Part shown: in pieces, positions 1 to 64,000 of the stretch
Layout: each line of letters begins with the position of its first letter
Numbering within the stretch: position 1 is the first letter of the stretch
Source of the DNA: an uncultured Actinomycetota bacterium
GTDB taxonomy: Bacteria > Actinomycetota > Humimicrobiia > Humimicrobiales > Humimicrobiaceae
Assembly (NCBI GenBank): GCA_964563645.1
Contig: CAZLXJ010000055.1
Location: 6,920-70,919, forward strand
DNA: 64,000 bases
Reading direction: 5' to 3'
Notes under the pieces: generated by a model
What the model was told of the DNA's origin: nothing
Databases searched by the model: none
Seen by the model: only the letters and a program-made list of their open reading frames with translations
Program-made: the position numbers and the translations under genes

Positions 1-1079
1 ATAGACGCTGGGGGCCGTTTTTTACTCTTTTATTTTTTATGATTATATTTGGCGTGCTATTGTTTCTTGGTAATCTGGTCCAGGGGTACCTGATGGATAT
101 GACGGAAAATTTTATTTCCTATTTTAGCCAGAGCAGACAATCCATACCTTTTATAGTATTAGGCCAGGGTTTGACCGGACTTGCTATTGGTTTATCTGTG
201 GCGCTTCCTTATGTATTTTTATTTTACCTGCTGCTGGGATTTATAGAAGATACCGGTCTTCTTCCAAGGTTTATTATTAACGTGGAAAGACTTACCAATA
301 AAATCGGTCTACCAGGTAAGGCATTTATACCCCTTGCCCTGGGACTTGGATGTACCGCTCCGGCTATAAGGGCTACCAGGATCCTTTCTTCAAAAAAGGA
401 GCAGTTCCATACGGCAGCTTTTTTTGCATTTGTGCCGTGTTCAAGCAGGATTGCTATTATAATGGGCATAGTGGGGTTTTACGGCGGGATTAGCCTGGCA
501 TTTTTTGTTTATATTACGCTGATTATAGCTGGATTGATTTCAGGTTTTGTAATAAAAAAAATATTTAGATCAGAAATAGAGCCTTTGCTTTTAGAACTTC
601 CTGATTACAGAAAACCATTGATTAAAAATGTTCTGGTCAAAAGCTGGATAAGAATGAAAGATTTCGTGTATATAGTGATACCTCTTTTGATAGCAGGAGG
701 AATTATTTATGGAATTTTAAATGTACTTAATCTTACTGATATAATAGTAAAACCTTTTTCCTTTATTACTACCTGGCTGGGTTTGCCGGATAAAACTATT
801 ATTCCCTTAACTTTCGGTTTTTTGCAGAAAGATTTAACAGGAGCGATGCTTTTATCGGTGCTCGGAAGCAATATTAAACTTGCCCTGACTCCAATTCAGA
901 TATACACTTTTGGTGTAGCAGCTACGGTTGGCATACCCTGCATAATTGCACTGGGAGTTTTTATAAGGGAATTTGGATTTAAAAGGGCTTTATTTTTAAC
1001 TGTATCCATGAACCTGTACGGTATTTTTTTTGCCGGCCTGATCTGGAGAATATGGACATTTTTTAATAATATTTTTTAA
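1..1079 (+). CDS. feoB: Ferrous iron transporter FeoB, membrane (gate) domain; probably 5'-partial at the window edge
   Basis: Polytopic ORF with FeoB gate motifs (LGFIEDTGLLPR, GLGCTAPAIRATR, PCSSR). The frame of the ATG at 39 stays open back to nt 3 (..RRWGPFFTLLFF..), so the gene likely continues upstream. Confidence 0.8.
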   Translation, partial: RRWGPFFTLLFFMIIFGVLLFLGNLVQGYLMDMTENFISYFSQSRQSIPFIVLGQGLTGLAIGLSVALPYVFLFYLLLGFIEDTGLLPRFIINVERLTNKIGLPGKAFIPLALGLGCTAPAIRATRILSSKKEQFHTAAFFAFVPCSSRIAIIMGIVGFYGGISLAFFVYITLIIAGLISGFVIKKIFRSEIEPLLLELPDYRKPLIKNVLVKSWIRMKDFVYIVIPLLIAGGIIYGILNVLNLTDIIVKPFSFITTWLGLPDKTIIPLTFGFLQKDLTGAMLLSVLGSNIKLALTPIQIYTFGVAATVGIPCIIALGVFIREFGFKRALFLTVSMNLYGIFFAGLIWRIWTFFNNIF

Positions 1080-1224
1080 TCAATTTTAAGGTTTCTGATC
1101 TATTAAAAGAATAATAATCATCGTATCATTGCAAGCAGCATTTATGTTTAAGGATAAACCATGACATTCATAATGCAGTACAGGAATATTAAGGACCTTT
1201 TTTACCCACTGGAATATACCATTT

Positions 1225-1866
1225 TTAGTTTAATTTTTCCAGAAGGAGGTTTTTAAAACGGTCTAGAGTAACCTCATAAGGCTGTATCTGGATCCCCATC
1301 CAGTCCGAGAATTCAAGGATTTTTTCAGCATGAGTCTCGCAGTATTTATCCCAGAATCCTATACCATCCAGCAAAATTGCCCCGCCTGTATGCTGGGGAA
1401 AATTTTCATTGGCCATTGCATTGTCCCAATCCTGAAAAACAGAATGCCTGTAAAGCAACCATCCCGGTGTGAGCCACCATACCCTTTTACCGTCTGCCAT
1501 CTCAGCTGCTATCTTATCTCTCTGTTTATCATCGGCAAGCATGTCTATGCAATGACTTGCATTTACCCTCCTGGTCCCGCTGCCCTGGCTTTTGATAATA
1601 TCATCTATAGATACATCAGGTTCTTTAATATTTATATAGCAGTATCTACCTCCATAAACCACTATCATTTTATTTGAATATTTTTTTGCTTTATTTATTT
1701 TTTCAATAAGCTGGCTTTTTAACTCAGCCGGGACTTCGTGTCTGCCGGGTTTTATATATAAAAGTTTCCCGGCATCCAAAAAGTTGTTTTTCTGTAGATA
1801 ATTTAATTCTGGAGCAAGGGTTCCGCATGCTATGACAACATGGTCCTTAAAAGAAATATTTTTCAT
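1225..1866 (-). CDS. DUF1638-family protein (function unknown)
   Basis: 213-aa ORF. The N-terminal VIACGTLAPEL pattern and size are recalled as typical of DUF1638. No stronger motif. Confidence 0.45.
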   Translation of the reverse strand: MKNISFKDHVVIACGTLAPELNYLQKNNFLDAGKLLYIKPGRHEVPAELKSQLIEKINKAKKYSNKMIVVYGGRYCYINIKEPDVSIDDIIKSQGSGTRRVNASHCIDMLADDKQRDKIAAEMADGKRVWWLTPGWLLYRHSVFQDWDNAMANENFPQHTGGAILLDGIGFWDKYCETHAEKILEFSDWMGIQIQPYEVTLDRFKNLLLEKLN

Positions 1867-2113
1867 CTTATACCGCCTTTAATATTCGATATTATTTTTA
1901 TTAAATCAAGAATAAATTTTTTTTGCAATCAACTTAATAATGTATGAAAATTGATAAAGATACTTTAAAATTTAGTTATTAATAAAGAATAACATGTTTA
2001 CCATTCTTACAAAATTAAGCTCATATATGGTAATATTAGTATAATATTTTTTATTGGTATACCTTTACTATTTAATAAATTAAAAATATCAATGTAGAAA
2101 AGATTTGGTTGAT

Positions 2114-2629
2114 ATGAAGAAAGCTCTAATAATTATAGATATGCTTAACGATTTTGTGGAGGATGGAGCACCTCTTAAAGTCCCGGGAGTTGAAAAGATT
2201 ATAGAACCTATAAAAAAAGAAATAGATAAAGCAAGAAAGGGTAATTATCCGGTGATTTATCTATGCGACTGTCATGATGCAGACGACAGGGAATTCAAGC
2301 TATTTCCCACGCATGCAGTTAAGGGGACAAGGGGGGCAAGCATAATAGATGAGCTGAGACCGCAGGGTACCGATCTGCTGGTGAGAAAAAGTTCTTTTTC
2401 TGGTTTTTTTAAAACAGAGCTGGACGAAATTTTAAAAAAATTTTCGGTAGAAAAGATTGTTGTTACAGGCACAGCAACAAATATTTGTGTTCTATACACT
2501 GCAGCGGATGCAGTAATGAGAGGATATGAGGTAGATATAGTAAAGAATGCAGTGATAGGATTGAATAAAAAAGACCATAGGTTTGCACTGAAACAGATGC
2601 AGCATGTTCTCAAGGCAAATATAGTGTAA
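2114..2629 (+). CDS. pncA: Nicotinamidase / isochorismatase-family cysteine hydrolase
   Basis: ALIIIDMLNDF (Asp), DCHDADDREF..FPTHAVKGTRGA metal-site-like segment, GTATNICV (Cys). Lies immediately upstream of the NAPRTase gene. ATG at 2114 preferred over the TTG at 2105. Confidence 0.75.
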   Translation: MKKALIIIDMLNDFVEDGAPLKVPGVEKIIEPIKKEIDKARKGNYPVIYLCDCHDADDREFKLFPTHAVKGTRGASIIDELRPQGTDLLVRKSSFSGFFKTELDEILKKFSVEKIVVTGTATNICVLYTAADAVMRGYEVDIVKNAVIGLNKKDHRFALKQMQHVLKANIV

Positions 2630-2647
2630 AGGATTTACGGAGAAAGT

Positions 2648-3817
2648 ATGTTTCATATAGCCGGGGAAGATGATATCAGGAAGGGAAAAATTACTGATAT
2701 ATATTTTAAGAGGACTGAAGAGATACTCAAATCCAAAAAAATAAATCCTTATGTAAAAGCGGAGATTATGTTAAAGAGTTTTCCGTCCAATTACAACTGG
2801 GGTATCTTTGCTGGAGTTGAGGAGACCCTGAAGCTTCTCTCTGCTTTAGACAGTATATCGGTTAAATGCATGCCCGAAGGCAGCTATTTCGGGGAGTTTG
2901 AACCTGTTATGGTTATAGAGGGGAAATATCTTGATTTCGGGGTTTACGAGACAGCTATTCTGGGATTTTTGTGTCAGGCAAGCGGAATAGCAACAAGTGC
3001 TTCCAGATGTAAGATGTGTGCAGGCCAGAAACAGATATTCAGTTTCGGGGCAAGAAGGATGCATCCTTCAATTGCCCCAATGGTAGATAGGAATGCTTTT
3101 ATTGGGGGAGTTGACGGTGTATCAACTATCCCGGGAGCAGAACTGATCGGGGAAGAGCCTGTCGGTACAATACCACATGCATTGATTCTTATAATGGGTG
3201 ATACGTTAGAAGCAACACGCGCATTTCATGAAGTCATTAAGCCAGAAGTAGCCAGGATATCTCTTATTGATACATTCAATGATGAGAAATTTGAAGCTAT
3301 AAACGTAAGCCAGGCTATGGGGGATAAATTATTTGGAATAAGGCTGGATACGCCTTCCTCGAGAAGGGGAAGTTTTAAAAGAATACTGGAAGAGACCAGA
3401 TGGGAGCTTGATATCAGGGGCTTTAAAGATATAAAATTGATGGTAAGCGGAGGAATTTCGGAGAAAGATATAATAGAGCTGAAAGATATTGTGGATGCAT
3501 TCGGGGTTGGAACATCAATAAGCGCTGCCCCGATTATTGATTTTGCGCTTGATATCGTAGAGATAGAAGGAAAGCCGATAGCAAAGAGAGGAAAGAGATC
3601 GGGCGGTAAAAAAGTTCTTCGATGCAGTAAATGCGGAAAAGACATGGTAATTCCAGATACCGAAAAAACGGGCGATTATTCCTGCACTTCCTGCGGCGGC
3701 AAATATAATGAAGTCTTTATGGATGCAATTTGTTCGGGTAGATCAGTATACAATTATCCCGAAGCTGGAGTCATAAGGGAGAGGGTTATAAAAAGTTTCA
3801 GGTTTCTGGATTTATAG
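2648..3817 (+). CDS. pncB: Nicotinate phosphoribosyltransferase (archaeal-like short form) with C-terminal CxxC..CxxC ribbon
   Basis: 389-aa ORF with NAPRTase-like core (GARRMHP, GTIPHALI, IRLDTPSSRRG) and a GGAG RBS. Tail has CSKCGK..CTSCGG. Confidence 0.8.
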   Translation: MFHIAGEDDIRKGKITDIYFKRTEEILKSKKINPYVKAEIMLKSFPSNYNWGIFAGVEETLKLLSALDSISVKCMPEGSYFGEFEPVMVIEGKYLDFGVYETAILGFLCQASGIATSASRCKMCAGQKQIFSFGARRMHPSIAPMVDRNAFIGGVDGVSTIPGAELIGEEPVGTIPHALILIMGDTLEATRAFHEVIKPEVARISLIDTFNDEKFEAINVSQAMGDKLFGIRLDTPSSRRGSFKRILEETRWELDIRGFKDIKLMVSGGISEKDIIELKDIVDAFGVGTSISAAPIIDFALDIVEIEGKPIAKRGKRSGGKKVLRCSKCGKDMVIPDTEKTGDYSCTSCGGKYNEVFMDAICSGRSVYNYPEAGVIRERVIKSFRFLDL

Positions 3818-3861
3818 GCGGATATTTTTTTAAAAATATTTAAGGTTTTAAAGTTATAATT

Positions 3862-4953
3862 TCAGGTTATAATATTCCCGCTGTCCTTATCAAACAGATA
3901 AGTTTTTGTCCTGTCCATAGAGATATAAATCGTTGAGCCTGCCTTAACGCCTTCAATATTTTTTATAAATGATACTATATTCAGTTCAACAGGACCTATT
4001 TTGCAGACCATGTTCGCCCTGGGAGGAAAACTCTGGATAAGTTCTATGGTGGAATCAATTCTATCGGCTGCAGGTTCTTGAAAAAAGTCTATCTCTTCAG
4101 GCCTTATTCCCAGCAGCACCTCTTTCCCCTCAAGCCTTTTAAAAGAATTACCAATATACGCTGGAATATCAAGTCTTTTGCTATCAAATATAAAACCGCC
4201 CTTATTGATATTTCCGCTTATGAAATTCATTCCAAGGATGCCAAAAAAATCAGCAACAAATGTATTTTTTGGATTGAAATACATATCAAATGGTCTGTCC
4301 ACCTGTAAAAATCTTTTATTTTCAAGGACAGCAAGCCTGTCTGCCAGAGCAAGCGCTTCGTTACTGTCTGACGTAATATATACAGTTGTTGATTTTATAT
4401 CTGCTACCAGCCTTTTAAGATATGTACAGGTATTCATCCTAATTTTAGCATCAAGATTGGAAAGAGGTTCATCAAGGAGGAAAGCATTAGGGTTATCTCT
4501 TATTATTGCTCTCCCTGTAGCTACCCTTTGTTTGTGGCCTGCTGATAATTGCCGGGGAAAGAAATCAAGATATTTATCCACTCTAATATCTATCTGCTTA
4601 ACAGTACTGCCAACTTTTTTTGCCAGATTTTCCCTGGAATAATTTTTTACCCTCAGGGGGAAGGATATATTTTCCCTCGCAACCATATTTGGGTACAGGG
4701 CATAATCCTGAAATACCATTGCTATATTTCTTTCAGAAGGACTCTGTGCGGTTATATTCTTTCCGTTAAAAAATACATTTCCCTCAAAATCATTATCAAG
4801 GCCGGCGATAATTCTGAGCAATGTCGTCTTACCGCTTCCCGAAGGGCCTGTTATACAGAAGAATTCCCTGTCTTTGATATCAAGTGAAATATTTTCCAGT
4901 ATCGTAGTGGCACCAAAACGTTTTGTAATGTTGCGAAGCGATATATCTGCCAT
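3862..4953 (-). CDS. ABC transporter ATP-binding protein, MalK/UgpC/MsmX-like, orphan (no permease or binding protein nearby)
   Basis: Walker A GPSGSGKTT, Q-loop MVFQDYALYP, Walker B FLLDEPLSNLD, C-terminal MalK-like regulatory domain. The signature (LSAGH) and H-loop (TSDS) are degenerate. Confidence 0.85.
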   Translation of the reverse strand: MADISLRNITKRFGATTILENISLDIKDREFFCITGPSGSGKTTLLRIIAGLDNDFEGNVFFNGKNITAQSPSERNIAMVFQDYALYPNMVARENISFPLRVKNYSRENLAKKVGSTVKQIDIRVDKYLDFFPRQLSAGHKQRVATGRAIIRDNPNAFLLDEPLSNLDAKIRMNTCTYLKRLVADIKSTTVYITSDSNEALALADRLAVLENKRFLQVDRPFDMYFNPKNTFVADFFGILGMNFISGNINKGGFIFDSKRLDIPAYIGNSFKRLEGKEVLLGIRPEEIDFFQEPAADRIDSTIELIQSFPPRANMVCKIGPVELNIVSFIKNIEGVKAGSTIYISMDRTKTYLFDKDSGNIIT

Positions 4954-5246
4954 TTTAATGCACCTCCGAGTGCATCTAGCATTTATTTAATTATAGCATA
5001 AGCAGGTAAATATATTAAAAGAATCTATTCTGAAGAATGTTATTATTTTTTCATAAATATTCTTATAACTATATTTATTATCACGGTAATCACGATAAAA
5101 AATCAAATATTGGTAATTTTTAAAGCCCTAAAGTAAGATTTATTTACAGTTCCAGTACCGAGGGACATATAAGTATTTAATATCGGTCAAAATATGGCAG
5201 TACAATAAGACAGACTTATTGGTCTTTCTAAATATCTTCTTAGAAA

Positions 5247-5885
5247 TCAGTCATAGTCTTCATCCGTTGTCTTATATTCTTTCGGCTCATCAGGCAAGGG
5301 TGTCTCCTCCTCTTCTCCTATTTGTTTGACTGCTTTCTTTTCCGGTCCGGATGTAAAATCCAGGACAGTTATATTGGTTTTTAATACTTTAAGCCCCAGG
5401 TTTTGGGCGGCGAACCTGTTAACTTCATTTATAACTTCCTGCATTTTTTGGGAGACGTTAATACCTTTTTTGAGCTTTGCGTAAACATTTATAAGCGTCC
5501 CATCAGATTTTGGAAAAGCCCGGACCTTTAGATTGCTAATATCTTCCAAACCTGAAAGATTTTCCGCAATACGTGCCGAAACACTTTTTAATGTAATGCT
5601 GGCCTTTCCGTCCTTTACCGAAGCTATGTTTGTTACTCTTATCTTTCTCCTGTAAAATTCAAGAAATAATAAAGCTATGCTTATTATTATGATTAAAAGA
5701 AAGACAAGCCCGCATAAATATATATTTACAGAATCCTTGAATGCGAGTATTCTGTCAAATATATCTGACCACTGGAAAAGGTCGGTAAAGATATTCACTA
5801 TAATAACTACAGATGAAATGATAATAAAAAACAGGATAATGATAACGATTATTCTATTGAATATGTTCAATTTATTGACCTCCAT
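5247..5885 (-). CDS. Asp23-family membrane protein (AmaP-like alkaline shock membrane anchor)
   Basis: Two N-terminal TM helices followed by an Asp23-like C-terminal pattern (..INVYAKLKKGINVSQ..NLGLKV..NITVLDF), then an acidic tail. Confidence 0.45.
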   Translation of the reverse strand: MEVNKLNIFNRIIVIIILFFIIISSVVIIVNIFTDLFQWSDIFDRILAFKDSVNIYLCGLVFLLIIIISIALLFLEFYRRKIRVTNIASVKDGKASITLKSVSARIAENLSGLEDISNLKVRAFPKSDGTLINVYAKLKKGINVSQKMQEVINEVNRFAAQNLGLKVLKTNITVLDFTSGPEKKAVKQIGEEEETPLPDEPKEYKTTDEDYD

Positions 5886-6013
5886 TGCATCTTATTGCTG
5901 ATAATTTTATGATACAAAAGTTTCAAAATATTTGCCATCAATAATTATAATTTCATTTTTTTTTATAAGTGTTAGAATATTGCCCTGTAATAATGTTGAT
6001 GAAGGGATAAAGA

Positions 6014-6538
6014 TTGGATAATGTACTGCTATGGTCGCTCATTATTTTTATTGCTAGAATTGTGGATGTGAGTCTCGGAACCATCAGAGTAAATATGATA
6101 GTCAGGAGAAAAAAGATCCTGGCTGCTATTATAGGGTTTTTTGAAGTCGCAATATTCATATCGATAATAGTAAGAATAATAAATGAAGTTGATAATATAT
6201 TTGGAATATTATCCTATGCGGCTGGTTTTGCTGTCGGCACTGTTATTGGAATAATGATCTCAGAGAAATTATCAAGGGACCTGATAAGCACAAACATAAT
6301 TTCGAAGAATCACAGCGATGATATTAAGGAAGTCCTTAAGGAACAGGGATACGGGATTACCTGTTATGCAGGAAAGGGGATAGAAGGGGAAGTCGAGATA
6401 ATAAATGTTGTATGCAGCCAGTCAAATATGAAATTGATGCATAAGCTGGTATATGGAATAGATCCCGGAGCCTTTATAGCAAGTTATATGCTGGATAAGA
6501 TAAGAGGCGGGTTTATCAGGGGTTTGAAGAAAAAATGA
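6014..6538 (+). CDS. UPF0316 family membrane protein with DUF2179 C-terminal domain
   Basis: N-terminal IARIVDVSLGTIRVNMIVRRKKILAAIIGFFEV pattern typical of UPF0316, with a soluble C-terminal domain. TTG start. Confidence 0.7.
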   Translation: MDNVLLWSLIIFIARIVDVSLGTIRVNMIVRRKKILAAIIGFFEVAIFISIIVRIINEVDNIFGILSYAAGFAVGTVIGIMISEKLSRDLISTNIISKNHSDDIKEVLKEQGYGITCYAGKGIEGEVEIINVVCSQSNMKLMHKLVYGIDPGAFIASYMLDKIRGGFIRGLKKK

Positions 6539-6561
6539 TAAATACTCCGGGGAAAAGTGCA

Positions 6562-8094
6562 ATGGAAAAAAAAATTGGTTTTGATAATGAAAAATATTTG
6601 AAGGAACAAACTTCAGCAATACTTGGAAGGGTAGAGAAGTTCGATAATAAGCTTTTTTTGGAATTTGGCGGAAAGCTTTGTTTTGATTATCATGCAGCAA
6701 GGGTCCTACCGGGTTATGATCCGAATGTAAAAATAAGTCTTCTGCAATCCTTAAGGGATAAGATAGATATAATACTGTGTATCTATGCCGGTGATATAGA
6801 AAGCGGAAGGGTCAGGGGAGACTTTGGTATAACTTATGATACTGCTACTTTAAAATTAATTGACGACCTCAGGAATTGGGGGCTTGATATACTTTCTGTA
6901 GTGATTACGCGTTACTCGGGCCAACCGTCTTCAATAGTTTTTAAAAATAAGCTGGAAAGACGGGGGGTCAGGGTTTATCTTCATTATCCTATTGAAGGTT
7001 ATCCTGCCGAAATTGACACGATCTGCAGCCGGGAAGGTTTTGGAAAGAATGATTATATTAAAACAAAAAACCAGATAATAGTGGTAACAGCGCCCGGCCC
7101 AAATAGTGGAAAATTATCAACGTGTCTTTCACAGTTATATCATGACCATAAAAGTGGGATAAATTCAGGATATGCAAAATTCGAAACATTTCCAATATGG
7201 AATCTTCCGCTGGATCATCCTGTAAATATTGCTTATGAAGCGGCAACTGCCGACCTGAATGATTTCAATCTGGTAGACCCATTTCATCTGAAAGAATACA
7301 ACAAGATTGCAGTTAATTACAACCGGGATGTGGAAAGTTTTCCCATACTGAAACAGGTTATCAGCAGAATAATTAAAAATAACGATAATAATCAGCAGGT
7401 AACGTATAATTCTCCGACAGATATGTGTGTCAACAGAGTAAGTTATGGTATAACTGACGATGATATTGTGAGAGAGGCATCCAGGCATGAATTGATAAGA
7501 AGATATTTCAGGTATAGGACGGAGTATCTTCAGGGAGTTGAAAAAAAGGAAACAGTGGACAGAGTAAAACTTTTAATGGAAAGATTAAATGTCAGTATAG
7601 AAAATAGAAGGGTAGTGGCAATTGCAAGGAAGGAAGCAGCTGAAGCAGAGAAAAAAGGCAAGGGGAATAAAGGTATATTTTGCGGAGCAGCCCTGCAGCT
7701 TATGGATGAAAGGATTATTACGGGAAAGAATTCAAAACTGTTACATGCTGCATCAAGCCTTATTCTTAATGCCATAAAAACTCTGGCGAATATACCTGAT
7801 GAAATACACCTGCTTCCGCCCGGTGTAATATTGCAGATATCAAAATTAAAGAAAGGTATCTACAGGGAAGAATCTGAAAGCCTGGACCTGGAGGAAACAC
7901 TTATAGCTCTGTCAATAAGCACCACGGTAAATCCTTCTGCAGAACTTGCCATGAAAAAGCTTAAATTATTGAGGGACTGTGAAATGCATATGACGCATAT
8001 ACCGACACCCGGTGATGAGGTTGCACTAAACCGACTGGGCATAAATCTTACGACTGATGGTAGATTTTCTTCCAGAAATCTTTTTATTGCGTGA
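6562..8094 (+). CDS. UPF0371 / DUF1846 family protein (function unknown)
   Basis: Strong family pattern: GFDNEKYLKEQ, LEFGGKL.FDYHAARVLPGYDPN, VVTAPGPNSGKLSTCLSQLYHD, YAKFETFPIWNLPLDHPVNIAYEAATADL. An alternative ATG at 6535 overlaps the upstream stop (ATGA). Confidence 0.85.
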   Translation: MEKKIGFDNEKYLKEQTSAILGRVEKFDNKLFLEFGGKLCFDYHAARVLPGYDPNVKISLLQSLRDKIDIILCIYAGDIESGRVRGDFGITYDTATLKLIDDLRNWGLDILSVVITRYSGQPSSIVFKNKLERRGVRVYLHYPIEGYPAEIDTICSREGFGKNDYIKTKNQIIVVTAPGPNSGKLSTCLSQLYHDHKSGINSGYAKFETFPIWNLPLDHPVNIAYEAATADLNDFNLVDPFHLKEYNKIAVNYNRDVESFPILKQVISRIIKNNDNNQQVTYNSPTDMCVNRVSYGITDDDIVREASRHELIRRYFRYRTEYLQGVEKKETVDRVKLLMERLNVSIENRRVVAIARKEAAEAEKKGKGNKGIFCGAALQLMDERIITGKNSKLLHAASSLILNAIKTLANIPDEIHLLPPGVILQISKLKKGIYREESESLDLEETLIALSISTTVNPSAELAMKKLKLLRDCEMHMTHIPTPGDEVALNRLGINLTTDGRFSSRNLFIA

Positions 8095-8404
8095 TGATAT
8101 TCTGATTTTATTTAACTGGATGTTATATATTTTTAAGTTAAAAAAATAAGAATAACCGGGCAAACTTTTAGAAGATAAAAAGGCTTTTTTAACCCGAGCT
8201 TTTTAATTTTGAGATTTTAATGGTGAAATAATCTAGATAATATCATATAAAGTATAAATATATATATTGTAACTACTACATATATATTATTGTTAATTTT
8301 TATTAAATATTATATTATTATTAGTATAATATTTATTAATTTCACCAAAAATCTGGATATAAATATAAAAATATTAATAGATTCATAATATACCGGTAGA
8401 AAAT

Positions 8405-9907
8405 ATGAACGGGACAGGAAAAAAACAGATCATACTGGAAATCGAAAAATTAAAAAAAGTTATAGATGATATAAAATATTCTGAAGGCAGGTATGAGATT
8501 TTAAAAAAATCGCTGGATGCAAGTGAGATAAAATACAATTCACTTTTAGATTCTATTCCCTCCGGGATAATAGAGATGGACCGTAATGGGATAATAGTTA
8601 ATATAAATAAGAGCGCACTACGGATATTAGACTGCAAAAAAGAAGAAATAATAAAAAAACATTTTGGATCTGTAAATGCCATTAGTAAAAATAATCTTCC
8701 ACAATATTTCAGATTATTTGATTATGAAGCAAACAGCAAAGAAAAATCTGGTGATGAAATAGTATTTGAAGACAGGAATGGGAATAAAATGTTTATTGAG
8801 GCAAGATCCAGCCTTATTAAAAATGGTGTCAAAGTTACAGGTATTCATATCATAATAGAAAACATAACCGAAAGTAAAAAGATCGAAAATGAACTGAAAT
8901 ATCTCAAATTTCATGACCAGCTTACCGGCCTTTTTAACAGATATTATATTGATGAAGAAATAAAACGCCTGGATGCAGAAAGGCATTTGCCTGTTGGATT
9001 TATAATAAGTGACGTAAATGGATTAAAACTGATAAATGATGCTTTTGGCAATGATGAGGGTGACAGACTATTGCAGAATATTGCAGGTGTTTTCAGAAAA
9101 GCATGCCGTAAGGAAGATATAATAGCCAGATATGGTGAAGATGAATTCGCAGTAATCTTACATGATACTGACAGGGAATCATTATCGGATATAAATGAGA
9201 AAATACTGAAATTGTGCGGATATATAAAAAAGGAGAAATTTGATTTTACGATATCAACCGGAATAGCCGCTAAAGAGAATGCAGTCGCTACTTTTAGTGA
9301 TGTTATTACTGAAGCAAGGGACATGATGTATAAAAATAAACTCGTATGCGGAAAGAGCATGCAGGGAAATGCAGTTATATCAATGGTGGATTCGCTTCTT
9401 GGAGAAGGGTACGAGACAAGGGAACATGTAAAAAGGGTTGAAAAGATGTCAAAGGATTTTGGGACTTTTCTAAAGCTGCCAAAAAGCAAAATAGATGAAT
9501 TATCAATACTTGCAAGCCTCCATGATCTTGGAAAAGTTGCAATCCCGGATAAAATACTAAAGGAAAAAGAAAAATTATCAAAAGAAGACTGGGATATAAT
9601 AAAATCATTTCCTGAAATAGGTTATGATATTGCAAAATCTTCATTTAAGTTTTCTCATATAGCAGATTATATACTATGCCATCATGAAAGGTGGGATGGG
9701 AGTGGATATCCCGGAGGAATAAAAGGCAATGAAATACCTCTACTTTCAAGGATATTGTCTATTATAGATTCATATGATGTTATGAGAAGCGGTAGATTCT
9801 ACAAAAAACCCTTAAGCAAGTCTGAAGCGATAAGAGAACTTAGAAAGTGCAGCGGTAAACAGTTTGATCCGGTGCTCCTGGAGCAATTTATCAGTCTTAT
9901 TGAATAA
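8405..9907 (+). CDS. PAS - degenerate GGDEF - HD-GYP signalling protein (c-di-GMP phosphodiesterase type)
   Basis: PAS region (SIPSGIIEMDRNGIIVNINKSA), GGDEF domain with GEDEF in place of GGDEF and RKED at I-site spacing. HD-GYP motifs are HDLGK and HHERWDGSGYPGG. Confidence 0.85.
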   Translation: MNGTGKKQIILEIEKLKKVIDDIKYSEGRYEILKKSLDASEIKYNSLLDSIPSGIIEMDRNGIIVNINKSALRILDCKKEEIIKKHFGSVNAISKNNLPQYFRLFDYEANSKEKSGDEIVFEDRNGNKMFIEARSSLIKNGVKVTGIHIIIENITESKKIENELKYLKFHDQLTGLFNRYYIDEEIKRLDAERHLPVGFIISDVNGLKLINDAFGNDEGDRLLQNIAGVFRKACRKEDIIARYGEDEFAVILHDTDRESLSDINEKILKLCGYIKKEKFDFTISTGIAAKENAVATFSDVITEARDMMYKNKLVCGKSMQGNAVISMVDSLLGEGYETREHVKRVEKMSKDFGTFLKLPKSKIDELSILASLHDLGKVAIPDKILKEKEKLSKEDWDIIKSFPEIGYDIAKSSFKFSHIADYILCHHERWDGSGYPGGIKGNEIPLLSRILSIIDSYDVMRSGRFYKKPLSKSEAIRELRKCSGKQFDPVLLEQFISLIE

Positions 9908-9918
9908 AGGTCCGGTAA

Positions 9919-10746
9919 TCATATATATATTTCCGGTCTTCTCTGTTTTAAAAGGGGTAATTCTTTTCTTATACGCGAAACTTTGCAGGGATCTATTATT
10001 CCGGATATTATCGATTCATCTTCTCCTGCTTCAGAAAAAATTTGACCCCATGGATCTACCATGAGGGAATGCCCATAAACAATGTAATCAGATGAAGCAT
10101 CCCTGGCAGGAGACGCACAAACAAAATATACCTGATTGTCAAGGGCCCTGGCCCTGGCTGTAATATGCCAGTGGGCAGGGCCTGTAGTCATGTTAAAAGC
10201 TGCGGGAGCTATAATTAACAGGGCACCCTCAAGAGCCATTTTTCTTATCAGTTCCGGAAAGCGCATATCGTAACAGATAGCTATTCCGATTCTGCAAAAA
10301 ACAGTGTTAAAAACAGTAATGTCATTGCCTGGAGATATATATTTTGATTCCTTAAAGCTTATACCATCTTTTATATTAACGTCAAAAAGGTGAATTTTCC
10401 TGTGCCTGGCAATCAATCTTCCCTCAGGATTAAAAGTATAGGAAGTGTTAAACATCTTTCCATTTTCAGATTCAGGTATTGAACCGCCAACAATAAATGT
10501 TTCCAGATCAAGTGCAAGTCCGGATAAAAAACTCGCTGTTTCACCAGGGAATTTTTCTGCTGTTTTTTGAAAATATTTATGGTTATACGGACAATTAAAC
10601 ATCTCCGGAAGGACTATGATATCAGAATTATATTTTTTTTTGGCCTGTCTTATGAATTTTTCTGCTTTTATCAGGTTATGCTTTTTATCTTTTTCTACAA
10701 GCGTCTGGCAGACAGCCAGTCTAAAGGTTTTATTTTGAGAATTCAT
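9919..10746 (-). CDS. Carbon-nitrogen hydrolase (nitrilase superfamily, omega-amidase-like)
   Basis: Glu-Lys-Cys triad contexts: VLPEMFN, HRKIHLFD, GIAICYDMRFPE. Confidence 0.8.
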   Translation of the reverse strand: MNSQNKTFRLAVCQTLVEKDKKHNLIKAEKFIRQAKKKYNSDIIVLPEMFNCPYNHKYFQKTAEKFPGETASFLSGLALDLETFIVGGSIPESENGKMFNTSYTFNPEGRLIARHRKIHLFDVNIKDGISFKESKYISPGNDITVFNTVFCRIGIAICYDMRFPELIRKMALEGALLIIAPAAFNMTTGPAHWHITARARALDNQVYFVCASPARDASSDYIVYGHSLMVDPWGQIFSEAGEDESIISGIIDPCKVSRIRKELPLLKQRRPEIYI

Positions 10747-10747
10747 A

Positions 10748-10891
10748 TTAATTTACCCGGCAATCTTTGTACTCTTTCAGCTGAAAGGGTTCAAAATCAT
10801 AAGGATTAATAATTTTATAAGTGGACTCCGGGTTGTTTAGAGCTGCTTCTGCAGTCTCCAACGATATTATAGTAGTTATTTTATTATACAT
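10748..10891 (-). CDS. Candidate 47-aa small ORF translationally abutting the C-N hydrolase gene
   Basis: Read by hand: MYNKITTIISLETAEAALNNPESTYKIINPYDFEPFQLKEYKDCRVN. Its TAA ends 1 nt before the hydrolase ATG. Weak RBS and no recognisable family. Confidence 0.25.
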   Translation of the reverse strand: MYNKITTIISLETAEAALNNPESTYKIINPYDFEPFQLKEYKDCRVN

Positions 10892-10987
10892 TTAATCCAG
10901 CAACTGTTAAAAATAATTTGATTTGTAAAAGAATATTATTTATGATAATTCTAATTAAATTTAAAAAATATGACAAGGGATAAAAAA

Positions 10988-11272
10988 ATGGGTATAAAGA
11001 AGGAGCATGTGGAAGGATACAAAAAAGCCGATGCTGTGCTTTATGCCCTGAGCACATGCCAGTGGTGCAGAAAAACCAAAAACCTTTTAAGCGAAATGGG
11101 TATAGACTATTATTATATAGATGTAGACCTGGCAGGAGGCGATGATCAAAAAAATTTAATAGAAACTATAAAAAAATATAATCCGGCCTGCAGTTTTCCA
11201 ACCCTGATCATAAATGGAAGTGAAGTCCTGGTAGGTTTTGACGAAATAAAGATAAGGAAAAAGTTAGGATGA
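10988..11272 (+). CDS. Glutaredoxin-like / thioredoxin-fold protein (CQWC active site)
   Basis: AVLYALSTCQWCRKTKNLL..CSFPTLIING pattern. An AGGGA RBS precedes the ATG at 10988. The stop overlaps the next gene (ATGA at 11269). Confidence 0.7.
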   Translation: MGIKKEHVEGYKKADAVLYALSTCQWCRKTKNLLSEMGIDYYYIDVDLAGGDDQKNLIETIKKYNPACSFPTLIINGSEVLVGFDEIKIRKKLG

Positions 11273-11781
11273 GAAATAAAAAAATAACAGGAAAACAGAT
11301 AGATAAACTTTTAAAAAAACTTGAGGATGACGCAAGCTCATCTGGCTATAATTTAAATCCCGATACTGCTTTTACAAGAAAACTTGTGGAAGGGCTGCTG
11401 ATAAACCTACAGAGATATGGATATCAGACATGTCCATGCAGGCTTGCATCGGGAAACAAAAAGGAAGACCTTGATATAATATGTCCGTGTGATTACAGGG
11501 ATCCGGATCTGGATGAATATGGAACATGTTATTGTGCTCTTTATTTAAGCAAAGAAGTAAAGTCAGGGAAAAAAGAAATAAAATATATTCCTGACAGGAG
11601 ACATGCAAAACCAGATAAATCAGATAAGACCGGCGGTATAGAAGGAAAGGATGATTTAAAATATCCTGTCTGGAGGTGCAGGGTTTGTGGTTATCTATGC
11701 GCAAGAGATAATCCTCCGGAGGTATGTCCGGTTTGTAAGGCAGAAAAGGAAAGATTCGAAAAGTTTATTAAGAATAGATAA
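11269..11781 (+). CDS. Ferredoxin:thioredoxin reductase catalytic-subunit-like protein fused to a C-terminal rubredoxin-like domain (FDR type)
   Basis: CPC-X14-CPC-X12-CYC cysteine pattern of the FTR catalytic chain. C-terminal WRCRVCGY..CPVCKA rubredoxin knuckles. Confidence 0.75.
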   Translation: MRNKKITGKQIDKLLKKLEDDASSSGYNLNPDTAFTRKLVEGLLINLQRYGYQTCPCRLASGNKKEDLDIICPCDYRDPDLDEYGTCYCALYLSKEVKSGKKEIKYIPDRRHAKPDKSDKTGGIEGKDDLKYPVWRCRVCGYLCARDNPPEVCPVCKAEKERFEKFIKNR

Positions 11782-11793
11782 TGAGATATACTG

Positions 11794-11822
11794 ATCCTGG
11801 CGGTAGAAAACCGGGATTTTTT
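11794..11822 (+). terminator. Hairpin plus T-run between the convergent FDR-like gene and dinB
   Basis: ATCCTGG-N10-CCGGGAT (7 bp, one G-U pair) followed by TTTTTT. Confidence 0.6.
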
Positions 11823-11824
11823 AA

Positions 11825-13009
11825 TTAGAGCCGGTCGATTACATCATCTCTTTCTATTAAATTTGCAAGGGTAACCTTATTTTCCCCAAATTTATTTGAT
11901 ATCGCATCAATCGCTTCAGTAAGATTTTCATTCCCATTATTTTTATTGTATATCAGGCTGCCTGGTTCGGATATACGCTCTAAGCCGCTTACCGATGCTC
12001 CTATAAGCCTTATTTTATTATGGTTTAGATCCATGGACTTTAAAAGTGATACTGTTGCCCTGTATATGTCAAAAATACCATATGTATTTTCACCAAGCAC
12101 CGCCCTCCTGGTGATTGTCCTGAAATTGGAAAATCTTAATTTAAGCGTAATTATTTTACCCCTGTATCCCCTGTACTTCATATTTATGGCGATTTTTTGT
12201 GAAAGAAGGAGAAGTGTGGATTTGAGTGTAGAAAGATCATTAATATCCTTACGGTATGTTATCTCCCGGCCTATCGACTTTACTTCAGGATTCGGATTAA
12301 CTTTTCTATTGTCTATTCCATTAGACATATCATGCATCATCCTGCCAGGTTCGCCGAATCTTGCTTCAATAATTTCCACAGGAGTATCTGCCAGATCTCC
12401 AATAGTATATATACCCATGGATTCAAGTTCTTTATTCGTAACATGTCCGACGCCATGGATATATGATACCGGAAGAAGCCTTATCTTTCTTAGTATCCTG
12501 CCTGTATTCTCCAGCACAGTCAGGCCGTTGGGTTTTCCCATGTTTGAGGCAAGCTTTGCGAGAAATTTATTTGGTCCCAACCCGGCAGAAGATGTAAGGT
12601 TGGTACTTTCGTAAATCCTGCCTTTTATTTTCTTTGCTATTTCAAGTGCATCTCCAAATAACTTTTCACAACCGGTAACGTCGAGGAAACCTTCATCGCA
12701 CCCTATAACCTCTACAAGCGGGGTAAAATTGTAGAATATGCTTCTTATTATCATTGATTCCCTCAAATATTTTTCCATGTTAACAGGTATAAATAAACCT
12801 TCTGGGCAGAGTTTTTTTGCCCTGCTGATAGGCATTCCGGAATGGATACCGTATTTCCTTGCCTCGTAAGAGGCGGTAGAGACCACACCCCTGTTTAACG
12901 GCCCTCCGACAATAAGAGGTTTATTTTTGTATCCGGGATTATCCCTCTGTTCTATCTGGGCAAAGAATGCATCCATATCTACATGGATTATTTTTCTTAA
13001 CTTTTCCAA
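11825..13009 (-). CDS. dinB: DNA polymerase IV (Y-family)
   Basis: IHVDMDAFFAQIE, DEGFLDV, KSIGREITY. Full length at 394 aa. Its start overlaps the dnaE stop by 13 nt. Confidence 0.9.
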   Translation of the reverse strand: MEKLRKIIHVDMDAFFAQIEQRDNPGYKNKPLIVGGPLNRGVVSTASYEARKYGIHSGMPISRAKKLCPEGLFIPVNMEKYLRESMIIRSIFYNFTPLVEVIGCDEGFLDVTGCEKLFGDALEIAKKIKGRIYESTNLTSSAGLGPNKFLAKLASNMGKPNGLTVLENTGRILRKIRLLPVSYIHGVGHVTNKELESMGIYTIGDLADTPVEIIEARFGEPGRMMHDMSNGIDNRKVNPNPEVKSIGREITYRKDINDLSTLKSTLLLLSQKIAINMKYRGYRGKIITLKLRFSNFRTITRRAVLGENTYGIFDIYRATVSLLKSMDLNHNKIRLIGASVSGLERISEPGSLIYNKNNGNENLTEAIDAISNKFGENKVTLANLIERDDVIDRL

Positions 13010-16000
13010 ACCGGCTCCGATCCTGCAAGTATGTTATATCTTAGAGCCTGGTTCCTACAGCTCCTTTTTATTTTTTTTAAAAGTGCCAGATCAATTGCTT
13101 CTCTGCCTGTGATGGTAATATCCCCATCCCTCTGTTCAGGATTTCCTCTTACGATCATAGCAGTGCTCTCTGTAAGTGTCTTGAAATATTTACTGTAAAC
13201 AGGAGGGAAAAACACCGATTCAAATATTCCGTCAATGTCTTCCATGGTGCAGAAGAGCATTTTTTTCCCATCTTTTGTATTTTCAACCCTCCGGTTAAGG
13301 ACAATTCCTGCACAATTAATATCACCGGGGCGGCTATTACCTATATTTTTGATAATTTTGGAGAAGTTGCCGCTTCTGCAGGGATTGAATTTCTCAAGCT
13401 CTTCCCTGAAATAGTCAAGAGGGGGATGGCTTATGCAGAATCCAAGTATTCTGAATTCTTCCTCAATTTTTTCTTCAATGCTGACATTGTTCTTTTTATT
13501 ACATTCAAGTTTAAATACAGGGTTTAATGCTGGGTGAGAGCGGCCGCAGGGAAAGTGTTTGAAGGTCCTGAGATAATAGAATAGTGCAAGGAGATTCTTC
13601 CTGCCTGTTCCGGTATAATCAAATCCTCCAACCCTTATCAGGTTTTCAACAGCATTTTTATTAAGAGAGGACTTCTTGATACACCTGTGATAAAAATCAA
13701 AAAAATCCTTAAAGCAGCCATTTTTTGCCCTTTCTTTTATTATAAGATTTGCCCCTGATGGACCAAGGTCCCTTATGGAAGTTAGCGGGACCCTTATGGC
13801 CTTCCCGTTATCTTCGGGGCTGAATCTGTATTTACTCTTATTTACATCGGGGAGCTTAAGGGCCAGCCCCAGCCTCCGGGCTTCTTCTATGTATTGTGCC
13901 TGCCTGTAATATCCGGAATTATTTGAAAGTATTGAAGATATGAGCTCTGCTGGAAAATATACCTTTAAGTAGGCTATTTTATAAGATATTTCACTGTAGG
14001 CGGCGGCGTGGGCCCTGACAAAGCCGTAACTTGCGAACCTGGATATTAAATCAAAAATACGCCTGGCAAAATCAAGGGAATAGCCTTTTTGAAGAGAACC
14101 CCTGATAAATTTCGACCTCTGCTTTTTCATTTCAGGCGAAGAAAGTCCGGTGATTGCTTTTCGAAGTACATCTGCTTCACTGAATGAGTAGCCTGCTATT
14201 TCTATTGCTATCCTCATAACCTGTTCCTGGTAAAGGATTACCCCATAGGTATCTTTTAAAATGGGTTCAAGATCTTTATGAATAAATACAGTATCTTCTC
14301 TTCCGAATTTTCTTTCTATAAAATTTTTGACCATGCCTGACCGCTGCGGGCCCGGCCGGTAAAGTGAGATAAGAAGGGTAATATCATCAAGGTTTGATGG
14401 TTTTAGCTTTTTTGCCAGAGACCTGATGCCGGAGCTTTCGAGCTGGAATACTCCCAGTGTATTTCCGCCCTTTATAATATCAAATACTTTTTTATCGCCA
14501 TGACTTATTTCAGATATATTTATATCAATATTCCTCCGCTTTTTAAGACTTTTGATTACATCACTTATAAGGCTGAGGCTTACAGAGCTTATAAGGTCTG
14601 TTTTTATAAGGCCGAGTCTTTTAATGCTTTCCATATCGTATTGTGTCATGATCCCTCCTGTATCCGAAAGAGTAAGCGGAACGGTTCCGGTAAGATCTCT
14701 GCGGGATATAATAAATGCAGATGGATGCAATGACATGTGTTTTATGTAATTTTCTATTTTTAAGGCGCAGGATAAGATATTCACAGGGATTCTGCCTTTC
14801 CCGAGAAGACCAGCAGCTTCTTTTATACTTTCCGGCGAAGCCCTCCCGGATGAAAAGCTTTCAGGTAAATCCGGCCTCTTTAATATATCATCGGTCTCAA
14901 ATTTTCCAAGTCCTGCTATCCTTCCTGCCTCTCTTACGGCTGCCCGCGGCCTTAGAGTTGAGAATAGGCATACTCTGGAAACATTTTCTGCCCCATATCT
15001 GGAAGAAAGGTAGGACAGCAGCTCACTTCTTCTCCTGCTGCAGATATCAATATCTATATCAGGGGGGCTTTTTCTTCCGGTGTTTAAAAACCTTTCAAAA
15101 TAAAGATTCTGCTCTACGGGGTCGACATCTGATATTCCCAGAAGATAGGATACAAGGCTTCCGGCAGCAGAACCTTTTCCGCATATGGGTATGTTTCTTT
15201 CCCTGGCAAATCCTGCCATGTCTGCGATTATAAGAAAATATCCGCTGAAACCTGTTTTTTCAATTATTTTGAGTTCCTTCTCAAGTCTGTAAAAGTACCT
15301 GGCATCAGGATAACACCCGAACCTCCGTATAAACCCCGTCATGCAGAGTTTTCTAAGGTAGCCTCCTGGACTGGTCTCTCCTGCAGGTATCTCAAAAAGG
15401 GGAAGCCAGGTCTTTCCCAGGTCCAGGTCCAGGTTGCATTTGCCGGATATGATAGAAGTATTTGATATGGCTTCCGGGATGTCCCGGAACATTGAAATAA
15501 TTTCTTCAGAAGACTTAAAATAATCTTCCCCGCCCGTTATAATCCTGAAAAAGGGATCTTTTTTCATACCCATTGATTTTAATTTGGAAAGATACCTGTA
15601 TATGCAGTAGCTTTTTTTATCTATGTAACGGACATTATTTGTAGCCACAGGAGGCAAATTGTTGGAAAGTGCAAAATTTGTGATTACTTCTGAAAGGTTA
15701 TTGTAAAAGCCGGTCTTTTGGAAGGGGACTCTCTGAATTTCTATATAAAAATCGCCTTCGAATATTTCAATACAGCGGTATGCAGCTTTTAAAGCCCCGT
15801 ACCTGTCTCCATTTTTAAGCAGATCGGGTATCTTGCCGTTAGGGCATCCGCTTAGCCCGATAAGACCTTCGCTGTTTTTGCTTAAATACTTAATATCTAT
15901 TGAAGGAACAGAGTGTTTCTTTTTCAGGTGGGACCTGCTTACTATGCGGCAGAGATTTTTATACCCCCTGAGATTTTTTGCCAGAAGTATCATGTGGGAC

Positions 16001-16227
16001 AGGCCGTCTATGTCAGACAAACATATTTCACATCCTATAATTGGTTTTATATTTGCGGATAAGGCACTTTCATAAAACTTGACCGCTCCACCCATCATAT
16101 ATCTGTCTGTCAGCGCAACAGCCTTCATATTGAGACCGGCTGCTGCTTTTATAAGGTCTCCTATCCTGACGGCGGATTCCATCAGGCTGTATTCGCTGTG
16201 CACATGAAGATGTGTAAAAGGAGTCAC
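12997..16227 (-). CDS. dnaE: DNA polymerase III alpha subunit, short (1076 aa) DnaE-family protein (DnaE2/DnaE3-like)
   Basis: PHP domain HLHVHSEYS, catalytic PPDIDIDI, C-terminal OB fold. No long C-terminal tail. Confidence 0.9.
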   Translation of the reverse strand: MTPFTHLHVHSEYSLMESAVRIGDLIKAAAGLNMKAVALTDRYMMGGAVKFYESALSANIKPIIGCEICLSDIDGLSHMILLAKNLRGYKNLCRIVSRSHLKKKHSVPSIDIKYLSKNSEGLIGLSGCPNGKIPDLLKNGDRYGALKAAYRCIEIFEGDFYIEIQRVPFQKTGFYNNLSEVITNFALSNNLPPVATNNVRYIDKKSYCIYRYLSKLKSMGMKKDPFFRIITGGEDYFKSSEEIISMFRDIPEAISNTSIISGKCNLDLDLGKTWLPLFEIPAGETSPGGYLRKLCMTGFIRRFGCYPDARYFYRLEKELKIIEKTGFSGYFLIIADMAGFARERNIPICGKGSAAGSLVSYLLGISDVDPVEQNLYFERFLNTGRKSPPDIDIDICSRRRSELLSYLSSRYGAENVSRVCLFSTLRPRAAVREAGRIAGLGKFETDDILKRPDLPESFSSGRASPESIKEAAGLLGKGRIPVNILSCALKIENYIKHMSLHPSAFIISRRDLTGTVPLTLSDTGGIMTQYDMESIKRLGLIKTDLISSVSLSLISDVIKSLKKRRNIDINISEISHGDKKVFDIIKGGNTLGVFQLESSGIRSLAKKLKPSNLDDITLLISLYRPGPQRSGMVKNFIERKFGREDTVFIHKDLEPILKDTYGVILYQEQVMRIAIEIAGYSFSEADVLRKAITGLSSPEMKKQRSKFIRGSLQKGYSLDFARRIFDLISRFASYGFVRAHAAAYSEISYKIAYLKVYFPAELISSILSNNSGYYRQAQYIEEARRLGLALKLPDVNKSKYRFSPEDNGKAIRVPLTSIRDLGPSGANLIIKERAKNGCFKDFFDFYHRCIKKSSLNKNAVENLIRVGGFDYTGTGRKNLLALFYYLRTFKHFPCGRSHPALNPVFKLECNKKNNVSIEEKIEEEFRILGFCISHPPLDYFREELEKFNPCRSGNFSKIIKNIGNSRPGDINCAGIVLNRRVENTKDGKKMLFCTMEDIDGIFESVFFPPVYSKYFKTLTESTAMIVRGNPEQRDGDITITGREAIDLALLKKIKRSCRNQALRYNILAGSEPVWKS

Positions 16228-16264
16228 TTAATCCTCACCTGTTTCCATTTTTCTAAAAGAGCGC

Positions 16265-16885
16265 TTACCGCAATGCCCTCTGGACGGCTACCACTTTCCC
16301 CTGGATTAAAGGATCTGATTCCATTATCATGGGCATATATTCCGGATTAGAAGACCTGAGTTCAACATATTTTTCTTTTCTGTAAAATCTTTTTACTACA
16401 GCTTCGTCACCTATAAGCGCTACCACTATGTCACCATTATCTGCTACTGGTTGTGATCGTACTGCTATAATATCCCCGTCGAGTATATGGTCTCCGACCA
16501 TGCTGTCTCCATGAACCCTGAGAGCAAAATCAGCATTTCCCCTTATTATATCGGCAGGGAAGGGGATACGGTCTTCAATGTTTTCTTCAGCAAGGACAGG
16601 CCTTCCTGCGGCTATCCTTCCTATGAGAGGGAGATACAGGGCTTCCTTTTCGGTACCCCGGCCCAGTGTCTCCAGGGCCTTCTTTGTTAGTTTTATGGAG
16701 CGGGCAGATGATCTTCTTTCTATATATCCCTTTCTTTCCAGTGAATACAGGTGATCGGAAATCCCCCTCGGGGAATTGATATAAAGCATACCTGCAAGCT
16801 CCCTTATGGAGGGAGGATAGCTGTTTGCCAGCATATAATTGTATATTTTTTTAAGAACCAGATGCTGTCTGCCGGTAAGTCTCAA
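16265..16885 (-). CDS. lexA: LexA-family repressor, paralog 2 (first gene of the lexA-dnaE-dinB unit)
   Basis: Winged HTH (SIRELAGMLYINSPRGISDHLYSLERKGYIER), AAG cleavage site, GDSM serine and VKRF lysine. TTG start with a GGAGG RBS. Confidence 0.85.
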   Translation of the reverse strand: MRLTGRQHLVLKKIYNYMLANSYPPSIRELAGMLYINSPRGISDHLYSLERKGYIERRSSARSIKLTKKALETLGRGTEKEALYLPLIGRIAAGRPVLAEENIEDRIPFPADIIRGNADFALRVHGDSMVGDHILDGDIIAVRSQPVADNGDIVVALIGDEAVVKRFYRKEKYVELRSSNPEYMPMIMESDPLIQGKVVAVQRALR

Positions 16886-16970
16886 TCAAAGCCTCCAGAT
16901 TTGAAAATTGAAATAATTCCTGTAGTTCCAGTTCCAGCCTGCCGGAGTTTACCTGCTTGATATTATTATA

Positions 16971-17002
16971 TATAATTACTATACAAATGTATAGTAATTA
17001 TA
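16971..17002. promoter_or_regulatory. 32-bp palindrome (15-nt perfect arms, 2-nt centre), candidate operator in the divergent region between lexA paralog 2 and the 3D-domain gene
   Basis: TATAATTACTATACA-AA-TGTATAGTAATTATA. The outer hexamers read TATAAT on each strand. Confidence 0.45.
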
Positions 17003-17205
17003 GGGATATTTTTTAAAAGGCTGCACCGGTAATTATTTTATTAATCAATTTTTGCAAACAATTTTTTAACAAATTTATCTTACATATAATATATTTTCTG
17101 TTGATTTTTGAGAAAAAGCCTGTATAATCCATGGTTTTGGTGATTGTTTATTAAATAAAGTATTTATTAAATAATCAATATTTTTGTTTTGCTTATTAAA
17201 AAAAG

Positions 17206-17721
17206 GTGGAAATGACAAATAGATATAACATAGTTATCAATATACTGTTCTGGATCCTGATTGCTGTACTTGTCTTTGCAGCGGCTGTAACAGTTCTTAC
17301 AAAGAATGGACATATAGATCCATTTATACTAAAAACTGAAACAGAAGTTGTTGTAGAAAAAGAACCGGTTGTGATAACAAAAGTAGAAAAAATAAAGGAA
17401 GAAACGGAATGGTTCTATTTTATTGCAACAGGCTATAGTGCAAATGACCCGAAGCAGGGTACAAACAATATAACAGCTACGGGTAAACAGATAAGGGAAG
17501 GTATGATAGCAGTCGACCCCGATATAATACCTCTTGGAACAAAAGTAGAAATCAAAGACCTCGGTATTTTCACCGCAGAAGATACGGGTGGAAAGATCAG
17601 GGGGAACCGGATCGATGTATATTTTGATACCAGAGAAGAAGCCAAAAAATTTGGCCGCAGGATAATATGGGTCAGAATTCCTGACAGCAGCATAGAGCTT
17701 GCGGAAGAACTTTTTGAGTAG
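17206..17721 (+). CDS. 3D-domain cell-wall protein (MltA/RlpA-like fold) with N-terminal membrane anchor
   Basis: ATGYSANDPKQG..TATG..GMIAVDPDIIPLGTKV..AEDTGGKIRGNRIDVYF pattern. Confidence 0.7.
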   Translation: MEMTNRYNIVINILFWILIAVLVFAAAVTVLTKNGHIDPFILKTETEVVVEKEPVVITKVEKIKEETEWFYFIATGYSANDPKQGTNNITATGKQIREGMIAVDPDIIPLGTKVEIKDLGIFTAEDTGGKIRGNRIDVYFDTREEAKKFGRRIIWVRIPDSSIELAEELFE

Positions 17722-17759
17722 AGTTTATTATCAATTTCTAAATGAAGAGCAGTAAGCTT

Positions 17760-18125
17760 TTATGCTTTTTCACTATTATCCGAGATAATCTTTTTTAACA
17801 TTTCATAGATCATTGAAGCTTTTGAATTATTCAGCCTGCTTATTTTAAAAGTATCCTTCCTGCTGCTGACATTAAGCGTAGATGAAAAAATACCTTTTTT
17901 CAGGTCGGCAGATGCAATATATGGATAAGTGGCAATAAATTTCTTTTCCCTGTTAATATTGGAATAAAAAAAGAAAAAAAGCTTCTTGTTGGTAAGTACG
18001 ATATAGCCATCAATAATATCATTCAGTATGCCTTTTGCATATAAAACTGTCTTTTCATCCCTGTCCATAAAGGTAAAATAACCGACATCATGTGCTGTTT
18101 TATCAAAAAATGGTAAATCATTCAT
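17760..18125 (-). CDS. Hypothetical protein, possibly bacterial PH-domain (YokE-like)
   Basis: The GYIVLTNKKLFFFF core resembles bPH domains. Weak evidence only. Confidence 0.35.
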   Translation of the reverse strand: MNDLPFFDKTAHDVGYFTFMDRDEKTVLYAKGILNDIIDGYIVLTNKKLFFFFYSNINREKKFIATYPYIASADLKKGIFSSTLNVSSRKDTFKISRLNNSKASMIYEMLKKIISDNSEKA

Positions 18126-18280
18126 AAATTCCTCCGGTTAAATAAAATAACAAAGTTAATAATTCTAATATGACTAGATTAGCAAGGGTAATTATATAAG
18201 ATAATAATTGATAAAAAAAGAAATTTGTCTAAAATGTTCTATTTAGTTTATTTTTTAAACCATGTCGGACAGGGAGCAGG

Positions 18281-19798
18281 ATGAAAGCAAAAAGATATTT
18301 TCTATATTTACTTATACTGATAGTTGCTGGAGTAATAATTGTAAGCATTTTTTATGCAGTAAGAGACCGCCAAAAAAATAATATCTCGGAAGCTGGTGCC
18401 GCCAGCCCTGTTGATGTAACTGATGAAGTCAGGGAAAATACAGGAGAAGGCCAGGATACCCCGGAAGCAGGTATTTCCGAAGATGAAGCTGCGGAAATCG
18501 AGGGTGGCAATAATGCTGATTACTATAAAAGCAGTTCTGGAGATTTTGACAACTATGGCTTTATTTTACCGGAAGGCTGGGCCCTGTATGAAGAAAATAG
18601 TGGGAAAAGGGTGCTGCTCAAGGGTACAGGAAGTAATAACTCTTTAGAAAGCATTATGATAATGGTCGAAGACGGGGGACAATTTGAATCCTTGACACCC
18701 GTAGAGGAAATTATTGATAAATATATGCAAATAAAAGAAGAAGATGGTTTTAACGGAGAAATAATCGATAATTTTTATACAAAAATAGGAAAAATAGAAA
18801 ATGAAGTCCATGGATATTTTTACGATAGCGGTCTTAAAGCAGGGGAAGAAGCAGAAAGTGAAGAAACCTGTAACAGTGAAATAGATCTATTTACATGCCT
18901 TACCAGCGGAGAAGATGTCTATATTGCCAAATATATGAGCAGCGGAGTGGAAAAGAATAGGGCTGTGGAAACATTTAGAAGATTTTTATCTGATTTTTCA
19001 ATCGGTGCTGCTGCTGACGGCAGTGCTGAAGAAGATAAAAGTGGATCTATAAATATACTGGTACTGGGAGTGGACAGCGGTCTTGGAAGGGAATGGAGCA
19101 GGGAAAATGCAAGGTCGGATATAAATATTATAGTACACATAAATCTTGAGACATACGGAACCACAATAATTACAATTCCCAGAGACCTGTGGGTCCCCAT
19201 AACCGGCCGTGGCGACGGTAAAATAAACGGGGCGTATGCTATGGGGGGACCCGAACTTGCTGTTGAAACTTTTGAAAATTTTTCTGGTCTTGATATAGAT
19301 AATTATATAATAACTGATTTTGATGGGTTCATCCCTCTTATTGATTTCCTCGGCGGCGTCACTATAGAAGTTACCGAAGACCTTGCAGACGGATTTTCTA
19401 ATTGTTATCTTAGCAAGGGGGTTCACCACCTGGATGGGGAGCTGGCACTTGCACTATGCAGGAACAGGCACCGTGATGGTGACGGAACCACACCGGGAGG
19501 TGCGTGGGCGCGCGAGAAGGAGGCTGCTAAAGTGATAAAAGCGCTTTATGAGCAGAAAACAACCTTTGAAAAAATAATATCGATACCTGCTTTTATTAAT
19601 TTTCTTTTAAGGTATGTATGGTCAGATATGGATTTTAAGGATATGGTCACGCTCCTTCCTGTCCTGGGAAATATAAAATCAGGTGATATTACCATAAGAG
19701 GAGTACCTTCATACTGTAAAACGATAGGAAAGGCAAGCGCTGTAGTGCACTACGAAGAAGAGACAAAGCAGATGTTTGAAGAGATAAAAAAACAGTAG
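18281..19798 (+). CDS. LytR-CpsA-Psr (LCP) family protein with TM anchor and a long acidic N-terminal region
   Basis: NILVLGVDS..RSDINIIVHIN..ITIPRDLWV..INGAYAMGGPELAVETFENFSGLDIDNYIITDFDGF. Confidence 0.85.
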   Translation: MKAKRYFLYLLILIVAGVIIVSIFYAVRDRQKNNISEAGAASPVDVTDEVRENTGEGQDTPEAGISEDEAAEIEGGNNADYYKSSSGDFDNYGFILPEGWALYEENSGKRVLLKGTGSNNSLESIMIMVEDGGQFESLTPVEEIIDKYMQIKEEDGFNGEIIDNFYTKIGKIENEVHGYFYDSGLKAGEEAESEETCNSEIDLFTCLTSGEDVYIAKYMSSGVEKNRAVETFRRFLSDFSIGAAADGSAEEDKSGSINILVLGVDSGLGREWSRENARSDINIIVHINLETYGTTIITIPRDLWVPITGRGDGKINGAYAMGGPELAVETFENFSGLDIDNYIITDFDGFIPLIDFLGGVTIEVTEDLADGFSNCYLSKGVHHLDGELALALCRNRHRDGDGTTPGGAWAREKEAAKVIKALYEQKTTFEKIISIPAFINFLLRYVWSDMDFKDMVTLLPVLGNIKSGDITIRGVPSYCKTIGKASAVVHYEEETKQMFEEIKKQ

Positions 19799-19851
19799 CA
19801 ATAATAATGTGATTCTAATCTCCAATTCAAAAAGCCGGGCAGGCTGTTTAA

Positions 19852-19880
19852 TTGACTTTTAAATTAGAAGTAGTTAATAT
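19852..19880 (+). promoter_or_regulatory. Candidate sigma-70 promoter for tRNA-Gly/thrS
   Basis: TTGACT-N17-TAATAT, ending about 40 nt upstream of the tRNA 5' end. Confidence 0.35.
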
Positions 19881-19922
19881 TTGTTTTGCGAAAGATTGAA
19901 AATGTGGATATTTAATGTCCGG

Positions 19923-19998
19923 GCGGAAGTAGCTCAGCTGGTAGAGCATCACCTTGCCAAGGTGGGGGTCGCGGGTCCGAGTCCCGTCTTCCGCTCCA
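19923..19998 (+). tRNA. tRNA-Gly (anticodon GCC), CCA encoded
   Basis: Hand-folded cloverleaf. Acceptor GCGGAAG/CTTCCGC, D arm GCTC/GAGC, anticodon stem TCACC/GGTGG with loop TTGCCAA, T arm GCGGG/CCCGT with TCCGAGT loop. 76 nt. Confidence 0.95.
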
Positions 19999-20046
19999 TT
20001 TTATTTTATGGAAGATAGGATAATTAATAAATTTTTAGAAAAAGAT

Positions 20047-21981
20047 ATGATAAAGATAAGATTTGAGGACCTGGGCGAGATAAAAGTGAAGAAGGGCACT
20101 TCTGTCAGGGAAGCTGCCTCCATTCTTGACAAAAAATCTGCCAGAATATCTATTGCAGCTGAAATACTGGAAGATGGGAGGGTGCATAAAGATTTACCTG
20201 TTGTGGATTTGACTTATATCCCTGATTCAGATATTTACCTGAAAATACTCTATCCGGGAAATGATGAGAAGTCTTTAGGCATATTAAACCACAGTACAGC
20301 CCATGTAATGGCAGCAGCCATAAAGAAGATTTATCCGGGAGCAAAATTTGCGATAGGCCCGTCGATAAAAAATGGCTTTTACTATGATTTTGAGATAAAC
20401 GGTGATATCTCTGCTGCAGACCTTCCAGGTATTGAAAAACAGATGAAAAAAATAGTTAAAGGGGGCCATCCTTTTGAACGTATGGTTGTCTCAAAAAAAG
20501 AAGCTGCCGGGATATTTAGTGAAAACCAGTATAAACTCGAACTTATTGAAGAAATCCCCGGAGATACCGTGAGCATATACAAGACTGGTGAATTTACTGA
20601 TCTGTGCAGGGGTCCGCATATCCCTTCTTCATCAAGAATAGAAGCTTTTAAGCTGCTCAGCATAGCAGGGGCATACTGGAGGGGCGATGAAAACAATAAG
20701 ATGCTGACGCGGATATACGGAACATCTTTCTACGGGCAGGAGGACCTGAAGCAGTATCTGGACAGACTGGAAAAGGCAAAAAACAGCGACCACAGGAAAA
20801 TAGGGAAAGAGCTTGACCTTTTTAGCTTCCATGACGAGGGCCCGGGTTTCCCGTTCATTCATCCTAAGGGAATGATTATAAGGAATATAATTATCGAATA
20901 CTGGAAGGAAGAACATGACAGGGAGGGCTATAAGGAAATAATTACCCCAATGATCCTGAGCAATGAATTGTGGAAGACTTCGGGACACTGGGATCACTAT
21001 AAAGAAAATATGTACTTTGTTAAAATAGATGATAAAGATTATGCTATTAAGCCGATGAACTGCCCGGGAAATATTATAATCTACAAGAACAGCCAGCATT
21101 CATATAAGGAATTTCCAATGAAATATGCCGAACTTGGCCTGGTGCACAGGCATGAAAAGTCAGGGGTACTGCACGGGCTGTTCAGGGTAAGGAATTTTAC
21201 CCAGGACGACTCCCATATATTCTGCACGGAAGAGCAATTGCCGGACCAGCTGGGAGATGTTGTAGATCTGGTCGAGAGGATGTACCGGGTATTTGGTTTT
21301 GATGATTATCATGTAGAACTATCAACAAGACCTGAAAAAAGCATAGGTTCGTTAGATACGTGGAACAGGGCGGAGGCCATACTTAAGGATGTTGTGGAGA
21401 AAAAGGACATAGACTATACAGTAAACGAAGGAGAAGGGGCATTTTATGGTCCGAAAATAGATTTTCACATAAAGGACTGTCTGGAAAGAACATGGCAGTG
21501 CGGGACCATACAGCTTGATTTTGCAATGCCTGAAAAGTTTGACATTCAATATGCAGGCGAAGACAACAAACGTCACAGGCCTGTTATGATACACAGGACC
21601 GTTCTGGGCAGCATAGAAAGATTTATGGGCATACTTATTGAGCAGTATGGGGGGAACTTCCCTCCGTGGCTGGCGCCTGAACAGGCAGTTATATTGCCAA
21701 TATCGGACAAGTATGAAAAATATTCTGAAGAGGTATTTAAAAAGTTAAAGGAAGAAGGATGCAGGGTAATCATTGATAACAGGGTCGAGTCACTCAATAA
21801 AAAAATTAGAAAGGCCGAATTACAGAAAATACCGTATATGATAATAATAGGGGAAAAAGAGCAGGCTTCCGGCACTATAACTGTCAGAAAGAAATCCGGA
21901 GAGCAGCAAAAGCAGATTATATTGGCAGACTTTCTTGATATTTTTAATAATGCTGTAAAAAACAGAAGTTCTGAATATTAA
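20047..21981 (+). CDS. thrS: Threonyl-tRNA synthetase
   Basis: TGS-like N-terminus MIKIRFEDLG, HSTAHVMA editing motif, class II core. The track ORF start at 19954 lies inside the tRNA and is spurious. Alternative ATG at 20008. Confidence 0.9.
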   Translation: MIKIRFEDLGEIKVKKGTSVREAASILDKKSARISIAAEILEDGRVHKDLPVVDLTYIPDSDIYLKILYPGNDEKSLGILNHSTAHVMAAAIKKIYPGAKFAIGPSIKNGFYYDFEINGDISAADLPGIEKQMKKIVKGGHPFERMVVSKKEAAGIFSENQYKLELIEEIPGDTVSIYKTGEFTDLCRGPHIPSSSRIEAFKLLSIAGAYWRGDENNKMLTRIYGTSFYGQEDLKQYLDRLEKAKNSDHRKIGKELDLFSFHDEGPGFPFIHPKGMIIRNIIIEYWKEEHDREGYKEIITPMILSNELWKTSGHWDHYKENMYFVKIDDKDYAIKPMNCPGNIIIYKNSQHSYKEFPMKYAELGLVHRHEKSGVLHGLFRVRNFTQDDSHIFCTEEQLPDQLGDVVDLVERMYRVFGFDDYHVELSTRPEKSIGSLDTWNRAEAILKDVVEKKDIDYTVNEGEGAFYGPKIDFHIKDCLERTWQCGTIQLDFAMPEKFDIQYAGEDNKRHRPVMIHRTVLGSIERFMGILIEQYGGNFPPWLAPEQAVILPISDKYEKYSEEVFKKLKEEGCRVIIDNRVESLNKKIRKAELQKIPYMIIIGEKEQASGTITVRKKSGEQQKQIILADFLDIFNNAVKNRSSEY

Positions 21982-22099
21982 TTTTTATCCCTTTATTTTT
22001 TTTAAAATTATTCTTATAATTTAATATATTTATCTCAGGGAAGTTCCGTAAAAAATAAATTTAATATAAATATTTACCATAATACCAGGGAGTGCATTT

Positions 22100-23443
22100 A
22101 TGACACTAAAAGAAAGAGTAAAACTGTATACAACAAAGACTGCTATCAGGGGGGCTCTTAAGGTCCTTCCGAAGTTGTCTGACGAAAAATGGCTGTCGTT
22201 GGTAAAGGGAAGAGTTTACAGAATGAAAAAAAGCTGGGAAAGGGATTTTCTGGAAAACATGCTGGTAAATCTTAAAAGGGGAGCTTCAAGAATGTCTCCT
22301 AAGGTCAGGGAAAAAGTCGTAATGAACCTTATCAATAATGCCATGATACAGGGGCAGCCTAAAAGAATGGAATTTGCAAAAAAATACGGGTTTAATGCTC
22401 CAAATCTTCTCGTAATGTCTCCTACCATGAAATGCAATCTAAGATGCTTCGGCTGCTATGCATGGCAGTATTCCAAGAAGGATGATCTTCCATATGATGT
22501 ATGCAACAGGATAATAGAAGAAGCAAATGACATAGGTATATATTTCTTTGTTATTACAGGCGGGGAACCTTTTTACTGGGATCATATATTTGATTTCCTT
22601 GAGAGGCACAATGATTCATTCTTCCAGATATATACCAATGGCACGCTCATTGATGAGAAAGCAGCAAAAAAGCTAGCAGAACTGGGTAATGCCATACCAT
22701 GCATAAGTGTCGAGGGTTTTAAAAAGGAAACTGAAGCAAGGAGAGGAAAGGGCACATGGGACAAGATAATGAGCGCAATGGATAATCTTGCAAATAACGG
22801 AGTTCTTTTTGGTTATTCAGTTACGGCTACCAGATCCAATAATGACCTGGTAGTAAGCGATGAATTTATAGACTTTTTTGTTAAAAAAGGTGCTTTTATA
22901 GGATGGTATTTTAATTATGTACCGATAGGAAGGGAACCGGATCTTGATCTTATGCCTACTCCAGAACAGAGAGATTACAGGAGGAGTAAGATACTGGAGA
23001 TAAGGAGAAAGAATGATATTGTAGTAGCAGATTTCTGGAATGACGGCCATCTGGTAAATGGATGCATGGCAGGAGGGAAAAATTATCTCCATGTAAATGT
23101 AAATGGTGATGTTGAGCCCTGTGTTTTCATACATTATGCCGGCGACAATGTAAAGGAAAAGAGCCTTGTAGAAATTCTTAATTCAGATTTCTTCAGGGCA
23201 TTCAGAAAGAGGCAGCCTTATACCGAAAATCACCTCAGGCCATGTGCAATAATAGATAATCCGAAGGTGCTCCGGGATATTGTAGCAGAAACAGGTGCAT
23301 ATCCCACCCACGATGGGGCCGAAACTATAATAGGATGTCTTGCAAAACCCCTTGACAGGTATGCTGAGGAATATAAGAAAATAGCTGATGTGGCATGGAA
23401 AAAGGAATACCTGCCTGAAGAAGATACTGAAGAGGCGGTATAG
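22100..23443 (+). CDS. Radical SAM enzyme with C-terminal auxiliary-cluster (twitch/SPASM-like) region, paralog 1
   Basis: CNLRCFGCY (CX3CX2C), ITGGEPF, YTNGTLID, GCMAGGKNYLHVNVNGDVEPCVF. Clear paralog of 28563-30026. Confidence 0.85.
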   Translation: MTLKERVKLYTTKTAIRGALKVLPKLSDEKWLSLVKGRVYRMKKSWERDFLENMLVNLKRGASRMSPKVREKVVMNLINNAMIQGQPKRMEFAKKYGFNAPNLLVMSPTMKCNLRCFGCYAWQYSKKDDLPYDVCNRIIEEANDIGIYFFVITGGEPFYWDHIFDFLERHNDSFFQIYTNGTLIDEKAAKKLAELGNAIPCISVEGFKKETEARRGKGTWDKIMSAMDNLANNGVLFGYSVTATRSNNDLVVSDEFIDFFVKKGAFIGWYFNYVPIGREPDLDLMPTPEQRDYRRSKILEIRRKNDIVVADFWNDGHLVNGCMAGGKNYLHVNVNGDVEPCVFIHYAGDNVKEKSLVEILNSDFFRAFRKRQPYTENHLRPCAIIDNPKVLRDIVAETGAYPTHDGAETIIGCLAKPLDRYAEEYKKIADVAWKKEYLPEEDTEEAV

Positions 23444-23580
23444 ACAAATAATATTAATATTAGTATAATTTCCAACCATTGAAAAATAGTATAGATATTT
23501 AAGAATATAATTAAGTAGAAATCATCTATTTCTCACCAGATAATGGCTGAAAAAAGTTTATTGATCTGGTTATATAAATA

Positions 23581-23612
23581 ATAGGTAGATGGTTCATCTG
23601 CCTATTTTTTTT
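23581..23612 (+). terminator. Leader terminator/attenuator upstream of infC (L20-leader-like position)
   Basis: ATAGGTAGATG-GTT-CATCTGCCTAT (11 bp, one G-U pair) followed by T8, 12 nt before the infC RBS. An upstream helix ACCAGAT/ATCTGGT lies at 23535-23570. Confidence 0.5.
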
Positions 23613-23638
23613 AAAAACATAATGGAGGTGAGGGATTT

Positions 23639-24148
23639 ATTAACGACAGGAGAATCAGGACAAACAGTCAGATTAGAGCTCCAGAGGTGAGATTGATAAA
23701 TGATGACGGCAATCAGATAGGAATAATTTCCGTAAGGCAGGCCCAGCAGATTGCAGATGAAAAAGGTCTTGACCTTGTAGAGGTATCCCCAAAAAGCAAG
23801 CCTCCGGTATGCAAAATAATGGATTTTGGGAAATATAAATATAAATTGGAGATATCCGAGAAACTAAAGAAGAAAAAACAATCTCATATTGTTGTGAAGG
23901 AAATAAAATTAAGACCCAAAATCGACACAAATGACCTCAATACAAAGAAAAGGCAGATAGAAAAATTCCTCAAGAACGGGAACAAGGTAAAGATAACCAT
24001 AATGTTCAGGGGTAGGGAGATAGTCCATAAACAACTGGGAATGGATATTCTCGAGAATATTATGGATGATCTGGGCGGTCATTCGTTTGTAGAGCAGAGG
24101 CCAAAACTTGATGGGTATAATATGATTATGGTTCTTGCCCCTTCATAA
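23639..24148 (+). CDS. infC: Translation initiation factor IF-3, ATT start codon
   Basis: In-frame extension INDRRIRTNSQIRAPEV matches the conserved IF-3 N-terminus. A GGAGGTG RBS lies 8 nt upstream of ATT at 23639. The track start (GTG at 23687) is internal. Confidence 0.9.
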   Translation: MNDRRIRTNSQIRAPEVRLINDDGNQIGIISVRQAQQIADEKGLDLVEVSPKSKPPVCKIMDFGKYKYKLEISEKLKKKKQSHIVVKEIKLRPKIDTNDLNTKKRQIEKFLKNGNKVKITIMFRGREIVHKQLGMDILENIMDDLGGHSFVEQRPKLDGYNMIMVLAPS

Positions 24149-24209
24149 AATAACAGTAAATTAAGAATATTTAATAGGACAGCAAAATTATTCAGGAAGG
24201 ATGTAGCTC

Positions 24210-24404
24210 ATGCCAAAATTAAAAACGCATAAAGGAGCAGCAAAAAGGTTTAAAATAACGGGCAGTGGTAAGATTATGAGGAGGAGGGCTTTTAAAAGCC
24301 ATATATTGACAAAAAAAGATGCAAAAAGGAAGAGAAGACTGGGTAGTGATACAGAGGTATCATCTGCCGATTCAAAAAGAATTAAAAGGCTTCTTGGGAG
24401 ATAA
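24210..24404 (+). CDS. rpmI: 50S ribosomal protein L35
   Basis: [21 protein letters not shown]. Confidence 0.95.
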
Positions 24405-24423
24405 TAGAAAGGTGTGATCTGAA

Positions 24424-24780
24424 ATGACCAGGGTAAAAAGGGGAACTGTAAAGAATAGGCGACATAAAAAGGTCCTAAAAGAAGCCAGGGGATACCGCAG
24501 CTCCAGCAGCAGGACTTTTAAATCGGCTAAACAGCAATTGATGAAATCAATGAGTTATTCATACAGGGATAGAAAAAACAACAAGAGAAATTTTAGAAGA
24601 CTGTGGATAACAAGAATAAACGCTGCGGCCAGATTAAACGGATTATCATACAATGAATTTATAAACGGACTGAAAAAGGCAGATGTAGATATTAACAGGA
24701 AGATGCTTTCAGAGGTAGCTATAAGTGATCCTGATGCTTTCAAACAACTGACTGATTTAGCAAGGGAAAAATTAAGTTAG
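24424..24780 (+). CDS. rplT: 50S ribosomal protein L20
   Basis: MTRVKRGTVKNRRHKKVLK..GY. Confidence 0.95.
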   Translation: MTRVKRGTVKNRRHKKVLKEARGYRSSSSRTFKSAKQQLMKSMSYSYRDRKNNKRNFRRLWITRINAAARLNGLSYNEFINGLKKADVDINRKMLSEVAISDPDAFKQLTDLAREKLS

Positions 24781-24796
24781 ATATACATGGATATAT

Positions 24797-25846
24797 ATGG
24801 ATCAGAATAGCACTAAAACAATAAGTGAGATTGAAAATAGAATTGATAAAGAGATCAAAAATCTCCGTTTGGATATTAAAGGTTCCGCTGATATTAAGAG
24901 ACTCGGATTGCTGAGAAGCAAATATCTTGGCAAAAAAAGCTATTTACTCTCGATCCAGAAAAATATAGGGTCCCTTACTTCTGACCTGAAGCCGGTTGTA
25001 GGAAAGATTGCAAACGCTCTTAGAAAAGAGATTGAGAAGATAATCGGCGAAAGGGAGGCACAGATCAGGGAGCTGGAGCATGAAAGAAAGATGAGGGGGG
25101 AGGCTTTAGACCTTACGCTACCTGGAAGAAAACCCCTTACGGGAAGTACCAGCATTATATCCAGGGTTACAGAAGATATAGAAAAAATTTTTATAGGAAT
25201 GGGTTATGAAATAGCAGAGGGTCCCGAGGTAGAAACTGATTATTATAATTTTGAAGCACTTAATACTCCCAGAGATCATCCGGCAAGGTCACTCCATGAT
25301 ACAATGTTTATAGGTGAAAATATTCTGCTTCGGACGCATACTTCCCCCGTTCAGATAAGATACATGGAACAAAACAGGCCGCCTATTGCAATAATAGTAC
25401 CCGGGAAAGTGTACAGGAAGGACTACGACGTATCACATACGCCTATGTTTACCCAGATAGAGGGGCTTCTAATAGATAGAGGTATTAACTTCGGAAATCT
25501 TAAATGGACGCTGGAAGCATTTGTCAGGGAAATATTCGGAAGTGACAGAAAGGTAAGATTCCGACCTCATTATTTTCCATTTACAGAACCAAGTGCGGAA
25601 GTAGACGTATCATGTAAAAATTGTAACGGTAAAGGATGCAGGGTATGCTCATGGAAAGGCTGGCTTGAAATACTTGGTGCAGGTATGGTTGATCCCAGAT
25701 TATATAAATTTGTAAATTATGATCCTAATAAAGTGAGCGGTTTTGCTTTTGGAATAGGCATTGAAAGAATATGCATGCTGAAATACGGTATTGATGATCT
25801 GAGATTATTCTTTGAGAATGATCTCAGGTTCATAAAGCAATTTTAA
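24797..25846 (+). CDS. pheS: Phenylalanyl-tRNA synthetase alpha subunit
   Basis: HPARSLHDTMFI, LRTHTSPVQIR, FRPHYFPFTEPSAEVD, GFAFGIGIERI. Confidence 0.95.
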   Translation: MDQNSTKTISEIENRIDKEIKNLRLDIKGSADIKRLGLLRSKYLGKKSYLLSIQKNIGSLTSDLKPVVGKIANALRKEIEKIIGEREAQIRELEHERKMRGEALDLTLPGRKPLTGSTSIISRVTEDIEKIFIGMGYEIAEGPEVETDYYNFEALNTPRDHPARSLHDTMFIGENILLRTHTSPVQIRYMEQNRPPIAIIVPGKVYRKDYDVSHTPMFTQIEGLLIDRGINFGNLKWTLEAFVREIFGSDRKVRFRPHYFPFTEPSAEVDVSCKNCNGKGCRVCSWKGWLEILGAGMVDPRLYKFVNYDPNKVSGFAFGIGIERICMLKYGIDDLRLFFENDLRFIKQF

Positions 25847-25889
25847 TTGATATCAATATAAATATTTTATTGGGAAGGAATACGCAATA

Positions 25890-28292
25890 TTGAAGGTAAC
25901 CCTTAGCTGGATAAAAGAATTTTTAAAAGACACTGATCTGGATCCGATGGAAACAGCCCGGGTCCTGACTATGGGCGGCATAGAAGTAGAAAAAGTAGAA
26001 TTTATGGCCTCCGGGTTTAAAAAAATAATTATAGGAAAGATAAAAAGTTTTAAAGAGCATCCCAGCGCAGAAAGATTATCATTATGCAGGGTGGACTCCG
26101 GAGAAAGAGACCTGAATATAGTATGCGGAGCAACTAATTTCAAGCAGGGTGACAAGGTGGCACTTGCTGTTGAAGGTGCAAAAATTGGTGATTTTACCAT
26201 TAGGAAGAGGAAAATAAGAGGAGAATATTCGGAAGGGATGATGTGCTCCGAGAAAGAGCTGGGCTTATCTTCTGCGTCGGAAGGAATTATGATACTTGAC
26301 GAGGATCTTCCTACCGGAGAAGATTTTGCAAAAGCCGTAGGCCTGGATGATGTAGTTTATGATCTTGAGATAACACCAAACAGGCCCGACTGCCTCAGTA
26401 TTATAGGTATTGCAAGGGAAATAAGTGCAATGACAGCAAATGAGCTGGTTTTTCCTGATTTTAAGCTTGAAGAAAATATAGTCATTGGGGAGGAACTTGA
26501 TATTGAGATTGAGGATTACAAACTGTGCCCCAGGTATTCTGCTATGGTATTTGAAAATATTGATATGGGAGACTCACCGGCATGGCTTAAAAACAGGTTG
26601 ATAATGTGCGGCATAAGACCTATAAACATAATAGTAGATCTTACAAACTATGTAATGGTTGAAACCGGACAGCCCATGCATGCATTTGATAAGGATCTTC
26701 TATTTTCAAATAGAATAATAGTCAGAAATGCTGTAAACGGTGAAGAATTAAAGACAATTGATGAAACGTTAAGGACACTGGATGGAAATGAGATTGTAAT
26801 CGCAGATGAAGAAAAAGCTATTGCGCTTGCAGGTATCATGGGGGGCAAGGGAACAGAGATAAACAGTAATACAGGCAAGGTTCTTCTTGAATCTGCAAAC
26901 TTTTACGGGCCTTCTATTATGAAAACTTCCAAAAAGCTGGGTTTGAGATCCGAAGCATCCAACCGTTTTGAGAAGAAGATAGATCCCGGGCTTACCGTGT
27001 TCTCAATTAAAAGGTTTTATCAACTCTTAAATGAGATTACAGGTTATAAAAATATAAGTCCCTTATATGATAATTATCAAAAAAGAGACAGGGAGCGTAA
27101 TATTGTATTAAGGCCAGAAAAGCTAGAGCAGGTACTGGGCCAGTCAATAGACGCCTCAAGGATTTCAGATATATTAAGTTCGCTATGTATAAAAAATAAA
27201 GTAAATAATGGCATTCTTAATGTAAGAGTCCCTTCGTTCAGGTTTGAAGATCTTGAAAGGGAGATAGACCTTATTGAAGAAGTCGCGAGAATTTATGGAT
27301 ATAATAATATAATATCCAGACCGGCGCTTCACAGCGGAAAAATAGGAAGATACAGCAGGGAGCAGTCAAATGTTAGAAGTTTGAGAGGATTTCTTGCAGA
27401 TATTGGGCTGAATGAGGTAATCAATTATTCTTTTATAGGTCTTGATGAATTTAAATTAAATATGCTTGACAGGGAAGAGGAGTATAATAAATATATTGAA
27501 ATAATAAATCCAATAAATGAAGATTTTAGAATAATGAGGACATCACTGCTGCCTTCTATGCTGGGAAATGTAAAAACCAATATTAACAGGAATATAAAAG
27601 ATATAGCTATATTTGAAATATCAAGAGTTTTTATAGACACAGGCATGGAATTACCGGACGAAATACTGAAGCTTGGAATACTTCTTAGCGGTAAGGCAAA
27701 TCAGAAAAGCTGGATAGGGGATGAAAGGGATTTTGATTTCTTTGATATTAAAGGAATACTTGAAGGTATGGAGGAAAGATTCAATGTTAGTCCCGAAATG
27801 GAAGCCAGAAAAAGGGAATACAGCTTTTTCCATCCGGGTATCAGCGGTTGCATAGCTTTAGGTAATGAAGAAACAGGAATAATCGGTAAGGTGCATCCGG
27901 CAATAATGGAGAAAATGGAAATAGGCCAGGATGCTTACTATGCTGAAATAAACATTGACATTCTAAATAAGAATTTAAAAGTTTCTGAAAGCTATGAGAA
28001 AATTTCACCTTTTCCTGCCATTGACATAGATATTGCGGTAGTAGTTGATGAAAATGTAAGAAACAAGGATTTGATATGCGAGATAAAAAGAAGCGGTTCA
28101 GGAATTTTGAGAAGTGTAAGGCTTTTTGATATATACCACGGTGAACAGATAGCAAAGAACAGGAAGAGCATGGCATATTCAATGAGCTTTAGAGAAAAAA
28201 GCAGGACATTGAAAGATAGCGAAGTGGAAATAATAGTAAACAGGATAATAGAAAACCTTGAAAAGAAATTCAATGCAGAACTGAGGGCATAA
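25890..28292 (+). CDS. pheT: Phenylalanyl-tRNA synthetase beta subunit
   Basis: MKVTLSWIKEFL N-terminus, tRNA-binding, B3/4, B5 and FDX-ACB regions. TTG start with a GGGAAGGAA RBS. Confidence 0.95.
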   Translation: MKVTLSWIKEFLKDTDLDPMETARVLTMGGIEVEKVEFMASGFKKIIIGKIKSFKEHPSAERLSLCRVDSGERDLNIVCGATNFKQGDKVALAVEGAKIGDFTIRKRKIRGEYSEGMMCSEKELGLSSASEGIMILDEDLPTGEDFAKAVGLDDVVYDLEITPNRPDCLSIIGIAREISAMTANELVFPDFKLEENIVIGEELDIEIEDYKLCPRYSAMVFENIDMGDSPAWLKNRLIMCGIRPINIIVDLTNYVMVETGQPMHAFDKDLLFSNRIIVRNAVNGEELKTIDETLRTLDGNEIVIADEEKAIALAGIMGGKGTEINSNTGKVLLESANFYGPSIMKTSKKLGLRSEASNRFEKKIDPGLTVFSIKRFYQLLNEITGYKNISPLYDNYQKRDRERNIVLRPEKLEQVLGQSIDASRISDILSSLCIKNKVNNGILNVRVPSFRFEDLEREIDLIEEVARIYGYNNIISRPALHSGKIGRYSREQSNVRSLRGFLADIGLNEVINYSFIGLDEFKLNMLDREEEYNKYIEIINPINEDFRIMRTSLLPSMLGNVKTNINRNIKDIAIFEISRVFIDTGMELPDEILKLGILLSGKANQKSWIGDERDFDFFDIKGILEGMEERFNVSPEMEARKREYSFFHPGISGCIALGNEETGIIGKVHPAIMEKMEIGQDAYYAEINIDILNKNLKVSESYEKISPFPAIDIDIAVVVDENVRNKDLICEIKRSGSGILRSVRLFDIYHGEQIAKNRKSMAYSMSFREKSRTLKDSEVEIIVNRIIENLEKKFNAELRA

Positions 28293-28337
28293 ACTTTTTA
28301 TTTAAATAATTTAAAATTATTCTAACATGTCAGGAGT

Positions 28338-28572
28338 TTGATTAAAGCATCACCAGACCCCCTGGCAGCCACAAGCCCTGATGGGAAAATAATAGATGTT
28401 AATGAAGCTATAGTAAAAGTTATCGGTGTTTTCAGGAAGAATCGTATTGGTACAGATTTTTCCAGCTATTTTACGGGACCTGAGAATTCCCGCGAAGGAT
28501 ACCGGTTTGTCTTTTCCATAAGCAGAGTAACAGATTATCCATTAACTATTCGGTACTCCAATTCAGCTTTTC
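28338..28572 (+). pseudogene. PAS-domain gene fragment (relic of a sensor protein)
   Basis: ASPDPLAATSPDGKIIDVNEAIVKVIGVFRKNRIGTDFSSYFTGPENSREGYRFVFSISRVTDYPLTIRYSN is a recognisable N-terminal two-thirds of a PAS fold. No usable RBS or start. Homology stops where the convergent radical SAM gene ends. Confidence 0.55.
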
Positions 28573-30026
28573 AAATAATATTTTTTCCAGACAGGATCAA
28601 AAAATTCTGCAAGTTCCCGGTCGTATTTTATCATCTTTTCATGAATATCTGATCTATATAGTAGATCATGGGCTGCCCTGTCTTCGGGTTCAGGCTCATA
28701 TTCCTCTATCCAATCCATAAACTGTTGATGGTGGTCTCTATATGGACATGGTCTTAACAGATTCCCATTTTCTGTTGCTCTTTTTTGTCCGTAACCAAAA
28801 TCTGTCTGCCATTTGCGTATTGCTTTAAAGAAAGCAGAGTTCCAGATATCATCAAGGGTCGTCTTTTTGTATCTGTATATATCGTATATGTTGCCAGCAG
28901 AGTAAGGGGTGAAGACGCAGGGCATTACTTTTCCATTCCAGTCTATATAAAAGTACCCGCCATCTCTTCCTGCTGCTATACATCCGTTCACCAGAGGTCC
29001 ATGGTTCCAAAAGTCTATGAGGAAATACCTTTTTTTCTCAATCTTGTTCCAGATCTTATTATAAAAATCAACTCTCTGAGAAGCAGTAGGCATGAGATCA
29101 AAATTAGGGTTTCTACCAATGGGAAGATATTGGAAGAAAAAACTGTAAAAAATTCCCTGTTCCTTAAAGAAAAAATCTAAAAATTTATCATCCAGCACGC
29201 TGGAGCAATTATACTTATTTACAGTAACTGATATACCAAATGGCAGCCCTGCATCCCGCATGAGGCTCATGGATTTTAACACTCTATTGAAGGTACCCCT
29301 TCCTCTCCTCTTATCAGTTGTTTCACGAAGTCCTTCAACGGAAAAGGCAGGAGTAAGGTTTTTGCATTCGGAAAGTTTTAATATCGTTTTCTTGTCTATG
29401 AGAGTTCCGTTTGTAAAAGACAAAAAAAGGCAATCTGGATTTTCTTTTGCTATTTCCATTATTCCTCTACCATCCGAAAAATAGGCAAAAGGTTCTCCTC
29501 CCGAAAAAACTATAAGTTTTATGCCCCATGTCTTTTTTACATCTTTTACAAGCTGGTCCAGAATATCCCATTCAAGTTTTGAGCTTATGGTTTCTGAACT
29601 TGCATAGCAGTCCCTGCATTTAAGATTACAGTAATGTCCAGGGCTTATCACTAAAAACCAGGGGGGATCACAGTGATATTTTTCATGGAATTCCGTTACT
29701 CCTGAATTATTCTGTCGGGGTATTATAAGTGATTTACTCCAGAGCCCGGCAATTACCTCTACAGCATCCTTTTTCAATATGCCCTTCTTAATAGACTCCT
29801 CCACCGAGTGTAGTATGGAATCTATCATCAATATTTTTTGTTCCTGTATACTTTTACAAGAATTATAGAATCTGCTTTTTTTATTTGTTTCAAGATATGA
29901 AGAGATTTTTCCCTTTAGATACCTGAGAAGTATAATCCTTAAAAAATCGTTGAAGAGAAGAAAGGTTATAAACCTGTATAGCAAATTACTGTTTTTTAAA
30001 GAAACCATTATCTTTAAAAAATTCAT
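28563..30026 (-). CDS. Radical SAM enzyme with C-terminal auxiliary-cluster region, paralog 2
   Basis: CNLKCRDCY (CX3CX2C), FSGGEPF, FTNGTLID, GCIAAGRDGGYFYIDWNGKVMPCVF. Collinear with 22100-23443. Confidence 0.85.
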   Translation of the reverse strand: MNFLKIMVSLKNSNLLYRFITFLLFNDFLRIILLRYLKGKISSYLETNKKSRFYNSCKSIQEQKILMIDSILHSVEESIKKGILKKDAVEVIAGLWSKSLIIPRQNNSGVTEFHEKYHCDPPWFLVISPGHYCNLKCRDCYASSETISSKLEWDILDQLVKDVKKTWGIKLIVFSGGEPFAYFSDGRGIMEIAKENPDCLFLSFTNGTLIDKKTILKLSECKNLTPAFSVEGLRETTDKRRGRGTFNRVLKSMSLMRDAGLPFGISVTVNKYNCSSVLDDKFLDFFFKEQGIFYSFFFQYLPIGRNPNFDLMPTASQRVDFYNKIWNKIEKKRYFLIDFWNHGPLVNGCIAAGRDGGYFYIDWNGKVMPCVFTPYSAGNIYDIYRYKKTTLDDIWNSAFFKAIRKWQTDFGYGQKRATENGNLLRPCPYRDHHQQFMDWIEEYEPEPEDRAAHDLLYRSDIHEKMIKYDRELAEFFDPVWKKYYLKS

Positions 30027-30250
30027 TTAAACCAAGAAAAATATACATTGAATGTTAAGGCATTTGAAACCTATTAAAAGCTCATATGAGTATTTTGCAA
30101 CACCACATCTTTAAAGAAATTCCCATACATTTTATAATTATATAATAATTTTCTGAATTATAATATGCATAATACGGCCATGCTTTCCATTGTTTTATTT
30201 TTTTATCTAATCAAAAAATTTGACATTTAAATTTATATATGAGATATTTG

Positions 30251-30290
30251 TCAAAATACTATTAATATGATAGTAATAATAGTATTTTGA
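30251..30290. repeat. Perfect 14-nt inverted repeat with 12-nt spacer in the rSAM-2 / sigma-factor divergent region
   Basis: TCAAAATACTATTA-N12-TAATAGTATTTTGA. Lies just downstream of a TTGACA-N17-GATATT candidate promoter and 28 nt upstream of the sigma factor ATG. Confidence 0.6.
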
Positions 30291-30317
30291 AATTTAAAAA
30301 AATGAGGCTTAAATAAA

Positions 30318-31178
30318 ATGACTTCAAAAACAAAATTAAAAATTGATTTTTTAAACAATAATTCGGCAAAGATGTATCTTAGTAATATCGGGAAAATAAG
30401 ACTGTTAACTGCAGATGAAGAATACAGACTTGCGCAGAAGATAAAAGAAGGCGATGAGGATTCAAAAAGAAGAATGGTTGAAGCAAACTTGAGGCTTGTT
30501 GTAAGCATCGCTAAAAAATACCTGAATAAAGGCCTGCTTTTTCTGGACCTGGTTCAGGAAGGAAATATGGGGCTTATAAGAGCTGCGGAAAAATTTGACC
30601 CGGAAAAAGGCTTTAAATTTTCAACTTATGCAACCTGGTGGATAAGACAGGGTATAACAAGGGCAATTGCTGACAGGGCAAGAACAATAAGAAAACCTGT
30701 ACATATAATAACACAGATATATAAATTATTTTCCACACAGGAAAAGCTGAGGGATATACTGGGAAGGGAACCCACCAGCAGGGAGATAGCCGGTGAGATG
30801 AATGTAAAAATAGAAAAAGTAGAAAAACTCATGGAGATATCGCAGGAACCGCTGTCCCTTGATGAACCTTACGGTGAAGAAAGGGAAGAGACTTTTGGAA
30901 ATTTTATAGAGGATAATAAAATTGAAAACCCTATTGAAAGTGCAATGGATTCGGGGCTCCGGTACCAGATAATCTCTGTACTTGATACGCTTGAAGGCAG
31001 GGAGAAAAATATTATAGAACAGAGATTCGGGCTCAGTGATGGAAACCCCAGGACACTTGAAGAAGTGGGCAGAAATTTTAATCTTACCAGGGAAAGAATA
31101 AGGCAGATAGAAAACGAAGCACTTGAAAAACTGAGACACCCCTACAGAAGTAGGAGCCTTAAGGATTTTTTGAAATAG
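30318..31178 (+). CDS. RNA polymerase sigma factor, RpoD/SigA family, compact (no region 1.1)
   Basis: Regions 2-4: [70 protein letters not shown]. Confidence 0.85.
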
Positions 31179-31486
31179 TACGGGAAAAAGATATAGAAAG
31201 AATTTTTAGACTCATATATCCAATTCCCGGTATACTCATTTTATTAAAGGCTCTCCAGGATAGAAGATATATTTTTGGCGTAATCAAGAAGTAAAATAAT
31301 ATTTTTTACAAATTACATACTCCTTCATTCCACATAAATTTATTTTAAAAATTCACTGATAATTTTTAATGGAATTCTATAAAAAATTACCTGATATCAG
31401 CAATTCCCATATGATGCTATATTTTAAAATGTAACCGGATAATTGTACCCTGATTAAAAAAATTTCCAGGAAAATTAAAAATAATA

Positions 31487-31526
31487 TTGCATAATATTTA
31501 ATAATTATGTATAATATGCAAATATT
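31487..31526 (+). promoter_or_regulatory. Candidate argC promoter (TTGCAT-N17-TATAAT) overlapped by AT-rich ARG-box-like dyads
   Basis: TTGCATAATATTTAA and TGTATAATATGCA resemble, imperfectly, the TGAAT-N4-ATTCA ARG box. argR is encoded in the operon. Confidence 0.3.
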
Positions 31527-31541
31527 ATTATTGGAGTTATT

Positions 31542-32597
31542 ATGAAAAAGAAGATAAATATAGGAATAATAGGAGGTTCCGGATACACAGGACTGGAACT
31601 TATGAAGATACTGGGAAATCACAAATACAGCAATGTAAAATTTATAACTTCCAGGAAACTTAACGGGGAAAAGCTGTCTGATGCATTCCCATCTTTTTTA
31701 CAGAGCAAATATAACAACCTTTTATTTATAGCTATTCCGGATGAGTGGGATTTTCAGGGTATTGATATTTTATTTTTATGTCTGCCTCCGAAAAGCTCAA
31801 TGGAGTTTGTCAAAAATAATTATGGCAGGGGAAACTTTAAGATAATAGATATAGGCTCGGATTTCAGATTAAAAAAGGCAGCTGATTACAGTTTCTGGTA
31901 TAAAACCGATCATGTTGCCCCTGAACTGCTGGAAAAATTTACGTACGGTCTGCCGGAGGTCAACAGAAAAAAAATAAAAACGAGCAAAAACATATCTAAT
32001 CCCGGCTGTTATCCGACTTCAGTTCTTCTTGGCCTTGCACCTCTTTTAAAGAGTGGCTACAGGATAGAAAGCATAAATGTAGATTCAAAATCAGGTGTTA
32101 CCGGAGCAGGCAGGAAGTTAAAAGAGGCATATCTTTTTGGAAACCTGGATAATAATTTTTATGCATACAGTTCTTCAGGACACAGGCATACAGGGGAAAT
32201 TGAGCAGGAGATTAAAAAAATATGCGGCTATGGGTTAAAAATAGACTTTACGCCGCATCTTCTTCCTCTAAACAGGGGAATTTTTTCTTCAATTTACTGC
32301 AAAATAAGAGAGGCCGGTAATATTGAGGATAATATTATAGATATTTATGAAAAATTTTATAAAGACAGTATATTTGTTAAGTTTCTGGGTAGAGGTATAC
32401 CGGAGATAAAAAATGTCACGGGTACCAACCTCTGTATGTTGGGAATAGATTATGATATTAGAACCGGTACTTTAAAAATATTCAGTGCTATAGACAACCT
32501 TCTAAAGGGAGCTGCCGGGCAGGCTGTTCAGAATATGAATATTATGATGGGATTTGAGGAAGACGAAGGTTTGAAAAGTCCGGGGATATACAGTTGA
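31542..32597 (+). CDS. argC: N-acetyl-gamma-glutamyl-phosphate reductase
   Basis: IGIIGGSGYTG, NPGCYPTS active-site Cys context. Confidence 0.9.
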   Translation: MKKKINIGIIGGSGYTGLELMKILGNHKYSNVKFITSRKLNGEKLSDAFPSFLQSKYNNLLFIAIPDEWDFQGIDILFLCLPPKSSMEFVKNNYGRGNFKIIDIGSDFRLKKAADYSFWYKTDHVAPELLEKFTYGLPEVNRKKIKTSKNISNPGCYPTSVLLGLAPLLKSGYRIESINVDSKSGVTGAGRKLKEAYLFGNLDNNFYAYSSSGHRHTGEIEQEIKKICGYGLKIDFTPHLLPLNRGIFSSIYCKIREAGNIEDNIIDIYEKFYKDSIFVKFLGRGIPEIKNVTGTNLCMLGIDYDIRTGTLKIFSAIDNLLKGAAGQAVQNMNIMMGFEEDEGLKSPGIYS

Positions 32598-32637
32598 TAA
32601 TATCAGATTATGACAGGTGACGGAGTACTTTTAAAAT

Positions 32638-33876
32638 ATGGCAGGCAGCATAACAAAAGAATGGGAATTAGTAAAAAACGGGAGCATAACCTCTGTTCCC
32701 GGATTTATGGCCGGGAGCTCTCATTGCGGACTTAAAAGTTCAGGAAAAAAACCTGATATTTGCATATTGTATGCCCCGGATGGGTGTATATGCAGCGGAG
32801 TTTTTACAAAAAATAGATTTAAAGCTGCTCCGGTGATAATAGACCAGGAAATTCTTAAGACAGGTAATATAATAAAAGCGGTTATCGTAAATAGCGGTGT
32901 CGCAAATGCATGCACCGGGAAAAAAGGTATGGAAAATGCGTTGTTGACAATAAAGCTGGCAGGACAGGAGATCGGTATAGAAGAGAAAAATGTCCTTGTC
33001 GCTTCAACTGGAATAATAGGGAAGCAGCTGCCAATGGATAAGATTAAGAATGGTATAATAGAATCTGCAGCTAAACTTGATTATAACAGCGGCAGGGAAG
33101 CTGCACGTGCAATTATGACTACCGACAAGGTCGAGAAAGAAATTGCCATAAGCAGGGCGCTTTATGATAATAAAAAGATAAATATCGGCGGAATTGCAAA
33201 AGGTTCGGGGATGATAGAACCAGATATGGCAACAATGCTGGCTTTTATAGCTACTGATATTTCTATCAAAAAGAAGCTTCTGGATAAAATAATAAAAAAA
33301 GCAAACAAATATAGTTTTAATAGTATAACTGTAGATGGCTGCCAGAGTACAAATGACATGGTAATTGTTATGGCAAACGGTAAAAGCGGAATTGAAATAA
33401 AAGATGAAAACGATAAAAACTACAAAATATTTTCAAAAGGCCTGTCTTTTGTAATGGAAGAGCTCGCAAAAAAAATTGTAATGGATGGAGAAGGCGCTAC
33501 AAAATTTATTGAAATTATGGTAGAAGGAGCGCTCAGCAACAGACAGGCAAAAAAGGCGGCATCTAAAATAGCAAATTCAAATCTATTTAAAGCGGCTATT
33601 TTTGGCAGGGATCTTAACTGGGGCCGTATAATTGCCGCACTTGGATCTTCAGGTTGTGATTTCTATCCTGAAAACATAGACATCTATCTTAATGATATGA
33701 AGATTGTAAGCAGCGGAATGGGTATGGATATAAAGAAGGAAATAAAAGAAAAGATTTTCAAAGAAAGGAAATTGTATTTCAGGATAGACCTGAAAAACGG
33801 GGGAGGACATTCAAAAGTCTGGTCTTCAGATCTTTCATTTGATTATATAAAGATAAACGCCATGTACCATAATTGA
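32638..33876 (+). CDS. argJ: Bifunctional ornithine acetyltransferase / N-acetylglutamate synthase
   Basis: GFMAGSSHCGLK, self-processing site PDMATMLAF, KGSGMI. Confidence 0.9.
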   Translation: MAGSITKEWELVKNGSITSVPGFMAGSSHCGLKSSGKKPDICILYAPDGCICSGVFTKNRFKAAPVIIDQEILKTGNIIKAVIVNSGVANACTGKKGMENALLTIKLAGQEIGIEEKNVLVASTGIIGKQLPMDKIKNGIIESAAKLDYNSGREAARAIMTTDKVEKEIAISRALYDNKKINIGGIAKGSGMIEPDMATMLAFIATDISIKKKLLDKIIKKANKYSFNSITVDGCQSTNDMVIVMANGKSGIEIKDENDKNYKIFSKGLSFVMEELAKKIVMDGEGATKFIEIMVEGALSNRQAKKAASKIANSNLFKAAIFGRDLNWGRIIAALGSSGCDFYPENIDIYLNDMKIVSSGMGMDIKKEIKEKIFKERKLYFRIDLKNGGGHSKVWSSDLSFDYIKINAMYHN

Positions 33877-33904
33877 GAATAAAACATAATAAAAGGGACA
33901 GGAG

Positions 33905-34837
33905 ATGACGGATTTTAATAAAATTAATAAATATTTCAATGATAAAACTAAAAAAGGTGATTCATATCTTAGAAAGGCTGCAATACTTCTGGAATCTCTT
34001 CCATATATCAAACAGTATTCAAATAAGATAGTAGTTGTAAAAATAGGCGGAAGCATGATGGAAGATGAAAGAATCATTAAGAGTGTGCTTGACGATCTGG
34101 TTCTTATGAAATTTGTCGGCATAAGAGTCGTGCTTGTGCATGGAGGAGGTAAACAGATAACAGGACTAATGAAGGAAAAGGGGATTAAAGCTGAATTTGT
34201 TGACGGTCTTAGGATTACCAGCGGGGAAGTAATAGATATTGTAAAAATGGTACTTATTGGAAGTATAAATTCCAGACTTGTCTCATACCTTAACAGGCAT
34301 GGAGATATTGCTATAGGTATATCTGGTAACGATGCTAATTTTATTAAATGTACCAAGAAGCAGTATTCAAAGAATGGAAAAAAAATTGATCTTGGTTTTG
34401 TAGGCGATATTAAAAGCATAAACCGGAAGTTTCTTGATGATATTATTCATAACAACTATATTCCTGTAGTTGCAACACTTGGCGTTGATGAAAATGGAGA
34501 CCTATATAATATCAATGCAGATTCATGTGCATCCGACATTGCGGCAGCACTTGATGCAGAAAAAATGATAATACTGACAGATGTTGACGGGATAATAGAT
34601 GAGGAAAATGGTAATAAAAAACTTATATCCAGGCTGAGTTCTAAAGAATGTTTTAAATTAATAGAAAATGGGAAAATAAGCTCCGGTATGATACCCAAGG
34701 TGAAAGCATGTATAAGAGCGCTGTCTTTGAAAGTAGGCAGGACACATATATTGAATGGTACTACGGAACATTCAATACTTGTTGAAATCTTTACCGATAG
34801 GGGAATAGGTACCATGATAACAGGAAACGAGGTTTGA
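33905..34837 (+). CDS. argB: Acetylglutamate kinase
   Basis: VVKIGGSMM, VLVHGGG, amino-acid kinase fold pattern. Confidence 0.9.
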   Translation: MTDFNKINKYFNDKTKKGDSYLRKAAILLESLPYIKQYSNKIVVVKIGGSMMEDERIIKSVLDDLVLMKFVGIRVVLVHGGGKQITGLMKEKGIKAEFVDGLRITSGEVIDIVKMVLIGSINSRLVSYLNRHGDIAIGISGNDANFIKCTKKQYSKNGKKIDLGFVGDIKSINRKFLDDIIHNNYIPVVATLGVDENGDLYNINADSCASDIAAALDAEKMIILTDVDGIIDEENGNKKLISRLSSKECFKLIENGKISSGMIPKVKACIRALSLKVGRTHILNGTTEHSILVEIFTDRGIGTMITGNEV

Positions 34838-34848
34838 AGGTAAATATT

Positions 34849-36078
34849 ATGAATAACATTAATAATAGTGCAGTTTTTAACCGCGGAAATAAGTATCTGA
34901 TGCATACATACAGCCGATTGCCGGTGGTCTTTAAGAAAGCAGATATGCAGTATTTATGGGATATTGAAGGTAGAAGGTATTTAGATTTTATAGCCGGCTA
35001 CGGCTGTCTGAATGTCGGGCACAGCAATAAATATATAGTTAAGGCTCTTTTAAAACAGATCCCCCTTATAATACAACCTTCAAACCTGTATTATAATTTA
35101 CCACAGATTGAACTGGCAGAAAAGCTTTGTGAAATTTCAGGATTCGGCCAGAAAGTCTTTTTTGCAAATAGCGGGACTGAATCAATTGAAGCGGCAATAA
35201 AACTGGCCAGAAAGTATTCTACGGATAAGTATGAAAATAAACGTATTGAGATAATAACTTTTAACCGTTCTTTCCATGGGAGGACTATGGGAGCCCTTTC
35301 AGCAACCGCACAGGCTAAAAAACAGAAAAAGTTTGAACCGCTTCTTAAAGGTTTTGCATACAGCGAGTTTAATAATATAGAAAAAGTAAAAGAACTTGTA
35401 AACGAAAAGACCTGTGCAATAATGTTGGAACCTGTTCAGGGAGAGGGCGGGATATACCCTGCAGATAAAAAATTCATGGAATATTTAAGGGATATCTGTA
35501 ATAAAAGGGATATATTACTAATTTTTGATGAGGTTCAGACAGGTTTTGGAAGAACAGGAAAAATGTTTGCATATGAAAATTATGGAATAAAACCCGACAT
35601 TCTTGTAATAGCAAAGAGTCTTGGAGGAGGAATGCCCATAGGAGCAATAATATCCACCGATGAAATAAGCAGATCATTTGCTCCCGGGATGCATGGTTCA
35701 ACGTTTGGCGGAAATACAGCATCCTGCGCAGCAGGAATTGCAGTGATTGATTATCTTCTGGGGAATAAAATTCCGGAGAGGGCCGAAAAGCTTGGAAAAT
35801 ATTTTATTTCAGAACTGAGAAAAATTCAGAATAAGTATAATATAATAAAAGAAGCCAGGGGGATGGGACTTATGGTTGCTATGGAGTATTCAGAACCTGC
35901 TGCATCAAGGTTTGTAGACGATGCATTAAAAGATGGGATTATATTAAACAGGGTATCGGATTATATTTTAAGGTTTCTCCCTCCTTTAATAATAACAAAG
36001 GCCAATATAGACAAACTGGTGAGCTGGCTCGATAGGGAGAGCGGGGTGATTGAAAATGAAAAAAATAAAAAAGATTGA
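34849..36078 (+). CDS. argD: Acetylornithine aminotransferase
   Basis: FANSGTESIEAAIKLAR, DEVQTGFGRTG, AKSLGGGMPIG (PLP Lys). ATG at 34849 has a GAAGG RBS. Confidence 0.9.
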   Translation: MNNINNSAVFNRGNKYLMHTYSRLPVVFKKADMQYLWDIEGRRYLDFIAGYGCLNVGHSNKYIVKALLKQIPLIIQPSNLYYNLPQIELAEKLCEISGFGQKVFFANSGTESIEAAIKLARKYSTDKYENKRIEIITFNRSFHGRTMGALSATAQAKKQKKFEPLLKGFAYSEFNNIEKVKELVNEKTCAIMLEPVQGEGGIYPADKKFMEYLRDICNKRDILLIFDEVQTGFGRTGKMFAYENYGIKPDILVIAKSLGGGMPIGAIISTDEISRSFAPGMHGSTFGGNTASCAAGIAVIDYLLGNKIPERAEKLGKYFISELRKIQNKYNIIKEARGMGLMVAMEYSEPAASRFVDDALKDGIILNRVSDYILRFLPPLIITKANIDKLVSWLDRESGVIENEKNKKD

Positions 36079-36976
36079 TTTTTTAACTTTAAAGGATTTT
36101 GATAAAGATAATTTAATTGAACTTATAGATCTAACCAAAGTTGTTAAAAAAAATCCCAAAAAGTATACAAAAGTACTGAAAGATAAAAATATTGCACTTT
36201 TATTCGATAAGCATTCCACAAGGACAAGGCTCTCTTTTGAGGCAGGGATAAGCCAGATGGGCGGTAATGCAATCTATCTTGATTCAAAGAGTCTTCAGCT
36301 TTCCAGGGGTGAGAATTACAGTGACACTGCAAAAATATTTTCAGGATATCTTGACGGGGTTGTAATAAGGACTTTTGAGCACAAGATAGTGGAAATATTT
36401 GCAGAAAACTCTTCCATACCCGTAATAAATGGATTAACAGATTCCTATCATCCGTGCCAGATACTTTCAGACCTTTTTACGATTAAAGAACTTGGCCTGT
36501 TGAAGCCGGACCTAAGATTCACATACCTTGGAGACAGCAATAATGTCACAAATAGTCTTATGATAGGCCTGTCAAAACTGGGTATGGGGATTACAATAGG
36601 ATTTCCTGCTGAATATAGTCCTTCTCCTTTGATGATTGAATACTGCAATGAGATTGATGGCTCAAACGTTATTCTGGAGAACGACCCGGAAAGAGCAGTC
36701 AGGGATGCCGATATAATATATACAGATGTATGGGTCAGCATGGGTGATTCTGACAGTAAAGATAAAATAAAAAGATTAACTCCCTATCAGGTAAATAAAA
36801 ATATTGTAGAATATGCAAGCAGCAATGTGAAGATAATGCATTGTCTGCCGGCCCACAGAGGAGAGGAAATAACGTCTGATATAATTGATGGTAAAAATTC
36901 AGTAATATTCCAGCAGGCAGAGAACAGGCTTTATGCGCAGAAGGCTTTGCTCGCATATATTTATAACAGGCTATAA
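36050..36976 (+). CDS. argF: Ornithine carbamoyltransferase
   Basis: STRTRLSFE, HPCQILSD, HCLPAHRGEE. Confidence 0.9.
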   Translation: MKMKKIKKIDFLTLKDFDKDNLIELIDLTKVVKKNPKKYTKVLKDKNIALLFDKHSTRTRLSFEAGISQMGGNAIYLDSKSLQLSRGENYSDTAKIFSGYLDGVVIRTFEHKIVEIFAENSSIPVINGLTDSYHPCQILSDLFTIKELGLLKPDLRFTYLGDSNNVTNSLMIGLSKLGMGITIGFPAEYSPSPLMIEYCNEIDGSNVILENDPERAVRDADIIYTDVWVSMGDSDSKDKIKRLTPYQVNKNIVEYASSNVKIMHCLPAHRGEEITSDIIDGKNSVIFQQAENRLYAQKALLAYIYNRL

Positions 36977-36990
36977 AAGCGGGGTCAGGA

Positions 36991-37446
36991 TTGAAAAAAA
37001 GAGAAAGGCTCAAAGCTATAGAAGAATTAATGGAAAGTAAAAAAATATCTTCCCAGGAAGAGCTGGTAAAAGAGCTTAAAAGGAAGGGTTGCAATATAAC
37101 ACAGTCTACGATTTCAAGAGATCTCTATGAGCTAAGGGTAATAAAAGTGAGAAATCATCTGGGTGAAGAATATTATTCTTCCGAAAGCAGATTTCGTAGA
37201 GACAGTATGTTTAATTTTGAGAAGCTAAGTTCAAAATTTAGAAGCAGTGTCCTTTCGGTAATGCAGGCAAAAAATATACTGGTTATAAAGACATACCCGG
37301 GTGAAGCCCAGGGTACTGCTGCTGTAATAGACGGGATGAACTTTGTTGAAATACTTGGTACTGTTGCCGGAGACGATACAGTAATATCTGTTTCTGACAG
37401 CGAAGAGCATGCAGGATCCATAAAAGAATTTATGGAAAAACAGTAA
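36991..37446 (+). CDS. argR: Arginine repressor
   Basis: KKRERLKAIEELMESKKISSQEELVKELKRKGCNITQSTISRDLYELRVIKV winged HTH and C-terminal GTVAGDDT arginine-binding motif. TTG start. Confidence 0.85.
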   Translation: MKKRERLKAIEELMESKKISSQEELVKELKRKGCNITQSTISRDLYELRVIKVRNHLGEEYYSSESRFRRDSMFNFEKLSSKFRSSVLSVMQAKNILVIKTYPGEAQGTAAVIDGMNFVEILGTVAGDDTVISVSDSEEHAGSIKEFMEKQ

Positions 37447-37485
37447 GGTGAATTTTTATTGGATTAACAATTGAAAGGCAGGGAA

Positions 37486-38682
37486 ATGAGTAATACAGCT
37501 ATACTTGCATATTCAGGGGGGCTTGATACATCAATATCCATAAAGTGGATAAAAGATAATTACAGAATGGATGTTATCTGCGCGCTTGTAGACTGCGGCC
37601 AGCCCGGCAACCTGGATGAAGCGTATCAAAGAGCAATGGATGCCGGAGCAAATGAAGCATTCATAATTGACGCAAAGGATGAATTTGTTAATGATTTTAT
37701 ATACCCTTCTATAAAATCAAATGTTAAATATGAGAAGAAATATCCGCTTGCAACGGCAATTGCCAGACCGCTAATAGTTAAAAAACTCGTGGAGCTGGCA
37801 AAATCTAAAGGTGCAGAAGCCGTGGCCCACGGCTGTACCGGAAAGGGCAATGACCAGGTAAGGTTTGATGTGGGTATCAGGACCCTGGCCCCGGATCTAA
37901 AAATAATAGCTCCTCAGAGAGAATGGAACCTTTCGAGGGAGGATGCAATAGAATATGCAAGAAAGAATAATATAAAGATAAATGTTGATAAAAAAAGCCC
38001 TTACAGCATAGATGAAAACTTCTGGGGGAGGAGCATAGAATGCGGGGTACTGGAAGATCCATGGGAAGAGCCGCCTGAAGAGATATATAAATGGACTAAA
38101 ATAATCAGGGACACAAAAGATTATGAATATATTGAGCTGGATTTTGATAATGGCATACCTGTAGCGCTGAACGGAAAAAGTTTATCAGGGATAGACCTGA
38201 TAATGAATTTAAACCGGCAGGCAGGGAAATACGGTATAGGCAGGGTAGATGTGGTGGAAAACCGTCTTATAGGCATAAAATCAAGGGAAATTTATGAATC
38301 ACCTGCAGCTGAAATACTTATAGAAGCTCACAGACAGCTGGAATCAATGGTCCTTGACAGGGAGCTGCTGCACTATAAATACCTTATTGAAGAAAAAATG
38401 GCGGAGATTATATACTACGGACTATGGTTTACTCCTCTAAGAAAATGCCTGATGTCGTTTGTAGATGAAAGTCAGCATTACATAACCGGCAAATTAAAAA
38501 TAAGGCTGGAGTATAAGAATTTCAGGATAACGGGCAGGAAGTCGGATTATTCACTTTATGATAGGGATCTGGCAACTTATGATAGGAAGGATAAATTTGA
38601 TCCGGTCCATTCGGAAAGTTTCATAAGAATATTCGGTTACCCTTATGAAATACTGGGCAGAAAAGGGAGAATAAATGAATAA
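37486..38682 (+). CDS. argG: Argininosuccinate synthase
   Basis: AYSGGLDTS, AHGCTGKGNDQVRF. Confidence 0.95.
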   Translation: MSNTAILAYSGGLDTSISIKWIKDNYRMDVICALVDCGQPGNLDEAYQRAMDAGANEAFIIDAKDEFVNDFIYPSIKSNVKYEKKYPLATAIARPLIVKKLVELAKSKGAEAVAHGCTGKGNDQVRFDVGIRTLAPDLKIIAPQREWNLSREDAIEYARKNNIKINVDKKSPYSIDENFWGRSIECGVLEDPWEEPPEEIYKWTKIIRDTKDYEYIELDFDNGIPVALNGKSLSGIDLIMNLNRQAGKYGIGRVDVVENRLIGIKSREIYESPAAEILIEAHRQLESMVLDRELLHYKYLIEEKMAEIIYYGLWFTPLRKCLMSFVDESQHYITGKLKIRLEYKNFRITGRKSDYSLYDRDLATYDRKDKFDPVHSESFIRIFGYPYEILGRKGRINE

Positions 38683-40141
38683 AATATGGAAAGGTCGAAT
38701 TAAGAGTGACACAGACCGGGCAGTGGAAAATTTTACTCATTCTATAGGCATAGACAGCGCTCTTTACCTTTACGATATGATGGGTACCGCAGCCCACGTG
38801 ATAGGACTTAGAAAATTAGGGATAATAAGCAGTGAGGAATTAAAGATAATAATAGGAGGACTTGCAGGACTTAAGCAGGAAATCGAAAAAGGGCGTATTG
38901 AAATAGATAAATATGAAGATATCCACAGCCTTATTGAAAATGAATTGTATTCAATGATAGGCGGTCCTGCCCTGAAGGTCCATACTGGAAGAAGCAGGAA
39001 CGACCAGATTGTACTGGATGAAAAATTATTTTGCAGGGATATTATAATCTCGCTCATGGGAGAGGTTATAAGTCTTATGGGCTGCATCATTGATATATCA
39101 GCGGAACAAATCGGTACTGCTTTCCCTGCATATACCCACATGCAGAAGGCACAACCCGCATATCTCGCGCATTACCTTCTTTCATATTTTGAAAAGCTTG
39201 CAAGGGACTGCAGCAGACTCAGCCATGCTTTTGAAAACTGTGATTATATGCCACTGGGGGCAGCAGCATGCGCAGGAAGCGGCTACAAGCTTGATATGGA
39301 GATGCTTGCAGGGATACTGAGGTTTAAGAATATAAGCTCAAACAGCATGGATATAGTTGGTGACAGGGATTTTATCGTAGATCTTGTATATAGCTGCAGT
39401 ATGATTATGATTCATCTTTCCAGATTCAGCGAAGATCTTATAATATACAATTCAAATGAGTTTTCTTACATAGATATTGAAGAATCTTTCTGCACGGGAA
39501 GCAGTATAATGCCCCAGAAGAAAAACCCGGACGTTCTTGAACTGATAAGAGGAAAAAGTTCGCTTGTAACGGGGAATCTGATGCAGATAATGATGATGTT
39601 AAAAGCACTTCCTTCCACTTATAACAGGGACCTTCAGGAAGATAAAAAAGTCCTTTTCGATGCAGTTGGAGAAACTGCAAGAAGCATATCTATTTTTTCG
39701 GAACTTATAAAGAAAATAATATTTAATAAAAATATCATCAAAGAAAAATTAAAGGATGGTTTTATAGAAGCTACAGATATGGCTGATTATCTGGTATCGA
39801 GAGGGGAAGCCTTCAGGAATGCCCACAAAGTAACCGGTAAAATTATAAATTACTGCATTGAAAACAATAAAAAAATTGGAGAACTTACAATTGATGAATT
39901 AAAAGGATTCTCAAAGCTTTTTGAAGATGATATATATGAACATATAAATCTCCAATCGTGCATGGAATCAAAGATAACCGGCTGTGGGACTTCGAAAAAA
40001 TCTGTTAGGGAAAATATCAGGAAAGGAAGAAAAAAAATTAAATCTTTAAATAAATTACTGCAGGACCTTAAGGCAAGAACAGTTGATTTTGAAAGTATTA
40101 TTGAAAAGGCAGAAGATATTTACCCGGATAAAGGTGAATAA
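38675..40141 (+). CDS. argH: Argininosuccinate lyase
   Basis: MNKIWKGR, HTGRSRNDQ, GSSIMPQKKNPD. Confidence 0.95.
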   Translation: MNKIWKGRIKSDTDRAVENFTHSIGIDSALYLYDMMGTAAHVIGLRKLGIISSEELKIIIGGLAGLKQEIEKGRIEIDKYEDIHSLIENELYSMIGGPALKVHTGRSRNDQIVLDEKLFCRDIIISLMGEVISLMGCIIDISAEQIGTAFPAYTHMQKAQPAYLAHYLLSYFEKLARDCSRLSHAFENCDYMPLGAAACAGSGYKLDMEMLAGILRFKNISSNSMDIVGDRDFIVDLVYSCSMIMIHLSRFSEDLIIYNSNEFSYIDIEESFCTGSSIMPQKKNPDVLELIRGKSSLVTGNLMQIMMMLKALPSTYNRDLQEDKKVLFDAVGETARSISIFSELIKKIIFNKNIIKEKLKDGFIEATDMADYLVSRGEAFRNAHKVTGKIINYCIENNKKIGELTIDELKGFSKLFEDDIYEHINLQSCMESKITGCGTSKKSVRENIRKGRKKIKSLNKLLQDLKARTVDFESIIEKAEDIYPDKGE

Positions 40142-40143
40142 TC

Positions 40144-41036
40144 ATGAAATGGAAGGATATATTCAATCTTGGTATAGAAATGGGCCAGGACTGCGACATA
40201 AGAAATATTGACAAACCAGGCAGCTACAGCAGAATTTATTCGGACTGTTCCATTATATATGGAAATGGTGACAGTGAAATAAATAAAATATATGCAGCAG
40301 TTGATGCTGGCGTGTCAGAGCTGCTTCTGGTTAATGAGTTAAATAAAAGGGGCTCTGATATTGACGGAGTGCTGGTACATCACCCTACGGCAGCAGGTGC
40401 ATATAATCTTACCGGAGTAGTTGAATTGCAAAAATTTAACTGGGAAAAGACAGGCGTGGATCCGAGAATAGCCGATAAAATCTATGAAAGCATGATAGAT
40501 GACGAAGCTATCGAGTTAAAAGAGAAAAACTTTCTGGATGTAAAAAGTGCGGCAGAATTTCTGGGCATCCCTGTTATGTGCATGCATACTGCAATAGATA
40601 ATATAGTCCAGGTTTTTTTGAAAACTTTTTTATAGATAAAAAATTATGGAGATTAAAGGATGTTTTAAGAGAATTTAATAAAATTTACGAATGCTCACAG
40701 GCTTCGGCCATGGGTGATGAACCATATATTATAGGAGATAATATCAAATCATATACCGGCAGGATAATGGTGGATATGACCGGGGGGATAGATCCTGATT
40801 CAAAGATATTTTATTATTTGAAAAAGGCGGGGATAAATACACTGATTGCCATGCACTACAGTCAGGATAATGTAAAATCTATACGTGAGAATAAAATAAA
40901 TGCAGTGATTACTGGCCACATGGCAGGTGATTCAATAGGGCTTAATAAATTTTGCGACAGGTTGGAAGAGAGAGGGCTGGAGATAGTTCAGGGATCAGGA
41001 TTTTATAGATACAGGAGAGGTAAGGATAAAATATAA
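40144..41036 (+). pseudogene. NIF3/DUF34-family (dinuclear metal centre) gene split into two ORFs (40144-40635, 40710-41036) by a frameshift at a T7 tract
   Basis: The N-terminal ORF carries VLVHHP and the C-terminal ORF carries AVITGHMAGDS. The downstream frame is open from 40602, and a -1 shift at 40613-40619 fuses the two. Confidence 0.6.
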
Positions 41037-41058
41037 TTCAAAAACCCGTTCTTACCTG

Positions 41059-43914
41059 TTATTCAGCCTCATCTTCAGCATCTTCCGTAGATTCTTCCGG
41101 TATTTCCAGCTCAATTGTTACCTCTGACCCGTAACCAAGATACTGGCCGCCCTCCGGATCCTGGGATATTACTTCTCCATCTTCTGCATCATCTGGAATT
41201 ATCAGAACCGTAAAACCGGCATCTTCGAGTATCTCCACTGCATCTTCAAGTTCCATACCGCCTACACCGGGAACCAAAATCCCGCTGCTTATCCTTATTA
41301 TTATTTCTGACTTTTTATTATATGAAGTACTGCTTTCGGGAATCTGGGAAAAAACTTTTCCAATTTCTTTTTTACTATCTTCATATATCACATCTATATT
41401 TTCAAAACCATTTGAAGAAAGTACCGACAAAGCTTCCTCTTCTGTAAGCCCTATAACATCCGGTATCTCACCCTCGGGATTCTCTCCTTTGCTTATATAT
41501 AATTTTACTTCTGTGGATGGGGTAACCTGTGATCCGCCGGCCGGGCTCTGTCTGAATATAATGTCAACAGGGTTATCATCATTGAATTGATAAATGATTT
41601 CACTTATTTCCATATCAAACGACTTAAGGATATCTCTGGCACGGCCCATATCAAGCCCGGTAAGATCAGGCATTTTAAAAGTCTTCTCACCCTTGCTTAC
41701 ATAGAGTATTATGCTAAGTTTTTCTCCGGTAAGAGATTCAAGGAAGGACCCTGCCTCCGGACTCTGATCAAATATTATCCCACTGTTATAAGTATCATTA
41801 AATTCGCGGACTTCAGTAATCTCAATAAAAAGTTCATCTAAAATCTTTTTTGCCTCTTCAATACTAATACCCCTGACATCGGGGACCTCAACCCTGTTAT
41901 GCACGTCACATGTTTCCAGGGGTTCATTTCCTTTGACAAAGATCTTCCATGCCAGTTTTTCTTCGGGACACCATAGGACCGGTAAAAGTCCTGATTCACT
42001 GCATATCTCTATATCTATTAATTCGCCTTCCGGACTTTTAAAATCTGTTATATCTTTATCTTCCAGGGCAGACAGCATAAATTCACGCCATATGTCAGCA
42101 GGATATGTGCCTCCTACAACAACACGGCCGTTTATGGGCTCCATTGGATCGCTGCTTCCAGGGTTTCCCATCCAGACTACAGTAACCAGCTCCGGCGTGT
42201 AGCCTGCAAACCAGGCATCCTTATAGTCTGTTGTAGTTCCTGTCTTACCCGCTGCAGGTCTTCCGATATTGGCGCCACTGCCGGTACCGGACTCAATGAC
42301 TTTTTTAAGGATCCTGGTGATATAATGAGCCTGCGGCTCTTCAAGAATCCTGGTAGTGATGCCTTCTTCAGAATCATCATTCTGATATAAGATGTTCCCT
42401 TCAGAATCAGTTATTTTAAGTATGGTAACCGGTCGGTGATATAATCCTCCGGATGCAAGTGTTGAAAACATTTTGCTTATATCAAGAGGGGTAACACCTA
42501 CTTCCAATCCGCCAAGAGCAATAGCCGGATTGCTTCCTATATCGCTGATTTCCATCTGGCTGCATAGGGATTCGACATTCTCAGCACCAATTTCCATTAT
42601 AAGCTGTGCGTATACTACATTAACGGAATGGACTGTGCCGTCTGCAACGGAAATATTCTCACCAAACTTCTGTCCGCCATAGTTATCAACTATCCAGTCA
42701 GGACCTTCAGGCATATCTATTGTTATGGGCCCATCAGGGTTAAACTCATTTTTTGCAGAAAAGCCCTGCCTGACCGATTCCATAAGGACTGCTGTCTTGA
42801 AAACAGAACCCGGCTGTCTTTTACCCTGGGTTGCAATATTAAATTTACTTTCGGAATAATCCTTCCCGCCTATGAGTGTGTATATATATCCATTACCGGG
42901 ATCCGAGCAGATTAAAGAATAAGAAGGTTTTATTTCATCGGGGAAGACATTCAGCACGGCCTTTTCCGCTTTTTTCTGGAGGTCTGTATCGAGGGTGGTA
43001 TAGATCCTTAAGCCGCCTTTGAAAACATCATAATCATTGAATTTTTGTTCGTACAGCTGTTGTTTGACGAAATCTATAAAATAAGGGGCAAACCTTTTCC
43101 CGGATGCGGCATTTGATAAATTGAGTCCTTCACTGCTTATTATTACAGGTTCTGCAAGGGAGTCTATATATTCGTTTGAATTAATATAACCCTGCTCATA
43201 CATCACTTTAAGGACAAGATTCCTCCGCTGCTTTGCTTTTTCAACACTGTTAAAAGGAGAATATATTTCCGGTGATTGTACCAGGCCTGCAAGCAATGCC
43301 GCTTCCGGTAAGTTTAGACTTGCGGCATTCTTACCAAGATAGACCTGTGAGGCTTTTTCTATTCCATAAGTACCGGATCCAAAATAGACAGTATTTAAAT
43401 ACATCTCCAGTATCTTGTCTTTTGTATAATGCCTTTCAAGCTGTATCGCTATCAATGCTTCATTGATCTTGCGCCTCCAGGATTTTTCAGGTGAAAAATA
43501 AATATTTTTTATGAGCTGCTGTGTTATGGTGCTTCCTCCCTGAGCAAGTTCACCCGCCCTTATGTCGGCAATTGCCGCTCCTATGATCCTTATGTAATCT
43601 ACACCCTGATGATCATAGAATCTTTTGTCCTCGACAGCTACAATAGCGTCTTTTATTTTATCGGAAACCATGCTGAAGGGTACTATCTCCCTGTTCTCTT
43701 CTGCATGGAACTCCGTTATAAGATTACCGTCTATGTCATATAATTTTGAGGTCTGGGCTATGGGCGAAGGTGTAAGCTCTTCCAGCGTGGGAAGGGAGTT
43801 TATATATATGATAGATATTATTATGCTCAGGCCTGCAATTATTATAATCATTGCAGCAGCAAATATTAGAAAAATCCTGAGGCACCCGCCTGCTTTTTTT
43901 CCGCCTGAAATCAT
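41059..43914 (-). CDS. Class A penicillin-binding protein (glycosyltransferase + transpeptidase) with four C-terminal PASTA repeats
   Basis: GT51 motifs (EDKRFYDHQGVD, GGSTITQQL, RKINE), transpeptidase SVFK and KTGTT, then 4 PASTA-like repeats and an acidic tail. ATG at 43914 has a GGAAGG RBS (track TTG at 43932). Confidence 0.9.
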   Translation of the reverse strand: MISGGKKAGGCLRIFLIFAAAMIIIIAGLSIIISIIYINSLPTLEELTPSPIAQTSKLYDIDGNLITEFHAEENREIVPFSMVSDKIKDAIVAVEDKRFYDHQGVDYIRIIGAAIADIRAGELAQGGSTITQQLIKNIYFSPEKSWRRKINEALIAIQLERHYTKDKILEMYLNTVYFGSGTYGIEKASQVYLGKNAASLNLPEAALLAGLVQSPEIYSPFNSVEKAKQRRNLVLKVMYEQGYINSNEYIDSLAEPVIISSEGLNLSNAASGKRFAPYFIDFVKQQLYEQKFNDYDVFKGGLRIYTTLDTDLQKKAEKAVLNVFPDEIKPSYSLICSDPGNGYIYTLIGGKDYSESKFNIATQGKRQPGSVFKTAVLMESVRQGFSAKNEFNPDGPITIDMPEGPDWIVDNYGGQKFGENISVADGTVHSVNVVYAQLIMEIGAENVESLCSQMEISDIGSNPAIALGGLEVGVTPLDISKMFSTLASGGLYHRPVTILKITDSEGNILYQNDDSEEGITTRILEEPQAHYITRILKKVIESGTGSGANIGRPAAGKTGTTTDYKDAWFAGYTPELVTVVWMGNPGSSDPMEPINGRVVVGGTYPADIWREFMLSALEDKDITDFKSPEGELIDIEICSESGLLPVLWCPEEKLAWKIFVKGNEPLETCDVHNRVEVPDVRGISIEEAKKILDELFIEITEVREFNDTYNSGIIFDQSPEAGSFLESLTGEKLSIILYVSKGEKTFKMPDLTGLDMGRARDILKSFDMEISEIIYQFNDDNPVDIIFRQSPAGGSQVTPSTEVKLYISKGENPEGEIPDVIGLTEEEALSVLSSNGFENIDVIYEDSKKEIGKVFSQIPESSTSYNKKSEIIIRISSGILVPGVGGMELEDAVEILEDAGFTVLIIPDDAEDGEVISQDPEGGQYLGYGSEVTIELEIPEESTEDAEDEAE

Positions 43915-44125
43915 AAATACCTTCCATATCAATTTTTCTGAACTTAAGGAATATTATATAAAATTTAATCAAATATCAATAACATGCAATTTTCTGCCAA
44001 TCATATAAGGATTTTAAAAAATAAAGGGAAGATATGCATGGTTTGATGATGTAAATAGACATTATAAGCTGGCCTGTGTTAATATTTAACCTGATTTTAA
44101 ATTATTGTAATTTATAAGGCAGGAT

Positions 44126-45358
44126 ATGGAGAAGGATTTAAAAAAACAGCTGCAAATTATAAGGATGGGTGCGGAAGATATATTAACTGCAGAAGAGCTG
44201 GAAAGGATTGTAGAGGATTCGATAGCAAAAAACATTCCCTTAAAGGTAAAGCTGGGTCTCGATCCCACGGCTCCAGATATTCATCTCGGGCATACTGTCG
44301 TACTTAATAAACTCAGACATTTTCAGGACCTTGGCCATAAAGCTGTATTGATAATCGGTGATTATACTGCAAGAATAGGGGACCCGTCGGGACGCTCTTC
44401 GCTGAGACCCGAACTATCTAATGAAGAAATTGATAAAAATGCAAAGACTTATATGAAACAGGCTTTTAAAATACTGGATTCTAAAAGAACCGAACTGGTT
44501 AAAAATTCAGAGTGGCTGAAGAAGCTTTCATTTGAAGATATACTTGGCCTGACATCACGCTTTACAGTTGCAAGAATGCTGGAAAGGGATGACTTCAAGA
44601 AAAGGTTTAAAGGGAATATGCCAATCGCCATTATGGAATTTCTATATCCCATTATGCAGGCGTACGATTCAGTAGCAGTCAGTGCGGATATCGAGCTGGG
44701 TGGAACCGATCAAAGATTTAACCTGCTTATGGGAAGAGAACTGCAGAAAGATATGGGTCAGAGGCCACAGATTGCAGTTACAATGCCTATTCTTGCAGGT
44801 ACTGATGGTATAGAAAAGATGAGTAAAAGTCTGGGAAATTATATAGGTATAGACGAAAAGCCTGCCGAAATATTCGGAAAGATTATGTCAATTCCGGATA
44901 ATATTATGATTGATTATTTTAAGCTGCTTACTGGATTAAGCCCGGTTGAAATTTATGATATTGAATCAGATATTAAAAAAGGCAGCAGCAATCCTTCAAT
45001 TGTTAAAAGGAGGCTTTCAAGGATAATAATAGAATATTTGTACAGCAGTGATGATGCAGAAAAAGCTGAAAAAAAATTCGACCTCATATTTAAAAGGAAA
45101 GAAATCCCCAATGATATTGAAAAATTCCAGTTAAGAAGAGATATGGCAAATAATAATAAAATCTGGATAGTAAAACTTCTGGTTGATTCGGGGATGGCAA
45201 AGTCAAACGGGCAAGCAAGAAGGCTTATCTCTCAGGGGGCCGTAAAAATAAATGGGGGAAAAATAGATAATGAAAACCTTGAGCTGGAAATCGGCAGGCT
45301 AAATGGGAAAGTATTGCAGAAAGGTAAGAGACATTTTAAAAAAATCATAAGCAGTTGA
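44126..45358 (+). CDS. tyrS: Tyrosyl-tRNA synthetase
   Basis: HLGH, KMSKS, C-terminal S4-like domain. Confidence 0.95.
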   Translation: MEKDLKKQLQIIRMGAEDILTAEELERIVEDSIAKNIPLKVKLGLDPTAPDIHLGHTVVLNKLRHFQDLGHKAVLIIGDYTARIGDPSGRSSLRPELSNEEIDKNAKTYMKQAFKILDSKRTELVKNSEWLKKLSFEDILGLTSRFTVARMLERDDFKKRFKGNMPIAIMEFLYPIMQAYDSVAVSADIELGGTDQRFNLLMGRELQKDMGQRPQIAVTMPILAGTDGIEKMSKSLGNYIGIDEKPAEIFGKIMSIPDNIMIDYFKLLTGLSPVEIYDIESDIKKGSSNPSIVKRRLSRIIIEYLYSSDDAEKAEKKFDLIFKRKEIPNDIEKFQLRRDMANNNKIWIVKLLVDSGMAKSNGQARRLISQGAVKINGGKIDNENLELEIGRLNGKVLQKGKRHFKKIISS

Positions 45359-45444
45359 ACTGTTAGCCTTTTTTTAATTAAAATATGTATAGTAAAATAT
45401 AATATATAAAATAATTTTGTGCCTGTTTATAAAAATATCAGATT

Positions 45445-45915
45445 ATGTCAAAACCCAGAAAAAAAAGAAATGTACTGTATCCGCCCAGAATGGATTACTT
45501 TGCACCCCATGGCTGCAGGCCGTTAAAGAAGATCAATGAAGTTATACTGACAATTGATGAATATGAATCAATAAGACTGGCTGATCATGAAAACCTGAAG
45601 CAGGAAGATGCTGCCAAAAAGATGAATATATCCAGACCAACTTTTACAAGGCTTGTAGATGCTGCAAGGAAAAAAATTGCAGATGCAATGGTTAACGGAA
45701 AGGTAATCAGAATAGAGGGCGGAAACTATATTTTTTTAAGGAACAGAATGAGGTGCGTGGCATGCGGCAATATATGGGATACTGTCATCAGCAACAATGA
45801 TGAATTCTGTCCGTCCTGCAACAGTGAAAATATTGAGGATCTGGGAAGAAGATTCGGAAGAGGGAGGGCTCGCGGGCGCGGTTCCGGAAGAAAACAGGGA
45901 GGGCCGGCCAGATAA
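45445..45915 (+). CDS. DUF134 (UPF0251) predicted DNA-binding protein, copy 1, with zinc ribbon and RG-rich tail
   Basis: LTIDEYESIRLADHENLKQEDAAKKMNISRPTFTRLVDAARKKIADAMVNGKVIRIEGG, CVACG..CPSC, then GRRFGRGRARGRGSGRKQGG. Confidence 0.8.
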   Translation: MSKPRKKRNVLYPPRMDYFAPHGCRPLKKINEVILTIDEYESIRLADHENLKQEDAAKKMNISRPTFTRLVDAARKKIADAMVNGKVIRIEGGNYIFLRNRMRCVACGNIWDTVISNNDEFCPSCNSENIEDLGRRFGRGRARGRGSGRKQGGPAR

Positions 45916-46012
45916 AGGTCTTTTCTCTGGTTAAAGATCTGTTTATCAAATAGTTCTTTATTGATTAATTATGGGCATATACTCAAAATATGTTATAATG
46001 TGTTAAAAAATC

Positions 46013-46861
46013 ATGAATATGAAAAACAATAAAATAAAGCTCACAATAATAATTGATAATTATGTAAGGTCCTCGGGATTAAAGGCAGAACACGGCTGGT
46101 CCATGATGATAGAAAACGGAAAGGAAAAGATACTATTTGATACCGGAGCGAGCGATCTTGTATTACATAATCTGAGATACCTTGGTTTTGAACCGCAGAT
46201 AATTGATAAAATTTTCATAAGCCATGGACATTATGATCATACAGGCGGACTGTATGATATTACAAAACTGGCAGAAAAAGAGGTAGAAATTTTTGCGCAT
46301 GAAAATATATTTGAAAAAAAATACAAGCTGACAAAACAATTAAAGAAAAAATATATAGGCATACCTTACAACAGGGAAAAATATATTGAAAATGATGTAA
46401 AGTTCAGACTTGAGAGAGGCTCAATAAGGATTTCTGAAAATATATATTCAACGGGAGAGATCGAAAAAACAGTATCATTTGAAAAACCAGAAATAAATAT
46501 GATTAAGAAAAAGAACGGCATATATATAAATGACAGCCTTATAGATGATACCGGTATAATAATTGAAACTTCAAGAGGAGCGGTACTTATTACAGGATGT
46601 GCTCATAGAGGAATAATAAATATAATAAAACAGGCGCAGAGATTATCGGGGAAAGACTCATTTTTTGCCGTAATAGGAGGTTTCCACCTCTTTAATAAAG
46701 ATAAAAAGTATATTGGCAAAGTTATTTCCGAATTAAGAAAAATAAAGATTGATAAAATTATACCATCTCACTGTACAGGCTATAATGGATATTTTGAAAT
46801 AAAGAAGGAGTTTGGTACAAAATGCGAGTTCGGATATACCGGTAAAAAGATTATTCTATAA
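46013..46861 (+). CDS. MBL-fold metallo-hydrolase (COG1237-like)
   Basis: LTIIIDN..GLKAEHGWS..LFDTG..ISHGHYDHTGG..GCAHRG..PSHCTG. Confidence 0.8.
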   Translation: MNMKNNKIKLTIIIDNYVRSSGLKAEHGWSMMIENGKEKILFDTGASDLVLHNLRYLGFEPQIIDKIFISHGHYDHTGGLYDITKLAEKEVEIFAHENIFEKKYKLTKQLKKKYIGIPYNREKYIENDVKFRLERGSIRISENIYSTGEIEKTVSFEKPEINMIKKKNGIYINDSLIDDTGIIIETSRGAVLITGCAHRGIINIIKQAQRLSGKDSFFAVIGGFHLFNKDKKYIGKVISELRKIKIDKIIPSHCTGYNGYFEIKKEFGTKCEFGYTGKKIIL

Positions 46862-46892
46862 ATAAAATTATAACTCTGAAGAAAGGCGGAAC

Positions 46893-47276
46893 TTGAAAAT
46901 AGCAATACCAGTTGAAAGCGGCAGGGTGGCAGAACATTTTGGCAGGTGCCCAAAGTTTATTGTTGTAGATATATCAGATGGAAAAATTAAAAGCAGGGAA
47001 AACATTGACAACCCCGGACATAGCCCCGGCTTGCTTCCTGATTATTTTAACAGTATGAATATAGGTACTGTTGTCGCCGGCGGAATGGGTATGAGGGCAA
47101 AAGAATTATTTCAGAATAAAAAAATTAATGTAATGCTGGGAATAAAAGGGAAGATAGATGATGTGATAGCAGACCTTTTAAATAATACCCTGAATGCTGG
47201 TGAGAGTCCCTGCATACCGGGTTCAGGAAAGGGTTATGGGCTGGAAAAAAATGAGTGTGACCATGAAAGAGAATAA
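46893..47276 (+). CDS. NifX/NifB-family (dinitrogenase FeMo-cofactor-binding domain) small protein, copy 1
   Basis: MKIAIPVESGRVAEHFGRCPKFIVVD..VVAGGMGMRA. TTG start. Confidence 0.8.
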   Translation: MKIAIPVESGRVAEHFGRCPKFIVVDISDGKIKSRENIDNPGHSPGLLPDYFNSMNIGTVVAGGMGMRAKELFQNKKINVMLGIKGKIDDVIADLLNNTLNAGESPCIPGSGKGYGLEKNECDHERE

Positions 47277-47297
47277 CTAAAGGAAAGGGAGGCCAAT

Positions 47298-47735
47298 ATG
47301 AGTGCAAGGCCATTTATAGATAAAATCGTAACGACAGTGCCTCTGTATGTTTATTATAAACCCCATGGCATACCTCTTGAAAAGCTGAAAGAGGAGACAC
47401 TTAACCTTGAAGAGATTGAAGCTTTGAACCTTAAAGACAGCCAGGACCTCGACCAGAAAAGCGCAGCTGAAAATATGGGAATATCCAGATCTACTTTTCA
47501 AAGGCTTTTAAAATCTGCAAGGAAAAAAATAATAAATTCCATCATAGAGGGGAAAGCAATAAAGTTTGAAGGTGGAAATTACATCAAAGGTAAAGAAATA
47601 AAGAGGACAAAATGTCTGAAAGGCATTTATCATTACAGGATAAGGAGTAATGATATAGGTGAAAAAGAGCAGAAATATAAAATAAGTAAAATAAGATGTC
47701 CTGAATGCGGTAAAAGATTAATCGATTTTATTTAA
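47298..47735 (+). CDS. DUF134 (UPF0251) predicted DNA-binding protein, copy 2, with C-terminal zinc ribbon
   Basis: LNLEEIEALNLKDSQDLDQKSAAENMGISRSTFQRLLKSARKKIINSIIEGKAIKFEGG. CPECGK near the C-terminus. Confidence 0.8.
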   Translation: MSARPFIDKIVTTVPLYVYYKPHGIPLEKLKEETLNLEEIEALNLKDSQDLDQKSAAENMGISRSTFQRLLKSARKKIINSIIEGKAIKFEGGNYIKGKEIKRTKCLKGIYHYRIRSNDIGEKEQKYKISKIRCPECGKRLIDFI

Positions 47736-47766
47736 TGATATTTATACGACAGTATAAGGGGGGAGA

Positions 47767-48159
47767 ATGATAGTAGCAATAACTTCAAGCGGTAAAACAC
47801 CGGAATCTTCAGTAGATCCCAGATTCGGAAGGTGTCCATACTATATATTATATGATACTGATAAGGAGACTTTTGAAGCAATAGATAATTCGGGCCAGAG
47901 TGCTTATGGCGGTGCCGGGGTACAGGCTGCACAGGCTGTATCAGACATGAATGCAGATGTACTCATAACAGCCAATATAGGGCCGAATGCCTTCCGTGTT
48001 CTTGATTCAGCAGGGATAAAGGTATATTCCGGGGTATCGGGTACCGTAGAAAAGGCAATAGATGATTTTAAAAATGGTTCACTGAAACCGGTCTCTTCAC
48101 CAAATGTGGGGCATAAGCACGGAATAGGGCCCGGTACCGGAAATGGAGGCCAAAGATAA
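47767..48159 (+). CDS. NifX/NifB-family small protein, copy 2
   Basis: VDPRFGRCPYYILYD..VLITANIGPNAFRVL..GIKVY. Confidence 0.8.
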   Translation: MIVAITSSGKTPESSVDPRFGRCPYYILYDTDKETFEAIDNSGQSAYGGAGVQAAQAVSDMNADVLITANIGPNAFRVLDSAGIKVYSGVSGTVEKAIDDFKNGSLKPVSSPNVGHKHGIGPGTGNGGQR

Positions 48160-48997
48160 ATTGAAGATTTCCATAGCAAGCGGGAAAGGCGGAACGGGAA
48201 AGACTTCTGTAGCGGTAAGTATAGCCAGGTCAATTGGATATTGCCAGTTTTTTGATTATGATGTCGAAGCGCCGAATGCAAGTTTTTTCCTGAAACCTGA
48301 TATAGAAAATGTAGAAAAAGTTACAATGAGGCAGCCCTATTTTCTATCCGGTACCGGTGCTGATTTTAGCAAATGTGTGGATTTCTGCCGTTTTAACGCT
48401 ATTGCATATGTAAAAGGGAAGGTTGTATTTTTCCCCGAACTGTGCCACGGGTGCGGCGGTTGTATGCTGGTAGGCCCGCCTGGCGCCGTAAAAGAAAAAG
48501 ACGTTGAGGTAGGAAAAGTTATGAGGGGAAAGGCAAGTCCGGGAATTGATTTTATAATGGGGGATCTCAACCCGGGAAGCCTCCGTACAGTAACCGTGCA
48601 GGCGAAACTTGATGAATATATTGATGAAAGCCGGACAGTAATAATGGACTGTCCTCCAGGGACATCATGCCCCATGGTTGCAGCTGTAAAAAACAGTGAT
48701 TTCTGCATCCTCGTTACTGAGCCCACACCCTTTGGCCTGAATGACTTGGAAATATCCGTAGAAGTTTTAAAAAAACTGGGAATACCTCATGGAGTTATAA
48801 TAAACCGCGATGGGATTGGTGATGATTCGGTCGAGAAGTTCTGTAATAAAAAAAGCATAAAGATTCTTGAAAAAATACCCAATGACATAAATATTGCAAA
48901 AGCATATTCGGAGGGCATAACCATACCTGAATATAATAAGGAATGGATAAAAAGGTTTATGGCAGTGGTAGACCTGATAGAAAAGGAAAATAAATGA
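48143..48997 (+). CDS. MinD/ParA-type P-loop ATPase with degenerate ferredoxin insert
   Basis: Deviant Walker A SGKGGTGKTS. The insert retains only CVDFC and CHGCGGC. Overlaps the upstream and downstream genes. Confidence 0.8.
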   Translation: MEAKDKLKISIASGKGGTGKTSVAVSIARSIGYCQFFDYDVEAPNASFFLKPDIENVEKVTMRQPYFLSGTGADFSKCVDFCRFNAIAYVKGKVVFFPELCHGCGGCMLVGPPGAVKEKDVEVGKVMRGKASPGIDFIMGDLNPGSLRTVTVQAKLDEYIDESRTVIMDCPPGTSCPMVAAVKNSDFCILVTEPTPFGLNDLEISVEVLKKLGIPHGVIINRDGIGDDSVEKFCNKKSIKILEKIPNDINIAKAYSEGITIPEYNKEWIKRFMAVVDLIEKENK

Positions 48998-49863
48998 AAC
49001 AGATTGCTATAATAAGTGGAAAAGGCGGTACCGGAAAGACAACAATAACTTCAAGTTTCATAAAACTTGCAGGAGACCAGGTATCAGTGGATTGTGATGT
49101 AGATGCCGCAAATCTACATATAATGCTCTCACCGGTAATCAAAGAAAGCAATGATTTCATCGGCGGCGAAGTAGCGAAGGTAACAGGGGAATGCATACAG
49201 TGCGGTCAATGTGAGCAGGCCTGCAGATTTATGGCTATAAGTGATTCTGAGACAGACATAAAAATAGATCCGGTCAAATGTGAAGGTTGCGGGGTTTGTG
49301 AAGAAATATGCCCCGTAGACGCAATAGAGCTATTTTCTGAAAAACAGGGAACCTATTATATATCCGAGACTAAATACGGCCCGATGGTTCATGCCAGGCT
49401 GGATCCAGGAGCAGAAAACTCGGGGCTTATAGTATCAAGGATAAGGGAGATTGCTGAAGATATTGCAATAAAGAATAATAAGAAGGCAATATTAATAGAC
49501 GGTGCTCCCGGTATTGGATGTCCTGTTATTTCTTCATTAAATGGAGTGGACTATTCACTTATAGTAACCGAGCCGACACTTTCGGGAATTAGTGATTTTA
49601 AAAAAGCACATGAATTAACAAAATTTTTTAATGTAGAAACTTTTGTATGCATTAATAAATCAGATCTTAATGAGAAAAACAGCCGTATCATAGCTGATTA
49701 CTGCAGTGATAACGGCCTTACACTTCTTGGGGAGATACCTTATGATGAAATGGTCCCTGCAGCACTATCCAGAAAGAAATTTATAATAGATAATCCAGAA
49801 AGTCCTGCTGCAAAGAAGATTATTGAGTTCTGGGACAAGTTAAAGAAGATACTTTTTTCTTAA
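48994..49863 (+). CDS. MinD/ParA-type P-loop ATPase with intact 2x[4Fe-4S] ferredoxin insert
   Basis: SGKGGTGKTT. CIQCGQCEQAC and CEGCGVCEEICP motifs. ATGA overlap with the preceding ATPase gene. Confidence 0.8.
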   Translation: MKQIAIISGKGGTGKTTITSSFIKLAGDQVSVDCDVDAANLHIMLSPVIKESNDFIGGEVAKVTGECIQCGQCEQACRFMAISDSETDIKIDPVKCEGCGVCEEICPVDAIELFSEKQGTYYISETKYGPMVHARLDPGAENSGLIVSRIREIAEDIAIKNNKKAILIDGAPGIGCPVISSLNGVDYSLIVTEPTLSGISDFKKAHELTKFFNVETFVCINKSDLNEKNSRIIADYCSDNGLTLLGEIPYDEMVPAALSRKKFIIDNPESPAAKKIIEFWDKLKKILFS

Positions 49864-50039
49864 AATATAGAAATCCTGGAATAAAATTTTAATTTACTCC
49901 TTAATGTTATTGTAAATTTTATCTGAATTTATTTACATTAAAAATATTTTTTTCAAACATGTTAAAAAAGTAATATGCTCTTTTTACCAATAAAGAGACT
50001 ATTTAGTATATTAAAAAATTAAACCAGGGAGGCCGGATA

Positions 50040-51605
50040 ATGACAGGGCCAATAGCAGGAGATCCCTTATCCGGGATGGAAGGCCATCTTAGCATAGAGG
50101 TGGATGTTGAAAGTGGAGTAGTATCGGATGTACGGAGTTCAGCTGAAATATTTAAAGGCTGGAATATTGTATTGAAGGAAAGAAATCCTCTGGATGCACC
50201 CGTAACTGTTCAGAGGATATGCGGAACCTGTCCCCAGTCCCACGGTTATGCTTCAGCAATATGCCTGGATGATGCTCTTGGGACAAAACCTCCTTCAAAT
50301 GGCAGGATAATCAGGAATCTCATACTTGGCTCAAATTTTATACAATCCCATATTTTTAATTTTTATCATCTTTCAATGCTGGATTATGTGGACATAAAAG
50401 CAGTACTTAAATACAGGGGTTCAGATTCCAGACTGATAAAAATAAGAGACCGGATTAAACATTATATTGATTCGGGAGAATATTATACAAGATCATCATT
50501 AATTTCAGTATGTAAAGGTGACTATATAGAAGATTATGAAATGAATATCAAATCAATAGACAATTATTTAAAGGCTCTTGAAATAAGAAGAAAATCAAAT
50601 GAAATACTCTGTATATGGGGCGGTAAGATGCCTTATATACAGACATTTTCTCCCGGACGTGTGTACGTAAAACCTGATATTGGAAATATTAAAGCTTTCA
50701 AAGCAGGTCTGGCCGATATTCAGGCTTTTATAAATAATATTTATATTCCGGATATTATCGATATTGTAAGAATATTTCCTGAGTGGCTAAAAATAGGAAA
50801 AGGTAATGGAAATTTCTCTTCCTGCGGAGGTTTTCCGATGGATGACGGCAATAGTAAATATTTATTTGATTCCGGTGAATATATTGAAGGAGAAATGAGA
50901 GATTTTAATCCCGAAGCTGTTACGGGTGATGCCAGATATTTAAAATATCCTGCAGCCCCGGATATTCATTTACTTAAAGAAAATAATGTATATGATACAA
51001 ATAAAAATAATGACAGTTTACGGATAAAAGCACAGGGATATAAGGAAAAAGCTTCAGAAACCGGTCCACTGGCAAGAATTATTATTTCATATATGCAAAA
51101 AAGCCCCGGAAGTGAAATAAAAAGTCTGGTGGATAGTATTCTGGAAGTACATGGTGCCGGGAAAGAAATACTTGACTCAACAATGGGGAGACATATAACC
51201 CGTGCACTTGAATGCAAAATTATAGCAGATAATATGCAGAAATGGGTAGATGAGCTCATTGAAGGGAAATCAGTATACAATGAGTCTATAAAAATACCGG
51301 TAGAATCAGAAGGTAAGGCATTAGCAGAAGTACCCAGGGGTTCTCTTGGACACTGGATGACTATTAAAAATAAAAAAATAGACAGTTACCAGGTATTTTC
51401 ACCTTCAGCAAGGACCATGAGCTCCAGAGACGATAATAAGGATATGAGCACCTTTGAACAGGCATTACTGGGAACACCTATGCGGGACCCTGAAAATCCA
51501 ATTGAAGCAGTCAGGGTAGTAAGATCATTTGACCCCTGTATTTCATGTATTATAAAAACTATTGATAAAGGTAAAGAAATATCAAAATTTAAAATTAAAA
51601 TATGA
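50040..51605 (+). CDS. [NiFe]-hydrogenase large-subunit homolog (no adjacent small subunit)
   Basis: GMEGHL, RICGTCPQSH, SHIFNFYHL, EVPRGSLGHW, SFDPCISC. GGGAGG RBS. Confidence 0.85.
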   Translation: MTGPIAGDPLSGMEGHLSIEVDVESGVVSDVRSSAEIFKGWNIVLKERNPLDAPVTVQRICGTCPQSHGYASAICLDDALGTKPPSNGRIIRNLILGSNFIQSHIFNFYHLSMLDYVDIKAVLKYRGSDSRLIKIRDRIKHYIDSGEYYTRSSLISVCKGDYIEDYEMNIKSIDNYLKALEIRRKSNEILCIWGGKMPYIQTFSPGRVYVKPDIGNIKAFKAGLADIQAFINNIYIPDIIDIVRIFPEWLKIGKGNGNFSSCGGFPMDDGNSKYLFDSGEYIEGEMRDFNPEAVTGDARYLKYPAAPDIHLLKENNVYDTNKNNDSLRIKAQGYKEKASETGPLARIIISYMQKSPGSEIKSLVDSILEVHGAGKEILDSTMGRHITRALECKIIADNMQKWVDELIEGKSVYNESIKIPVESEGKALAEVPRGSLGHWMTIKNKKIDSYQVFSPSARTMSSRDDNKDMSTFEQALLGTPMRDPENPIEAVRVVRSFDPCISCIIKTIDKGKEISKFKIKI

Positions 51606-51671
51606 AAGATAAGAAAGAATAGGAAATAATGGTACAGGTACCTGTTTTTAAATTAATAGTGAATTTATGAA

Positions 51672-52013
51672 ATGCACGAATATTCCATAACATCTTCAAT
51701 AATTAATATCCTTGAGGATATTGTAAAAAAAAATAATTTGAGCAGTGTAAAAAAAGTAAAGTTTGAATTAAGTCCGATTTCAAATATTGAACCCGAATCA
51801 ATAAGATTCTATTATGATTTCTTAACTAAAGATAACAGCAGATTAAAAGGGGCAAAGCTTATGTTTAGTGTTATAGATTTTAAACTGGAATGCAGAAAAT
51901 GCGGAAAACTTTTTAGATCAAAAGAGCTTTTACCTGTATGTCCTGCATGCGGCAGCCGCATGATAAAAGTAAGAGAATCGGATGACATAAGGATAATTTC
52001 AGTGGAAGCCTGA
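51672..52013 (+). CDS. hypA: Hydrogenase nickel-insertion protein HypA
   Basis: MHE N-terminus, CRKCGK..CPACGS zinc site, 113 aa. Confidence 0.85.
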   Translation: MHEYSITSSIINILEDIVKKNNLSSVKKVKFELSPISNIEPESIRFYYDFLTKDNSRLKGAKLMFSVIDFKLECRKCGKLFRSKELLPVCPACGSRMIKVRESDDIRIISVEA

Positions 52014-52588
52014 TTTAATTACAGGGCCGGATAAAAAGATCCATGCCGGCAGCATAACAGACTCATATTTTGAATGAGTGCAGTGTAACCCGTCGTATTT
52101 ATAACCAGAATGGGAATCTCAGGGAGATAATGGATATGGAGTTTTCTATGGAGTATATGAGATATCCCATAAGAGAAAAATAGACATTTGTAAGGCTGCT
52201 GCGACATACCTGGATTTGGCAGGATGGAAGAAACCGGCAATATTAAGGGGCATCCATCCCAAAGACAAGTTTTTTTATTGACTTAAGTAGAATTTATAAG
52301 ATAAAATAAATAATATATTTAAATATAAGAATTACCAGATTTATAATTATCTGCACATTTTTTAGGGTTATTAGCAATAAATTGCTATTGTATAAGTAAT
52401 ATTATAGATTTTATATATTAATAAAAATATTGCTAATGATATTTTTAAAGAAGATGAAAGGATTTTTTTTAAAAATAGTATAAATTTTATTATAGCTTAG
52501 TTTAAAAACATTACTCATATAATAATTAGAGTAAAAGTAGTATTAATAAAAGTTAGTATTTATAAAAAAATTTGTGTAAATATATTAT

Positions 52589-52614
52589 AAGTCGAGGTAG
52601 TTCTCGACTTTTTT
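52589..52614 (+). terminator. Stem-loop plus T-run immediately upstream of the rny RBS (terminator, attenuator or 5' stabiliser)
   Basis: AAGTCGAG-GTAGTT-CTCGACTT followed by TTTTG. Lies 6 nt before CAGGAGG. Confidence 0.45.
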
Positions 52615-52634
52615 GTTTATCAGGAGGTTAAAGA

Positions 52635-54176
52635 ATGGATATATGGATAACACTTTTAATAGTTGTAATTTCTATTATTGTAGGATTTTTTATAGGGTTT
52701 TCCTACCGTAAATATATTATTGATAACAAGGCAGGATCTGCTGCAGAAAAAGCATCTATGCTTTTAGAGAATGCAAAAAAAGAGGCCAATACGATAAAAA
52801 AAGAAGCTATTCTGGAGGGCAGGGAAGAGATACAGCAGCTTAAGAGCTTTACCGAGGATGACATAAGAAAACAAAAATCCGAGTTAAAGAAGATAGAGGA
52901 CAGGTTAATAAGCAGGGAAGAGTCTCTTGAAAAAAAGGCCGTTTATCTGGATAAAAAAGAGCAATCAACGGGAAACAGGATAACTGAACTGGATAAAAAG
53001 AATAAAAAACTGGATGAAATATTAAAGAAGGAGATTTTAAAGCTGGAGGCAATTGCCGAACTTACCAGGGAAGAAGCAAGAGCCATACTGACAAAGAAAA
53101 TTGAAGATGAAGCTAAATATGAAGCAGCCAAGAAGATAAGAGAAATAGAAGCAAAACTTAAGGAGGATTCAGATAAAACGGCAAGAAAAATAATCTCGCA
53201 GGCTATACAGAGATGCGCAATAGACCATGTTAGCGAGACGACTGTTTCTGTTGTAAATCTTCCGAATGATGAGATGAAGGGAAGGATAATAGGAAGAGAA
53301 GGAAGAAACATAAGAGTATTCGAGAATCTTACAGGGATTAACATAATAGTAGACGACACGCCCGAAGCAGTCATACTGTCTTCATTTGATCCTGTTAGAA
53401 GGGAAATAGCAAGGGTTACACTTGAAAACCTGATATTGGATGGAAGGATACACCCTGCCCGCATAGAGGAGATGTATGAAAAGGCAAGCAAGATAATAAA
53501 TAACGAGATAAAACTTGAGGGAGAGCAGGCTGTATTTGATACAGGTATATCAGGATTGAACCAGGGGATTATAAAAGTGCTTGGAAGATTAAAATACAGG
53601 ACAAGCTATGGACAGAATGTTCTCCTGCATTCAAAAGAAGTCGCATATATTGCTGGAATAATAGCTGCCGAACTGGGACTGAACATCAAAAAAGCAAAAA
53701 GGGCGGGACTCTTACACGATATTGGGAAAGCATTGACTCATGATATTGATGGTTCCCATGCTATAATTGGTGCAGAACTTGCCAGAAGGCTTCATGAAGA
53801 TGAAGAAATATGTCATGCAATAGAAGCACACCATAGTGAGGTGGAAGTTAAATCTATCCTTGATGTGATAATCCAGTCAGCTGATCAGATATCGGGTGGA
53901 AGGCCCGGAGCCCGTAGGGAAACTATTGAAAGTTATGTTAAAAGACTCGAATCACTTGAAAGGATAGCTGCAGAATTTAAAGGCATAGAAAAAGCTTTTG
54001 CAATTCAGGCTGGCAGAGAGATAAGGGTAATGGTAAGGCCGGAGGAAGTAGATGAGGACATGGCAATGGTAATTGCCAGAGATATAGCCAATAAGATTGA
54101 AAGTGAGATGGAGTATCCGGGACAGATAAAGGTTACTGTAATAAGAGAAAGCCGGGCAATAGAATATGCAAAATAG
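52635..54176 (+). CDS. rny: Ribonuclease Y
   Basis: N-terminal TM helix, coiled coil, KH (GRIIGREGRNIR) and HD (LLHDIGK) domains. Confidence 0.95.
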   Translation: MDIWITLLIVVISIIVGFFIGFSYRKYIIDNKAGSAAEKASMLLENAKKEANTIKKEAILEGREEIQQLKSFTEDDIRKQKSELKKIEDRLISREESLEKKAVYLDKKEQSTGNRITELDKKNKKLDEILKKEILKLEAIAELTREEARAILTKKIEDEAKYEAAKKIREIEAKLKEDSDKTARKIISQAIQRCAIDHVSETTVSVVNLPNDEMKGRIIGREGRNIRVFENLTGINIIVDDTPEAVILSSFDPVRREIARVTLENLILDGRIHPARIEEMYEKASKIINNEIKLEGEQAVFDTGISGLNQGIIKVLGRLKYRTSYGQNVLLHSKEVAYIAGIIAAELGLNIKKAKRAGLLHDIGKALTHDIDGSHAIIGAELARRLHEDEEICHAIEAHHSEVEVKSILDVIIQSADQISGGRPGARRETIESYVKRLESLERIAAEFKGIEKAFAIQAGREIRVMVRPEEVDEDMAMVIARDIANKIESEMEYPGQIKVTVIRESRAIEYAK

Positions 54177-55329
54177 TACTGATCTAAATAGATTTTTAGA
54201 GCAGTTAAATATTAAAGATTCTCTTAGTGTTGAAGAAGACCTTGGAGATGGATATGTAAGGTTAAAGATATCAGAAGCTGAAAGAAGGCAGGCATTCCAG
54301 GATATAAACTGCGTGGAAGATATATTCGTGGAGTTGCTGAGAAACAGCAGGGATGCCGGAAGTAAGAATATATTCATAGGGACAAAAAAAATAAAAGATA
54401 AATCCCGGTTTATACATTTTATAGATGACGGTAATGGAATTCCCGAAAATCTTAAAAATCTAATATTCGAAGCCAGGGTAACATCTAAACTGGAGGATGG
54501 TATCAAAGACTCTTATGGTTTTCACGGAAGGGGAATGGCACTGTTCTCAATAAAGTTAAATGCAAGAGATATAAAGCTTACATTTTCGGATAAATCCAGG
54601 GGTGCATCTTTTTTCCTGGATATAAACCTTGATGATCTTCCTGAAAAAAAGGACCAGTCTCTGACACCTGAAATAATTAAAATGGATGATGACGTAAACA
54701 TTATTGGCGGTGTAAATAATATTATAAAGACTATTATAGAATTTCAGCTGCAGTATAGGGATATAAATTTTTATTATGGTACGCCAATACAGATACTGGC
54801 AACAATGAAAGAAGATTTAAGGAGGAAAAATAAGAATGCCGTTTTTCCAAAATTTAACGAGTGGGAAGAACTAAATGATTTTATTTCCAGAAAGAATATA
54901 AAAGTAACAGAAATACCGGCCCTCACGGATAATTATAATCTAATGGAGGAGATAGCAAAAAAAATATTTAATATGGATATTTCCAGAAGGGGAATACAGA
55001 GGATAATATATAACGAAATAAAGCCCCTTCATCCATTAAAAATTGAACTTTTAAATCATACAGTTATAGATGGCGGGACGGGCAGATATAAAAAAGATGA
55101 ATCTAAAAAAATTAATAAAAAAAACCTTAAACTAAAATTATTTGACGAAGCGAGACTTGCAAGCAGGTTTAAAGATGAGGAAATAAAGAGTATAATTGAC
55201 TCACTAAAAGAACAATTCAATCGATTAGGTGAAAAATATTTTGTAAATATAGATAAAGATATTAAATTTAGTAGAAGTAATAATATAATCAAAATAATAA
55301 TTGAACTGATTGATAAAGAAAACCAGTAA
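54166..55329 (+). CDS. GHKL-superfamily ATPase with MutL-like motif order, divergent C-terminal half
   Basis: ELLRNSRDAG (N box), DDGNGIP, ARVTSKL, YGFHGRGMALFS. No MutL C-terminal endonuclease motif and no His-kinase DHp region. Confidence 0.6.
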   Translation: MQNSTDLNRFLEQLNIKDSLSVEEDLGDGYVRLKISEAERRQAFQDINCVEDIFVELLRNSRDAGSKNIFIGTKKIKDKSRFIHFIDDGNGIPENLKNLIFEARVTSKLEDGIKDSYGFHGRGMALFSIKLNARDIKLTFSDKSRGASFFLDINLDDLPEKKDQSLTPEIIKMDDDVNIIGGVNNIIKTIIEFQLQYRDINFYYGTPIQILATMKEDLRRKNKNAVFPKFNEWEELNDFISRKNIKVTEIPALTDNYNLMEEIAKKIFNMDISRRGIQRIIYNEIKPLHPLKIELLNHTVIDGGTGRYKKDESKKINKKNLKLKLFDEARLASRFKDEEIKSIIDSLKEQFNRLGEKYFVNIDKDIKFSRSNNIIKIIIELIDKENQ

Positions 55330-55341
55330 CATAGTAAAGAT

Positions 55342-55614
55342 ATGGAAAAAGACATAAAACTTTTAAAAGTATCCTCAAAATCAAAACCAAATTCCGTAGC
55401 CGGAGCCATAGCCGGCATAATAAGGTCAGATCAAAAGGTGCAGGTACAGACAATAGGAGCGGGAGCACTTAACCAGGCGATAAAAGGTGTTGCAATTGCC
55501 AGAGGATTTATTGCTCCCACAGGGCAGGAAATTATATGTGTACCTTTCTTTAAGGACATAGAAGTAAACGGGGAAACAAAAACAGCTATAGTGCTTAACA
55601 TCGAATCAAGATGA
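55342..55614 (+). CDS. spoVS: SpoVS-family protein
   Basis: LKVSSKSKPNSVAGAIAGIIR..IGAGALNQAIKGVAIARGF. Confidence 0.9.
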   Translation: MEKDIKLLKVSSKSKPNSVAGAIAGIIRSDQKVQVQTIGAGALNQAIKGVAIARGFIAPTGQEIICVPFFKDIEVNGETKTAIVLNIESR

Positions 55615-55684
55615 AGGGCTGCATTCTGTTTTACCATACTTAATAAACATTCTATATTTACAAATTACACTTATATTTTCAATT

Positions 55685-57013
55685 ATGGATTTGAATAAAG
55701 CATATATAGAAACATTTGGATGTCAGATGAACGAGTATGATTCTGAACGTATATTATATTACCTTGAAAAAATTGGATACAGGAGAATTTTATCTCCGGA
55801 TGCAGCAGATATCATAGTAATTAATACATGCGCTGTAAGGGAAAAAGCAGAAAACAGGCTATTCGGCCATCTTGGAAGATTTAAAAATATAAAGAAGAAT
55901 AGGGGAGACGATACTCTAATTTGCGTAGGCGGATGCGTCGCACAGAATATGGGTAAAGAATTACAGAAAATTTTTCCATTTGTTGATATAGTATTCGGAA
56001 CCCATAATATTTCAGAACTGCCACTGCTTGTAGAAAAAAGAATTGCTGGTGAAAAAAATGTATATTCCGTAATTGATAAAGGTTTGATTTATCCTCTTAA
56101 TGAAGCAAGAAGAATAAATAAATATAAAGCCCTGGTACCGGTTACAATAGGGTGTAATAATTTTTGCTCATACTGCATAGTTCCTTACGTAAGGGGAAGA
56201 GAGCGGTCCTTTGAACCCAATTCAATAATAGAATATATTAAAAAGCTTGTAGAAGAAGGTGTTATAGAAGTAACGCTTGTTGGTCAAAACGTAAACTCGT
56301 ATGGGAGGGATCTCGACCATAATATATATTTTTCAGAGCTTCTTGAAAAAGTCTCGGATATTGAAGGCCTTAAAAGAATAAGATTTATGACTTCTAATCC
56401 AAAAGATTTTTCAAAAGAGATTATATGGATACTAAAAGAAAGGGATAATATTGTAAATCACATACACCTGCCGCTTCAATCAGGTTCAAACAGGATTCTC
56501 AATTTGATGAGAAGAAGATACTCAAGAGAAGGATATCTGGATATTATAGAAAATATAAGAAATGCTGTTGATAACTGTTCTATAACCACTGATATTATAG
56601 TAGGTTTTCCGGGAGAAAAAAAAGAGGATTTTGATGATACCCTTGAAATTGTAAAAAAGGTGAGGTTTGCACGTGCATTTACTTTTATATATTCTCCCAG
56701 GAAAGGGACCGCTGCAGCATTAATGGACGATCCTGTACAAATGCCGGAAAAAAAGAAATGGTTTAAAGAGCTTATTGAGGTCCAGAACCGTATTTCCCTT
56801 GAAGTAAATGAAGAACATGTCGGGAGGAAGGTTAAAGTGTTAGTAGAGGGTTTAAGCCCTAAAAATAAAAAAATGATGGAGGGCAGGATGGAAAATAATA
56901 TGGTTGTAATATTCAGTGGAAGCAGGGATCTTGAAGGAAAAATTATTGACCTGAAAATTGAAGAAGCAATGTCCTTTTACCTGATTGGAAAAATGGCCGT
57001 TAAGGAAAATTGA
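55685..57013 (+). CDS. miaB: tRNA-i6A37 methylthiotransferase
   Basis: ETFGCQMNEYDSE, radical SAM CNNFCSYC, TRAM C-terminus. Confidence 0.9.
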   Translation: MDLNKAYIETFGCQMNEYDSERILYYLEKIGYRRILSPDAADIIVINTCAVREKAENRLFGHLGRFKNIKKNRGDDTLICVGGCVAQNMGKELQKIFPFVDIVFGTHNISELPLLVEKRIAGEKNVYSVIDKGLIYPLNEARRINKYKALVPVTIGCNNFCSYCIVPYVRGRERSFEPNSIIEYIKKLVEEGVIEVTLVGQNVNSYGRDLDHNIYFSELLEKVSDIEGLKRIRFMTSNPKDFSKEIIWILKERDNIVNHIHLPLQSGSNRILNLMRRRYSREGYLDIIENIRNAVDNCSITTDIIVGFPGEKKEDFDDTLEIVKKVRFARAFTFIYSPRKGTAAALMDDPVQMPEKKKWFKELIEVQNRISLEVNEEHVGRKVKVLVEGLSPKNKKMMEGRMENNMVVIFSGSRDLEGKIIDLKIEEAMSFYLIGKMAVKEN

Positions 57014-58059
57014 TCCCGGGGATGTATGCATCAAAAAATATAAACAAAGATAAAGTTATAACAGCACTAAAAACAGATTCCATTAAATTGGATATTCTTA
57101 TCGGCAAGCTTAAAAATGTTAAAAAAATTATTGTAATATGCGGTCCAACAGGCGTTGGGAAGAGCAAGCTGGGAATAATTATATCTGGTCTGCTGAATAC
57201 AGATTTAATCTCAGCCGATTCAATGCAGGTTTACCGTGGAATGGATATCGGCACAGATAAGATAAATACTGATTCTTATAGGATAAAGCAGTTTATGATA
57301 GATATTTTTGATCCAGACCATAAACTTACAGTTATGGAATTCAGAAATATCGCAGTTGATATAATAAATAGAGAATTTATAAATAAAAATAAAGTACCGG
57401 TTTTAGCAGGCGGATCTGGTCTATATATAAAGGCTGTCATTGACGGCCTGGATAAAGGGCCCGGAGAAAACAGCACCTTCAGGAAAGATATCAGAAAAAA
57501 TATAGAAAAGTACGGACTTGATAAATATTATAATATATTGTTAAGGATTGACAGGCCTTATGCCCTTCAGATAGATAAAAATGATATGAGAAGGATAATA
57601 AGAGCTCTTGAAGTATATGATCAATCAGGCTTACCATTTTCGGAGATGCAAAGATCGTGGAAGAAAAAAACATCTCTCAATGCAGTTTTTATAGGTTTAA
57701 AAAAGGAAAGGGAATCCCTTTACCGAGATATAGAAAAAAGGGTTGATGATATGTTTGAAAAAGGCCTTGTAAACGAGGCAAGGAAACTGCTAAAGGACGG
57801 ATACGGGCATGCGTTTAGCCTGAATCAGGCAGTCGGATATAAAGAAGTAATAGATTATCTGAAGGGTAATATAAGCCTTGAAGAATGCAGGAAACAAATC
57901 AAAAAAAATACCAGGAGACTCGCAAAGAAACAGATGACCTGGTTCAGGGGAGACAGGAGAGTTAATTGGCTCAGTGTAGATAAATATGATAATATGCTTG
58001 ACTTAGCAATAGAAACAATAAAAATAATTAATAGGGAATCAGAGTATGGAAAAATTTGA
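57010..58059 (+). CDS. miaA: tRNA dimethylallyltransferase
   Basis: ICGPTGVGKS P-loop, SADSMQVYRGMDIGT. The ~45-aa N-terminal extension in the track ORF may reflect a later non-ATG start. Confidence 0.85.
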   Translation: MIPGMYASKNINKDKVITALKTDSIKLDILIGKLKNVKKIIVICGPTGVGKSKLGIIISGLLNTDLISADSMQVYRGMDIGTDKINTDSYRIKQFMIDIFDPDHKLTVMEFRNIAVDIINREFINKNKVPVLAGGSGLYIKAVIDGLDKGPGENSTFRKDIRKNIEKYGLDKYYNILLRIDRPYALQIDKNDMRRIIRALEVYDQSGLPFSEMQRSWKKKTSLNAVFIGLKKERESLYRDIEKRVDDMFEKGLVNEARKLLKDGYGHAFSLNQAVGYKEVIDYLKGNISLEECRKQIKKNTRRLAKKQMTWFRGDRRVNWLSVDKYDNMLDLAIETIKIINRESEYGKI

Positions 58060-58900
58060 GTTTTCAAAATTTAACGGGCAGGGTAATGATTTTGTAATAA
58101 TTGATGGAGTAAGCAGTAGGATATCTTTTTCAGAGGATCAAATAAAAAACATATGTGACAGACATTTCGGTATTGGTGCAGACGGACTGATAATCGTAAG
58201 AAAGTCGAAAAAAGCAGATTTCTTCATGGATTATTATAATATGGATGGCAGTATAGCCGGGATGTGCGGAAACGGTATTAGATGCATGTCCGCTTTCATA
58301 TATGAAAATGGGTTGAACAGCAGCAACAGATTATGCATAGACACCCCGGCAGGACAGAGGAATATTGAAATGGAGATAACAGACGGCATACCTGGAAATA
58401 TAAGAGTTGATATGGGCAGACCTATTTTTAAGCCGGATGAAATACCGGTTAATATAGATTCTCCTGAAGTTTTTGGATACAGGCTTTCAACAGAAATTGG
58501 TGATTTTGATATAAACTGTGTTTCAATAGGTAACCCTCATTGCATTATATATATAGGTGATGATGAAGACCTCCAAAATATACCGCTTGATATATGGGGG
58601 CCTGCCATTGAAAAAAATCCTGTTTTCCCAGAAAAGACAAATGTTGAATTCCTTAAAATAATAGATATAAATCAGATAGATATGAGGGTATGGGAAAGAG
58701 GAGTGGGCGAGACCCTTGCCTGCGGGACAGGAGCATGTGCTTCAGGGGTATGTTCTATAAAACTGGGAAGGATTGGCCCATCAAATGTAAGGGTTAATGT
58801 TCCCGGTGGAATTTTGTATGTGTCATGGGAAAGTCCGGATGGTACAGTATTTCTTGAGGGTGTGGTAGGGCATTCATTTGATGGAGTTTACTACTTTTAA
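58046..58900 (+). CDS. dapF: Diaminopimelate epimerase
   Basis: GQGNDFVIID, CGNGIRC, ACGTGACA. Confidence 0.9.
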   Translation: MEKFEFSKFNGQGNDFVIIDGVSSRISFSEDQIKNICDRHFGIGADGLIIVRKSKKADFFMDYYNMDGSIAGMCGNGIRCMSAFIYENGLNSSNRLCIDTPAGQRNIEMEITDGIPGNIRVDMGRPIFKPDEIPVNIDSPEVFGYRLSTEIGDFDINCVSIGNPHCIIYIGDDEDLQNIPLDIWGPAIEKNPVFPEKTNVEFLKIIDINQIDMRVWERGVGETLACGTGACASGVCSIKLGRIGPSNVRVNVPGGILYVSWESPDGTVFLEGVVGHSFDGVYYF

Positions 58901-58957
58901 CTCTAACTAAATTTTACTAAAAATTATTGATTTTTATGCAGGAAAGGAATTTATAGT

Positions 58958-60121
58958 ATGAAATTTGAAGAGTCCCGGAGACTAAGAGAACTGCCGCCTT
59001 ATTTATTTGCAGAAATAGATAAGATAATACGGGAAAAAAGAAGCCGGGGGATTGATGTAATAAGCCTTGGCATAGGGGATCCTGATATCCAAACTCCAGC
59101 AGGAATCATCAGGGAATTACAGAAAGAGGCAGAGAATCCTGAAAATCACCGCTACCCTTCAAGCTACGGCCTTGGTTATTTCAAAGAAGCAGTTGCAGAA
59201 TATTATTTGAAGAGATTTAAAATAGCCCTTGACCCCGAAACAGAGATTATTACGCTTATAGGGGCAAAAGAAGGCATTGCAAACATTGCATATGTTTTTA
59301 TTGATGAAGGAGATTATGTATTAATACCAGACCCATCTTATCCGGTATACTCTATTGGAACCACATTTGCGGGCGGCAAAATATATTCTATGCCCCTCAA
59401 GGAAGAAAATGATTATTTAATAGACCTGGATGGTATAGATCGAAAAATTGCTAAAAAAGCTAAATTAATGCATATAAATTACCCAAATAATCCTACATCT
59501 GCTGTCTGCAGCAGTGATTTTTTTGAAAGAATAGTAAGATTTGCAGAAAAAAATAACATAATAGTCTGTCATGATAATGCATATGCAGACACATATTTTG
59601 GCAATAGTAAACCGTATAGTTTCCTGAATGCGGAAGGCGCAAAAAATGTTGGAATAGAGTTTTATTCGCTTTCCAAGACATTTAACATGACCGGCTGGAG
59701 GATAGGCTGTGCTGTTGGAAACAGGGAAATAATATCCAGTCTGGGAAGATATAAGACAAATGTAGATTCAGGGGTTTTCAATTCCATTCAATATGCAGCA
59801 GCAGAAGCTTTTAAAAATTATGAAAAATACAGCAGCAATATTAGCCTTATCTATAAGAAGAGAAGAGAGATGACCGTTTCCATGCTTGATGATATAGGAA
59901 TTGATTATTATACTTCCAATGCTACTATATATGTATGGGCAAAAGTTCCAGAAGGTTATACATCAAGCTCCTTTGCTGAGTTAGTCCTTAATAAAGCTGA
60001 TGTAGTAATAACACCCGGCAGTGCATATGGGAAACATGGAGAGGGGTATTTTAGGATTTCGCTTACAATAGAAGATGTAAGGCTTAAAGAAGCACTTAAA
60101 AGGATTAAAGATTCTTTATAG
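58958..60121 (+). CDS. dapL: Class I aminotransferase, likely LL-diaminopimelate aminotransferase
   Basis: LPPYLFAEID, LGIGDPD, YSLSKTFNMTGWR (PLP Lys). Adjacent to dapF. Confidence 0.6.
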   Translation: MKFEESRRLRELPPYLFAEIDKIIREKRSRGIDVISLGIGDPDIQTPAGIIRELQKEAENPENHRYPSSYGLGYFKEAVAEYYLKRFKIALDPETEIITLIGAKEGIANIAYVFIDEGDYVLIPDPSYPVYSIGTTFAGGKIYSMPLKEENDYLIDLDGIDRKIAKKAKLMHINYPNNPTSAVCSSDFFERIVRFAEKNNIIVCHDNAYADTYFGNSKPYSFLNAEGAKNVGIEFYSLSKTFNMTGWRIGCAVGNREIISSLGRYKTNVDSGVFNSIQYAAAEAFKNYEKYSSNISLIYKKRREMTVSMLDDIGIDYYTSNATIYVWAKVPEGYTSSSFAELVLNKADVVITPGSAYGKHGEGYFRISLTIEDVRLKEALKRIKDSL

Positions 60122-60166
60122 AAGAATTTAAAAATTTTTAATAGGTGTATTTAAGATTTATACTAT

Positions 60167-61459
60167 ATGATAAAAGAAAAAGCGCTTTTAATATTCATTG
60201 AATTTATAGGTAATACAAAAAAAGAAGGCAGGGTAAAGAGAGGGAAATATTCAAATAAAGATAATATTGAAGAGTTATCCAACCTTACAATTAGTGCAGG
60301 TGCAGAAATTGAAAAAGTCCTTACTTATAAACAGGAAAAACCAAATCCAAAATATTTTATCAGCAGCGGAAGGCTTAATAATATAAAGGGTATTTTAGAA
60401 GAAGAAAATATTGAACTTATTATTTTTGATGATGAAATAACTCCCACACAGCAGAGAAATCTGCAGGGTAAATTAAATAAGAAGGTTCTGGACAGGACTG
60501 CGCTTATCCTTGATATATTTGCGCAGAGAGCAAATAGCAGGGAAGGTAAATTACAGGTTGAGCTTGCGCAATTAGATTATCTTCTCCCAAGATTGACGGG
60601 AAGGGGAATAGAACTTTCAAGACTTGGCGGCGGAATAGGTACGAGGGGCCCCGGAGAGACAAAACTTGAGGTAGATAGAAGGAAAATTAGAAATAGAATT
60701 ACCAGTCTGAAAAAAAAGATTGATAAAATATCTGTTCAGAGGGAAACACAGAGAAAAAGCAGGGAAAATAATATTTTTCAGATATCACTTGTAGGATATA
60801 CGAACAGTGGTAAATCCACTCTTCTAAATTCTCTTACAAATTCTGAGGTTTATGTAAAAAACATGCTTTTTTCGACTCTTGATTCTACTACAAGAAAGTT
60901 AAATCTTGATATAAGACCAGAAGTTTTAATTACAGATACAGTGGGTTTTATTGATAAGCTCCCGCACCAGCTTATAGCAGCTTTTAAATCTACACTGGAG
61001 GAAGTAAGGATATCGGATCTAATGCTTATTATAGTTGATGCGAGCAATAATAATTTTGAATCAAATATATTAAGCGTGAAAAAAGTTTTGAAGGAAATTG
61101 ATGTATGGAGAAAACCTTTTTTTATAGTATTTAATAAAATTGACAAAATCCACCCTGAACTGTTAAAAAGACTGCGTTTCAAATACAGAAATTCAATTTT
61201 TGTTTCTGCTTTAAAAGGGACTGGCCTGGAAGAAATAAAATCAAAGATTAAAAAAATTATTGAAAAACATAATATGAATATAACAATAAGAATACCCTAT
61301 AACAATCAGAAAATTATTTCTTTTATATATGATAAATGCCATATTCTGGACAGGAAAGATTCAGAAACCGGTATTTTATTTGATCTTAATATAGAACCAA
61401 AATATAAAGACCAGCTTTTGCCGTTTATTTATAATAAAGAAAGAATAAAGATTTCTTAG
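60167..61459 (+). CDS. hflX: GTPase HflX
   Basis: LDIFAQRANSREGKLQVELAQL, GYTNSGKST, DTVGF, NKID. Confidence 0.9.
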   Translation: MIKEKALLIFIEFIGNTKKEGRVKRGKYSNKDNIEELSNLTISAGAEIEKVLTYKQEKPNPKYFISSGRLNNIKGILEEENIELIIFDDEITPTQQRNLQGKLNKKVLDRTALILDIFAQRANSREGKLQVELAQLDYLLPRLTGRGIELSRLGGGIGTRGPGETKLEVDRRKIRNRITSLKKKIDKISVQRETQRKSRENNIFQISLVGYTNSGKSTLLNSLTNSEVYVKNMLFSTLDSTTRKLNLDIRPEVLITDTVGFIDKLPHQLIAAFKSTLEEVRISDLMLIIVDASNNNFESNILSVKKVLKEIDVWRKPFFIVFNKIDKIHPELLKRLRFKYRNSIFVSALKGTGLEEIKSKIKKIIEKHNMNITIRIPYNNQKIISFIYDKCHILDRKDSETGILFDLNIEPKYKDQLLPFIYNKERIKIS

Positions 61460-62106
61460 AAATATTTTCTTATTATACCTATGACTTTTCCAAGGATTTT
61501 TATTTCCCTGACTACTACCGGTTCCATATGGTCATTTTCAGGTATTAGCTTTATTTCTGATTCACCTTTATAAAATCTTTTAACAGTAGCTTCATCTTCA
61601 AGCAGCGCAACTACTATCTCTCCGTTTATTGCTGTATTTTGCTTTCTTACTATTACCAGATCCCTGTCAAGGATGCCTGCGTTTACCATGCTGTCACCAT
61701 GGACGTTAAGCATAAATACATCGTGATTCCCCTTTACAAAATCCGGTGTTAAGGGAAAATAGTCTTCTATATTTTCTTCGGCTAGAATAGGTTTACCTGC
61801 AGCAACATTACCGATAATCGGAACAAATATTAGATTACCTGAGTGCAATTCAATGTTTTCATGTGCAGCTCTGTCTGTAGCTGTAAGTGAAAGTGCGCGG
61901 GGTTTTGACGCATCTCTTTTAAGATATCCCAATTCTTCCAATTTTTTTAAATGAGAATGAACAGTTGCAGATGAACTTAAGCCAACTGCTTTTGCAATCT
62001 CTCTTACCGATGGGGGATATCCTTCCTGTTTTATCTTGCTATTTATAAACTCCAGTATCTTTCTTTGCCTGAGGCCAATATTTGAATTTTGATCAGTGAA
62101 TTTCAT
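61456..62106 (-). CDS. lexA: LexA repressor, paralog 1 (canonical Gram-positive type)
   Basis: SVREIAKAVGLSSSATVHSHLKKLEELGYLKR, VAAGKP cleavage site, HGDSM, VKRF. The stop overlaps the hflX stop by 4 nt (convergent). Confidence 0.9.
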   Translation of the reverse strand: MKFTDQNSNIGLRQRKILEFINSKIKQEGYPPSVREIAKAVGLSSSATVHSHLKKLEELGYLKRDASKPRALSLTATDRAAHENIELHSGNLIFVPIIGNVAAGKPILAEENIEDYFPLTPDFVKGNHDVFMLNVHGDSMVNAGILDRDLVIVRKQNTAINGEIVVALLEDEATVKRFYKGESEIKLIPENDHMEPVVVREIKILGKVIGIIRKYF

Positions 62107-62143
62107 AATTTTTGACTATTATATCAAAAAAGCAGACCTGCAG

Positions 62144-62157
62144 CAAACAAAGGTTCG
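62144..62157 (-). promoter_or_regulatory. Cheo-type SOS box upstream of lexA paralog 1
   Basis: In lexA sense it reads CGAACCTTTGTTTG (GAAC-N4-GTTT), overlapping the -35 position of a TATAAT at 62123-62118. Confidence 0.55.
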
Positions 62158-62182
62158 CTTTTTTAAAATACATAAATGTAAA

Positions 62183-63226
<1,044 letters not shown>

Positions 63227-63312
63227 TTATATCAACAATAACAGTCATTTTAACAAAATAAGTAAAAAAAGTAATAATTTTTTTTAATTATAATGATTAA
63301 ACAAAAAAAATA

Positions 63313-63361
63313 TTGACACAAACATGTGTTCGGCTGTATTATATATACAAACATATGTTCG
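63313..63361 (+). promoter_or_regulatory. SOS-regulated promoter: TTGACA-N18-TATTAT with two Cheo-type LexA boxes
   Basis: Boxes CAAACATGTGTTCG (63319-63332, in the spacer) and CAAACATATGTTCG (63348-63361, just after the -10). The reverse complements fit CGAACRNRYGTTYG. Confidence 0.75.
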
Positions 63362-63408
63362 TAACAAATAATATAGATTTTTAAGTAATAAATTAAGAAG
63401 GTGAATAG

Positions 63409-63708
63409 ATGAAAAGGCAAATAGAAATAGGTATGAAAAAATTTTTTATGATAGTTTTGATAATAATAGTAAGTATACTGGTTATATTAGCTTTTTACAG
63501 CAACAGGTATAAATTTAATGGAATAAGTACTATAAGATATATGAAAGTCAGCATAAACGAAGAAATTAATATCAGCCAGCTGGCCGATAGATACTCAAAT
63601 CCTTATGAAAAAGATATATTCTTAAGTGAGTTGAAAAGAGTTAATAATTTATCAACAGATTCTATTTACGGGGGTACGGTTTTCATACCTGTATTTAAAT
63701 CGAATTAA
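63409..63708 (+). CDS. YneA-like SOS cell-division inhibitor (TM anchor + LysM-like domain)
   Basis: N-terminal TM helix. LysM-like ISQLADRYSNPYEKDIFLSELKRVNNLSTDSIYGGTVFIPV. Lies downstream of the dual LexA boxes. Confidence 0.65.
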   Translation: MKRQIEIGMKKFFMIVLIIIVSILVILAFYSNRYKFNGISTIRYMKVSINEEINISQLADRYSNPYEKDIFLSELKRVNNLSTDSIYGGTVFIPVFKSN

Positions 63709-63862
63709 TAGCGGAGTTAAATAAAAAAATATCGCCTTTTTTATTTTCACTGTTGAAGCATATGAAGATAAAATTATTTTTTATATTTATTATTTTTGAT
63801 TCAATTTTAATAAATGATATTATTATTTGATGTCCAACAATATTTTTAAGAAAGGATATTCA

Positions 63863-64000
63863 TTGATATTAATAAAAATACAGAAACTTGACGATAAATT
63901 AAAAACCCCTGAATATGCTCATAAGGGAGATGCGGGAATTGACCTTTACAGCTCAATAGATTGTGTTATAAGGCCGTTTGAGAGGGTTAAAGTACCTACA
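63863..64000 (+). CDS. dut: dUTP diphosphatase, 3'-partial at the window edge
   Basis: Hand translation LILIKIQKLDDKLKTPEYAHKGDAGIDLYSSIDCVIRPFERVKVPT. TTG start with an AAAGGA RBS. Confidence 0.7.
   Translation, partial: MILIKIQKLDDKLKTPEYAHKGDAGIDLYSSIDCVIRPFERVKVPT

Follow-up and report, generated by a model that had tools for sequence, protein, structure and literature searches.

In the imuA-imuB-dnaE2 cassettes of Mycobacterium and Caulobacter, ImuA is indispensable and ImuB has no catalytic activity; the clamp and RecA-type contacts are supplied by the Y-family protein. In Pseudomonas putida, lexA2 is co-transcribed with imuABC, and LexA2 mediates induction of the operon by DNA damage (PMC5261740). 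Further, dinB-like genes occur in operon with a Pol III alpha (dnaE) gene in SOS regulons (PMC8565304), DnaE2B-PolY-RecA modules are known from Bacteroidetes (Timinskas et al., 2026; PMC12926913), and the error-prone DnaE3 of Bacillus subtilis is a member of the SOS regulon (PMC5627055). In this work, we analysed a 64-kb stretch of DNA from an uncultured low-GC actinobacterium (hereafter the window), whose minus strand carries three adjacent open reading frames, lexA2-dnaE-dinB. This cassette is a new form among the known SOS mutagenesis cassettes, comparable to lexA2-imuABC of P. putida.

As in P. putida lexA2-imuA-imuB-imuC(dnaE2), a second LexA paralog stands first in a polymerase operon joining a C-family and a Y-family protein, and the genome retains a general LexA that uses another operator. 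Unlike in P. putida, imuA is absent from the locus, the Y-family member is a Pol IV predicted to be active rather than a dead ImuB, dnaE precedes dinB, the C-family polymerase is DnaE1/3-like and not DnaE2, and the carrier belongs to an uncultured actinobacterial class. With imuA-imuB-dnaE2 the cassette has in common a LexA-type regulated operon for a Y-family protein and a C-family polymerase devoid of the tau-binding domain, but the Y-family partner is probably active here and there is no RecA-like gene. The DnaE2B-PolY-RecA modules likewise link an active Y-family enzyme, in the absence of ImuA and ImuB, to a C-family polymerase that has neither proofreading nor a C-terminal domain. The cassette differs from them in its dedicated LexA and probably also in its DnaE, which does not score as DnaE2 and lies outside the imuB-linked DnaE2s in a neighbour-joining (NJ) tree. 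Furthermore, B. subtilis DnaE3 is also a LexA-box-controlled DnaE without PHP proofreading for which a translesion role has been proposed (PMC5627055), although the B. subtilis gene shares no operon with lexA or with a gene for a Y-family polymerase, and co-exists with PolC. To the LexA-controlled cassettes of C-family plus Y-family polymerases the locus adds a third architecture, which combines a private LexA, a Pol IV predicted to be active, and a polymerase of DnaE1/3 descent that has lost its replicase accessories.

The three contiguous genes and their boundaries agree with a previous sequence-only reading of this DNA. The first gene, lexA2 (16265..16885, minus strand, 206 aa), encodes the dedicated LexA paralog and has a TTG start preceded at 6 nt by a GGAGG ribosome-binding site. 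It is followed by a 37-nt spacer (16228..16264) containing the ribosome-binding site GGTGAGGA, and by dnaE (12997..16227, minus strand, GTG start), encoding a 1076-aa C-family polymerase, which overlaps by 13 nt with dinB (11825..13009, minus strand, TTG start, 394 aa, Pol IV). In the gap between lexA2 and dnaE the terminator scan returned no terminator-like site, and the fold of the gap was unremarkable (-3.1 kcal/mol, z +0.98). The hairpin terminator that had been assigned downstream of dinB was not confirmed. The hairpin (11784..11817) lies between dinB and a convergent ferredoxin-thioredoxin-reductase-like gene, and its T-run is on the plus strand only, serving the latter gene; read on the minus strand it is weak (-6.9 kcal/mol, z -1.7) and lacks a T-run, and no minus-strand terminator-like site was found near it by the scan.

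LexA2 scored 198 bits with TIGR00498 (cutoff 111), and contains a winged-helix LexA_DNA_bind domain (PF01726, 58 bits) and a Peptidase_S24 domain (PF00717, 113 bits). The predicted cleavage site and catalytic residues (AAG, GDSM and VKR) are present, as had been proposed, and are kept in 17 aligned clade members with identities as low as 47%; they align with A84-G85, S119 and K156 of E. coli LexA. LexA2 shares only 41.6% identity with the canonical LexA encoded in the same window (lexA1, 61456..62106, minus strand, 216 aa), and the two recognition helices do differ as previously noted: that of LexA2 reads SSP[KR]xxxDH across the clade, and that of LexA1 is presumably B. subtilis-like.

A putative LexA2 operator was located at 16977..16996 (minus strand), as a perfect 20-bp palindrome TACTATAC-ATTT-GTATAGTA that occurs once in the 64-kb window, where shuffled sequences predict none. 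The top minus-strand site of the promoter scan (16965..16993, TATACA-17 nt-TATAAT, 10/12 matches) has its -35 element and spacer within this palindrome. A palindromic operator overlapping the promoter of its own gene is a trait of autoregulated LexA, and such autoregulation is predicted here from sequence. The box differs from the Cheo-type LexA boxes of the window, as expected for a dedicated paralog with a distinct operator. One of these (62144..62157; CGAACCTTTGTTTG on the minus strand) is part of the lexA1 promoter, where it precedes TGATATAAT, and two more, starting at 63319 and 63348 (63319..63361, plus strand), are placed in and just past the TTGACA/TATTAT promoter of a small membrane ORF (63409-63708). 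These sites show a separate LexA1/Cheo regulon in the same genome; no Cheo box was detected within 11500-17400, allowing up to 2 mismatches.

As a cassette, lexA2-dnaE-dinB is conserved. We examined ten independent loci of the LexA2 type (L001-6, counted as one relative, L008, L011, L022, L031, L033, L034, L035, L036 and L037), all from class Humimicrobiia or unnamed Actinomycetota metagenome-assembled genomes (MAGs), and in all ten LexA2 heads the dnaE-dinB pair. LexA2 identity falls to 47-51% among them. Gaps between lexA2 and dnaE range from 8 to 110 nt, and dnaE-dinB spacing from -19 to +21 nt, with the exception of L022 (a gap of ~0.4 kb). The palindrome core, ACTATACAwwTGTATAGy, is found on the promoter in nine of the ten loci, the tenth contig having no upstream DNA; in the 9 loci in addition to the window in which it precedes lexA2 (LexA2 identity 50-89%), it is exact in 7 and has one mismatch in L033 and L034. 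Further, a TATAAT element lies 6-9 nt past the box in all orthologous loci that include upstream DNA. The order, the tight coupling and a private operator are kept in ten loci, in support of the cassette originally proposed. Its intact PHP site was not borne out and its terminator is weak; the sequence of its polymerase is not that of a DnaE2, and its features are not those of a canonical replicase.

In sister lineages, dnaE-dinB is found at the same locus without lexA2, and the promoter carries instead a Cheo/LexA box (CGAAC-N4-GTTCG), a wiring similar to the control of B. subtilis dnaE. The box was observed 70-140 bp upstream of dnaE in fourteen lexA2-less loci: the 12 that make up the main lexA2-less clade have it inside a TTGAC-type promoter, within the spacer, in L007 and L009 it directly adjoins the -10 element, after TTGCAA, and in L025 an ORF is inserted between the box and dnaE. 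The LexA2 core was never found in loci without lexA2, and LexA2 and Cheo boxes are mutually exclusive at dnaE-dinB promoters in both directions, with the tree suggesting at least two switches between the two types of wiring. One operon at one locus is thus found under two controls, a cis-encoded LexA2 or the general LexA acting through a Cheo box, so that nature itself provides a clean experiment on how regulation is rewired.

The DnaE of the window has the expected length and both motifs originally reported, HLHVHSEYS and PDIDID, and the three palm aspartates are kept throughout an alignment of 26 sequences, made up of 23 relatives of the cassette, 2 Omnitrophota DnaE1 and the window. The PHP site, which had been described as intact, is so in its first motif alone, since the nine ligands read HHEREHCNR versus the canonical HHDHEHCDH. 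Moreover, the protein ends 33 residues past the OB fold, without a tau-binding domain, and no GQxxLF clamp motif is present in it. By comparison, the ten nearest full-length relatives have a canonical PHP site in 9/10 cases, a C-terminal domain of 81-151 aa in 10/10, and a GQxxLF-type motif in nearly all. The best NCBIfam match was the general/DnaE1 model, with 926 bits, below the equivalog cutoff of 1002; together with the lack of the C-terminal domain, of HHDHEHCDH and of GQxxLF, this led us to reject a canonical DnaE1 replicase. A DnaE2/ImuC identity was also rejected: despite two DnaE2-like traits, a degenerate PHP site and the lack of a C-terminal tau-binding domain, the protein reached 615 bits with the DnaE2 model PRK05672 (cutoff 939), the locus contains neither imuA nor a dead imuB, and the phylogeny suggested in the sequence-only reading, built here as an NJ tree, placed it on the DnaE1/3 side, outside the imuB-linked DnaE2s, with short DnaEs as neighbours, one of them from a Clostridia MAG. 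Its score with the Bacilli DnaE3 model was 754 bits (cutoff 1806).

DinB was confirmed as a full-length Pol IV, with 366 bits on the equivalog PRK02406 (cutoff 256) and the domains IMS, IMS_HHH_1 and IMS_C. Its catalytic acids (the D of DMDAFF, DMDAFFA in the window, and the D/E of CDEGFLD) are kept in 24 sequences, by which the enzyme is predicted to be catalytically intact. A clamp-motif-like peptide is only loosely conserved. The C-terminal tail is conserved as E.L..AI..I...FG..K.t.A and may correspond to the RecA N-terminus motif described for the PolY of DnaE2B-PolY-RecA modules; the resemblance is weak, with a local score of 31 against the E. coli RecA N-terminus that was matched by 31/2000 shuffles.

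We favor the interpretation, with a probability of roughly 60%, that lexA2-dnaE-dinB forms a self-contained polymerase operon which regulates its own expression and is induced by DNA damage. A LexA2 dimer would bind the 20-bp palindrome, covering the -35 element and spacer of the single promoter, and keep the expression of all three genes low and self-buffered. RecA filaments formed on damaged DNA would then induce self-cleavage of LexA2 at Ala-Gly through its Ser/Lys dyad and derepress the operon, while translational coupling, through the 37-nt gap and the 13-nt overlap, would deliver both polymerases together, and fresh LexA2 would finally reset the system. DnaE would act as an active polymerase without PHP proofreading, tau-binding tail or canonical clamp motif, and DinB as an active Pol IV bearing the clamp-motif-like peptide and the RecA-N-terminus-like tail. 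The two are most likely paired in lesion bypass and extension, by analogy with ImuB-DnaE2, with DnaE2B-PolY-RecA, or with the DnaE3 of B. subtilis, which is induced in the SOS response and acts with Y-family polymerases; in the sister lineages, the same pair would respond to the general LexA via the Cheo box.

Several findings fit less well with an accessory, DnaE2-type polymerase, among them the higher DnaE1 than DnaE2 score and the position in the NJ tree. In every sampled member of the class, dnaE resides at a conserved housekeeping locus (pheST-rplT-rpmI-infC-thrS ... dnaE), a position more in keeping with a core polymerase, possibly an essential one, than with an accessory mutator. Relatives have small genomes, ~2.1-2.9 Mb (PMC7325909), and DnaE2-type extra polymerases are typical of large ones (PMC12926913), which counts against a damage cassette. 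It is possible, though less likely than not, that this DnaE is the only DnaE-type polymerase of the lineage and essential, either as partner of a PolC so far unreported in Actinomycetota or as a sole replicase devoid of tau tail, clamp motif and PHP proofreading. In the former case, which we regard as unlikely, it would be a functional DnaE3 performing essential lagging-strand primer extension alongside an unrecognised PolC while being SOS-inducible as in B. subtilis (PMC5627055), and the operon would encode replisome subunits under a private LexA, with Pol IV stoichiometric with an essential polymerase. The defective PHP site and missing C-terminal domain are DnaE3 traits (PMC3919608), and the core locus, the small genomes, the grouping with DnaE1/3 beside the short DnaEs and the Firmicutes-like traits of the window (RNase Y, a PASTA-domain PBP and the Cheo boxes) point in the same direction, as does the location of 30/36 large ORFs on one strand with a purine-rich leading strand, a bias that was measured in one window of 64 kb and for the most part reflects the coding strand. 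However, two surveys report PolC only from Firmicutes and a few non-actinobacterial phyla, not from Actinobacteria (PMC3919608, PMC12926913), no polC was seen in the window or in the relatives' sequences examined, and the Bacilli DnaE3 score is far under its cutoff. That DnaE is instead the only C-family polymerase and sole chromosomal replicase, with SOS control merely modulating a housekeeping gene, appears quite improbable. At least one DnaE1/DnaE3-type gene was present in every bacterium surveyed (PMC12926913), and the cassette gene is the only one seen for the lineage, is syntenic and conserved, and matches the general DnaE model best; negative autoregulation by a cis-encoded repressor would also guarantee basal expression. 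Against this, the protein lacks all three replicase hallmarks that its nearest full-length relatives mostly keep, falls below the DnaE1 equivalog cutoff, and in most of the class is preceded by a single visible promoter whose core holds a LexA box. Were it the only and essential DnaE, a replisome polymerase would be under the promoter of a private LexA paralog that cleaves itself, and its translation would always be coupled to that of Pol IV. Throughout the class, Pol IV would then be built in as a stoichiometric partner of a replicative polymerase. An essential DnaE at this locus would also bear on the coordination between replicative and translesion polymerases.

Roles have diverged among some LexA paralogs, and the damage control of the operon is deduced from sequence features; both points would accommodate LexA2 as a non-SOS, non-cleaving local repressor whose adjacency to the polymerase genes has no damage-related meaning. 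We consider this very improbable, as the Ala-Gly, Ser and Lys residues persist down to 47% identity and in sister lineages a canonical SOS box takes the place of the repressor-operator unit in this promoter. The same operator class, moreover, precedes SOS genes elsewhere. In a metagenome scan with the 18-mer core, 12/12 Humimicrobiia-like matches were upstream of lexA2, and on other, Desulfobacterota-like contigs the 18-mer immediately preceded lexA, umuDC, repair genes of the radical-SAM type and imuB-dnaE2 operons. With the LexA from one such contig as query, Desulfobacterales/Deltaproteobacteria LexAs were retrieved, and the LexAs of these contigs have the recognition helix SPKAAxDH in common, which together with the placement of the 18-mer before lexA, umuDC and imuB-dnaE2 indicates a real LexA-box class. 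This specificity class, useful for predicting the regulons of uncultured lineages, pairs a helix SP[KR]xxxDH with the box TACTATAC-N4-GTATAGTA, and is common to the distant LexAs of Humimicrobiia and Desulfobacterota-like contigs.

The three minus-strand reading frames that the sequence-only reading had assigned to a lexA-dnaE-dinB operon were found exactly where it had placed them: lexA2, which encodes a second, dedicated LexA paralog (16265-16885; 206 aa, TTG start, GGAGG 6 nt upstream), dnaE (12997-16227; 1076 aa, GTG start) and dinB (11825-13009; 394 aa, TTG start). Family scans supported the gene identities, with LexA2 scoring 198 bits on TIGR00498 (cutoff 111), DinB scoring 366 bits on the Pol IV equivalog PRK02406 (cutoff 256), and DnaE displaying PHP, DNA_pol3_alpha, finger, HHH_6 and OB domains. 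The 37-nt gap between lexA2 and dnaE contains a ribosome-binding site and an unremarkable fold (-3.1 kcal/mol, z +0.98), no terminator-like site was detected in it by a terminator scan and folding, and the dnaE and dinB frames share 13 nt. An internal dnaE promoter was considered and rejected, only weak consensus matches being present inside lexA2; promoter-like sites totaled 24 against 15.7 +/- 4.4 in shuffled sequences, only about 2 sd higher. The hairpin terminator proposed after dinB was not borne out on the minus strand, where the structure is weak (-6.9 kcal/mol, z -1.7) and lacks a T-run; the T-run lies on the plus strand, on which the hairpin would terminate a convergent ferredoxin-thioredoxin-reductase-like gene.

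Upstream of lexA2, a perfect 20-bp palindrome, TACTATAC-ATTT-GTATAGTA (16977-16996), constitutes the putative LexA2 operator. It occurs once in the window, had zero matches in shuffled sequences, and spans the -35 element and spacer of the top-scoring promoter-like site, TATACA-17-TATAAT. For the comparison of loci, a LexA2 relative with 89% identity was used in place of the window's own protein, and ten independent LexA2-type loci were considered (L001-6, counted as one relative, L008, L011, L022, L031, L033, L034, L035, L036 and L037), across which LexA2 identity decreases from 89% to 47-51%. LexA2 heads lexA-dnaE-dinB in 10/10, and the 18-mer ACTATACAwwTGTATAGy (the LexA2 box) lies directly before TATAAT in all nine loci with upstream DNA. 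A further element, TATAC-N4-GTATA at 47743, differs from the 18-mer at 4 positions and was regarded as a chance match.

Fourteen loci without lexA2 carry instead the canonical Cheo box (CGAAC-N4-GTTCG, the general LexA operator) 70-140 bp upstream of dnaE. In the main lexA2-less clade (12 loci) this box falls within the spacer of a promoter close to consensus, TTGAC-CGAACATATGTTTG-GTAGTAATAT, and in L007 and L009 it abuts the -10 element directly, after TTGCAA; it is also present in L025 (Ca. Hydromicrobium americanum), but there an ORF has been inserted between the box and dnaE. The L025 insert (4264-5810) encodes a 466-aa protein with RRXRR and HNH domains (IscB-like), located between the Cheo-box promoter and dnaE. 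None of the loci compared contains both boxes. Two loci in the Cheo state (L007 and L009) and two in the lexA2 state (L008 and L031) have a common upstream sequence up to CCAATAATTAC and then diverge, suggesting that the module was swapped recently. Furthermore, in a neighbor-joining DnaE tree calculated without support values, the lexA2 state is basal and paraphyletic and the Cheo state forms one large derived clade plus L007, a placement that implies at least two replacements between the wirings.

The window also encodes a canonical LexA, LexA1 (61456-62106, minus strand), whose recognition helix, SSSATVHSHL, appears to resemble that of B. subtilis LexA. One Cheo box lies in the promoter of lexA1 itself, at 62144, and two more, at 63319 and 63348, precede a small membrane ORF; none was found at the cassette with up to 2 mismatches allowed (11500-17400). 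Two LexA regulons thus coexist in this genome, and dnaE-dinB is a member of the private one, presumably governed by LexA2. The small ORF near lexA1 (63409-63708) encodes a single-pass membrane protein of 99 aa with zero Pfam matches; in the segment 63305-63708 it follows a promoter, TTGACA-[CAAACATGTGTTCG]-TATTAT, the second Cheo box and a ribosome-binding site, and it looks like a candidate YneA-type SOS cell-division inhibitor.

The Ala-Gly site, the GDSM serine and the VKR lysine of LexA2 are kept throughout its clade, which argues for retained self-cleavage. Its recognition helix, SSP[KR]xxxDH, resembles RSPNAAEEH of E. coli LexA, and its box may be read as CTAT-N8-ATAG beside the E. coli CTGT-N8-ACAG. 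In metagenomes the 18-mer was found at no fewer than 120 loci (L042-L161), many of them without a recognizable SOS gene nearby and possibly due to chance. Among the matches listed, 12 were Humimicrobiia-like loci, with the box upstream of lexA2 in 12/12 and nowhere but at the cassette. Also among the matches listed, other contigs with a GC content of 0.4-0.67 have the box directly upstream of SOS-type genes (e.g., L064, L081, L114 and L147): lexA, umuD-umuC and a radical-SAM repair-type gene at a minimum of 10 loci each, DUF72-imuB-dnaE2 at three or more, plus one where DUF72 occurs by itself, and isolated dnaE2-like ORFs at four or more. The LexA2 operator thus represents a genuine class of SOS box, one that extends beyond this cassette. 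The LexAs of those contigs have just 31-41% identity to LexA2, yet have the helix FGFKSPKAAxDH in common; a search with one of them returned LexAs with the source names Desulfobacterales, Deltaproteobacteria, Dissulfuribacterales and Tectomicrobia, and the 18-mer seems to serve as SOS box in that Desulfobacterales/Deltaproteobacteria-like group.

The closest relatives of the cassette, from Mono Lake metagenomes and one Actinomycetota MAG, retain the three genes in order, with identities of 89% (LexA2), 84% (DnaE) and 90% (DinB). A DnaE-seeded genome scan yielded 25 loci, including Candidatus Humimicrobiaceae, Ca. Hydromicrobium and Ca. Calidifonticultor, with the others being mostly Actinomycetota MAGs; all named taxa belong to the class Humimicrobiia, phylum Actinomycetota. 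Adjacency of dnaE and dinB was observed in every locus extending far enough, within a conserved housekeeping neighborhood (pheST-rplT-rpmI-infC-radical SAM-thrS-(lytR)-bPH-3D-[lexA2]-dnaE-dinB-glutaredoxin/FTR), and since this flanking synteny is kept across the class, a prophage or mobile-element origin was rejected. Across the same loci DinB is the more conserved polymerase (63-76% identity, versus 44-63% for DnaE). One locus, L026, displays 79% (DnaE) and 90% (DinB) identity to the window, yet is labeled 'uncultured Atribacterota bacterium', probably a binning or classification discrepancy. Despite its nominal actinobacterial affiliation, the window has Firmicutes-like traits: it encodes RNase Y (52635-54176) and a class A PBP that carries four PASTA domains (41059-43932), the plus strand holds 30 of its 36 large ORFs, and its GC and AT skews are positive.

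Regarding the polymerases, the catalytic motifs of DinB are intact, and its C-terminal region contains a loosely conserved clamp-like peptide, xNLF, followed by a tail, E.L..AI..I...FG..K.t.A. A RecA N-terminus motif has been described for many Y-family polymerases (PMC12926913), and the resemblance of the DinB tail to it is only suggestive; recA itself was absent from the window and from every locus in tblastn searches with E. coli RecA as query. In DnaE, the three palm aspartates are kept in 26/26 sequences (23 cassette relatives, the window and two Omnitrophota DnaE1), so the enzyme should polymerize. Its PHP domain, previously described as intact, proved otherwise: its nine metal ligands are HHEREHCNR where the canonical set is HHDHEHCDH, none of the 23 cassette orthologs checked conforms to that set, and the domain scores as inactive by a published criterion (PMC12926913). 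The protein ends about 30 residues past the OB fold and thus has no tau-binding C-terminal domain, and the region that holds the internal clamp motif in DnaE1 is unconserved. In the ten closest full-length relatives that were checked (identity 34-38%, length 1137-1203 aa), the canonical ligands are present in nine, a C-terminal domain of 81-151 residues in all, and a GQxxLF-type clamp motif in nearly all. This domain occurs in no DnaE2 and in 91% of DnaE1 proteins, and 16% of DnaE3 proteins, whose hallmark is a defective PHP site, are truncated after the OB fold (PMC3919608). The cassette DnaE reaches 926 bits with the general DnaE model, compared with 615 for that of DnaE2, and clusters with DnaE1/3-type sequences, apart from imuB-linked DnaE2s; together with the missing features, this indicates a protein that is DnaE1/3 by descent and DnaE2/3-like by features. 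Past the OB fold, the extreme C-terminal tail (12997-13095, residues ~1044-1076) is conserved in the window's DnaE and its orthologs as [IL][LI]x6[VAS]W[KE]. Some cassette-type DnaEs (L022 and proteins P0193, P0203, P0206, P0209, P0217 and P0225) reach 1211-1366 aa via internal insertions, with zero intein Pfam matches in that of L022.

Taken together, the reading with the best support is that of an operon for two polymerases that regulates itself and is inducible by damage. LexA2 would occlude the promoter, its RecA-stimulated self-cleavage would derepress the operon, translational coupling would deliver the two polymerases jointly for lesion bypass and extension, and newly made LexA2 would reset the system; we infer LexA2 binding and cleavage, operon induction and polymerase cooperation. 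In sister lineages a general SOS box takes the place of LexA2 and its operator, which is the strongest internal evidence for SOS-type control.

What DnaE does within such an operon admits three answers. It may be an accessory polymerase beside a DnaE1, although its location in a core locus, its affinity to DnaE1/3 and the small genome sizes in the lineage (about 2.1-2.9 Mb; PMC7325909) count against a mere accessory. It may instead be the sole replicase, against which stand the absent C-terminal domain, clamp motif and PHP activity, or possibly a DnaE3-like partner of an unreported PolC. The window holds no other large polymerase ORF (second dnaE or polC), no second dnaE or polC was found among the best 120-150 homologs listed, all of them either orthologs or without a name, and among cluster names only one Tepidanaerobacteraceae and a few other phyla turned up. 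The interest of the cassette would be higher if DnaE proved essential.

The closest known system is lexA2-imuA-imuB-imuC of P. putida, where the gene for a second LexA shares a transcript with the cassette, and this LexA mediates induction of the cassette by damage (PMC5261740). Operons under SOS control that combine a dinB-like gene with a Pol III alpha (dnaE) gene are also known (PMC8565304), as are DnaE2B-PolY-RecA modules with an active Y-family polymerase, described in 2026 (PMC12926913), and the error-prone, SOS-regulated DnaE3 of B. subtilis (PMC5627055). The present cassette differs from these four in its DnaE1/3-derived C-family member, its active Pol IV placed downstream, the lack of imuA, and a private LexA with a non-Cheo operator in a Gram-positive-type lineage; no description of lexA2-dnaE-dinB was found in the literature searched. 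In other lineages, short DnaEs are accompanied by LexA-type boxes: in L038 the gene order is lexA-DUF72-dnaE-dinB and the boxes are of the form AAAC-N4-GTTT, in L040 ylxP-dnaE-rbfA-truB comes with two Cheo-like boxes, one of them no more than one mismatch away from consensus, and in L029 a Cheo box precedes dnaE by 33 bp. SOS control of stripped-down DnaE thus looks widespread.

Follow-up and report, generated by a model that had tools for sequence, protein, structure and literature searches.

Introduction

In Pseudomonas putida a second LexA, LexA2, reportedly heads a lexA2-imuA-imuB-dnaE2 cassette (Abella et al. 2004, 2007, as cited in PMC3789691 and PMC3919608). The imuA-imuB-dnaE2 cassette as generally defined comprises imuA, which is RecA-like, imuB, which encodes an inactive Y-family polymerase, and dnaE2, all under LexA control (PMC3919608). 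Second LexA proteins have also been described in Xanthomonas axonopodis and Leptospira interrogans, where the SOS box read by LexA2 is a different one and its own promoter is the only one that it binds (PMC3789691). More generally, LexA stands apart from other global regulators in that its binding motif has changed many times, with 17 motifs counted by 2021 and gene duplication as the proposed route (PMC8565304); lexA duplication has been linked to motif divergence (PMC7739468; PMC8565304), and duplication-linked divergence of the motif is the accepted model (PMC8565304). Autoregulation of LexA is nearly universal, and the search for conserved motifs in lexA promoters is the published route to LexA-binding motifs (PMC7739468; PMC8565304).

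Here we analyse a palindrome upstream of a second lexA gene, lexA-2, in a genome of the Actinomycetota. Throughout, the window is the whole 64-kb stretch of DNA that was analysed, which has a G+C content of about 37%. The source genome has two lexA genes whose products differ in their DNA-binding domains and which carry different boxes at their own promoters. We consider it very likely, from comparison of related loci, that the palindrome is the autoregulatory operator of LexA-2 and that the lexA2-dnaE-dinB operon is repressed through it. A second LexA with a diverged recognition helix and a different box at its own promoter is known already; what is new here is a CTAT-N8-ATAG motif with an invariant TACA..TGTA interior, and a cassette of DnaE and DinB without imuA or imuB in an uncultivated actinobacterial class.

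LexA-2 and the lexA-dnaE-dinB operon

The first gene of a conserved lexA-dnaE-dinB operon on the minus strand is lexA-2. Specifically, the operon consists of:

16265 to 16885, minus strand: lexA-2, 206 aa, with a TTG start and a GGAGG ribosome-binding site (Pfam LexA_DNA_bind and Peptidase_S24)
12997 to 16227, minus strand: second gene, a DnaE-family Pol III alpha paralogue, 1076 aa (Pfam PHP, DNA_pol3_alpha, finger, HHH_6 and OB)
11825 to 13009, minus strand: third gene, dinB (DNA polymerase IV), 394 aa (Pfam IMS, IMS_C and IMS_HHH_1), its start overlapping the dnaE stop by 13 nt

[quoted passage not shown] The hallmarks of that family are present, namely a LexA-type N-terminal domain and an S24 domain with a Ser/Lys dyad and an Ala-Gly site. 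Ala93-Gly94, Ser128 and Lys165 are invariant in 29 LexA-2-family members and align with the E. coli residues that we take to be A84-G85, S119 and K156. The recognition helix reads SPRGISDHL, and the best 120 database homologues share the pattern SP[RK][GA]xxDHL, except that three of them have SL or SV replacing SP. For both LexA-2 and its paralogue LexA-1, the closest named homologues come from MAGs labelled 'Actinobacteria bacterium' and 'Candidatus Humimicrobiaceae', members of the actinomycetotal class Ca. Humimicrobiia.

The operon DnaE falls below every NCBIfam equivalog cut-off, scoring 926 bits against the Pol III alpha model and 615 bits against that for 'error-prone' DnaE2 (cut-off 939), and by bit score it is nearer to replicative alpha than to the DnaE2 model. 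It aligns to residues 6-1074 of the 1160 of E. coli alpha and is without approximately the last 85 residues. Its gene follows lexA-2 in nine of the loci described below (L161, L164, L166, L167, L169, L171, L172, L173 and L208). The dinB product scores 366 bits against the NCBIfam Pol IV equivalog (cut-off 256) and is apparently active. In L174 (6001-7894), as in L083, lexA-2 has the same operator and is followed directly by dinB, with no dnaE in the cassette of this sub-lineage; the composition of the cassette therefore varies.

LexA-1 and its boxes

The second LexA of the window and the boxes associated with it are as follows:

61456 to 62106, minus strand: lexA-1, a canonical LexA of 216 aa, 41.6% identical to LexA-2
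62144 to 62157, minus strand: CGAACCTTTGTTTG, a Cheo-type box in the promoter of lexA-1 that is also kept ahead of this gene in L206 and L207
63319 to 63361, no strand assigned: a pair of Cheo-type boxes (CGAAC-N4-GTTTG) in the interval that separates ilvC from the gene of a small membrane protein, both conserved in L206 and L207

The LexA-1 recognition helix, SSSATVHSHL, is of the Gram-positive type, and its gene has miaB...hflX-lexA surroundings of the kind that is usual for lexA in actinobacteria. In a comparison by name with 13 canonical LexA loci from Actinobacteria and Firmicutes, LexA-1 outscores LexA-2 at all but one, a Clostridia MAG locus. LexA-1 appears, from the boxes at its own promoter and their conservation, to use CGAAC-N4-GTTTG sites. 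The two paralogues thus differ both in their helices and in their conserved boxes. Both paralogues appear to be retained in the lineage. A longest contig of 65,076 bp is reported for both the 86% LexA-1 relative and the 89% LexA-2 relative, which suggests that these two may lie on one contig.

The surroundings of lexA-1 also show some further features. The gene lies directly downstream of ilvC and has its own CGAAC-N4-GTTTG box and a TATAAT within the 77-bp gap, and the order ilvC, box, lexA-1 and convergent hflX is kept in L206 and L207. Downstream of the 63319-63361 boxes and divergent from ilvC, positions 63409-63708 encode a 99-aa protein with an N-terminal hydrophobic segment, as read from the translation, and a sub-threshold LysM match (E = 0.025). 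By these features it looks like a YneA/ChiZ-type SOS cell-division inhibitor, which would be under LexA-1 control.

The palindrome and the lexA-2 promoter

Upstream of lexA-2 we distinguish the following elements, of which those of the promoter are predictions:

16971 to 17002, no strand assigned: extended 32-bp perfect palindrome, made of the core and symmetric 7-nt flanks
16978 to 16995, no strand assigned: candidate operator core of 18 bp, ACTATACA-AA-TGTATAGT, of CTAT-N8-ATAG geometry and conserved across loci
16965 to 16970, minus strand: predicted -10 hexamer TATAAT of the lexA-2 promoter, just outside the palindrome, with an invariant 7-nt spacing in 16 of 16 loci
16988 to 16993, minus strand: TATACA, the predicted -35 hexamer of the lexA-2 promoter, which forms the inner portion of the half-site distal to lexA, its spacing invariant in 16 loci
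17008 to 17019, minus strand: TTTTTTAAAA, an A/T tract that precedes the -35 box and may be an UP element

The 32 bp read TATAATTACTATACA-AA-TGTATAGTAATTATA, with arms that are complementary at 15 of 15 positions around a centre of 2 nt. A distance of 86 nt separates the palindrome from the lexA-2 TTG (16885), and one of 204 nt separates it from the earliest start codon available to the divergent 3D-domain ORF (GTG, 17206), so that the original prediction gave the arms and distances correctly. When arms of 10 nt or more and loops of up to 6 nt are considered, it is the sole perfect inverted repeat in the 64-kb window. Moreover, in 100 second-order Markov simulations of the window the arms never reached 15 nt, the simulated maximum being 13, and even with up to three mismatches only 0.01 occurrences of the inner 20-mer are expected per window. 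Taken together, these three results mean that the palindrome is more than a chance occurrence.

The inner 20-mer is identical to the gammaproteobacterial SOS consensus TACTGTATATATATACAGTA at 15 of 20 positions, a count that had been put forward previously and that holds on recomputation. An E. coli-type SOS box is defined as CTGT-N8-ACAG, whereas the site reads CTAT-N8-ATAG, with the A invariant in 16 of 16 loci. It also lacks the GAAC-N4-GTTC dyad by which a Cheo box is defined, and the intergenic region upstream of lexA-2 (16886-17205) contains no GAAC-N4-GTTC with up to one mismatch, in agreement with the original prediction.

The promoter scan returned TATACA-N17-TATAAT as a match at 10 of 12 promoter positions. 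As the core always stands 7 nt before the TATAAT, the TATACA of its left half-site would be the -35 box of the lexA-2 promoter. In two loci, L167 (416-455) and L208 (4964-5003), an ATG is found 6 nt after the TATAAT, which supports the assignment of the -10 box; judging from this spacing, the lexA-2 mRNA is probably leaderless in both. Other LexA-2-family members have leaders of up to approximately 200 nt. Most loci, as read from the alignment, have a run of 5-7 A or T approximately 10-20 nt upstream of the core, and the A/T tract of the window may act as an UP element.

Conservation across related loci

We compared 16 LexA-2-family loci, with protein identities of 50-89%, all family members being metagenome-derived. 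L161 to L174 and L208 came from contig look-ups of homologues. A metagenome contig scan with the LexA-2 protein alone gave five close relatives (L081 to L084 and L146), and a genome contig scan with the family alignment gave L001, the LexA-2-family member among the matches listed, the rest of which were canonical LexAs. Several loci are closely related (L081/L082, L083/L174 and L001/L172), so that the count of 16 overstates their independence and the number of independent lineages is approximately a dozen.

A single ACTATACA-NN-TGTATAG[T/C] stands upstream of lexA-2 in every one of the 16. The 16 specified positions of the core are invariant in 14 loci, and the remaining two each carry one T-to-C change. 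When the loci are aligned on the dyad, information content is highest over the 18-bp core and the TATAAT, drops directly outside the core and is at background elsewhere. The TATAAT itself is invariant and starts 7 nt after the core in all 16, while the distance from core to start codon varies from 19 to 221 nt and the adjacent intergenic DNA is not conserved.

The core also stays with lexA-2 when its surroundings change. Its upstream neighbour is the 3D-domain gene in seven loci (L161, L164, L166, L169, L171, L172 and L173) and ferredoxin-type genes in L174 and L208; the palindrome accompanies lexA-2 without the 3D gene as neighbour in L081, L083, L174 and L208, and the L167 contig stops approximately 450 bp upstream. 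A scan of approximately 205 kb of lineage DNA, made up of 64 kb of the source genome and approximately 140 kb from relatives and including two lexA-1 loci, found no further site with up to three mismatches. There is thus one site per locus in the approximately 205 kb scanned, which included no complete genome. Overall, the suggestion that LexA-2 has a private operator, distinct from the Cheo boxes, is well supported by this comparison, that is by the site in 16 of 16 loci, the different helices and the LexA-1 boxes.

Outside the core the sequence differs between loci. The TATAAT arms, which had been described on both outer ends of the palindrome, are present here but are specific to the source genome and its 89% relative, and they are not conserved in orthologous sites, where the outer positions read ATTATT, AATACC, AGTACT or TTAATC. 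A plus-strand TTTACC-N17-TATAAT, also previously suggested, does exist at 16948-16976; as read from the sequences, it can be made out in just one relative, L161 (89%), and not in L164 or L166, and we have rejected it as a conserved promoter.

The flanks nevertheless remain symmetric as they change. Symmetry extends over 6 of 6 nt beyond the core in 9 of the 16 loci, by way of five flank sequences (ATAATT, AATACC, ATTATT, AGTACT and AATATT), and some of the differences are G:C pairs changed on both arms. It is this symmetry past the core that makes the palindrome of the window 32 bp rather than 18 bp long. The symmetric co-variation is seen at 16971-16977 and 16996-17002 and at the same positions in L081, L084, L146, L164 and L174. 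Such a pattern in aligned sequences points to selection acting on the symmetry as such, and it could stem from a symmetric dimer that makes wing or DNA-shape contacts, or from arm-to-arm correction.

The divergent 3D-domain gene

It had also been suggested that the palindrome might repress both divergent promoters. The 3D-domain gene has a promoter-like TTGATT-N16-TATAAT of its own at 17101-17128, which is conserved, as read from the sequences, in the seven of seven loci that have this gene as neighbour. Since this promoter starts 99 bp from the palindrome edge, dual repression is unlikely; the palindrome is moreover kept at lexA-2 in loci with another neighbour than the 3D gene. The promoter is followed by a leader of approximately 80 nt that has overlapping AT-rich inverted repeats (17141-17179), which are partly conserved in L161. 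A search of 16800-17300 against Rfam gave no match.

Proposed mechanism and alternative explanations

We propose that a LexA-2 dimer would bind the dyad ACTATACA-NN-TGTATAGT, which would span approximately -37 to -20 of the lexA-2 promoter if transcription starts approximately 7 nt after the -10 box. With LexA-2 bound, RNA polymerase would be obstructed over the -35 box and spacer, and the lexA2-dnaE-dinB operon would stay off. On DNA damage, RecA-stimulated self-cleavage of LexA-2 at Ala93-Gly94, with Ser128 and Lys165 as the catalytic pair, would free the operator and lead to induction of the two polymerases together with fresh repressor. LexA-1 would act separately through CGAAC-N4-GTTTG boxes. 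Within this scheme, it is the identity of the binder, the position of the transcription start and the induction by damage that we infer.

One alternative is that the dyad is bound by a different transcription factor, encoded elsewhere, which controls lexA2-dnaE-dinB. An identical 16-nt dyad does precede a phage repressor gene of the XRE-HTH/S24 type, unrelated to lexA-2, in two phage contigs, L186 and L204, and could be taken to point this way. We nevertheless hold the idea to be unlikely, given that all 16 loci have the site at lexA-2 irrespective of the neighbouring genes and that it was found nowhere else in the 205 kb, that the 4-N8-4 geometry of the dyad is LexA-like, and that LexA proteins almost universally regulate themselves (PMC7739468; PMC8565304). 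A different reading would have only a strong promoter conserved, composed of -35 box, spacer, -10 box and UP element, with no operator and with symmetry that is incidental. The left half-site does hold the predicted -35 box, the whole dyad lies within the promoter core and the region is AT-rich; part of the invariance could therefore come from promoter constraints (TATACA as -35 box and an AT-rich spacer) and not from repressor contacts. Spacers, however, are not normally conserved in sequence, and of the 10 spacer positions within the core (2 of the centre and 8 of the right half-site) all but the central two are invariant and mirror the left half exactly. TATACA is moreover a non-consensus -35 box that is kept unchanged, flank symmetry is maintained through five different sequences, and no comparable palindrome is found at other promoters of the window, all of which makes a promoter on its own very improbable.

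It might also be argued that the palindrome serves as a nucleic-acid structure, that is a terminator, an RNA hairpin or a DNA cruciform, as its RNA fold has a free energy of -15.6 kcal/mol (z = -3.2), a plus-strand T-run follows 8 nt after the stem and the symmetric flank changes keep the pairing. We give this explanation almost no credence. Only 2 of the 15 pairs in the stem are G-C, and the T-run is displaced; lexA-2 and the 3D gene both point away from the palindrome, so that transcription of neither side enters it; the palindrome lies upstream of the transcription start expected from the conserved promoter and so would not be part of the lexA-2 mRNA; and there is no Rfam match. The terminator reading in particular was rejected, the terminator scan having found none.

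The phage contigs deserve a separate mention. The exact dyad, ACTATACAGATGTATAGT, occurs in two related IMG/VR contigs (L186, 5577-5594; L204, 7633-7650), approximately 105 nt upstream of the gene for an XRE-HTH and S24 (cI-like) repressor, in a divergent region towards an ATPase gene. L186 comes from sample 3300001336, a number next to 3300001335, which is one of the two JGI samples with the 89% LexA-2 relative. In a scan of viral contigs the motif was found in 31, approximately the chance expectation (unquantified), of which these two related ones have it next to a repressor gene; viral contigs yielded no gene of the LexA-2 family, their best match being 41% identical. The phage dyad may be a coincidence, it may be an operator of the phage itself, or the phage may make use of the LexA-2 box of its host.

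Discussion

The arrangement at this locus resembles that of P. putida LexA2 in that a second lexA heads a polymerase operon (damage-inducible in P. putida), has a putative operator of its own, unlike that of the primary LexA, and may control only a very small regulon. It differs in its actinobacterial host and its CTAT-N8-ATAG-type motif, and in the cassette itself, which here has neither imuA nor an inactive imuB; its DnaE is below the DnaE2 cut-off and its DinB passes the Pol IV equivalog. Accordingly it is not an imuA-imuB-dnaE2 cassette: imuA is absent, the Y-family gene passes the Pol IV equivalog and the dnaE is below the cut-off.

With E. coli LexA, whose helix reads SPNAAEEHL, LexA-2 shares the SPxxxxxHL frame. 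Within that frame N41, A42, A43, E44 and E45 of E. coli LexA, which we take to be the residues that contact the CTGT bases in the 3JSO structure, are replaced in LexA-2 by R, G, I, S and D. Correspondingly, the site shares with the SOS box of E. coli and the Gammaproteobacteria, CTGT-N8-ACAG (PMC8565304), the 4-N8-4 geometry and the outer TAC..GTA bases, but the G of CTGT is an invariant A here, and the inner TACA..TGTA, merely AT-rich in the E. coli box, is invariant. The CGAAC-N4-GTTTG boxes of LexA-1, on the other hand, are like the Cheo box of Firmicutes and Actinobacteria, GAAC-N4-GTTC (PMC7739468), with which the lexA-2 palindrome shares neither half-site nor spacing.

As in Xanthomonas and Leptospira, there are two LexA proteins with different DNA-binding domains (PMC3789691). 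The LexA2 genes of those two organisms are not linked to dnaE-dinB, and the one in Leptospira lies in a prophage-like region (PMC3789691), whereas here vertical conservation of the paralogue together with its site extends over a whole clade.

The lexA-2 motif is not among the LexA motifs quoted in PMC8565304 and PMC7739468, and a full-text literature search for TGTATAGT together with LexA gave no pertinent match. Neither 'lexA-dnaE' nor 'lexA-dinB' was found in the literature searched, the limited coverage of which makes this weak evidence of novelty. We see roughly even chances that the SP[RK][GA]xxDHL LexA family stands for an undescribed motif, ACTATACA-N2-TGTATAGT, of E. coli-type 4-N8-4 geometry in a Gram-positive phylum, governing a self-contained lexA-dnaE-dinB mutagenesis module that replaces imuA-imuB-dnaE2 and has been inserted at several genomic positions. 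If so, the symmetric co-variation of the operator flanks would record the co-evolution of the repressor wing, or of DNA-shape contacts, with a single target. If the genome has no other dnaE, a replicative polymerase would stand behind a LexA operator.

The proposed LexA-2 operator overturns nothing that is established about the SOS response. What it would offer is a natural example in which a canonical LexA with Cheo-type boxes and a diverged paralogue are found in one uncultivated actinobacterial genome, the sole detectable target of LexA-2 being its own polymerase operon and its operator being one base per half-site away from an E. coli-type SOS box. Such a genome may serve as a test case for which recognition-helix residues switch between CTGT, CTAT and GAAC specificity, for the validity of the 'duplicate, diverge, retake the regulon' model and for the role of a DnaE and DinB pair under separate SOS-like control.

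Follow-up and report, generated by a model that had tools for sequence, protein, structure and literature searches.

Described membrane-spanning lipid synthases

Among the widely used palaeoclimate proxies are the membrane-spanning lipids of bacteria and the brGDGTs, which are ether derivatives of them, and little is known so far of the organisms that produce them. Two bacterial membrane-spanning lipid synthases (Mss) have been validated. The Thermotoga maritima enzyme yields C32/C33 diabolic acids upon anaerobic expression in E. coli (PMC13159169), whereas that of Thermoanaerobacter ethanolicus (WP_129545148.1) is of the iso-diabolic-acid type and couples omega to omega. We presume that the latter shares a family with the proteins described here, since the two validated enzymes appear in one alignment in the Mss paper. 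Homologs of Mss do not always coincide with the detection of membrane-spanning lipids (PMC13159169). Archaeal Tes/GDGT-MAS (7TOL) is likewise a radical SAM enzyme; it links two membrane lipids, in its case isoprenoid ethers, tail to tail through a C(sp3)-C(sp3) bond. Finally, nine Humimicrobiia MAGs from the Black Sea were published in 2025 as carriers of Mss homologs (PMC11868695); the parts of that study available to us report co-occurrence with "ElbD homologs", suggest a potential for brGDGTs and make no mention of two Mss subfamilies or of thrS-mss-infC synteny.

As the T. maritima Mss reference we used AGL49750.1/AAD35906.1 (Tmari_0825, a 482-aa ORF). In a preprint (10.64898/2026.06.23.733905) AGL49750 is given as the Mss and AGL49404 as the Ger of this species, and the gap of 346 between the two accessions equals Tmari_0825 minus Tmari_0479. 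The reference protein is the sole strong homolog in T. maritima, the next-best match being 24% identical, and ArgC of the reference genome is 100% identical to the ArgC of PDB 1VKN.

Genomic context of two Mss-like genes in Humimicrobiaceae

We analyzed a 64,000-nucleotide stretch of a Humimicrobiaceae genome (hereafter the window), whose source organism is uncultured and known from MAGs alone. Two genes for radical SAM proteins, mss1 (protein P1) and mss2 (protein P2), lie on either side of a block of translation genes (Table 1).

Table 1. Features of the mss1-mss2 region, in window coordinates
Feature	Position	Strand	Description	Basis
thrS	19954..21981	+	Upstream neighbour of mss1	Pfam tRNA-synt_2b, HGTP_anticodon, tRNA_SAD
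mss1 (P1)	22100..23443	+	447-aa Mss-family radical SAM enzyme; conserved Humimicrobiaceae copy	ORF
P1 CX3CX2C	22433..22456	+	C112, C116, C119; radical SAM [4Fe-4S] ligands	Invariant in alignment A1
P1 auxiliary-cluster region	23063..23245	+	C322/C341/C382; partial SPASM, twitch-like	Pfam SPASM at residues 322-373
Promoter-like site	23441..23469	+	TAGACA-17-TATAAT, 11/12 matches, 3' of mss1 stop	Consensus scan, pattern match only
L20-leader-like element	23507..23615	+	Full model length	Rfam RF00558, 36 bits (gathering score 58.7), E 3e-4
infC-rpmI-rplT-pheS-pheT	23687..28292	+	Block between the paralogs	ORFs
infC	23687..24148	+	Downstream neighbour of mss1	
Short ORF ("PAS relic")	28338..28652	+	Last 90 nt overlap 3' end of mss2, opposite strand	
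mss2 (P2)	28563..30026	-	487-aa divergent Mss-family paralog, second subfamily	ORF
P2 auxiliary-cluster region	28746..28982	-	C349/C370/C427 and subfamily-specific insertions	Alignment A2
P2 CX3CX2C	29607..29630	-	C133, C137, C140	Invariant in alignment A2

The position of mss1 between thrS and infC, recognized in an earlier note on this DNA, was confirmed and proved to be shared across the family. The order mss1-infC-rpmI-rplT-pheS-pheT was found in 11/11 sampled loci from the same family, and thrS adjoined mss1 in ten of them, the contig of the eleventh ending at mss1. P1 is the copy that has been conserved and passed down vertically, its gene holding a fixed place between thrS and the infC leader. 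Between mss1 and infC, the promoter-like site is probably the promoter of the infC operon, judging from its match to consensus. The L20-leader-like element contains a 12-bp hairpin followed by a T-run (23580-23606, terminator scan) and may also terminate mss1 transcription.

Orthologs of P2 were found in 17/87 genomes of the class, in varying contexts, and comparison of their neighbourhoods revealed no conserved partner gene. Members of the P2 subfamily come from Humimicrobiia, Chloroflexota/Anaerolineae, unclassified bacteria and one DPANN archaeon. All labelled members are from uncultured organisms, so that Mss activity in this subfamily is putative, being argued from the 35% identity of P2 to T. 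maritima Mss alone. FabH-like and TetR genes occur close to P2-subfamily members in other genomes. The short ORF next to mss2, previously described as a relic of a PAS gene, does exist; its PAS character comes down to a sub-threshold PAS_4 match (20.2 bits, cut-off 23.1, E 7e-4).

Both paralogs carry the hallmarks of one Mss-like architecture

P1 and P2 are collinear radical SAM paralogs, as previously proposed, with 36% identity over 396 aa (BLASTP, E 2e-77). Both match Pfam Radical_SAM (E-values 1.5e-22 and 4.2e-19) and part of SPASM (profile positions 1-57 of 67), and all of the motifs quoted in the earlier note were found: CNLRCFGCY/CNLKCRDCY, GGEPF, TNGTLID, GCMAGG/GCIAAG, EPCVF/MPCVF and LRPCAIID/LRPCPYRD. 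The predicted N-terminal helical region is borne out in both AlphaFold models (pLDDT 93.4 each), spanning residues 3-96 of P1 and 2-117 of P2; sequence similarity between the two proteins is detectable by BLASTP only from residue 72 of P1 and residue 90 of P2 onward. In a 65-sequence family alignment that includes both paralogs (A1), the CX3CX2C cysteines and the SAM-binding GGE motif (G154-G155-E156) of P1 are invariant, as are C341 and C382, while C322 is kept in at least 90% of sequences. Similarly, C370 and C427 of P2 are invariant in alignment A2 and C349 is kept in at least 90% of sequences. These three are the only C-terminal cysteines common to P1 and P2, which makes "twitch-like" a fair label for the C-terminal domain. 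Relative to the P1/Thermotoga type, P2 contains subfamily-specific insertions, namely GG (356-357), DIYR (382-385), YGQKR (412-416) and TE (418-419).

Both proteins were compared with the validated Mss of T. maritima. P1 shares 49% identity with this enzyme across 374 aa, with a single gap (E 1e-136), and P2 shares 35% (E 4e-70); both lie within the published threshold for Mss homologs, which is E <= 1e-50 and at least 30% identity to a validated Mss (PMC13159169). Homology is collinear over the full length and includes CX3CX2C, GGE and a helical N-terminal extension of similar kind. Cysteines 331/350/391 of T. maritima Mss align with 322/341/382 of P1 and 349/370/427 of P2, within NGC, EPCVF and RPC motifs. 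In both organisms the genes stand alone, and Thermotoga mss adjoins pheT convergently, as mss2 does in the window. The systems differ in several respects. The host here belongs to an uncultured lineage of actinobacteria and is not a hyperthermophile; its genome has a G+C content of about 37% and two Mss-family members, and lacks Ger. Unlike the T. maritima gene, mss1 sits inside the thrS-infC translation cluster, and no TetR gene and no second radical SAM/SPASM gene adjoins either mss1 or mss2. The genome has one more gene of the SPASM type (C48, 342 aa), which was considered as a Gms-like enzyme or Mss partner and rejected, because its 27% identity to the radical SAM protein encoded next to T. 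maritima mss is limited to the core (E 6e-14). NCBIfam and Pfam include no Mss-specific model.

In the maximum likelihood tree, the P1 clade (SH-aLRT 100) is nested in a 22-row clade together with Thermotogota Mss (SH-aLRT 98). P2 falls in a separate 26-row clade (SH-aLRT 100) without a validated member, the validated enzyme compared in this work being that of T. maritima. As to a recent duplication within the lineage, the tree sets the paralogs apart with strong local support. We do not claim the separation of the two clades as proven, because a tree that unites the P1 and P2 types in one clade is not rejected (AU test, delta lnL 50.6, p 0.22). One tree row, a neighbouring SPASM ORF (L085), grouped with the outgroup and was left out of the AU test.

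Proposed function and alternatives

Taken together, the similarity to a validated enzyme, the shared motifs and the synteny make it quite probable that both genes encode Mss-family members acting on lipid tails by the following mechanism. The [4Fe-4S] cluster bound by CX3CX2C would cleave SAM reductively, and the 5'-deoxyadenosyl radical so formed would abstract hydrogen from a membrane glycerolipid, at either the omega or the omega-1 carbon of one of its fatty-acyl tails. This tail would then form a C-C bond with the tail of another lipid, aided by one auxiliary Fe-S cluster on the three conserved C-terminal cysteines, giving a membrane-spanning alpha,omega-dicarboxylic chain of the diabolic-acid type. 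Homology to the validated enzyme, motif conservation and synteny are observed here; the chemistry is carried over from the Mss enzymes of T. maritima and T. ethanolicus, and the part played by the auxiliary cluster is assigned by analogy with Tes. For P1, coupling of the T. maritima (diabolic-acid) type is most likely, since P1 groups with Thermotogota Mss. P2 most likely also couples lipids tail to tail by this class of reaction, but prefers another chain or position.

The alternative that survives best concerns P2 only. Here P1 alone would be an Mss, and the P2 subfamily would have been neofunctionalised toward another hydrophobic substrate or cross-link, for example a second bridge between already coupled chains (as in Gms) or a non-lipid substrate. 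The identity of P2 to both Mss and P1 is only 35-36%, its clade is separate and well supported, its insertions lie beside the auxiliary cysteines, its distribution is patchy with variable contexts, and one subfamily member follows a B12-binding radical SAM gene at a distance of 5 bp. Against this, P2 keeps the family-invariant residues and all three auxiliary cysteines, shares the predicted architecture of P1 and is still within the published Mss threshold, and no conserved partner gene indicates another pathway. We regard neofunctionalisation of P2 as possible but unlikely, and prefer to read both proteins as lipid couplers.

A more speculative, two-part reading would make the P2 subfamily a functionally distinct lipid coupler, differing in regiochemistry, chain class or the introduction of a second cross-link, and would at the same time have the fixed thrS-mss1-infC arrangement render membrane-spanning lipids constitutive and growth-linked in Humimicrobiaceae. 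The latter part would contrast with Thermotoga and Thermoanaerobacter, where membrane-spanning lipids are a stationary-phase adaptation. We offer the two parts jointly and tentatively, as a doubtful proposition. If P2 is indeed distinct, genomes with both genes would produce a more complex repertoire of membrane-spanning lipids than a single Mss could provide.

The earlier note had tentatively placed both proteins in a family comprising archaeal Tes and bacterial Mss. The Mss half of this guess agrees with the published threshold and with the clustering of P1 with Thermotogota Mss, while the Tes half did not hold. Production of tetraethers by P1 and P2 as members of the Tes/GDGT-MAS family would fit their similar size, a radical SAM domain followed by Fe-S ligands in the C-terminal part and a C(sp3)-C(sp3) coupling of the same sort, and a review does postulate a Tes-like mechanism for Mss (PMC13459092). 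However, 7TOL gave no phmmer match at 1e-3 with either query. A family profile matched it at E 1.6e-11 only over positions 116-221 (some 105 residues, within the radical SAM core), at rank nine and behind SkfB, SuiB, PqqE, anSME, CteB and BlsE. In Foldseek searches 7TOL was not among the best 50 matches listed for P1 and ranked 34 for P2 (TM 0.40, rmsd 16.5). Moreover, Tes has a SPASM domain for two auxiliary [4Fe-4S] clusters (PMC13459092), as against three family-wide auxiliary cysteines in P1 and P2; no Mss-bearing species was found to have a Tes homolog, and Tes is described as only "remotely related" (PMC13159169). Outside the radical SAM core there is no specific relationship in sequence or fold, and membership of the Tes/GDGT-MAS family is effectively refuted, the probability that we would still assign to it being very small. 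A mechanistic analogy of Mss-type P1 and P2 with Tes is nevertheless likely.

It is equally improbable that P1 and P2 are SPASM/twitch maturases of peptides (RiPPs) or cofactors, such as SuiB, SkfB, PqqE, NirJ/AhbD or anSME: SkfB, SuiB, PqqE and anSME are the best relatives of solved structure by sequence and fold, and NirJ2 and AhbD the top partial matches in NCBIfam, but this similarity is at superfamily level (18-21% identity, TM about 0.5), all NCBIfam matches are far below their cut-offs (best 97.6 bits against 500), and validated Mss is far closer to both proteins. The argument from gene context previously raised against RiPP maturases also holds, as no precursor-peptide-, transporter- or protease-like gene adjoins mss1 or mss2 and the neighbours are of a housekeeping kind, namely thrS, arg genes, a sigma-70 factor gene and a gene of the LCP family. 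Models for NirJ2/AhbD (heme d1/heme b maturases), sactipeptide, mycofactocin and PqqE maturases were each rejected for scores far below cut-off.

Lipid genes of the genome and expected products

The genome, whose assembly is 89.5% complete, encodes FabF and three PlsY proteins that could supply substrate. The search for ether-lipid genes of the plsA/Ger type, suggested along with the original family guess, returned no DUF2229 match in this assembly. The genome does encode an ElbD-like protein with AMP-binding, ACP and acyltransferase domains, in which a domain search detected no reductase domain; the completeness of the assembly bears on this absence and on that of Ger. Because FabF and PlsY are present, the Ger/PlsA marker is missing and the ElbD-like protein is without a reductase domain, the products are probably ester-linked membrane-spanning lipids of the diabolic-acid type rather than brGDGT tetraethers. 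The available parts of the Black Sea study (PMC11868695) describe MAGs of the same class with the same gene family and Ger likewise absent, the difference being the ElbD-like protein, which here lacks the reductase domain.

This locus supports anaerobic Humimicrobiia of sediments and the water column as likely producers of diabolic-acid-type lipids, a suggestion already in print. Since Mss homologs have been published for the class, P1 and P2 are an ordinary addition to the Mss family that leaves the general picture of Mss unchanged and contributes a few extra details. One small genome harbors two Mss subfamilies, one of them without a characterised member; the core copy mss1 is fixed in a translation-gene cluster across the family; and recognisable ether-forming machinery is absent from the genome at the above completeness, which tempers the published idea that the class makes brGDGTs via ElbD. 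Together with the FabH-like and TetR genes near P2-subfamily members, a PlsC-type acyltransferase encoded directly upstream of one same-clade homolog in another genome adds lipid context in favour of the Mss reading.

Two Mss-family genes around infC-pheT

Two radical SAM genes, mss1 and mss2 (products P1 and P2), bracket infC-rpmI-rplT-pheS-pheT exactly at the coordinates that an earlier note on this DNA had given them. The flanking genes are housekeeping ones, an LCP-family gene and thrS lying beyond mss1, and genes for a sigma-70 factor and arg functions beyond mss2. The paralogy claimed in that note is borne out by BLASTP (36% identity across 396 collinear residues, E 2e-77), and both proteins match Pfam Radical_SAM and, partially, SPASM. 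Because only three C-terminal cysteines are shared (C322/C341/C382 in P1, C349/C370/C427 in P2), the auxiliary region is twitch-like, as had been suggested, and not a full SPASM domain. The ORF next to P2 described as a PAS gene relic is present, with a PAS_4 match below threshold. AlphaFold models of P1 and P2 are confident (pLDDT 93.4 each). The P2 protein on record (P0383, 382 aa) covers 74% of its ORF; as orthologs are 480-487 aa long and their alignment starts at residue 3-13, the recorded gene call appears to be N-terminally truncated.

Coordinates of features in the window, in its own genome (G000) and at other loci.
Feature	Location	Strand	Remark
P1	22100-23443	+	447 aa ORF
P2	28563-30026	-	487 aa ORF
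Promoter-like site	23441-23469	+	11/12 consensus matches, downstream of P1
L20-leader-like RNA element	23507-23615	+	Rfam RF00558, full model length, upstream of infC
LexA gene	16265-16885	-	
DnaE-type polymerase	12997-16227	-	
ImuB/DinB-like IMS-family gene	11825-13009	-	
PlsY paralogs, own genome	C18:8805-9368; C24:11264-11782; C39:31533-32060		
857-aa protein	G000:C23:4369-6942 (L131)	-	AMP-binding, PP-binding (ACP) and PlsC-type acyltransferase domains
PlsC-type acyltransferase directly upstream of P1/Thermotoga-clade Mss homolog	L133:752-2939		JGI 3300048494 contig
B12-binding radical SAM gene (414 aa), then P2-subfamily gene	L134:4752-7497		JGI 3300028908 contig
pheT, TetR, mss, 323-aa rSAM/SPASM	L094 (T. 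maritima G010:C1, ~849-853 kb); also L085, L092, L093, L095	+, -, -, -	
Shorter Mss-like genes (examples)	G027:C2:299768-300556; G054:C4:28608-29441		class survey

Validated bacterial membrane-spanning lipid synthases (Mss) are Tmari_0825 of T. maritima and WP_129545148.1 of T. ethanolicus (PMC13159169). The T. maritima ArgC sequence, taken from the PDB 1VKN alignment, led through the Thermotogota genomes to one with a 100% identical ArgC (G010). Its sole strong P1 homolog is a 482-aa ORF at 850.5-851.6 kb (next-best match, 24% identical), which exact look-up returned as AAD35906.1/AGL49750.1, annotated 'AstB/chuR-related protein'. AGL49750 and AGL49404 are identified as the Mss and Ger of T. 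maritima, respectively, in a 2026 preprint (10.64898/2026.06.23.733905), and the accession gap of 346 equals 825 minus 479, matching the Tmari locus tags; we therefore take this sequence to be the experimentally validated enzyme.

Aligned with it across 374 aa, P1 is 49% identical and needs one gap (E 1e-136); P2, across 370 aa, is 35% identical (E 4e-70). Both fall within the published definition of an Mss homolog (E <= 1e-50 and at least 30% identity; PMC13159169), in line with the Mss half of the proposal in the earlier note. In T. maritima Mss the C-terminal cysteines are exactly three (331, 350, 391), and they align with those of the two paralogs. Across 65 aligned family sequences, the CX3CX2C cysteines, GGE, C341 and C382 are among the invariant positions, and at least 90% of the sequences retain C322. 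On sequence grounds, P1 and P2 are both assigned to the Mss family as predicted lipid tail-coupling radical SAM enzymes, P1 as a conserved ortholog of the T. maritima type and P2 as a member of a second, uncharacterised subfamily.

Membership in the family of archaeal tetraether synthase (Tes/GDGT-MAS, structure PDB 7TOL), the other half of the original proposal, is not supported. Single-sequence searches of PDB sequences with P1 and P2 gave no GDGT-MAS match at 1e-3, and the family profile reached 7TOL in ninth place (E 1.6e-11), over ~105 residues of the radical SAM core only, after SkfB (7e-28), SuiB, PqqE, anSME, CteB and BlsE. With both predicted models, Foldseek against PDB placed SuiB, SkfB and anSME first (TM ~0.5), and 7TOL did not make the P1 top 50 and came 34th (TM 0.40) for P2. 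Together, these sequence and Foldseek results point to analogous chemistry within the SPASM/twitch radical SAM superfamily and not to family membership; the Mss authors term Tes 'remotely related' (PMC13159169). No NCBIfam model came near its cut-off with P1 or P2, the best being NirJ2 (97.6 bits vs 500).

Subfamilies and distribution

The family is large: clustered at 50%, it has 657 representatives at E < 1e-30. The sequences closest to P1 bear the labels Actinomycetota and Candidatus Humimicrobiaceae. The presence of Mss in Humimicrobiia is already published, since a Black Sea study describes 9 MAGs of the class with both Mss and ElbD homologs; it also ranks Actinobacteriota first in abundance among the Mss carriers of euxinic water (PMC11868695). 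Two subfamilies in one genome, thrS-mss-infC synteny and missing ether machinery were not found in the literature examined.

Mss-like genes occur in 71/87 genomes of the class, with all 19 genera represented, and the class holds more than two types of the family. True P2 orthologs (at least 48% identity) are found in only 17/87 genomes, across 10 genera. In an ML tree of 122 sequences, the P1 type forms a clade (100) within a 22-row clade (98) holding Thermotogota Mss, and the P2 type a clade (100) within a separate 26-row clade (100). All members of the P2 clade that carry a label come from uncultured organisms (a Pacearchaeota MAG, a 'bacterium' and Chloroflexota/Anaerolineae at 44-49% identity). 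As an AU test does not reject a single clade for both types (p = 0.22), two old subfamilies are favoured, not proven. Members of the P2 subfamily carry short insertions that the P1/Thermotoga type lacks, clustered around the auxiliary cysteines; since the lipid-binding hydrophobic region of Mss has been placed near the C terminus (PMC13159169), it is plausible that the two types prefer different substrates or positions. Several Humimicrobiia genomes also carry shorter Mss-like genes (360-390 aa ORFs, 31-35% identical to P2), and others extra copies of 480-516 aa.

Synteny and control region

The order thrS-mss1-infC-rpmI-rplT-pheS-pheT is kept in 11/11 sampled same-family genomes from six genera (mss1 77-81% identical to P1), and P1 is thus an old, fixed resident of the cluster and not a recent insertion; in a genome belonging to a different family of the class, the Mss homolog lies elsewhere. 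Downstream of P1, a promoter-like site is followed by an L20-leader-like element (36 bits, under the gathering score of 58.7; E 3e-4) ending in a strong 12-bp hairpin plus T-run, so that the infC operon appears to keep its own control region. This leader-like element belongs to an actinobacterial lineage.

In other genomes, including those of the same genus, neither pheT nor the sigma gene is ever found beside a P2 ortholog, and these orthologs have no conserved neighbour in common. In Thermotoga-family genomes mss is convergent to pheT with a TetR gene in between; in the window, P2 too has this orientation towards pheT, and P1 lies in the thrS-pheT cluster. That mss is repeatedly linked, in two phyla, to the pheST/infC translation cluster could be chance.

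Lipid genes

With a FabF-type ketoacyl synthase and three PlsY acyltransferases among its gene products, the window's own genome (1.63 Mb, 89.5% complete) should provide the class of substrate that Mss uses. Three paralogs of this G3P acyltransferase are an unusual redundancy for a 1.6-Mb genome. The Ger/PlsA-type genes that the earlier note had raised did not turn up: the marker domain DUF2229 is absent from this 89.5% complete assembly, with T. maritima positive as control. Matches to NAD_binding_4 are partial and lie in ~330-aa ORFs, typical of epimerases. An 857-aa protein, encoded among rpoD, dnaG, PPDK and a GT2 glycosyltransferase gene, probably accounts for the 'ElbD homolog' described in Humimicrobiia; unlike ElbD, it has no reductase (NAD_binding_4) domain, which ElbD needs for making ether bonds, and no reductase gene lies nearby. 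Ester-bound membrane-spanning lipids are most likely the product, as predicted from gene content.

A lipid-gene context for mss is seen in another lineage, where a PlsC-type acyltransferase gene precedes it (L133). P2-subfamily genes in other lineages have a B12-binding radical SAM gene, TetR regulators and a FabH-like gene nearby. On the L134 contig the B12-binding radical SAM gene ends 5 bp ahead of the P2-subfamily gene, with TetR and RND efflux genes after; its product might be a partner enzyme, acting as a lipid methylase or ring synthase.

Elsewhere in the window, the LexA, DnaE-type polymerase and ImuB/DinB-like genes (11825-16885, minus strand) resemble an SOS mutagenesis cassette.

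Follow-up and report, generated by a model that had tools for sequence, protein, structure and literature searches.

The seven-gene string described here raises two questions, namely which function it serves and whether the adjacent [NiFe]-hydrogenase large subunit is its client. It is located in a stretch of 64,000 nucleotides (64 kb; hereafter the window), whose host belongs to an uncultivated low-GC Actinomycetota lineage close to Candidatus Humimicrobiia. A sequence-only reading had described seven co-directional genes separated by gaps of 97 nt or less, with an ATGA overlap at 48994, and an ORF check of the window confirmed all of this, revealing seven + strand ORFs with matching coordinates between 45445 and 49863. 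Its family assignments, i.e., DUF134, Lactamase_B, Nitro_FeMo-Co, CbiA/ParA with Fer4, NiFeSe_Hases, and HypA, were likewise recovered by profile search, leading to the following features:

45445..45915, + strand: DUF134_1, HTH protein that carries a Cys4 ribbon and ends in a disordered tail rich in Arg and Gly
45971..45999, + strand: conserved sigma-70-type promoter block with a candidate operator in its spacer
46013..46861, + strand: metallo-beta-lactamase-fold (MBL) hydrolase with an intact HGHYDH motif
46893..47276, + strand: NifX_1, Di-Nase domain on its own, of the type found at the MrpORP C-terminus, followed by a C-terminal tail that contains Cys
47298..47735, + strand: DUF134_2, second HTH protein with a C-x34-CPECG tail
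47767..48159, + strand: NifX_2, orange-protein/IssA-clade (MTH1175, TM1290) type with a short Gly-rich tail
48143..48997, + strand: ATPase 1 (Orp3/Orp4 type), MinD-like, deviant Walker A, degenerate ferredoxin insert
48994..49863, + strand: ATPase 2 (Orp3/Orp4 type), MinD-like, deviant Walker A, full 2x[4Fe-4S] ferredoxin insert
50040..51605, + strand: [NiFe]-hydrogenase large subunit, outside the ORP module (PF00374, 1.5e-113)
51672..52013, + strand: hypA nickel metallochaperone, outside the ORP module (PF01155, 1.1e-26)

From DUF134_1 to NifX_2, the intergenic gaps amount to 97, 31, 21, and 31 nt in gene order, NifX_2 and ATPase 1 overlap by 17 nt, and the ATPase 1 stop and ATPase 2 start share the ATGA at 48994–48997. 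Comparison with L001 (related loci are given as L numbers), the closest relative, revealed purifying selection on all seven cluster genes (dN/dS 0.04–0.21), e.g., 0.09 for DUF134_1, 0.11 for the MBL hydrolase, 0.05 for DUF134_2, and 0.06 and 0.04 for ATPases 1 and 2. The modules had been called duplicated, which holds for the pairing of families but not for a recent duplication: since identity within the pairs is 40% (DUF134), 28% (NifX), and 26% (ATPases), they are old, distinct paralogs.

Both ATPases combine a CbiA/ParA P-loop with a Fer4 insert, and the GKGGTGKT motif noted before is present in each. As a description of the pair, ferredoxin-insert ATPases proved right for ATPase 2 (Fer4 2.2e-12, CbiA 7.8e-12; more than 8000 relatives), whose insert is complete, but not for ATPase 1, which revealed CbiA and ParA matches, a weak Fer4 match, and a degenerate insert with five Cys in CxxxC plus CxxCxxC and no complete CxxCxxCxxxC; two full motifs of this kind occur in 72 of 77 relatives. 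The AF2 model of ATPase 2 (pLDDT 88.9) has MinD, FleN, NifH, and CooC as fold neighbours, with a Foldseek probability of 1.0 for the MinD, NifH, and CooC fold. Though the pair shares the GKGGxGK[ST] signature with NifH, BchL, CooC, Nbp35/ApbC, MinD, FleN, and FlhG, the cluster ATPase falls outside these families by score. It carries a Cys seven residues past the Walker B Asp, a spacing that equals Asp125–Cys132 of NifH, and its P-loop fold is interrupted by a 2x[4Fe-4S] ferredoxin domain, an arrangement seen in no solved structure. At L045, both types are fused into a single 620-aa protein, ATP_1 followed by ATP_2 as in the gene order. The two MinD/Mrp-like ATPases, which differ from each other and carry Fe-S inserts of the ferredoxin type, would form the core of the system; based on this fusion and the ATGA translational coupling, they most likely act as a nucleotide-gated heterodimer.

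Of the two NifX-family proteins, NifX_1 (PF02579, Nitro_FeMo-Co, 1.4e-18; motif HFGRCP) has PH0822 and TM1816 as PDB relatives and matched positions 265–365 of the MrpORP model NF041136, i.e., its Di-Nase domain, with 98 bits, which is far under the family cutoff of 450. The P-loop NTPase domain with CxxC that defines MrpORP is missing from the cluster and the whole window. At other loci, the NifX_1 type is encoded beside an MrpORP-type P-loop or fused to it, the fusion to an Mrp P-loop being found in L010, L012, L065, and L072. NifX_2 (PF02579, 2.2e-26; motif RFGRCP) matched 1rdu (TM1290, 1.4e-20), 1eo1 (MTH1175, 2.8e-20), and the D. gigas orange protein 2wfb (3.3e-18). Like members of the IssA/MTH1175/TM1290 clade of the NifX-NifB-NafY superfamily (IPR003731, PF02579), it is small, consists of a single domain, and is extended at the C-terminus by a Gly-rich tail; with about 20 residues, this tail falls far short of the cationic one of P. 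furiosus IssA, which has 70 residues. Since nif genes are absent, NifX_2 is not a nitrogenase maturation factor.

The assignment to an ORP-like cluster is borne out by the 2wfb match of NifX_2, the MrpORP Di-Nase match of NifX_1, the Orp3/Orp4-type ATPases, and L060, a deltaproteobacterial locus where the same families surround an OrpR-like PAS-sigma54 activator. With the Desulfovibrio ORP system, the cluster shares two neighbouring ATPases of the MinD type that carry ferredoxin inserts (Orp3/Orp4 type), an Orp8-type NifX-like protein, an Orp9-type Di-Nase domain, small DUF134 proteins, and an anaerobe host. Unlike the two divergent operons of Desulfovibrio, it forms a single co-directional string with an inserted MBL hydrolase, a degenerate ATPase 1 insert, and two DUF134 genes, the latter a trait of the lineage of the window; it has a conserved sigma-70-type promoter instead of OrpR, and its Di-Nase domain stands alone without the Mrp/NBP35 P-loop domain. 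Nowhere in the 64 kb is there a counterpart of this P-loop partner, by which Orp3/Orp4 are loaded in Desulfovibrio. For Desulfovibrio, it was described that Orp3 co-purifies with Orp4 and Orp8, that MrpORP transfers Fe-S clusters to apo Orp3-Orp4-Orp8, and that the Di-Nase domain binds a [3Fe-4S] cluster (PMC6345978). IssA, which belongs to the NifX family and to the clade of MTH1175, stores Fe and S and rebuilds the [4Fe-4S] cluster of ferredoxin (PMC5524996).

A census of 160 related loci, 80 from genomes and 80 from metagenomes, revealed an adjacent ATP_1-type gene in 76 of the genome loci and 68 of the metagenome loci, at least one NifX-like gene in 70 and 60, and at least two in 54 and 43, respectively. 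This cluster type is common, since paired ATPases and NifX-like genes recur across these loci in many bacterial and archaeal phyla, and the cluster of the window is a typical representative of the widespread "orange protein" (ORP) type. An MBL gene lies within 6 kb on the same strand in 45/160 loci and is a recurrent accessory gene of such clusters; the hydrolase of the window (PF00753, Lactamase_B, 4.9e-13) has two uncharacterised PDB relatives, 2p4z (4.9e-37) and TM1679/3h3e. Further frequent neighbours, namely Zn_ribbon_8 (48 loci), radical SAM (46), FUR (26), and CGGC (25), indicate a link to metal and Fe-S biology. In L002 and L003, the cluster adjoins FeoB and a DtxR-type regulator, and the orp genes of D. 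alaskensis G20 co-vary with feoA and flavodoxin (PMC10533852).

Regarding regulation, DUF134_1 (PF02001, 1.4e-28) harbors a Cys4 ribbon (C104, C107, C122, C125) that is invariant or nearly so in 35 homologs. In its AF2 model (pLDDT 80.8), the tail (residues 140–156) is disordered and the HTH superposes on sigma region 4 and the DeoR DNA-binding domain at 0.5–0.9 Å, and the protein is a probable DNA-binding regulator. Its CxxC..CxxC ribbon and RG-rich tail had been noted before; regarded as an oddity, the tail turned out to be a conserved trait of the subfamily, whose architecture is found across phyla. DUF134_2 (PF02001, 3.2e-22; Sigma70_r4_2, 7e-5) shows the CPECG motif as described, has no RG-rich tail, and represents a lineage-specific subtype with orthologs in L001, L002–5, L088, and L171. 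Paired DUF134 genes are likewise a lineage trait, seen in 2/160 other loci. The promoter block that precedes the MBL gene (TGGGCA, 16 nt spacer, TATAAT, with TG upstream of TATAAT) is the top promoter-like match in the region (10/12), and DUF134_1 is probably transcribed separately from the rest of the string. The spacer contains a CATAT-N7-ATATG inverted repeat as a candidate operator. The block is kept in L001 and L088 despite proteins of just 57–77% identity; its 22-mer occurs once in the window, in 0/100 shuffles, and outside the window in L001, L085, and L088 only. The DUF134 proteins would most likely be DNA-binding regulators, maybe acting at this promoter, with Cys ribbons that could provide ligands for Zn or an Fe-S cluster. 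Judged from sequence and model, it is plausible that the cluster is self-regulated by DUF134. DUF134 function is not strictly tied to NifX or the ATPases, since L171 possesses both DUF134 genes but no NifX/ATPase genes. We take Desulfovibrio Orp5 and Orp7 to be DUF134 proteins, for which L060 gives indirect evidence. Orp5 belongs to the physical complex and an Orp5 homolog binds [2Fe-2S]; provided that Orp5 is indeed of the DUF134 family, DUF134 may act as a subunit, either instead of or in addition to being a regulator.

That the cluster stores or detoxifies metal sulfide, either as IssA-like thioferrate or as thiomolybdate/thiotungstate-copper, with cationic Gly/Arg-rich tails binding the anionic polymer, appears unlikely. 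NifX_2 groups with MTH1175, placed in the IssA clade, and IssA binds thioferrate by its cationic Gly-rich tail (PMC5524996). Orange protein binds [S2MoS2CuS2MoS2]3-, and cationic stretches rich in Gly/Arg are found repeatedly in this cluster type, namely in the DUF134_1 tails of different phyla and in DUF5320 proteins of L002–L005. However, the shortness of the NifX_2 tail speaks against storage; the long RG-rich tail belongs to an HTH protein and is more simply read as making additional contacts with DNA or RNA, the window lacks Mo, W, or Cu transport genes next to the cluster, and two redox-active ATPases would be left unexplained.

We also regard it as improbable that the two ATPases act in positioning or cell division in the manner of MinD, made redox-sensitive by their Fe-S inserts. 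Loss of orp expression causes morphological defects in D. vulgaris, MrpORP is polar, and both Orp3 and Orp4 end in an amphipathic helix that resembles the one of MinD (PMC6345978, PMC8359166); the closest folds are MinD, FleN, and FlhG, and the ATPase 2 C-terminus (..KKIIEFWDKLKKILFS) displays an I..xW pattern conserved across relatives. Yet no MinC or MinE-like partner genes were found, the constant partners are NifX-family cluster carriers, and no division genes appear among the recurrent, metal- and Fe-S-related neighbours. The division link in Desulfovibrio is indirect as well, and the physiological role of ORP, which the earlier reading also called unresolved, is still described as unclear by the authors (PMC8359166).

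The large subunit starts 177 nt past ATPase 2 on the same strand, with no terminator predicted in between. It retains a Shine-Dalgarno sequence and the four Ni-Fe cysteines (C61, C64, C500, C503); its C-terminal DPCxxCxxH is changed to DPCISCIIK, the motifs PFLPR, SWxKxPRY, and VVPTTWN are missing, and 44/157 otherwise invariant columns are altered (0–4 in relatives). Identity to outgroups is 41–46%, compared to 52–64% for sister sequences. It is indeed "lone", as small subunit, cytochrome b, and HycI protease are absent across the 64 kb (tblastn E<1; phmmer E<=1e-3; L088 queries). HypA, with intact MHE N-terminus and CxxC..CxxC zinc site, is 54% identical to L088 HypA in the same position. 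Within the lineage, the tyrS–rny slot holds varying combinations of these genes. A full five-gene operon (small subunit, large subunit, cytochrome b, HycI, HypA) occupies it in L088, directly downstream of the seven-gene cluster, in L171 beside the two DUF134 genes, and in L172 with no ORP or DUF134 genes. L001 harbors all seven genes and no hydrogenase genes at the site, and L005 retains hypA after the cluster with no large subunit. Compared to the membrane-bound, group-1-type [NiFe] operon of L088, only large subunit and hypA remain in the window. The ORP cluster is separable from the adjacent hydrogenase genes; the large subunit is an orphan, fast-evolving remnant of a separate five-gene operon, with hypA as its former last gene.

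Among the genome loci, a large subunit was found once, HypA twice (plus one weak match), a HycI-like gene once (weak), and small subunit or cytochrome b in none (0/80); the metagenome loci revealed no hydrogenase genes (0/80). Despite the gene order of the window, L088, and L005, it is very improbable that the cluster is a dedicated assembly/transfer machine with the large subunit, together with HypA, as client, since the neighbourhood census named beforehand as refuting test revealed no recurrent linkage to hydrogenase or hyp genes (at most 4/160 loci), L001 keeps the seven genes under purifying selection without them, the L171 and L172 operons do without NifX or ATPase genes, and a decaying large subunit whose small subunit and protease are gone is an unlikely target. 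Comparative genomics largely refuted this client, and the interpretation of the sequence-only reading is partly supported.

With regard to the most likely job, the two different NifX-family proteins would hold labile metal-sulfur clusters, one of the orange-protein/IssA type and one of the MrpORP Di-Nase type, and the ATPases would use ATP to retain and pass on Fe-S clusters, or metal-sulfide clusters related to them, in a strongly reducing milieu, with the MBL hydrolase as a frequent accessory. The degenerate ATPase 1 insert, the missing Mrp/NBP35 partner, and the presence of both DUF134 genes in L171 without NifX or ATPase genes speak against this explanation. On balance, we favor with moderate confidence that the seven genes are the local version of a strict-anaerobe ORP system, which would serve ATP-dependent handling of Fe-S or metal-sulfide clusters independently of the hydrogenase.

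The cluster at 45445–49863 is a further member of a known and very common cluster type, related to the "orange protein" (ORP) system of Desulfovibrio. All seven plus-strand open reading frames (ORFs) proposed in the sequence-only reading were found at exactly the proposed coordinates, and profile searches using Pfam and NCBIfam confirmed every one of the family calls (E-values of 1e-11 to 1e-113). The cluster genes and the two genes following them are:

45445–45915, plus strand, DUF134_1, first DUF134 protein (156 aa; Pfam PF02001, 99.8 bits vs. a cutoff of 27)
46013–46861, plus strand, MBL hydrolase (282 aa)
46893–47276, plus strand, NifX_1, first NifX-family protein (127 aa, TTG start)
47298–47735, plus strand, DUF134_2, second DUF134 protein (145 aa; Pfam PF02001, 79.4 bits vs. 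a cutoff of 27)
47767–48159, plus strand, NifX_2, second NifX-family protein (130 aa; PF02579 at 2.2e-26)
48143–48997, plus strand, ATPase 1 (284 aa)
48994–49863, plus strand, ATPase 2 (289 aa)
50040–51605, plus strand, [NiFe]-hydrogenase large subunit, downstream of the cluster
51672–52013, plus strand, hypA, downstream of the large subunit

By direct reading of the sequence, the genes for ATPase 1 and ATPase 2 overlap in ATGA (48994–48997). A terminator scan returned 5 sites vs. 5.1 expected, and the interval from ATPase 2 to the large subunit contained no predicted terminator. The flanks carry housekeeping genes, namely those for PBP1 and TyrRS upstream and those for RNase Y, an HATPase protein, SpoVS, MiaB, and MiaA downstream. 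The GC content of the window is about 36%, and the named relatives of the ATPases and the DUF134 proteins belong to Actinomycetota MAGs, including Candidatus Humimicrobiaceae.

The ORP complex of D. vulgaris comprises Orp3 together with Orp4, Orp5, Orp8 (the orange protein), and Orp9/MrpORP; Orp3 and Orp4 are MinD-like ATPases with two [4Fe-4S] motifs each, Orp4 and Orp8 co-purify with Orp3, and apo Orp3-Orp4-Orp8 can receive Fe-S clusters from MrpORP (PMC6345978). Corresponding to Orp3 and Orp4, the window encodes two adjacent MinD-superfamily ATPases, both with the motif GKGGTGKT, and their ferredoxin insert is full in ATPase 2 (two CxxCxxCxxxC motifs) and partial in ATPase 1. The counterpart of Orp8 is NifX_2, which is of the orange-protein type and matched TM1290 (1rdu), MTH1175 (1eo1), and the D. 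gigas orange protein (2wfb, the last at 3.3e-18). In contrast to the P-loop/Di-Nase fusion MrpORP (Orp9), only a stand-alone Di-Nase protein, NifX_1, is encoded in the window; it matched PH0822 and TM1816, and its best NCBIfam match was the C-terminal Di-Nase domain of MrpORP (98 bits vs. a cutoff of 450, model positions 265–365). A phmmer search of the 64 kb with both window ATPases as queries (E<=1e-3) detected no Mrp P-loop gene, though the same queries do detect MrpORP-type P-loops in other loci with 20–39 bits. Proteins of the NifX_1 type are fused to an MrpORP-type P-loop in homologous loci L010, L012, L065, and L072, and adjoin a separately encoded one in L022, L030, L032, L036, and L037, these separate P-loops scoring 364–398 bits to positions 1–256 of NF041136.

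Two DUF134 genes are present in the window cluster, and Orp5 and Orp7 of Desulfovibrio may be small DUF134/COG1342 proteins. While the Desulfovibrio genes form two divergent sigma54-dependent operons under the control of OrpR (PAS-AAA+-HTH_8), the window genes are all co-directional and have a conserved sigma-70-type promoter, and no sigma54 activator was found within 10 kb on either side of the cluster. OrpR is confined to deltaproteobacteria (PMC8359166), and a deltaproteobacterial locus of the census with the Desulfovibrio layout (L060) displayed a DUF134-NifX operon diverging from a PAS-sigma54-HTH_8 activator, followed by two NifX and two ATPase genes. The DUF134 gene at the head of this divergent operon lends indirect support to the assignment of Orp5 and Orp7. 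Altogether, the earlier classification of the cluster as ORP-like was borne out, with an Orp3/Orp4/Orp8 core, a free Di-Nase domain, two DUF134 proteins, and an MBL hydrolase, and with OrpR absent. A literature search revealed no paper on bacterial ORP newer than 2021.

Relatives of ATPase 2 numbered more than 8000 at E<=1e-10 among the matches listed, although a search for its exact sequence gave no record. Using the window's proteins as queries, we carried out a census of 80 loci of species-representative genomes, which span many phyla of bacteria and archaea, and of 80 metagenome loci.

Genes near the ATPase 2 homolog (genome loci; metagenome loci)
Adjacent gene of the ATPase 1 type: 76/80; 68/80
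At least one NifX-like gene: 70/80; 60/80
At least two NifX-like genes: 54/80; 43/80
DUF134: 26/80; 11/80
Two DUF134 genes: 1/80; 1/80
MBL: 21/80; 26/80

As a side observation, a Candidatus Humimicrobiaceae MAG (L002) harbored a TnpB/Cas12f1-like gene (2631–3608) and a PIN/RHH pair a few kb upstream of its ORP-like cluster.

The cluster had been described as consisting of duplicated modules, and paired genes are indeed present, but they are old paralogs of 26–40% identity (DUF134_1 and DUF134_2 40%, NifX_1 and NifX_2 28%, ATPase 1 and ATPase 2 26%). A recent tandem duplication of a DUF134+NifX module was rejected, since these paralogs are only 28–40% identical and the NifX copies represent different ORP components. 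Likewise, a role in nitrogenase maturation (NifX, NafY, NifB) was rejected because nif genes are absent from the annotated 21.6 kb around the cluster, where MiaB was the only radical-SAM gene product. The nifB model TIGR01290 matched only at 0.0065.

With regard to the ATPase pair, the insert of ATPase 1 is degenerate and lacks a full CxxCxxCxxxC, displaying one CxxCxxC and one CxxxC. Two full motifs were present in 72 of 77 relatives of the ATPase 1 type and in 80 of 82 of the ATPase 2 type; an insert degenerate as in ATPase 1 was found in only 2 census loci, and its extra-Cys motif (DCPPGTSCP) likewise in only 2. Both ATPases carry a cysteine seven residues past the Walker-B Asp (DGAPGIGC and DCPPGTSC), the same spacing as between Asp125 and Cys132 of NifH, and by analogy a cluster may bridge an ATPase dimer via these cysteines. 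In a Spirochaetaceae MAG (L045, 9038–10897), one protein of 620 aa was identified that combines both ATPase types as two halves in gene order. This Rosetta-stone fusion and the ATGA coupling of the window genes support, as a hint, a heterodimer of ATPase 1 and ATPase 2. The fusion also lends indirect support to a physical complex of the cluster proteins, such as the one of the Desulfovibrio type with its Fe-S and/or Mo-Cu sulfide cluster. The AlphaFold model of ATPase 2 (pLDDT 88.9) was closest to the folds of MinD, FleN, and FlhG, followed by Soj/ParA, BchL, NifH, and CooC; the ferredoxin insert is present in no solved structure.

In the AlphaFold model of DUF134_1 (pLDDT 80.8), three helices form the core, next to a small sheet bearing a Cys4 ribbon, and residues 140–156 make up a disordered tail. 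Foldseek yielded no whole-protein match at E<=0.001; the helix-turn-helix alone (40–50 residues) superposed at 0.5–0.9 A with a probability of about 1.0 on sigma-factor region 4, including SigE on -35 DNA (2h27), and on the operator-bound DeoR DNA-binding domain (7bhy). Among 35 homologs of DUF134_1, C104, C122, and C125 are never substituted and C107 hardly ever is, and most possess a cationic Arg/Gly tail. This tail, which had been regarded as unusual in bacteria, is a trait of the subfamily, because the same architecture of helix-turn-helix, C4 ribbon, and RG-rich tail recurs in loci from Dehalococcoidia, Ignavibacteria, Zixibacteria, Chloroflexota, and Methanosarcinales. Apart from that, small DUF5320 proteins, in which a Cys ribbon follows an N-terminus rich in Gly and Arg, were noticed in the clusters of L002–L005 (e.g., L005 2571–2789 and L002 5519–6252), and the archaeal DUF134 protein of L075 (10839–11294) has a tail resembling DUF5320, which links two uncharacterised families.

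Between DUF134_1 and the MBL gene, we identified a promoter block (45971–45999; TGGGCA, 16 nt, TG-TATAAT) containing the inverted repeat CATAT-N7-ATATG as a candidate operator. The block is kept in the lineage relatives L001 and L088 despite their proteins being only 57–77% identical, and a 22-mer of it is unique within the window. Full-text literature searches gave no functional information on DUF134. Based on the helix-turn-helix superpositions and on the conserved promoter block with its inverted repeat, it is plausible that DUF134 proteins would regulate the cluster, as implied by the term "self-regulated" used in the sequence-only reading. At this locus, a function of these proteins as DNA-binding regulators can be tested on a defined candidate operator.

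The position upstream of a hydrogenase large subunit and hypA had further led to the proposal of a possible client of the cluster. We searched the census loci with the large subunit and HypA of the window and with the small subunit, cytochrome b, and HycI of L088. In the 80 genome loci, the large subunit was detected once (L009, at a contig edge and about 7 kb away), HypA twice plus one weak match, a weak HycI-like match once, and the small subunit and cytochrome b not at all; the 80 metagenome loci contained no match to any of the five queries. The closest relative, L001, is syntenic from argH to miaA (82–83% DNA identity, 92% for ATPase 2) and has 72 nt in place of 2404 nt in the window (49869–52271), a difference comprising exactly the large subunit and hypA. 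Neither direct nor inverted repeats were found at the borders of this 2.4-kb difference, and there was no sign of a mobile element. Belonging to the segment absent from L001, the c. 260 nt after hypA (52014–52272) contain a minus-strand ORF of 73 codons (52019–52240) as their sole ORF.

Cluster genes and hydrogenase genes in the slot between tyrS and rny, in the window and related loci
L088: all seven cluster genes; small subunit, large subunit, cytochrome b, HycI, and HypA (6390–10570)
Window, L085, and L086: all seven cluster genes; large subunit and HypA only
L001: all seven cluster genes; no hydrogenase genes
L005: related cluster, then ARMT1; HypA only, then a toxin-antitoxin pair
L171: DUF134_1 and DUF134_2 only, adjacent; full operon (1817–6022)
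L172: no cluster genes, one small FmdB-like ORF; operon up to the contig end (6142–9389)

The cluster and the hydrogenase each occur without the other. In the comparison of the window with L001, dN/dS was 0.04–0.21 for all seven genes, indicating purifying selection, with 0.09 for TyrRS and 0.04 for RNase Y in the flanks. The proposed client relation was therefore not upheld, as the linkage is sparse in 160 loci, L001 keeps the cluster without the two genes, and the modules are separable. A weak alignment of window positions 49880–49920 to the hydrogenase promoter block was discarded, since it may be due to chance in AT-rich DNA. In L005, a ribbon-helix-helix antitoxin and a MazF/PemK-like toxin, both assigned by eye, lie between hypA and rny (6674–7245), which marks the slot downstream of the cluster as a hotspot of gene turnover.

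As judged from the sequence comparisons, the large subunit and hypA are the remnant of a five-gene operon whose complete form occupies the corresponding position in relatives. In L088, L171, and L172, a small subunit gene (Oxidored_q6/NiFe_hyd_SSU_C) is located directly upstream of the large subunit, but no trace of the small subunit, cytochrome b, or HycI was found anywhere in the 64-kb window. Of the products of this region, the large subunit (53%) and HypA (54%) have the lowest identity to their L088 counterparts, with 72% for ATPase 2, 74% for TyrRS, and 84% for RNase Y. The large subunit differs at 44 of 157 columns that are invariant in 15 relatives, each of which shows 0–4 private changes, and its identity to outgroups amounts to 41–46% vs. 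52–64% for sister sequences. It has lost the motifs PFLPR (153–157), SWxKxPRY (326–334), and VVPTTWN (454–460) as well as the C-terminal His (H506K), a residue invariant in the 15 relatives. Of the motifs of functional [NiFe]-hydrogenases, the N-terminal RICGTCPQSH is kept, but the C-terminal DPCxxCxxH/R now reads DPCISCIIK, and with 490 bits the protein scored under the NF033181 cutoff of 600.

Some selection on the gene persists, since it retains all four Ni-Fe cysteines, its Shine-Dalgarno sequence, and 521 codons in an open frame, the remaining five frames containing 15–57 stops each. Moreover, the large subunit is 100% identical, in the same gene order, on three metagenome contigs from independent samples (JGI 3300001335 ML8_10000553, JGI 3300077522, and Logan SRR2986055). 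Together with the kept HypA, these features leave some room for a repurposing of the large subunit as a stand-alone Ni-binding protein, acting as a sensor, store, or scaffold, which we consider improbable; its locus has shed the small subunit, cytochrome b, the protease, and the cleavage-site His. A separate and similarly doubtful proposal is that the DUF134 pair represents new Cys-ribbon transcription factors coupling the metal or redox state to both modules. It draws on L171, in which the two adjacent DUF134 genes (644–1529) immediately precede the intact hydrogenase operon, while the MBL, both NifX, and both ATPase genes are missing. None of the hydrogenase operons in L088, L171, and L172 is preceded by the candidate operator, so there is no support for DUF134 governing both modules through one site. 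We prefer the reading of the large subunit and hypA as an operon remnant.

In regard to the role of the cluster type, neighbouring genes on the same strand within 6 kb of the ATPase pair were clustered and then named by Pfam. In the 160 loci numbered L005–L084 and L091–L170, an FmdB-type Zn_ribbon_8 protein occurred in 48, a radical SAM enzyme of about 310 aa in 46, MBL in 45, ARMT1/DUF89 in 27, a FUR-family regulator in 26, a methyltransferase and a CGGC-domain protein in 25 each, DUF4405 in 18, Pyr_redox_2 in 14, and a sigma54 activator in 6. FeoB and a DtxR/FeoA regulator adjoin the cluster in L002 and L003. Dde_3197 to Dde_3199 of D. alaskensis G20 co-vary with feoA and flavodoxin (PMC10533852), and the NifX-family protein IssA, which belongs to the MTH1175 clade, keeps Fe and S in store as thioferrate and rebuilds the clusters of ferredoxin (PMC5524996). 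Taken together, the recurrent neighbours, FeoB/DtxR, the co-variation in G20, and IssA point to a role in handling Fe-S and metal sulfides rather than in hydrogenase maturation or nitrogen fixation.

The ORP system is among the most widespread anaerobe-specific gene sets, and its physiological role is left unsolved by this locus. Its reach is extended here to an uncultivated actinomycetotal lineage that has neither OrpR nor the Mrp P-loop; this suggests that the cluster need not be accompanied by genes for either. Further results of value are the candidate DUF134 operator, the fusion of the two ATPase types, the orphan fast-evolving large subunit, and the presence/absence series in one slot, according to which the ORP genes, the DUF134 pair, and the hydrogenase operon are separable modules. 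This series removes a tempting but wrong guilt-by-association with hydrogenase maturation, and a "lone" hydrogenase large subunit beside metallocluster genes can be mere operon debris.
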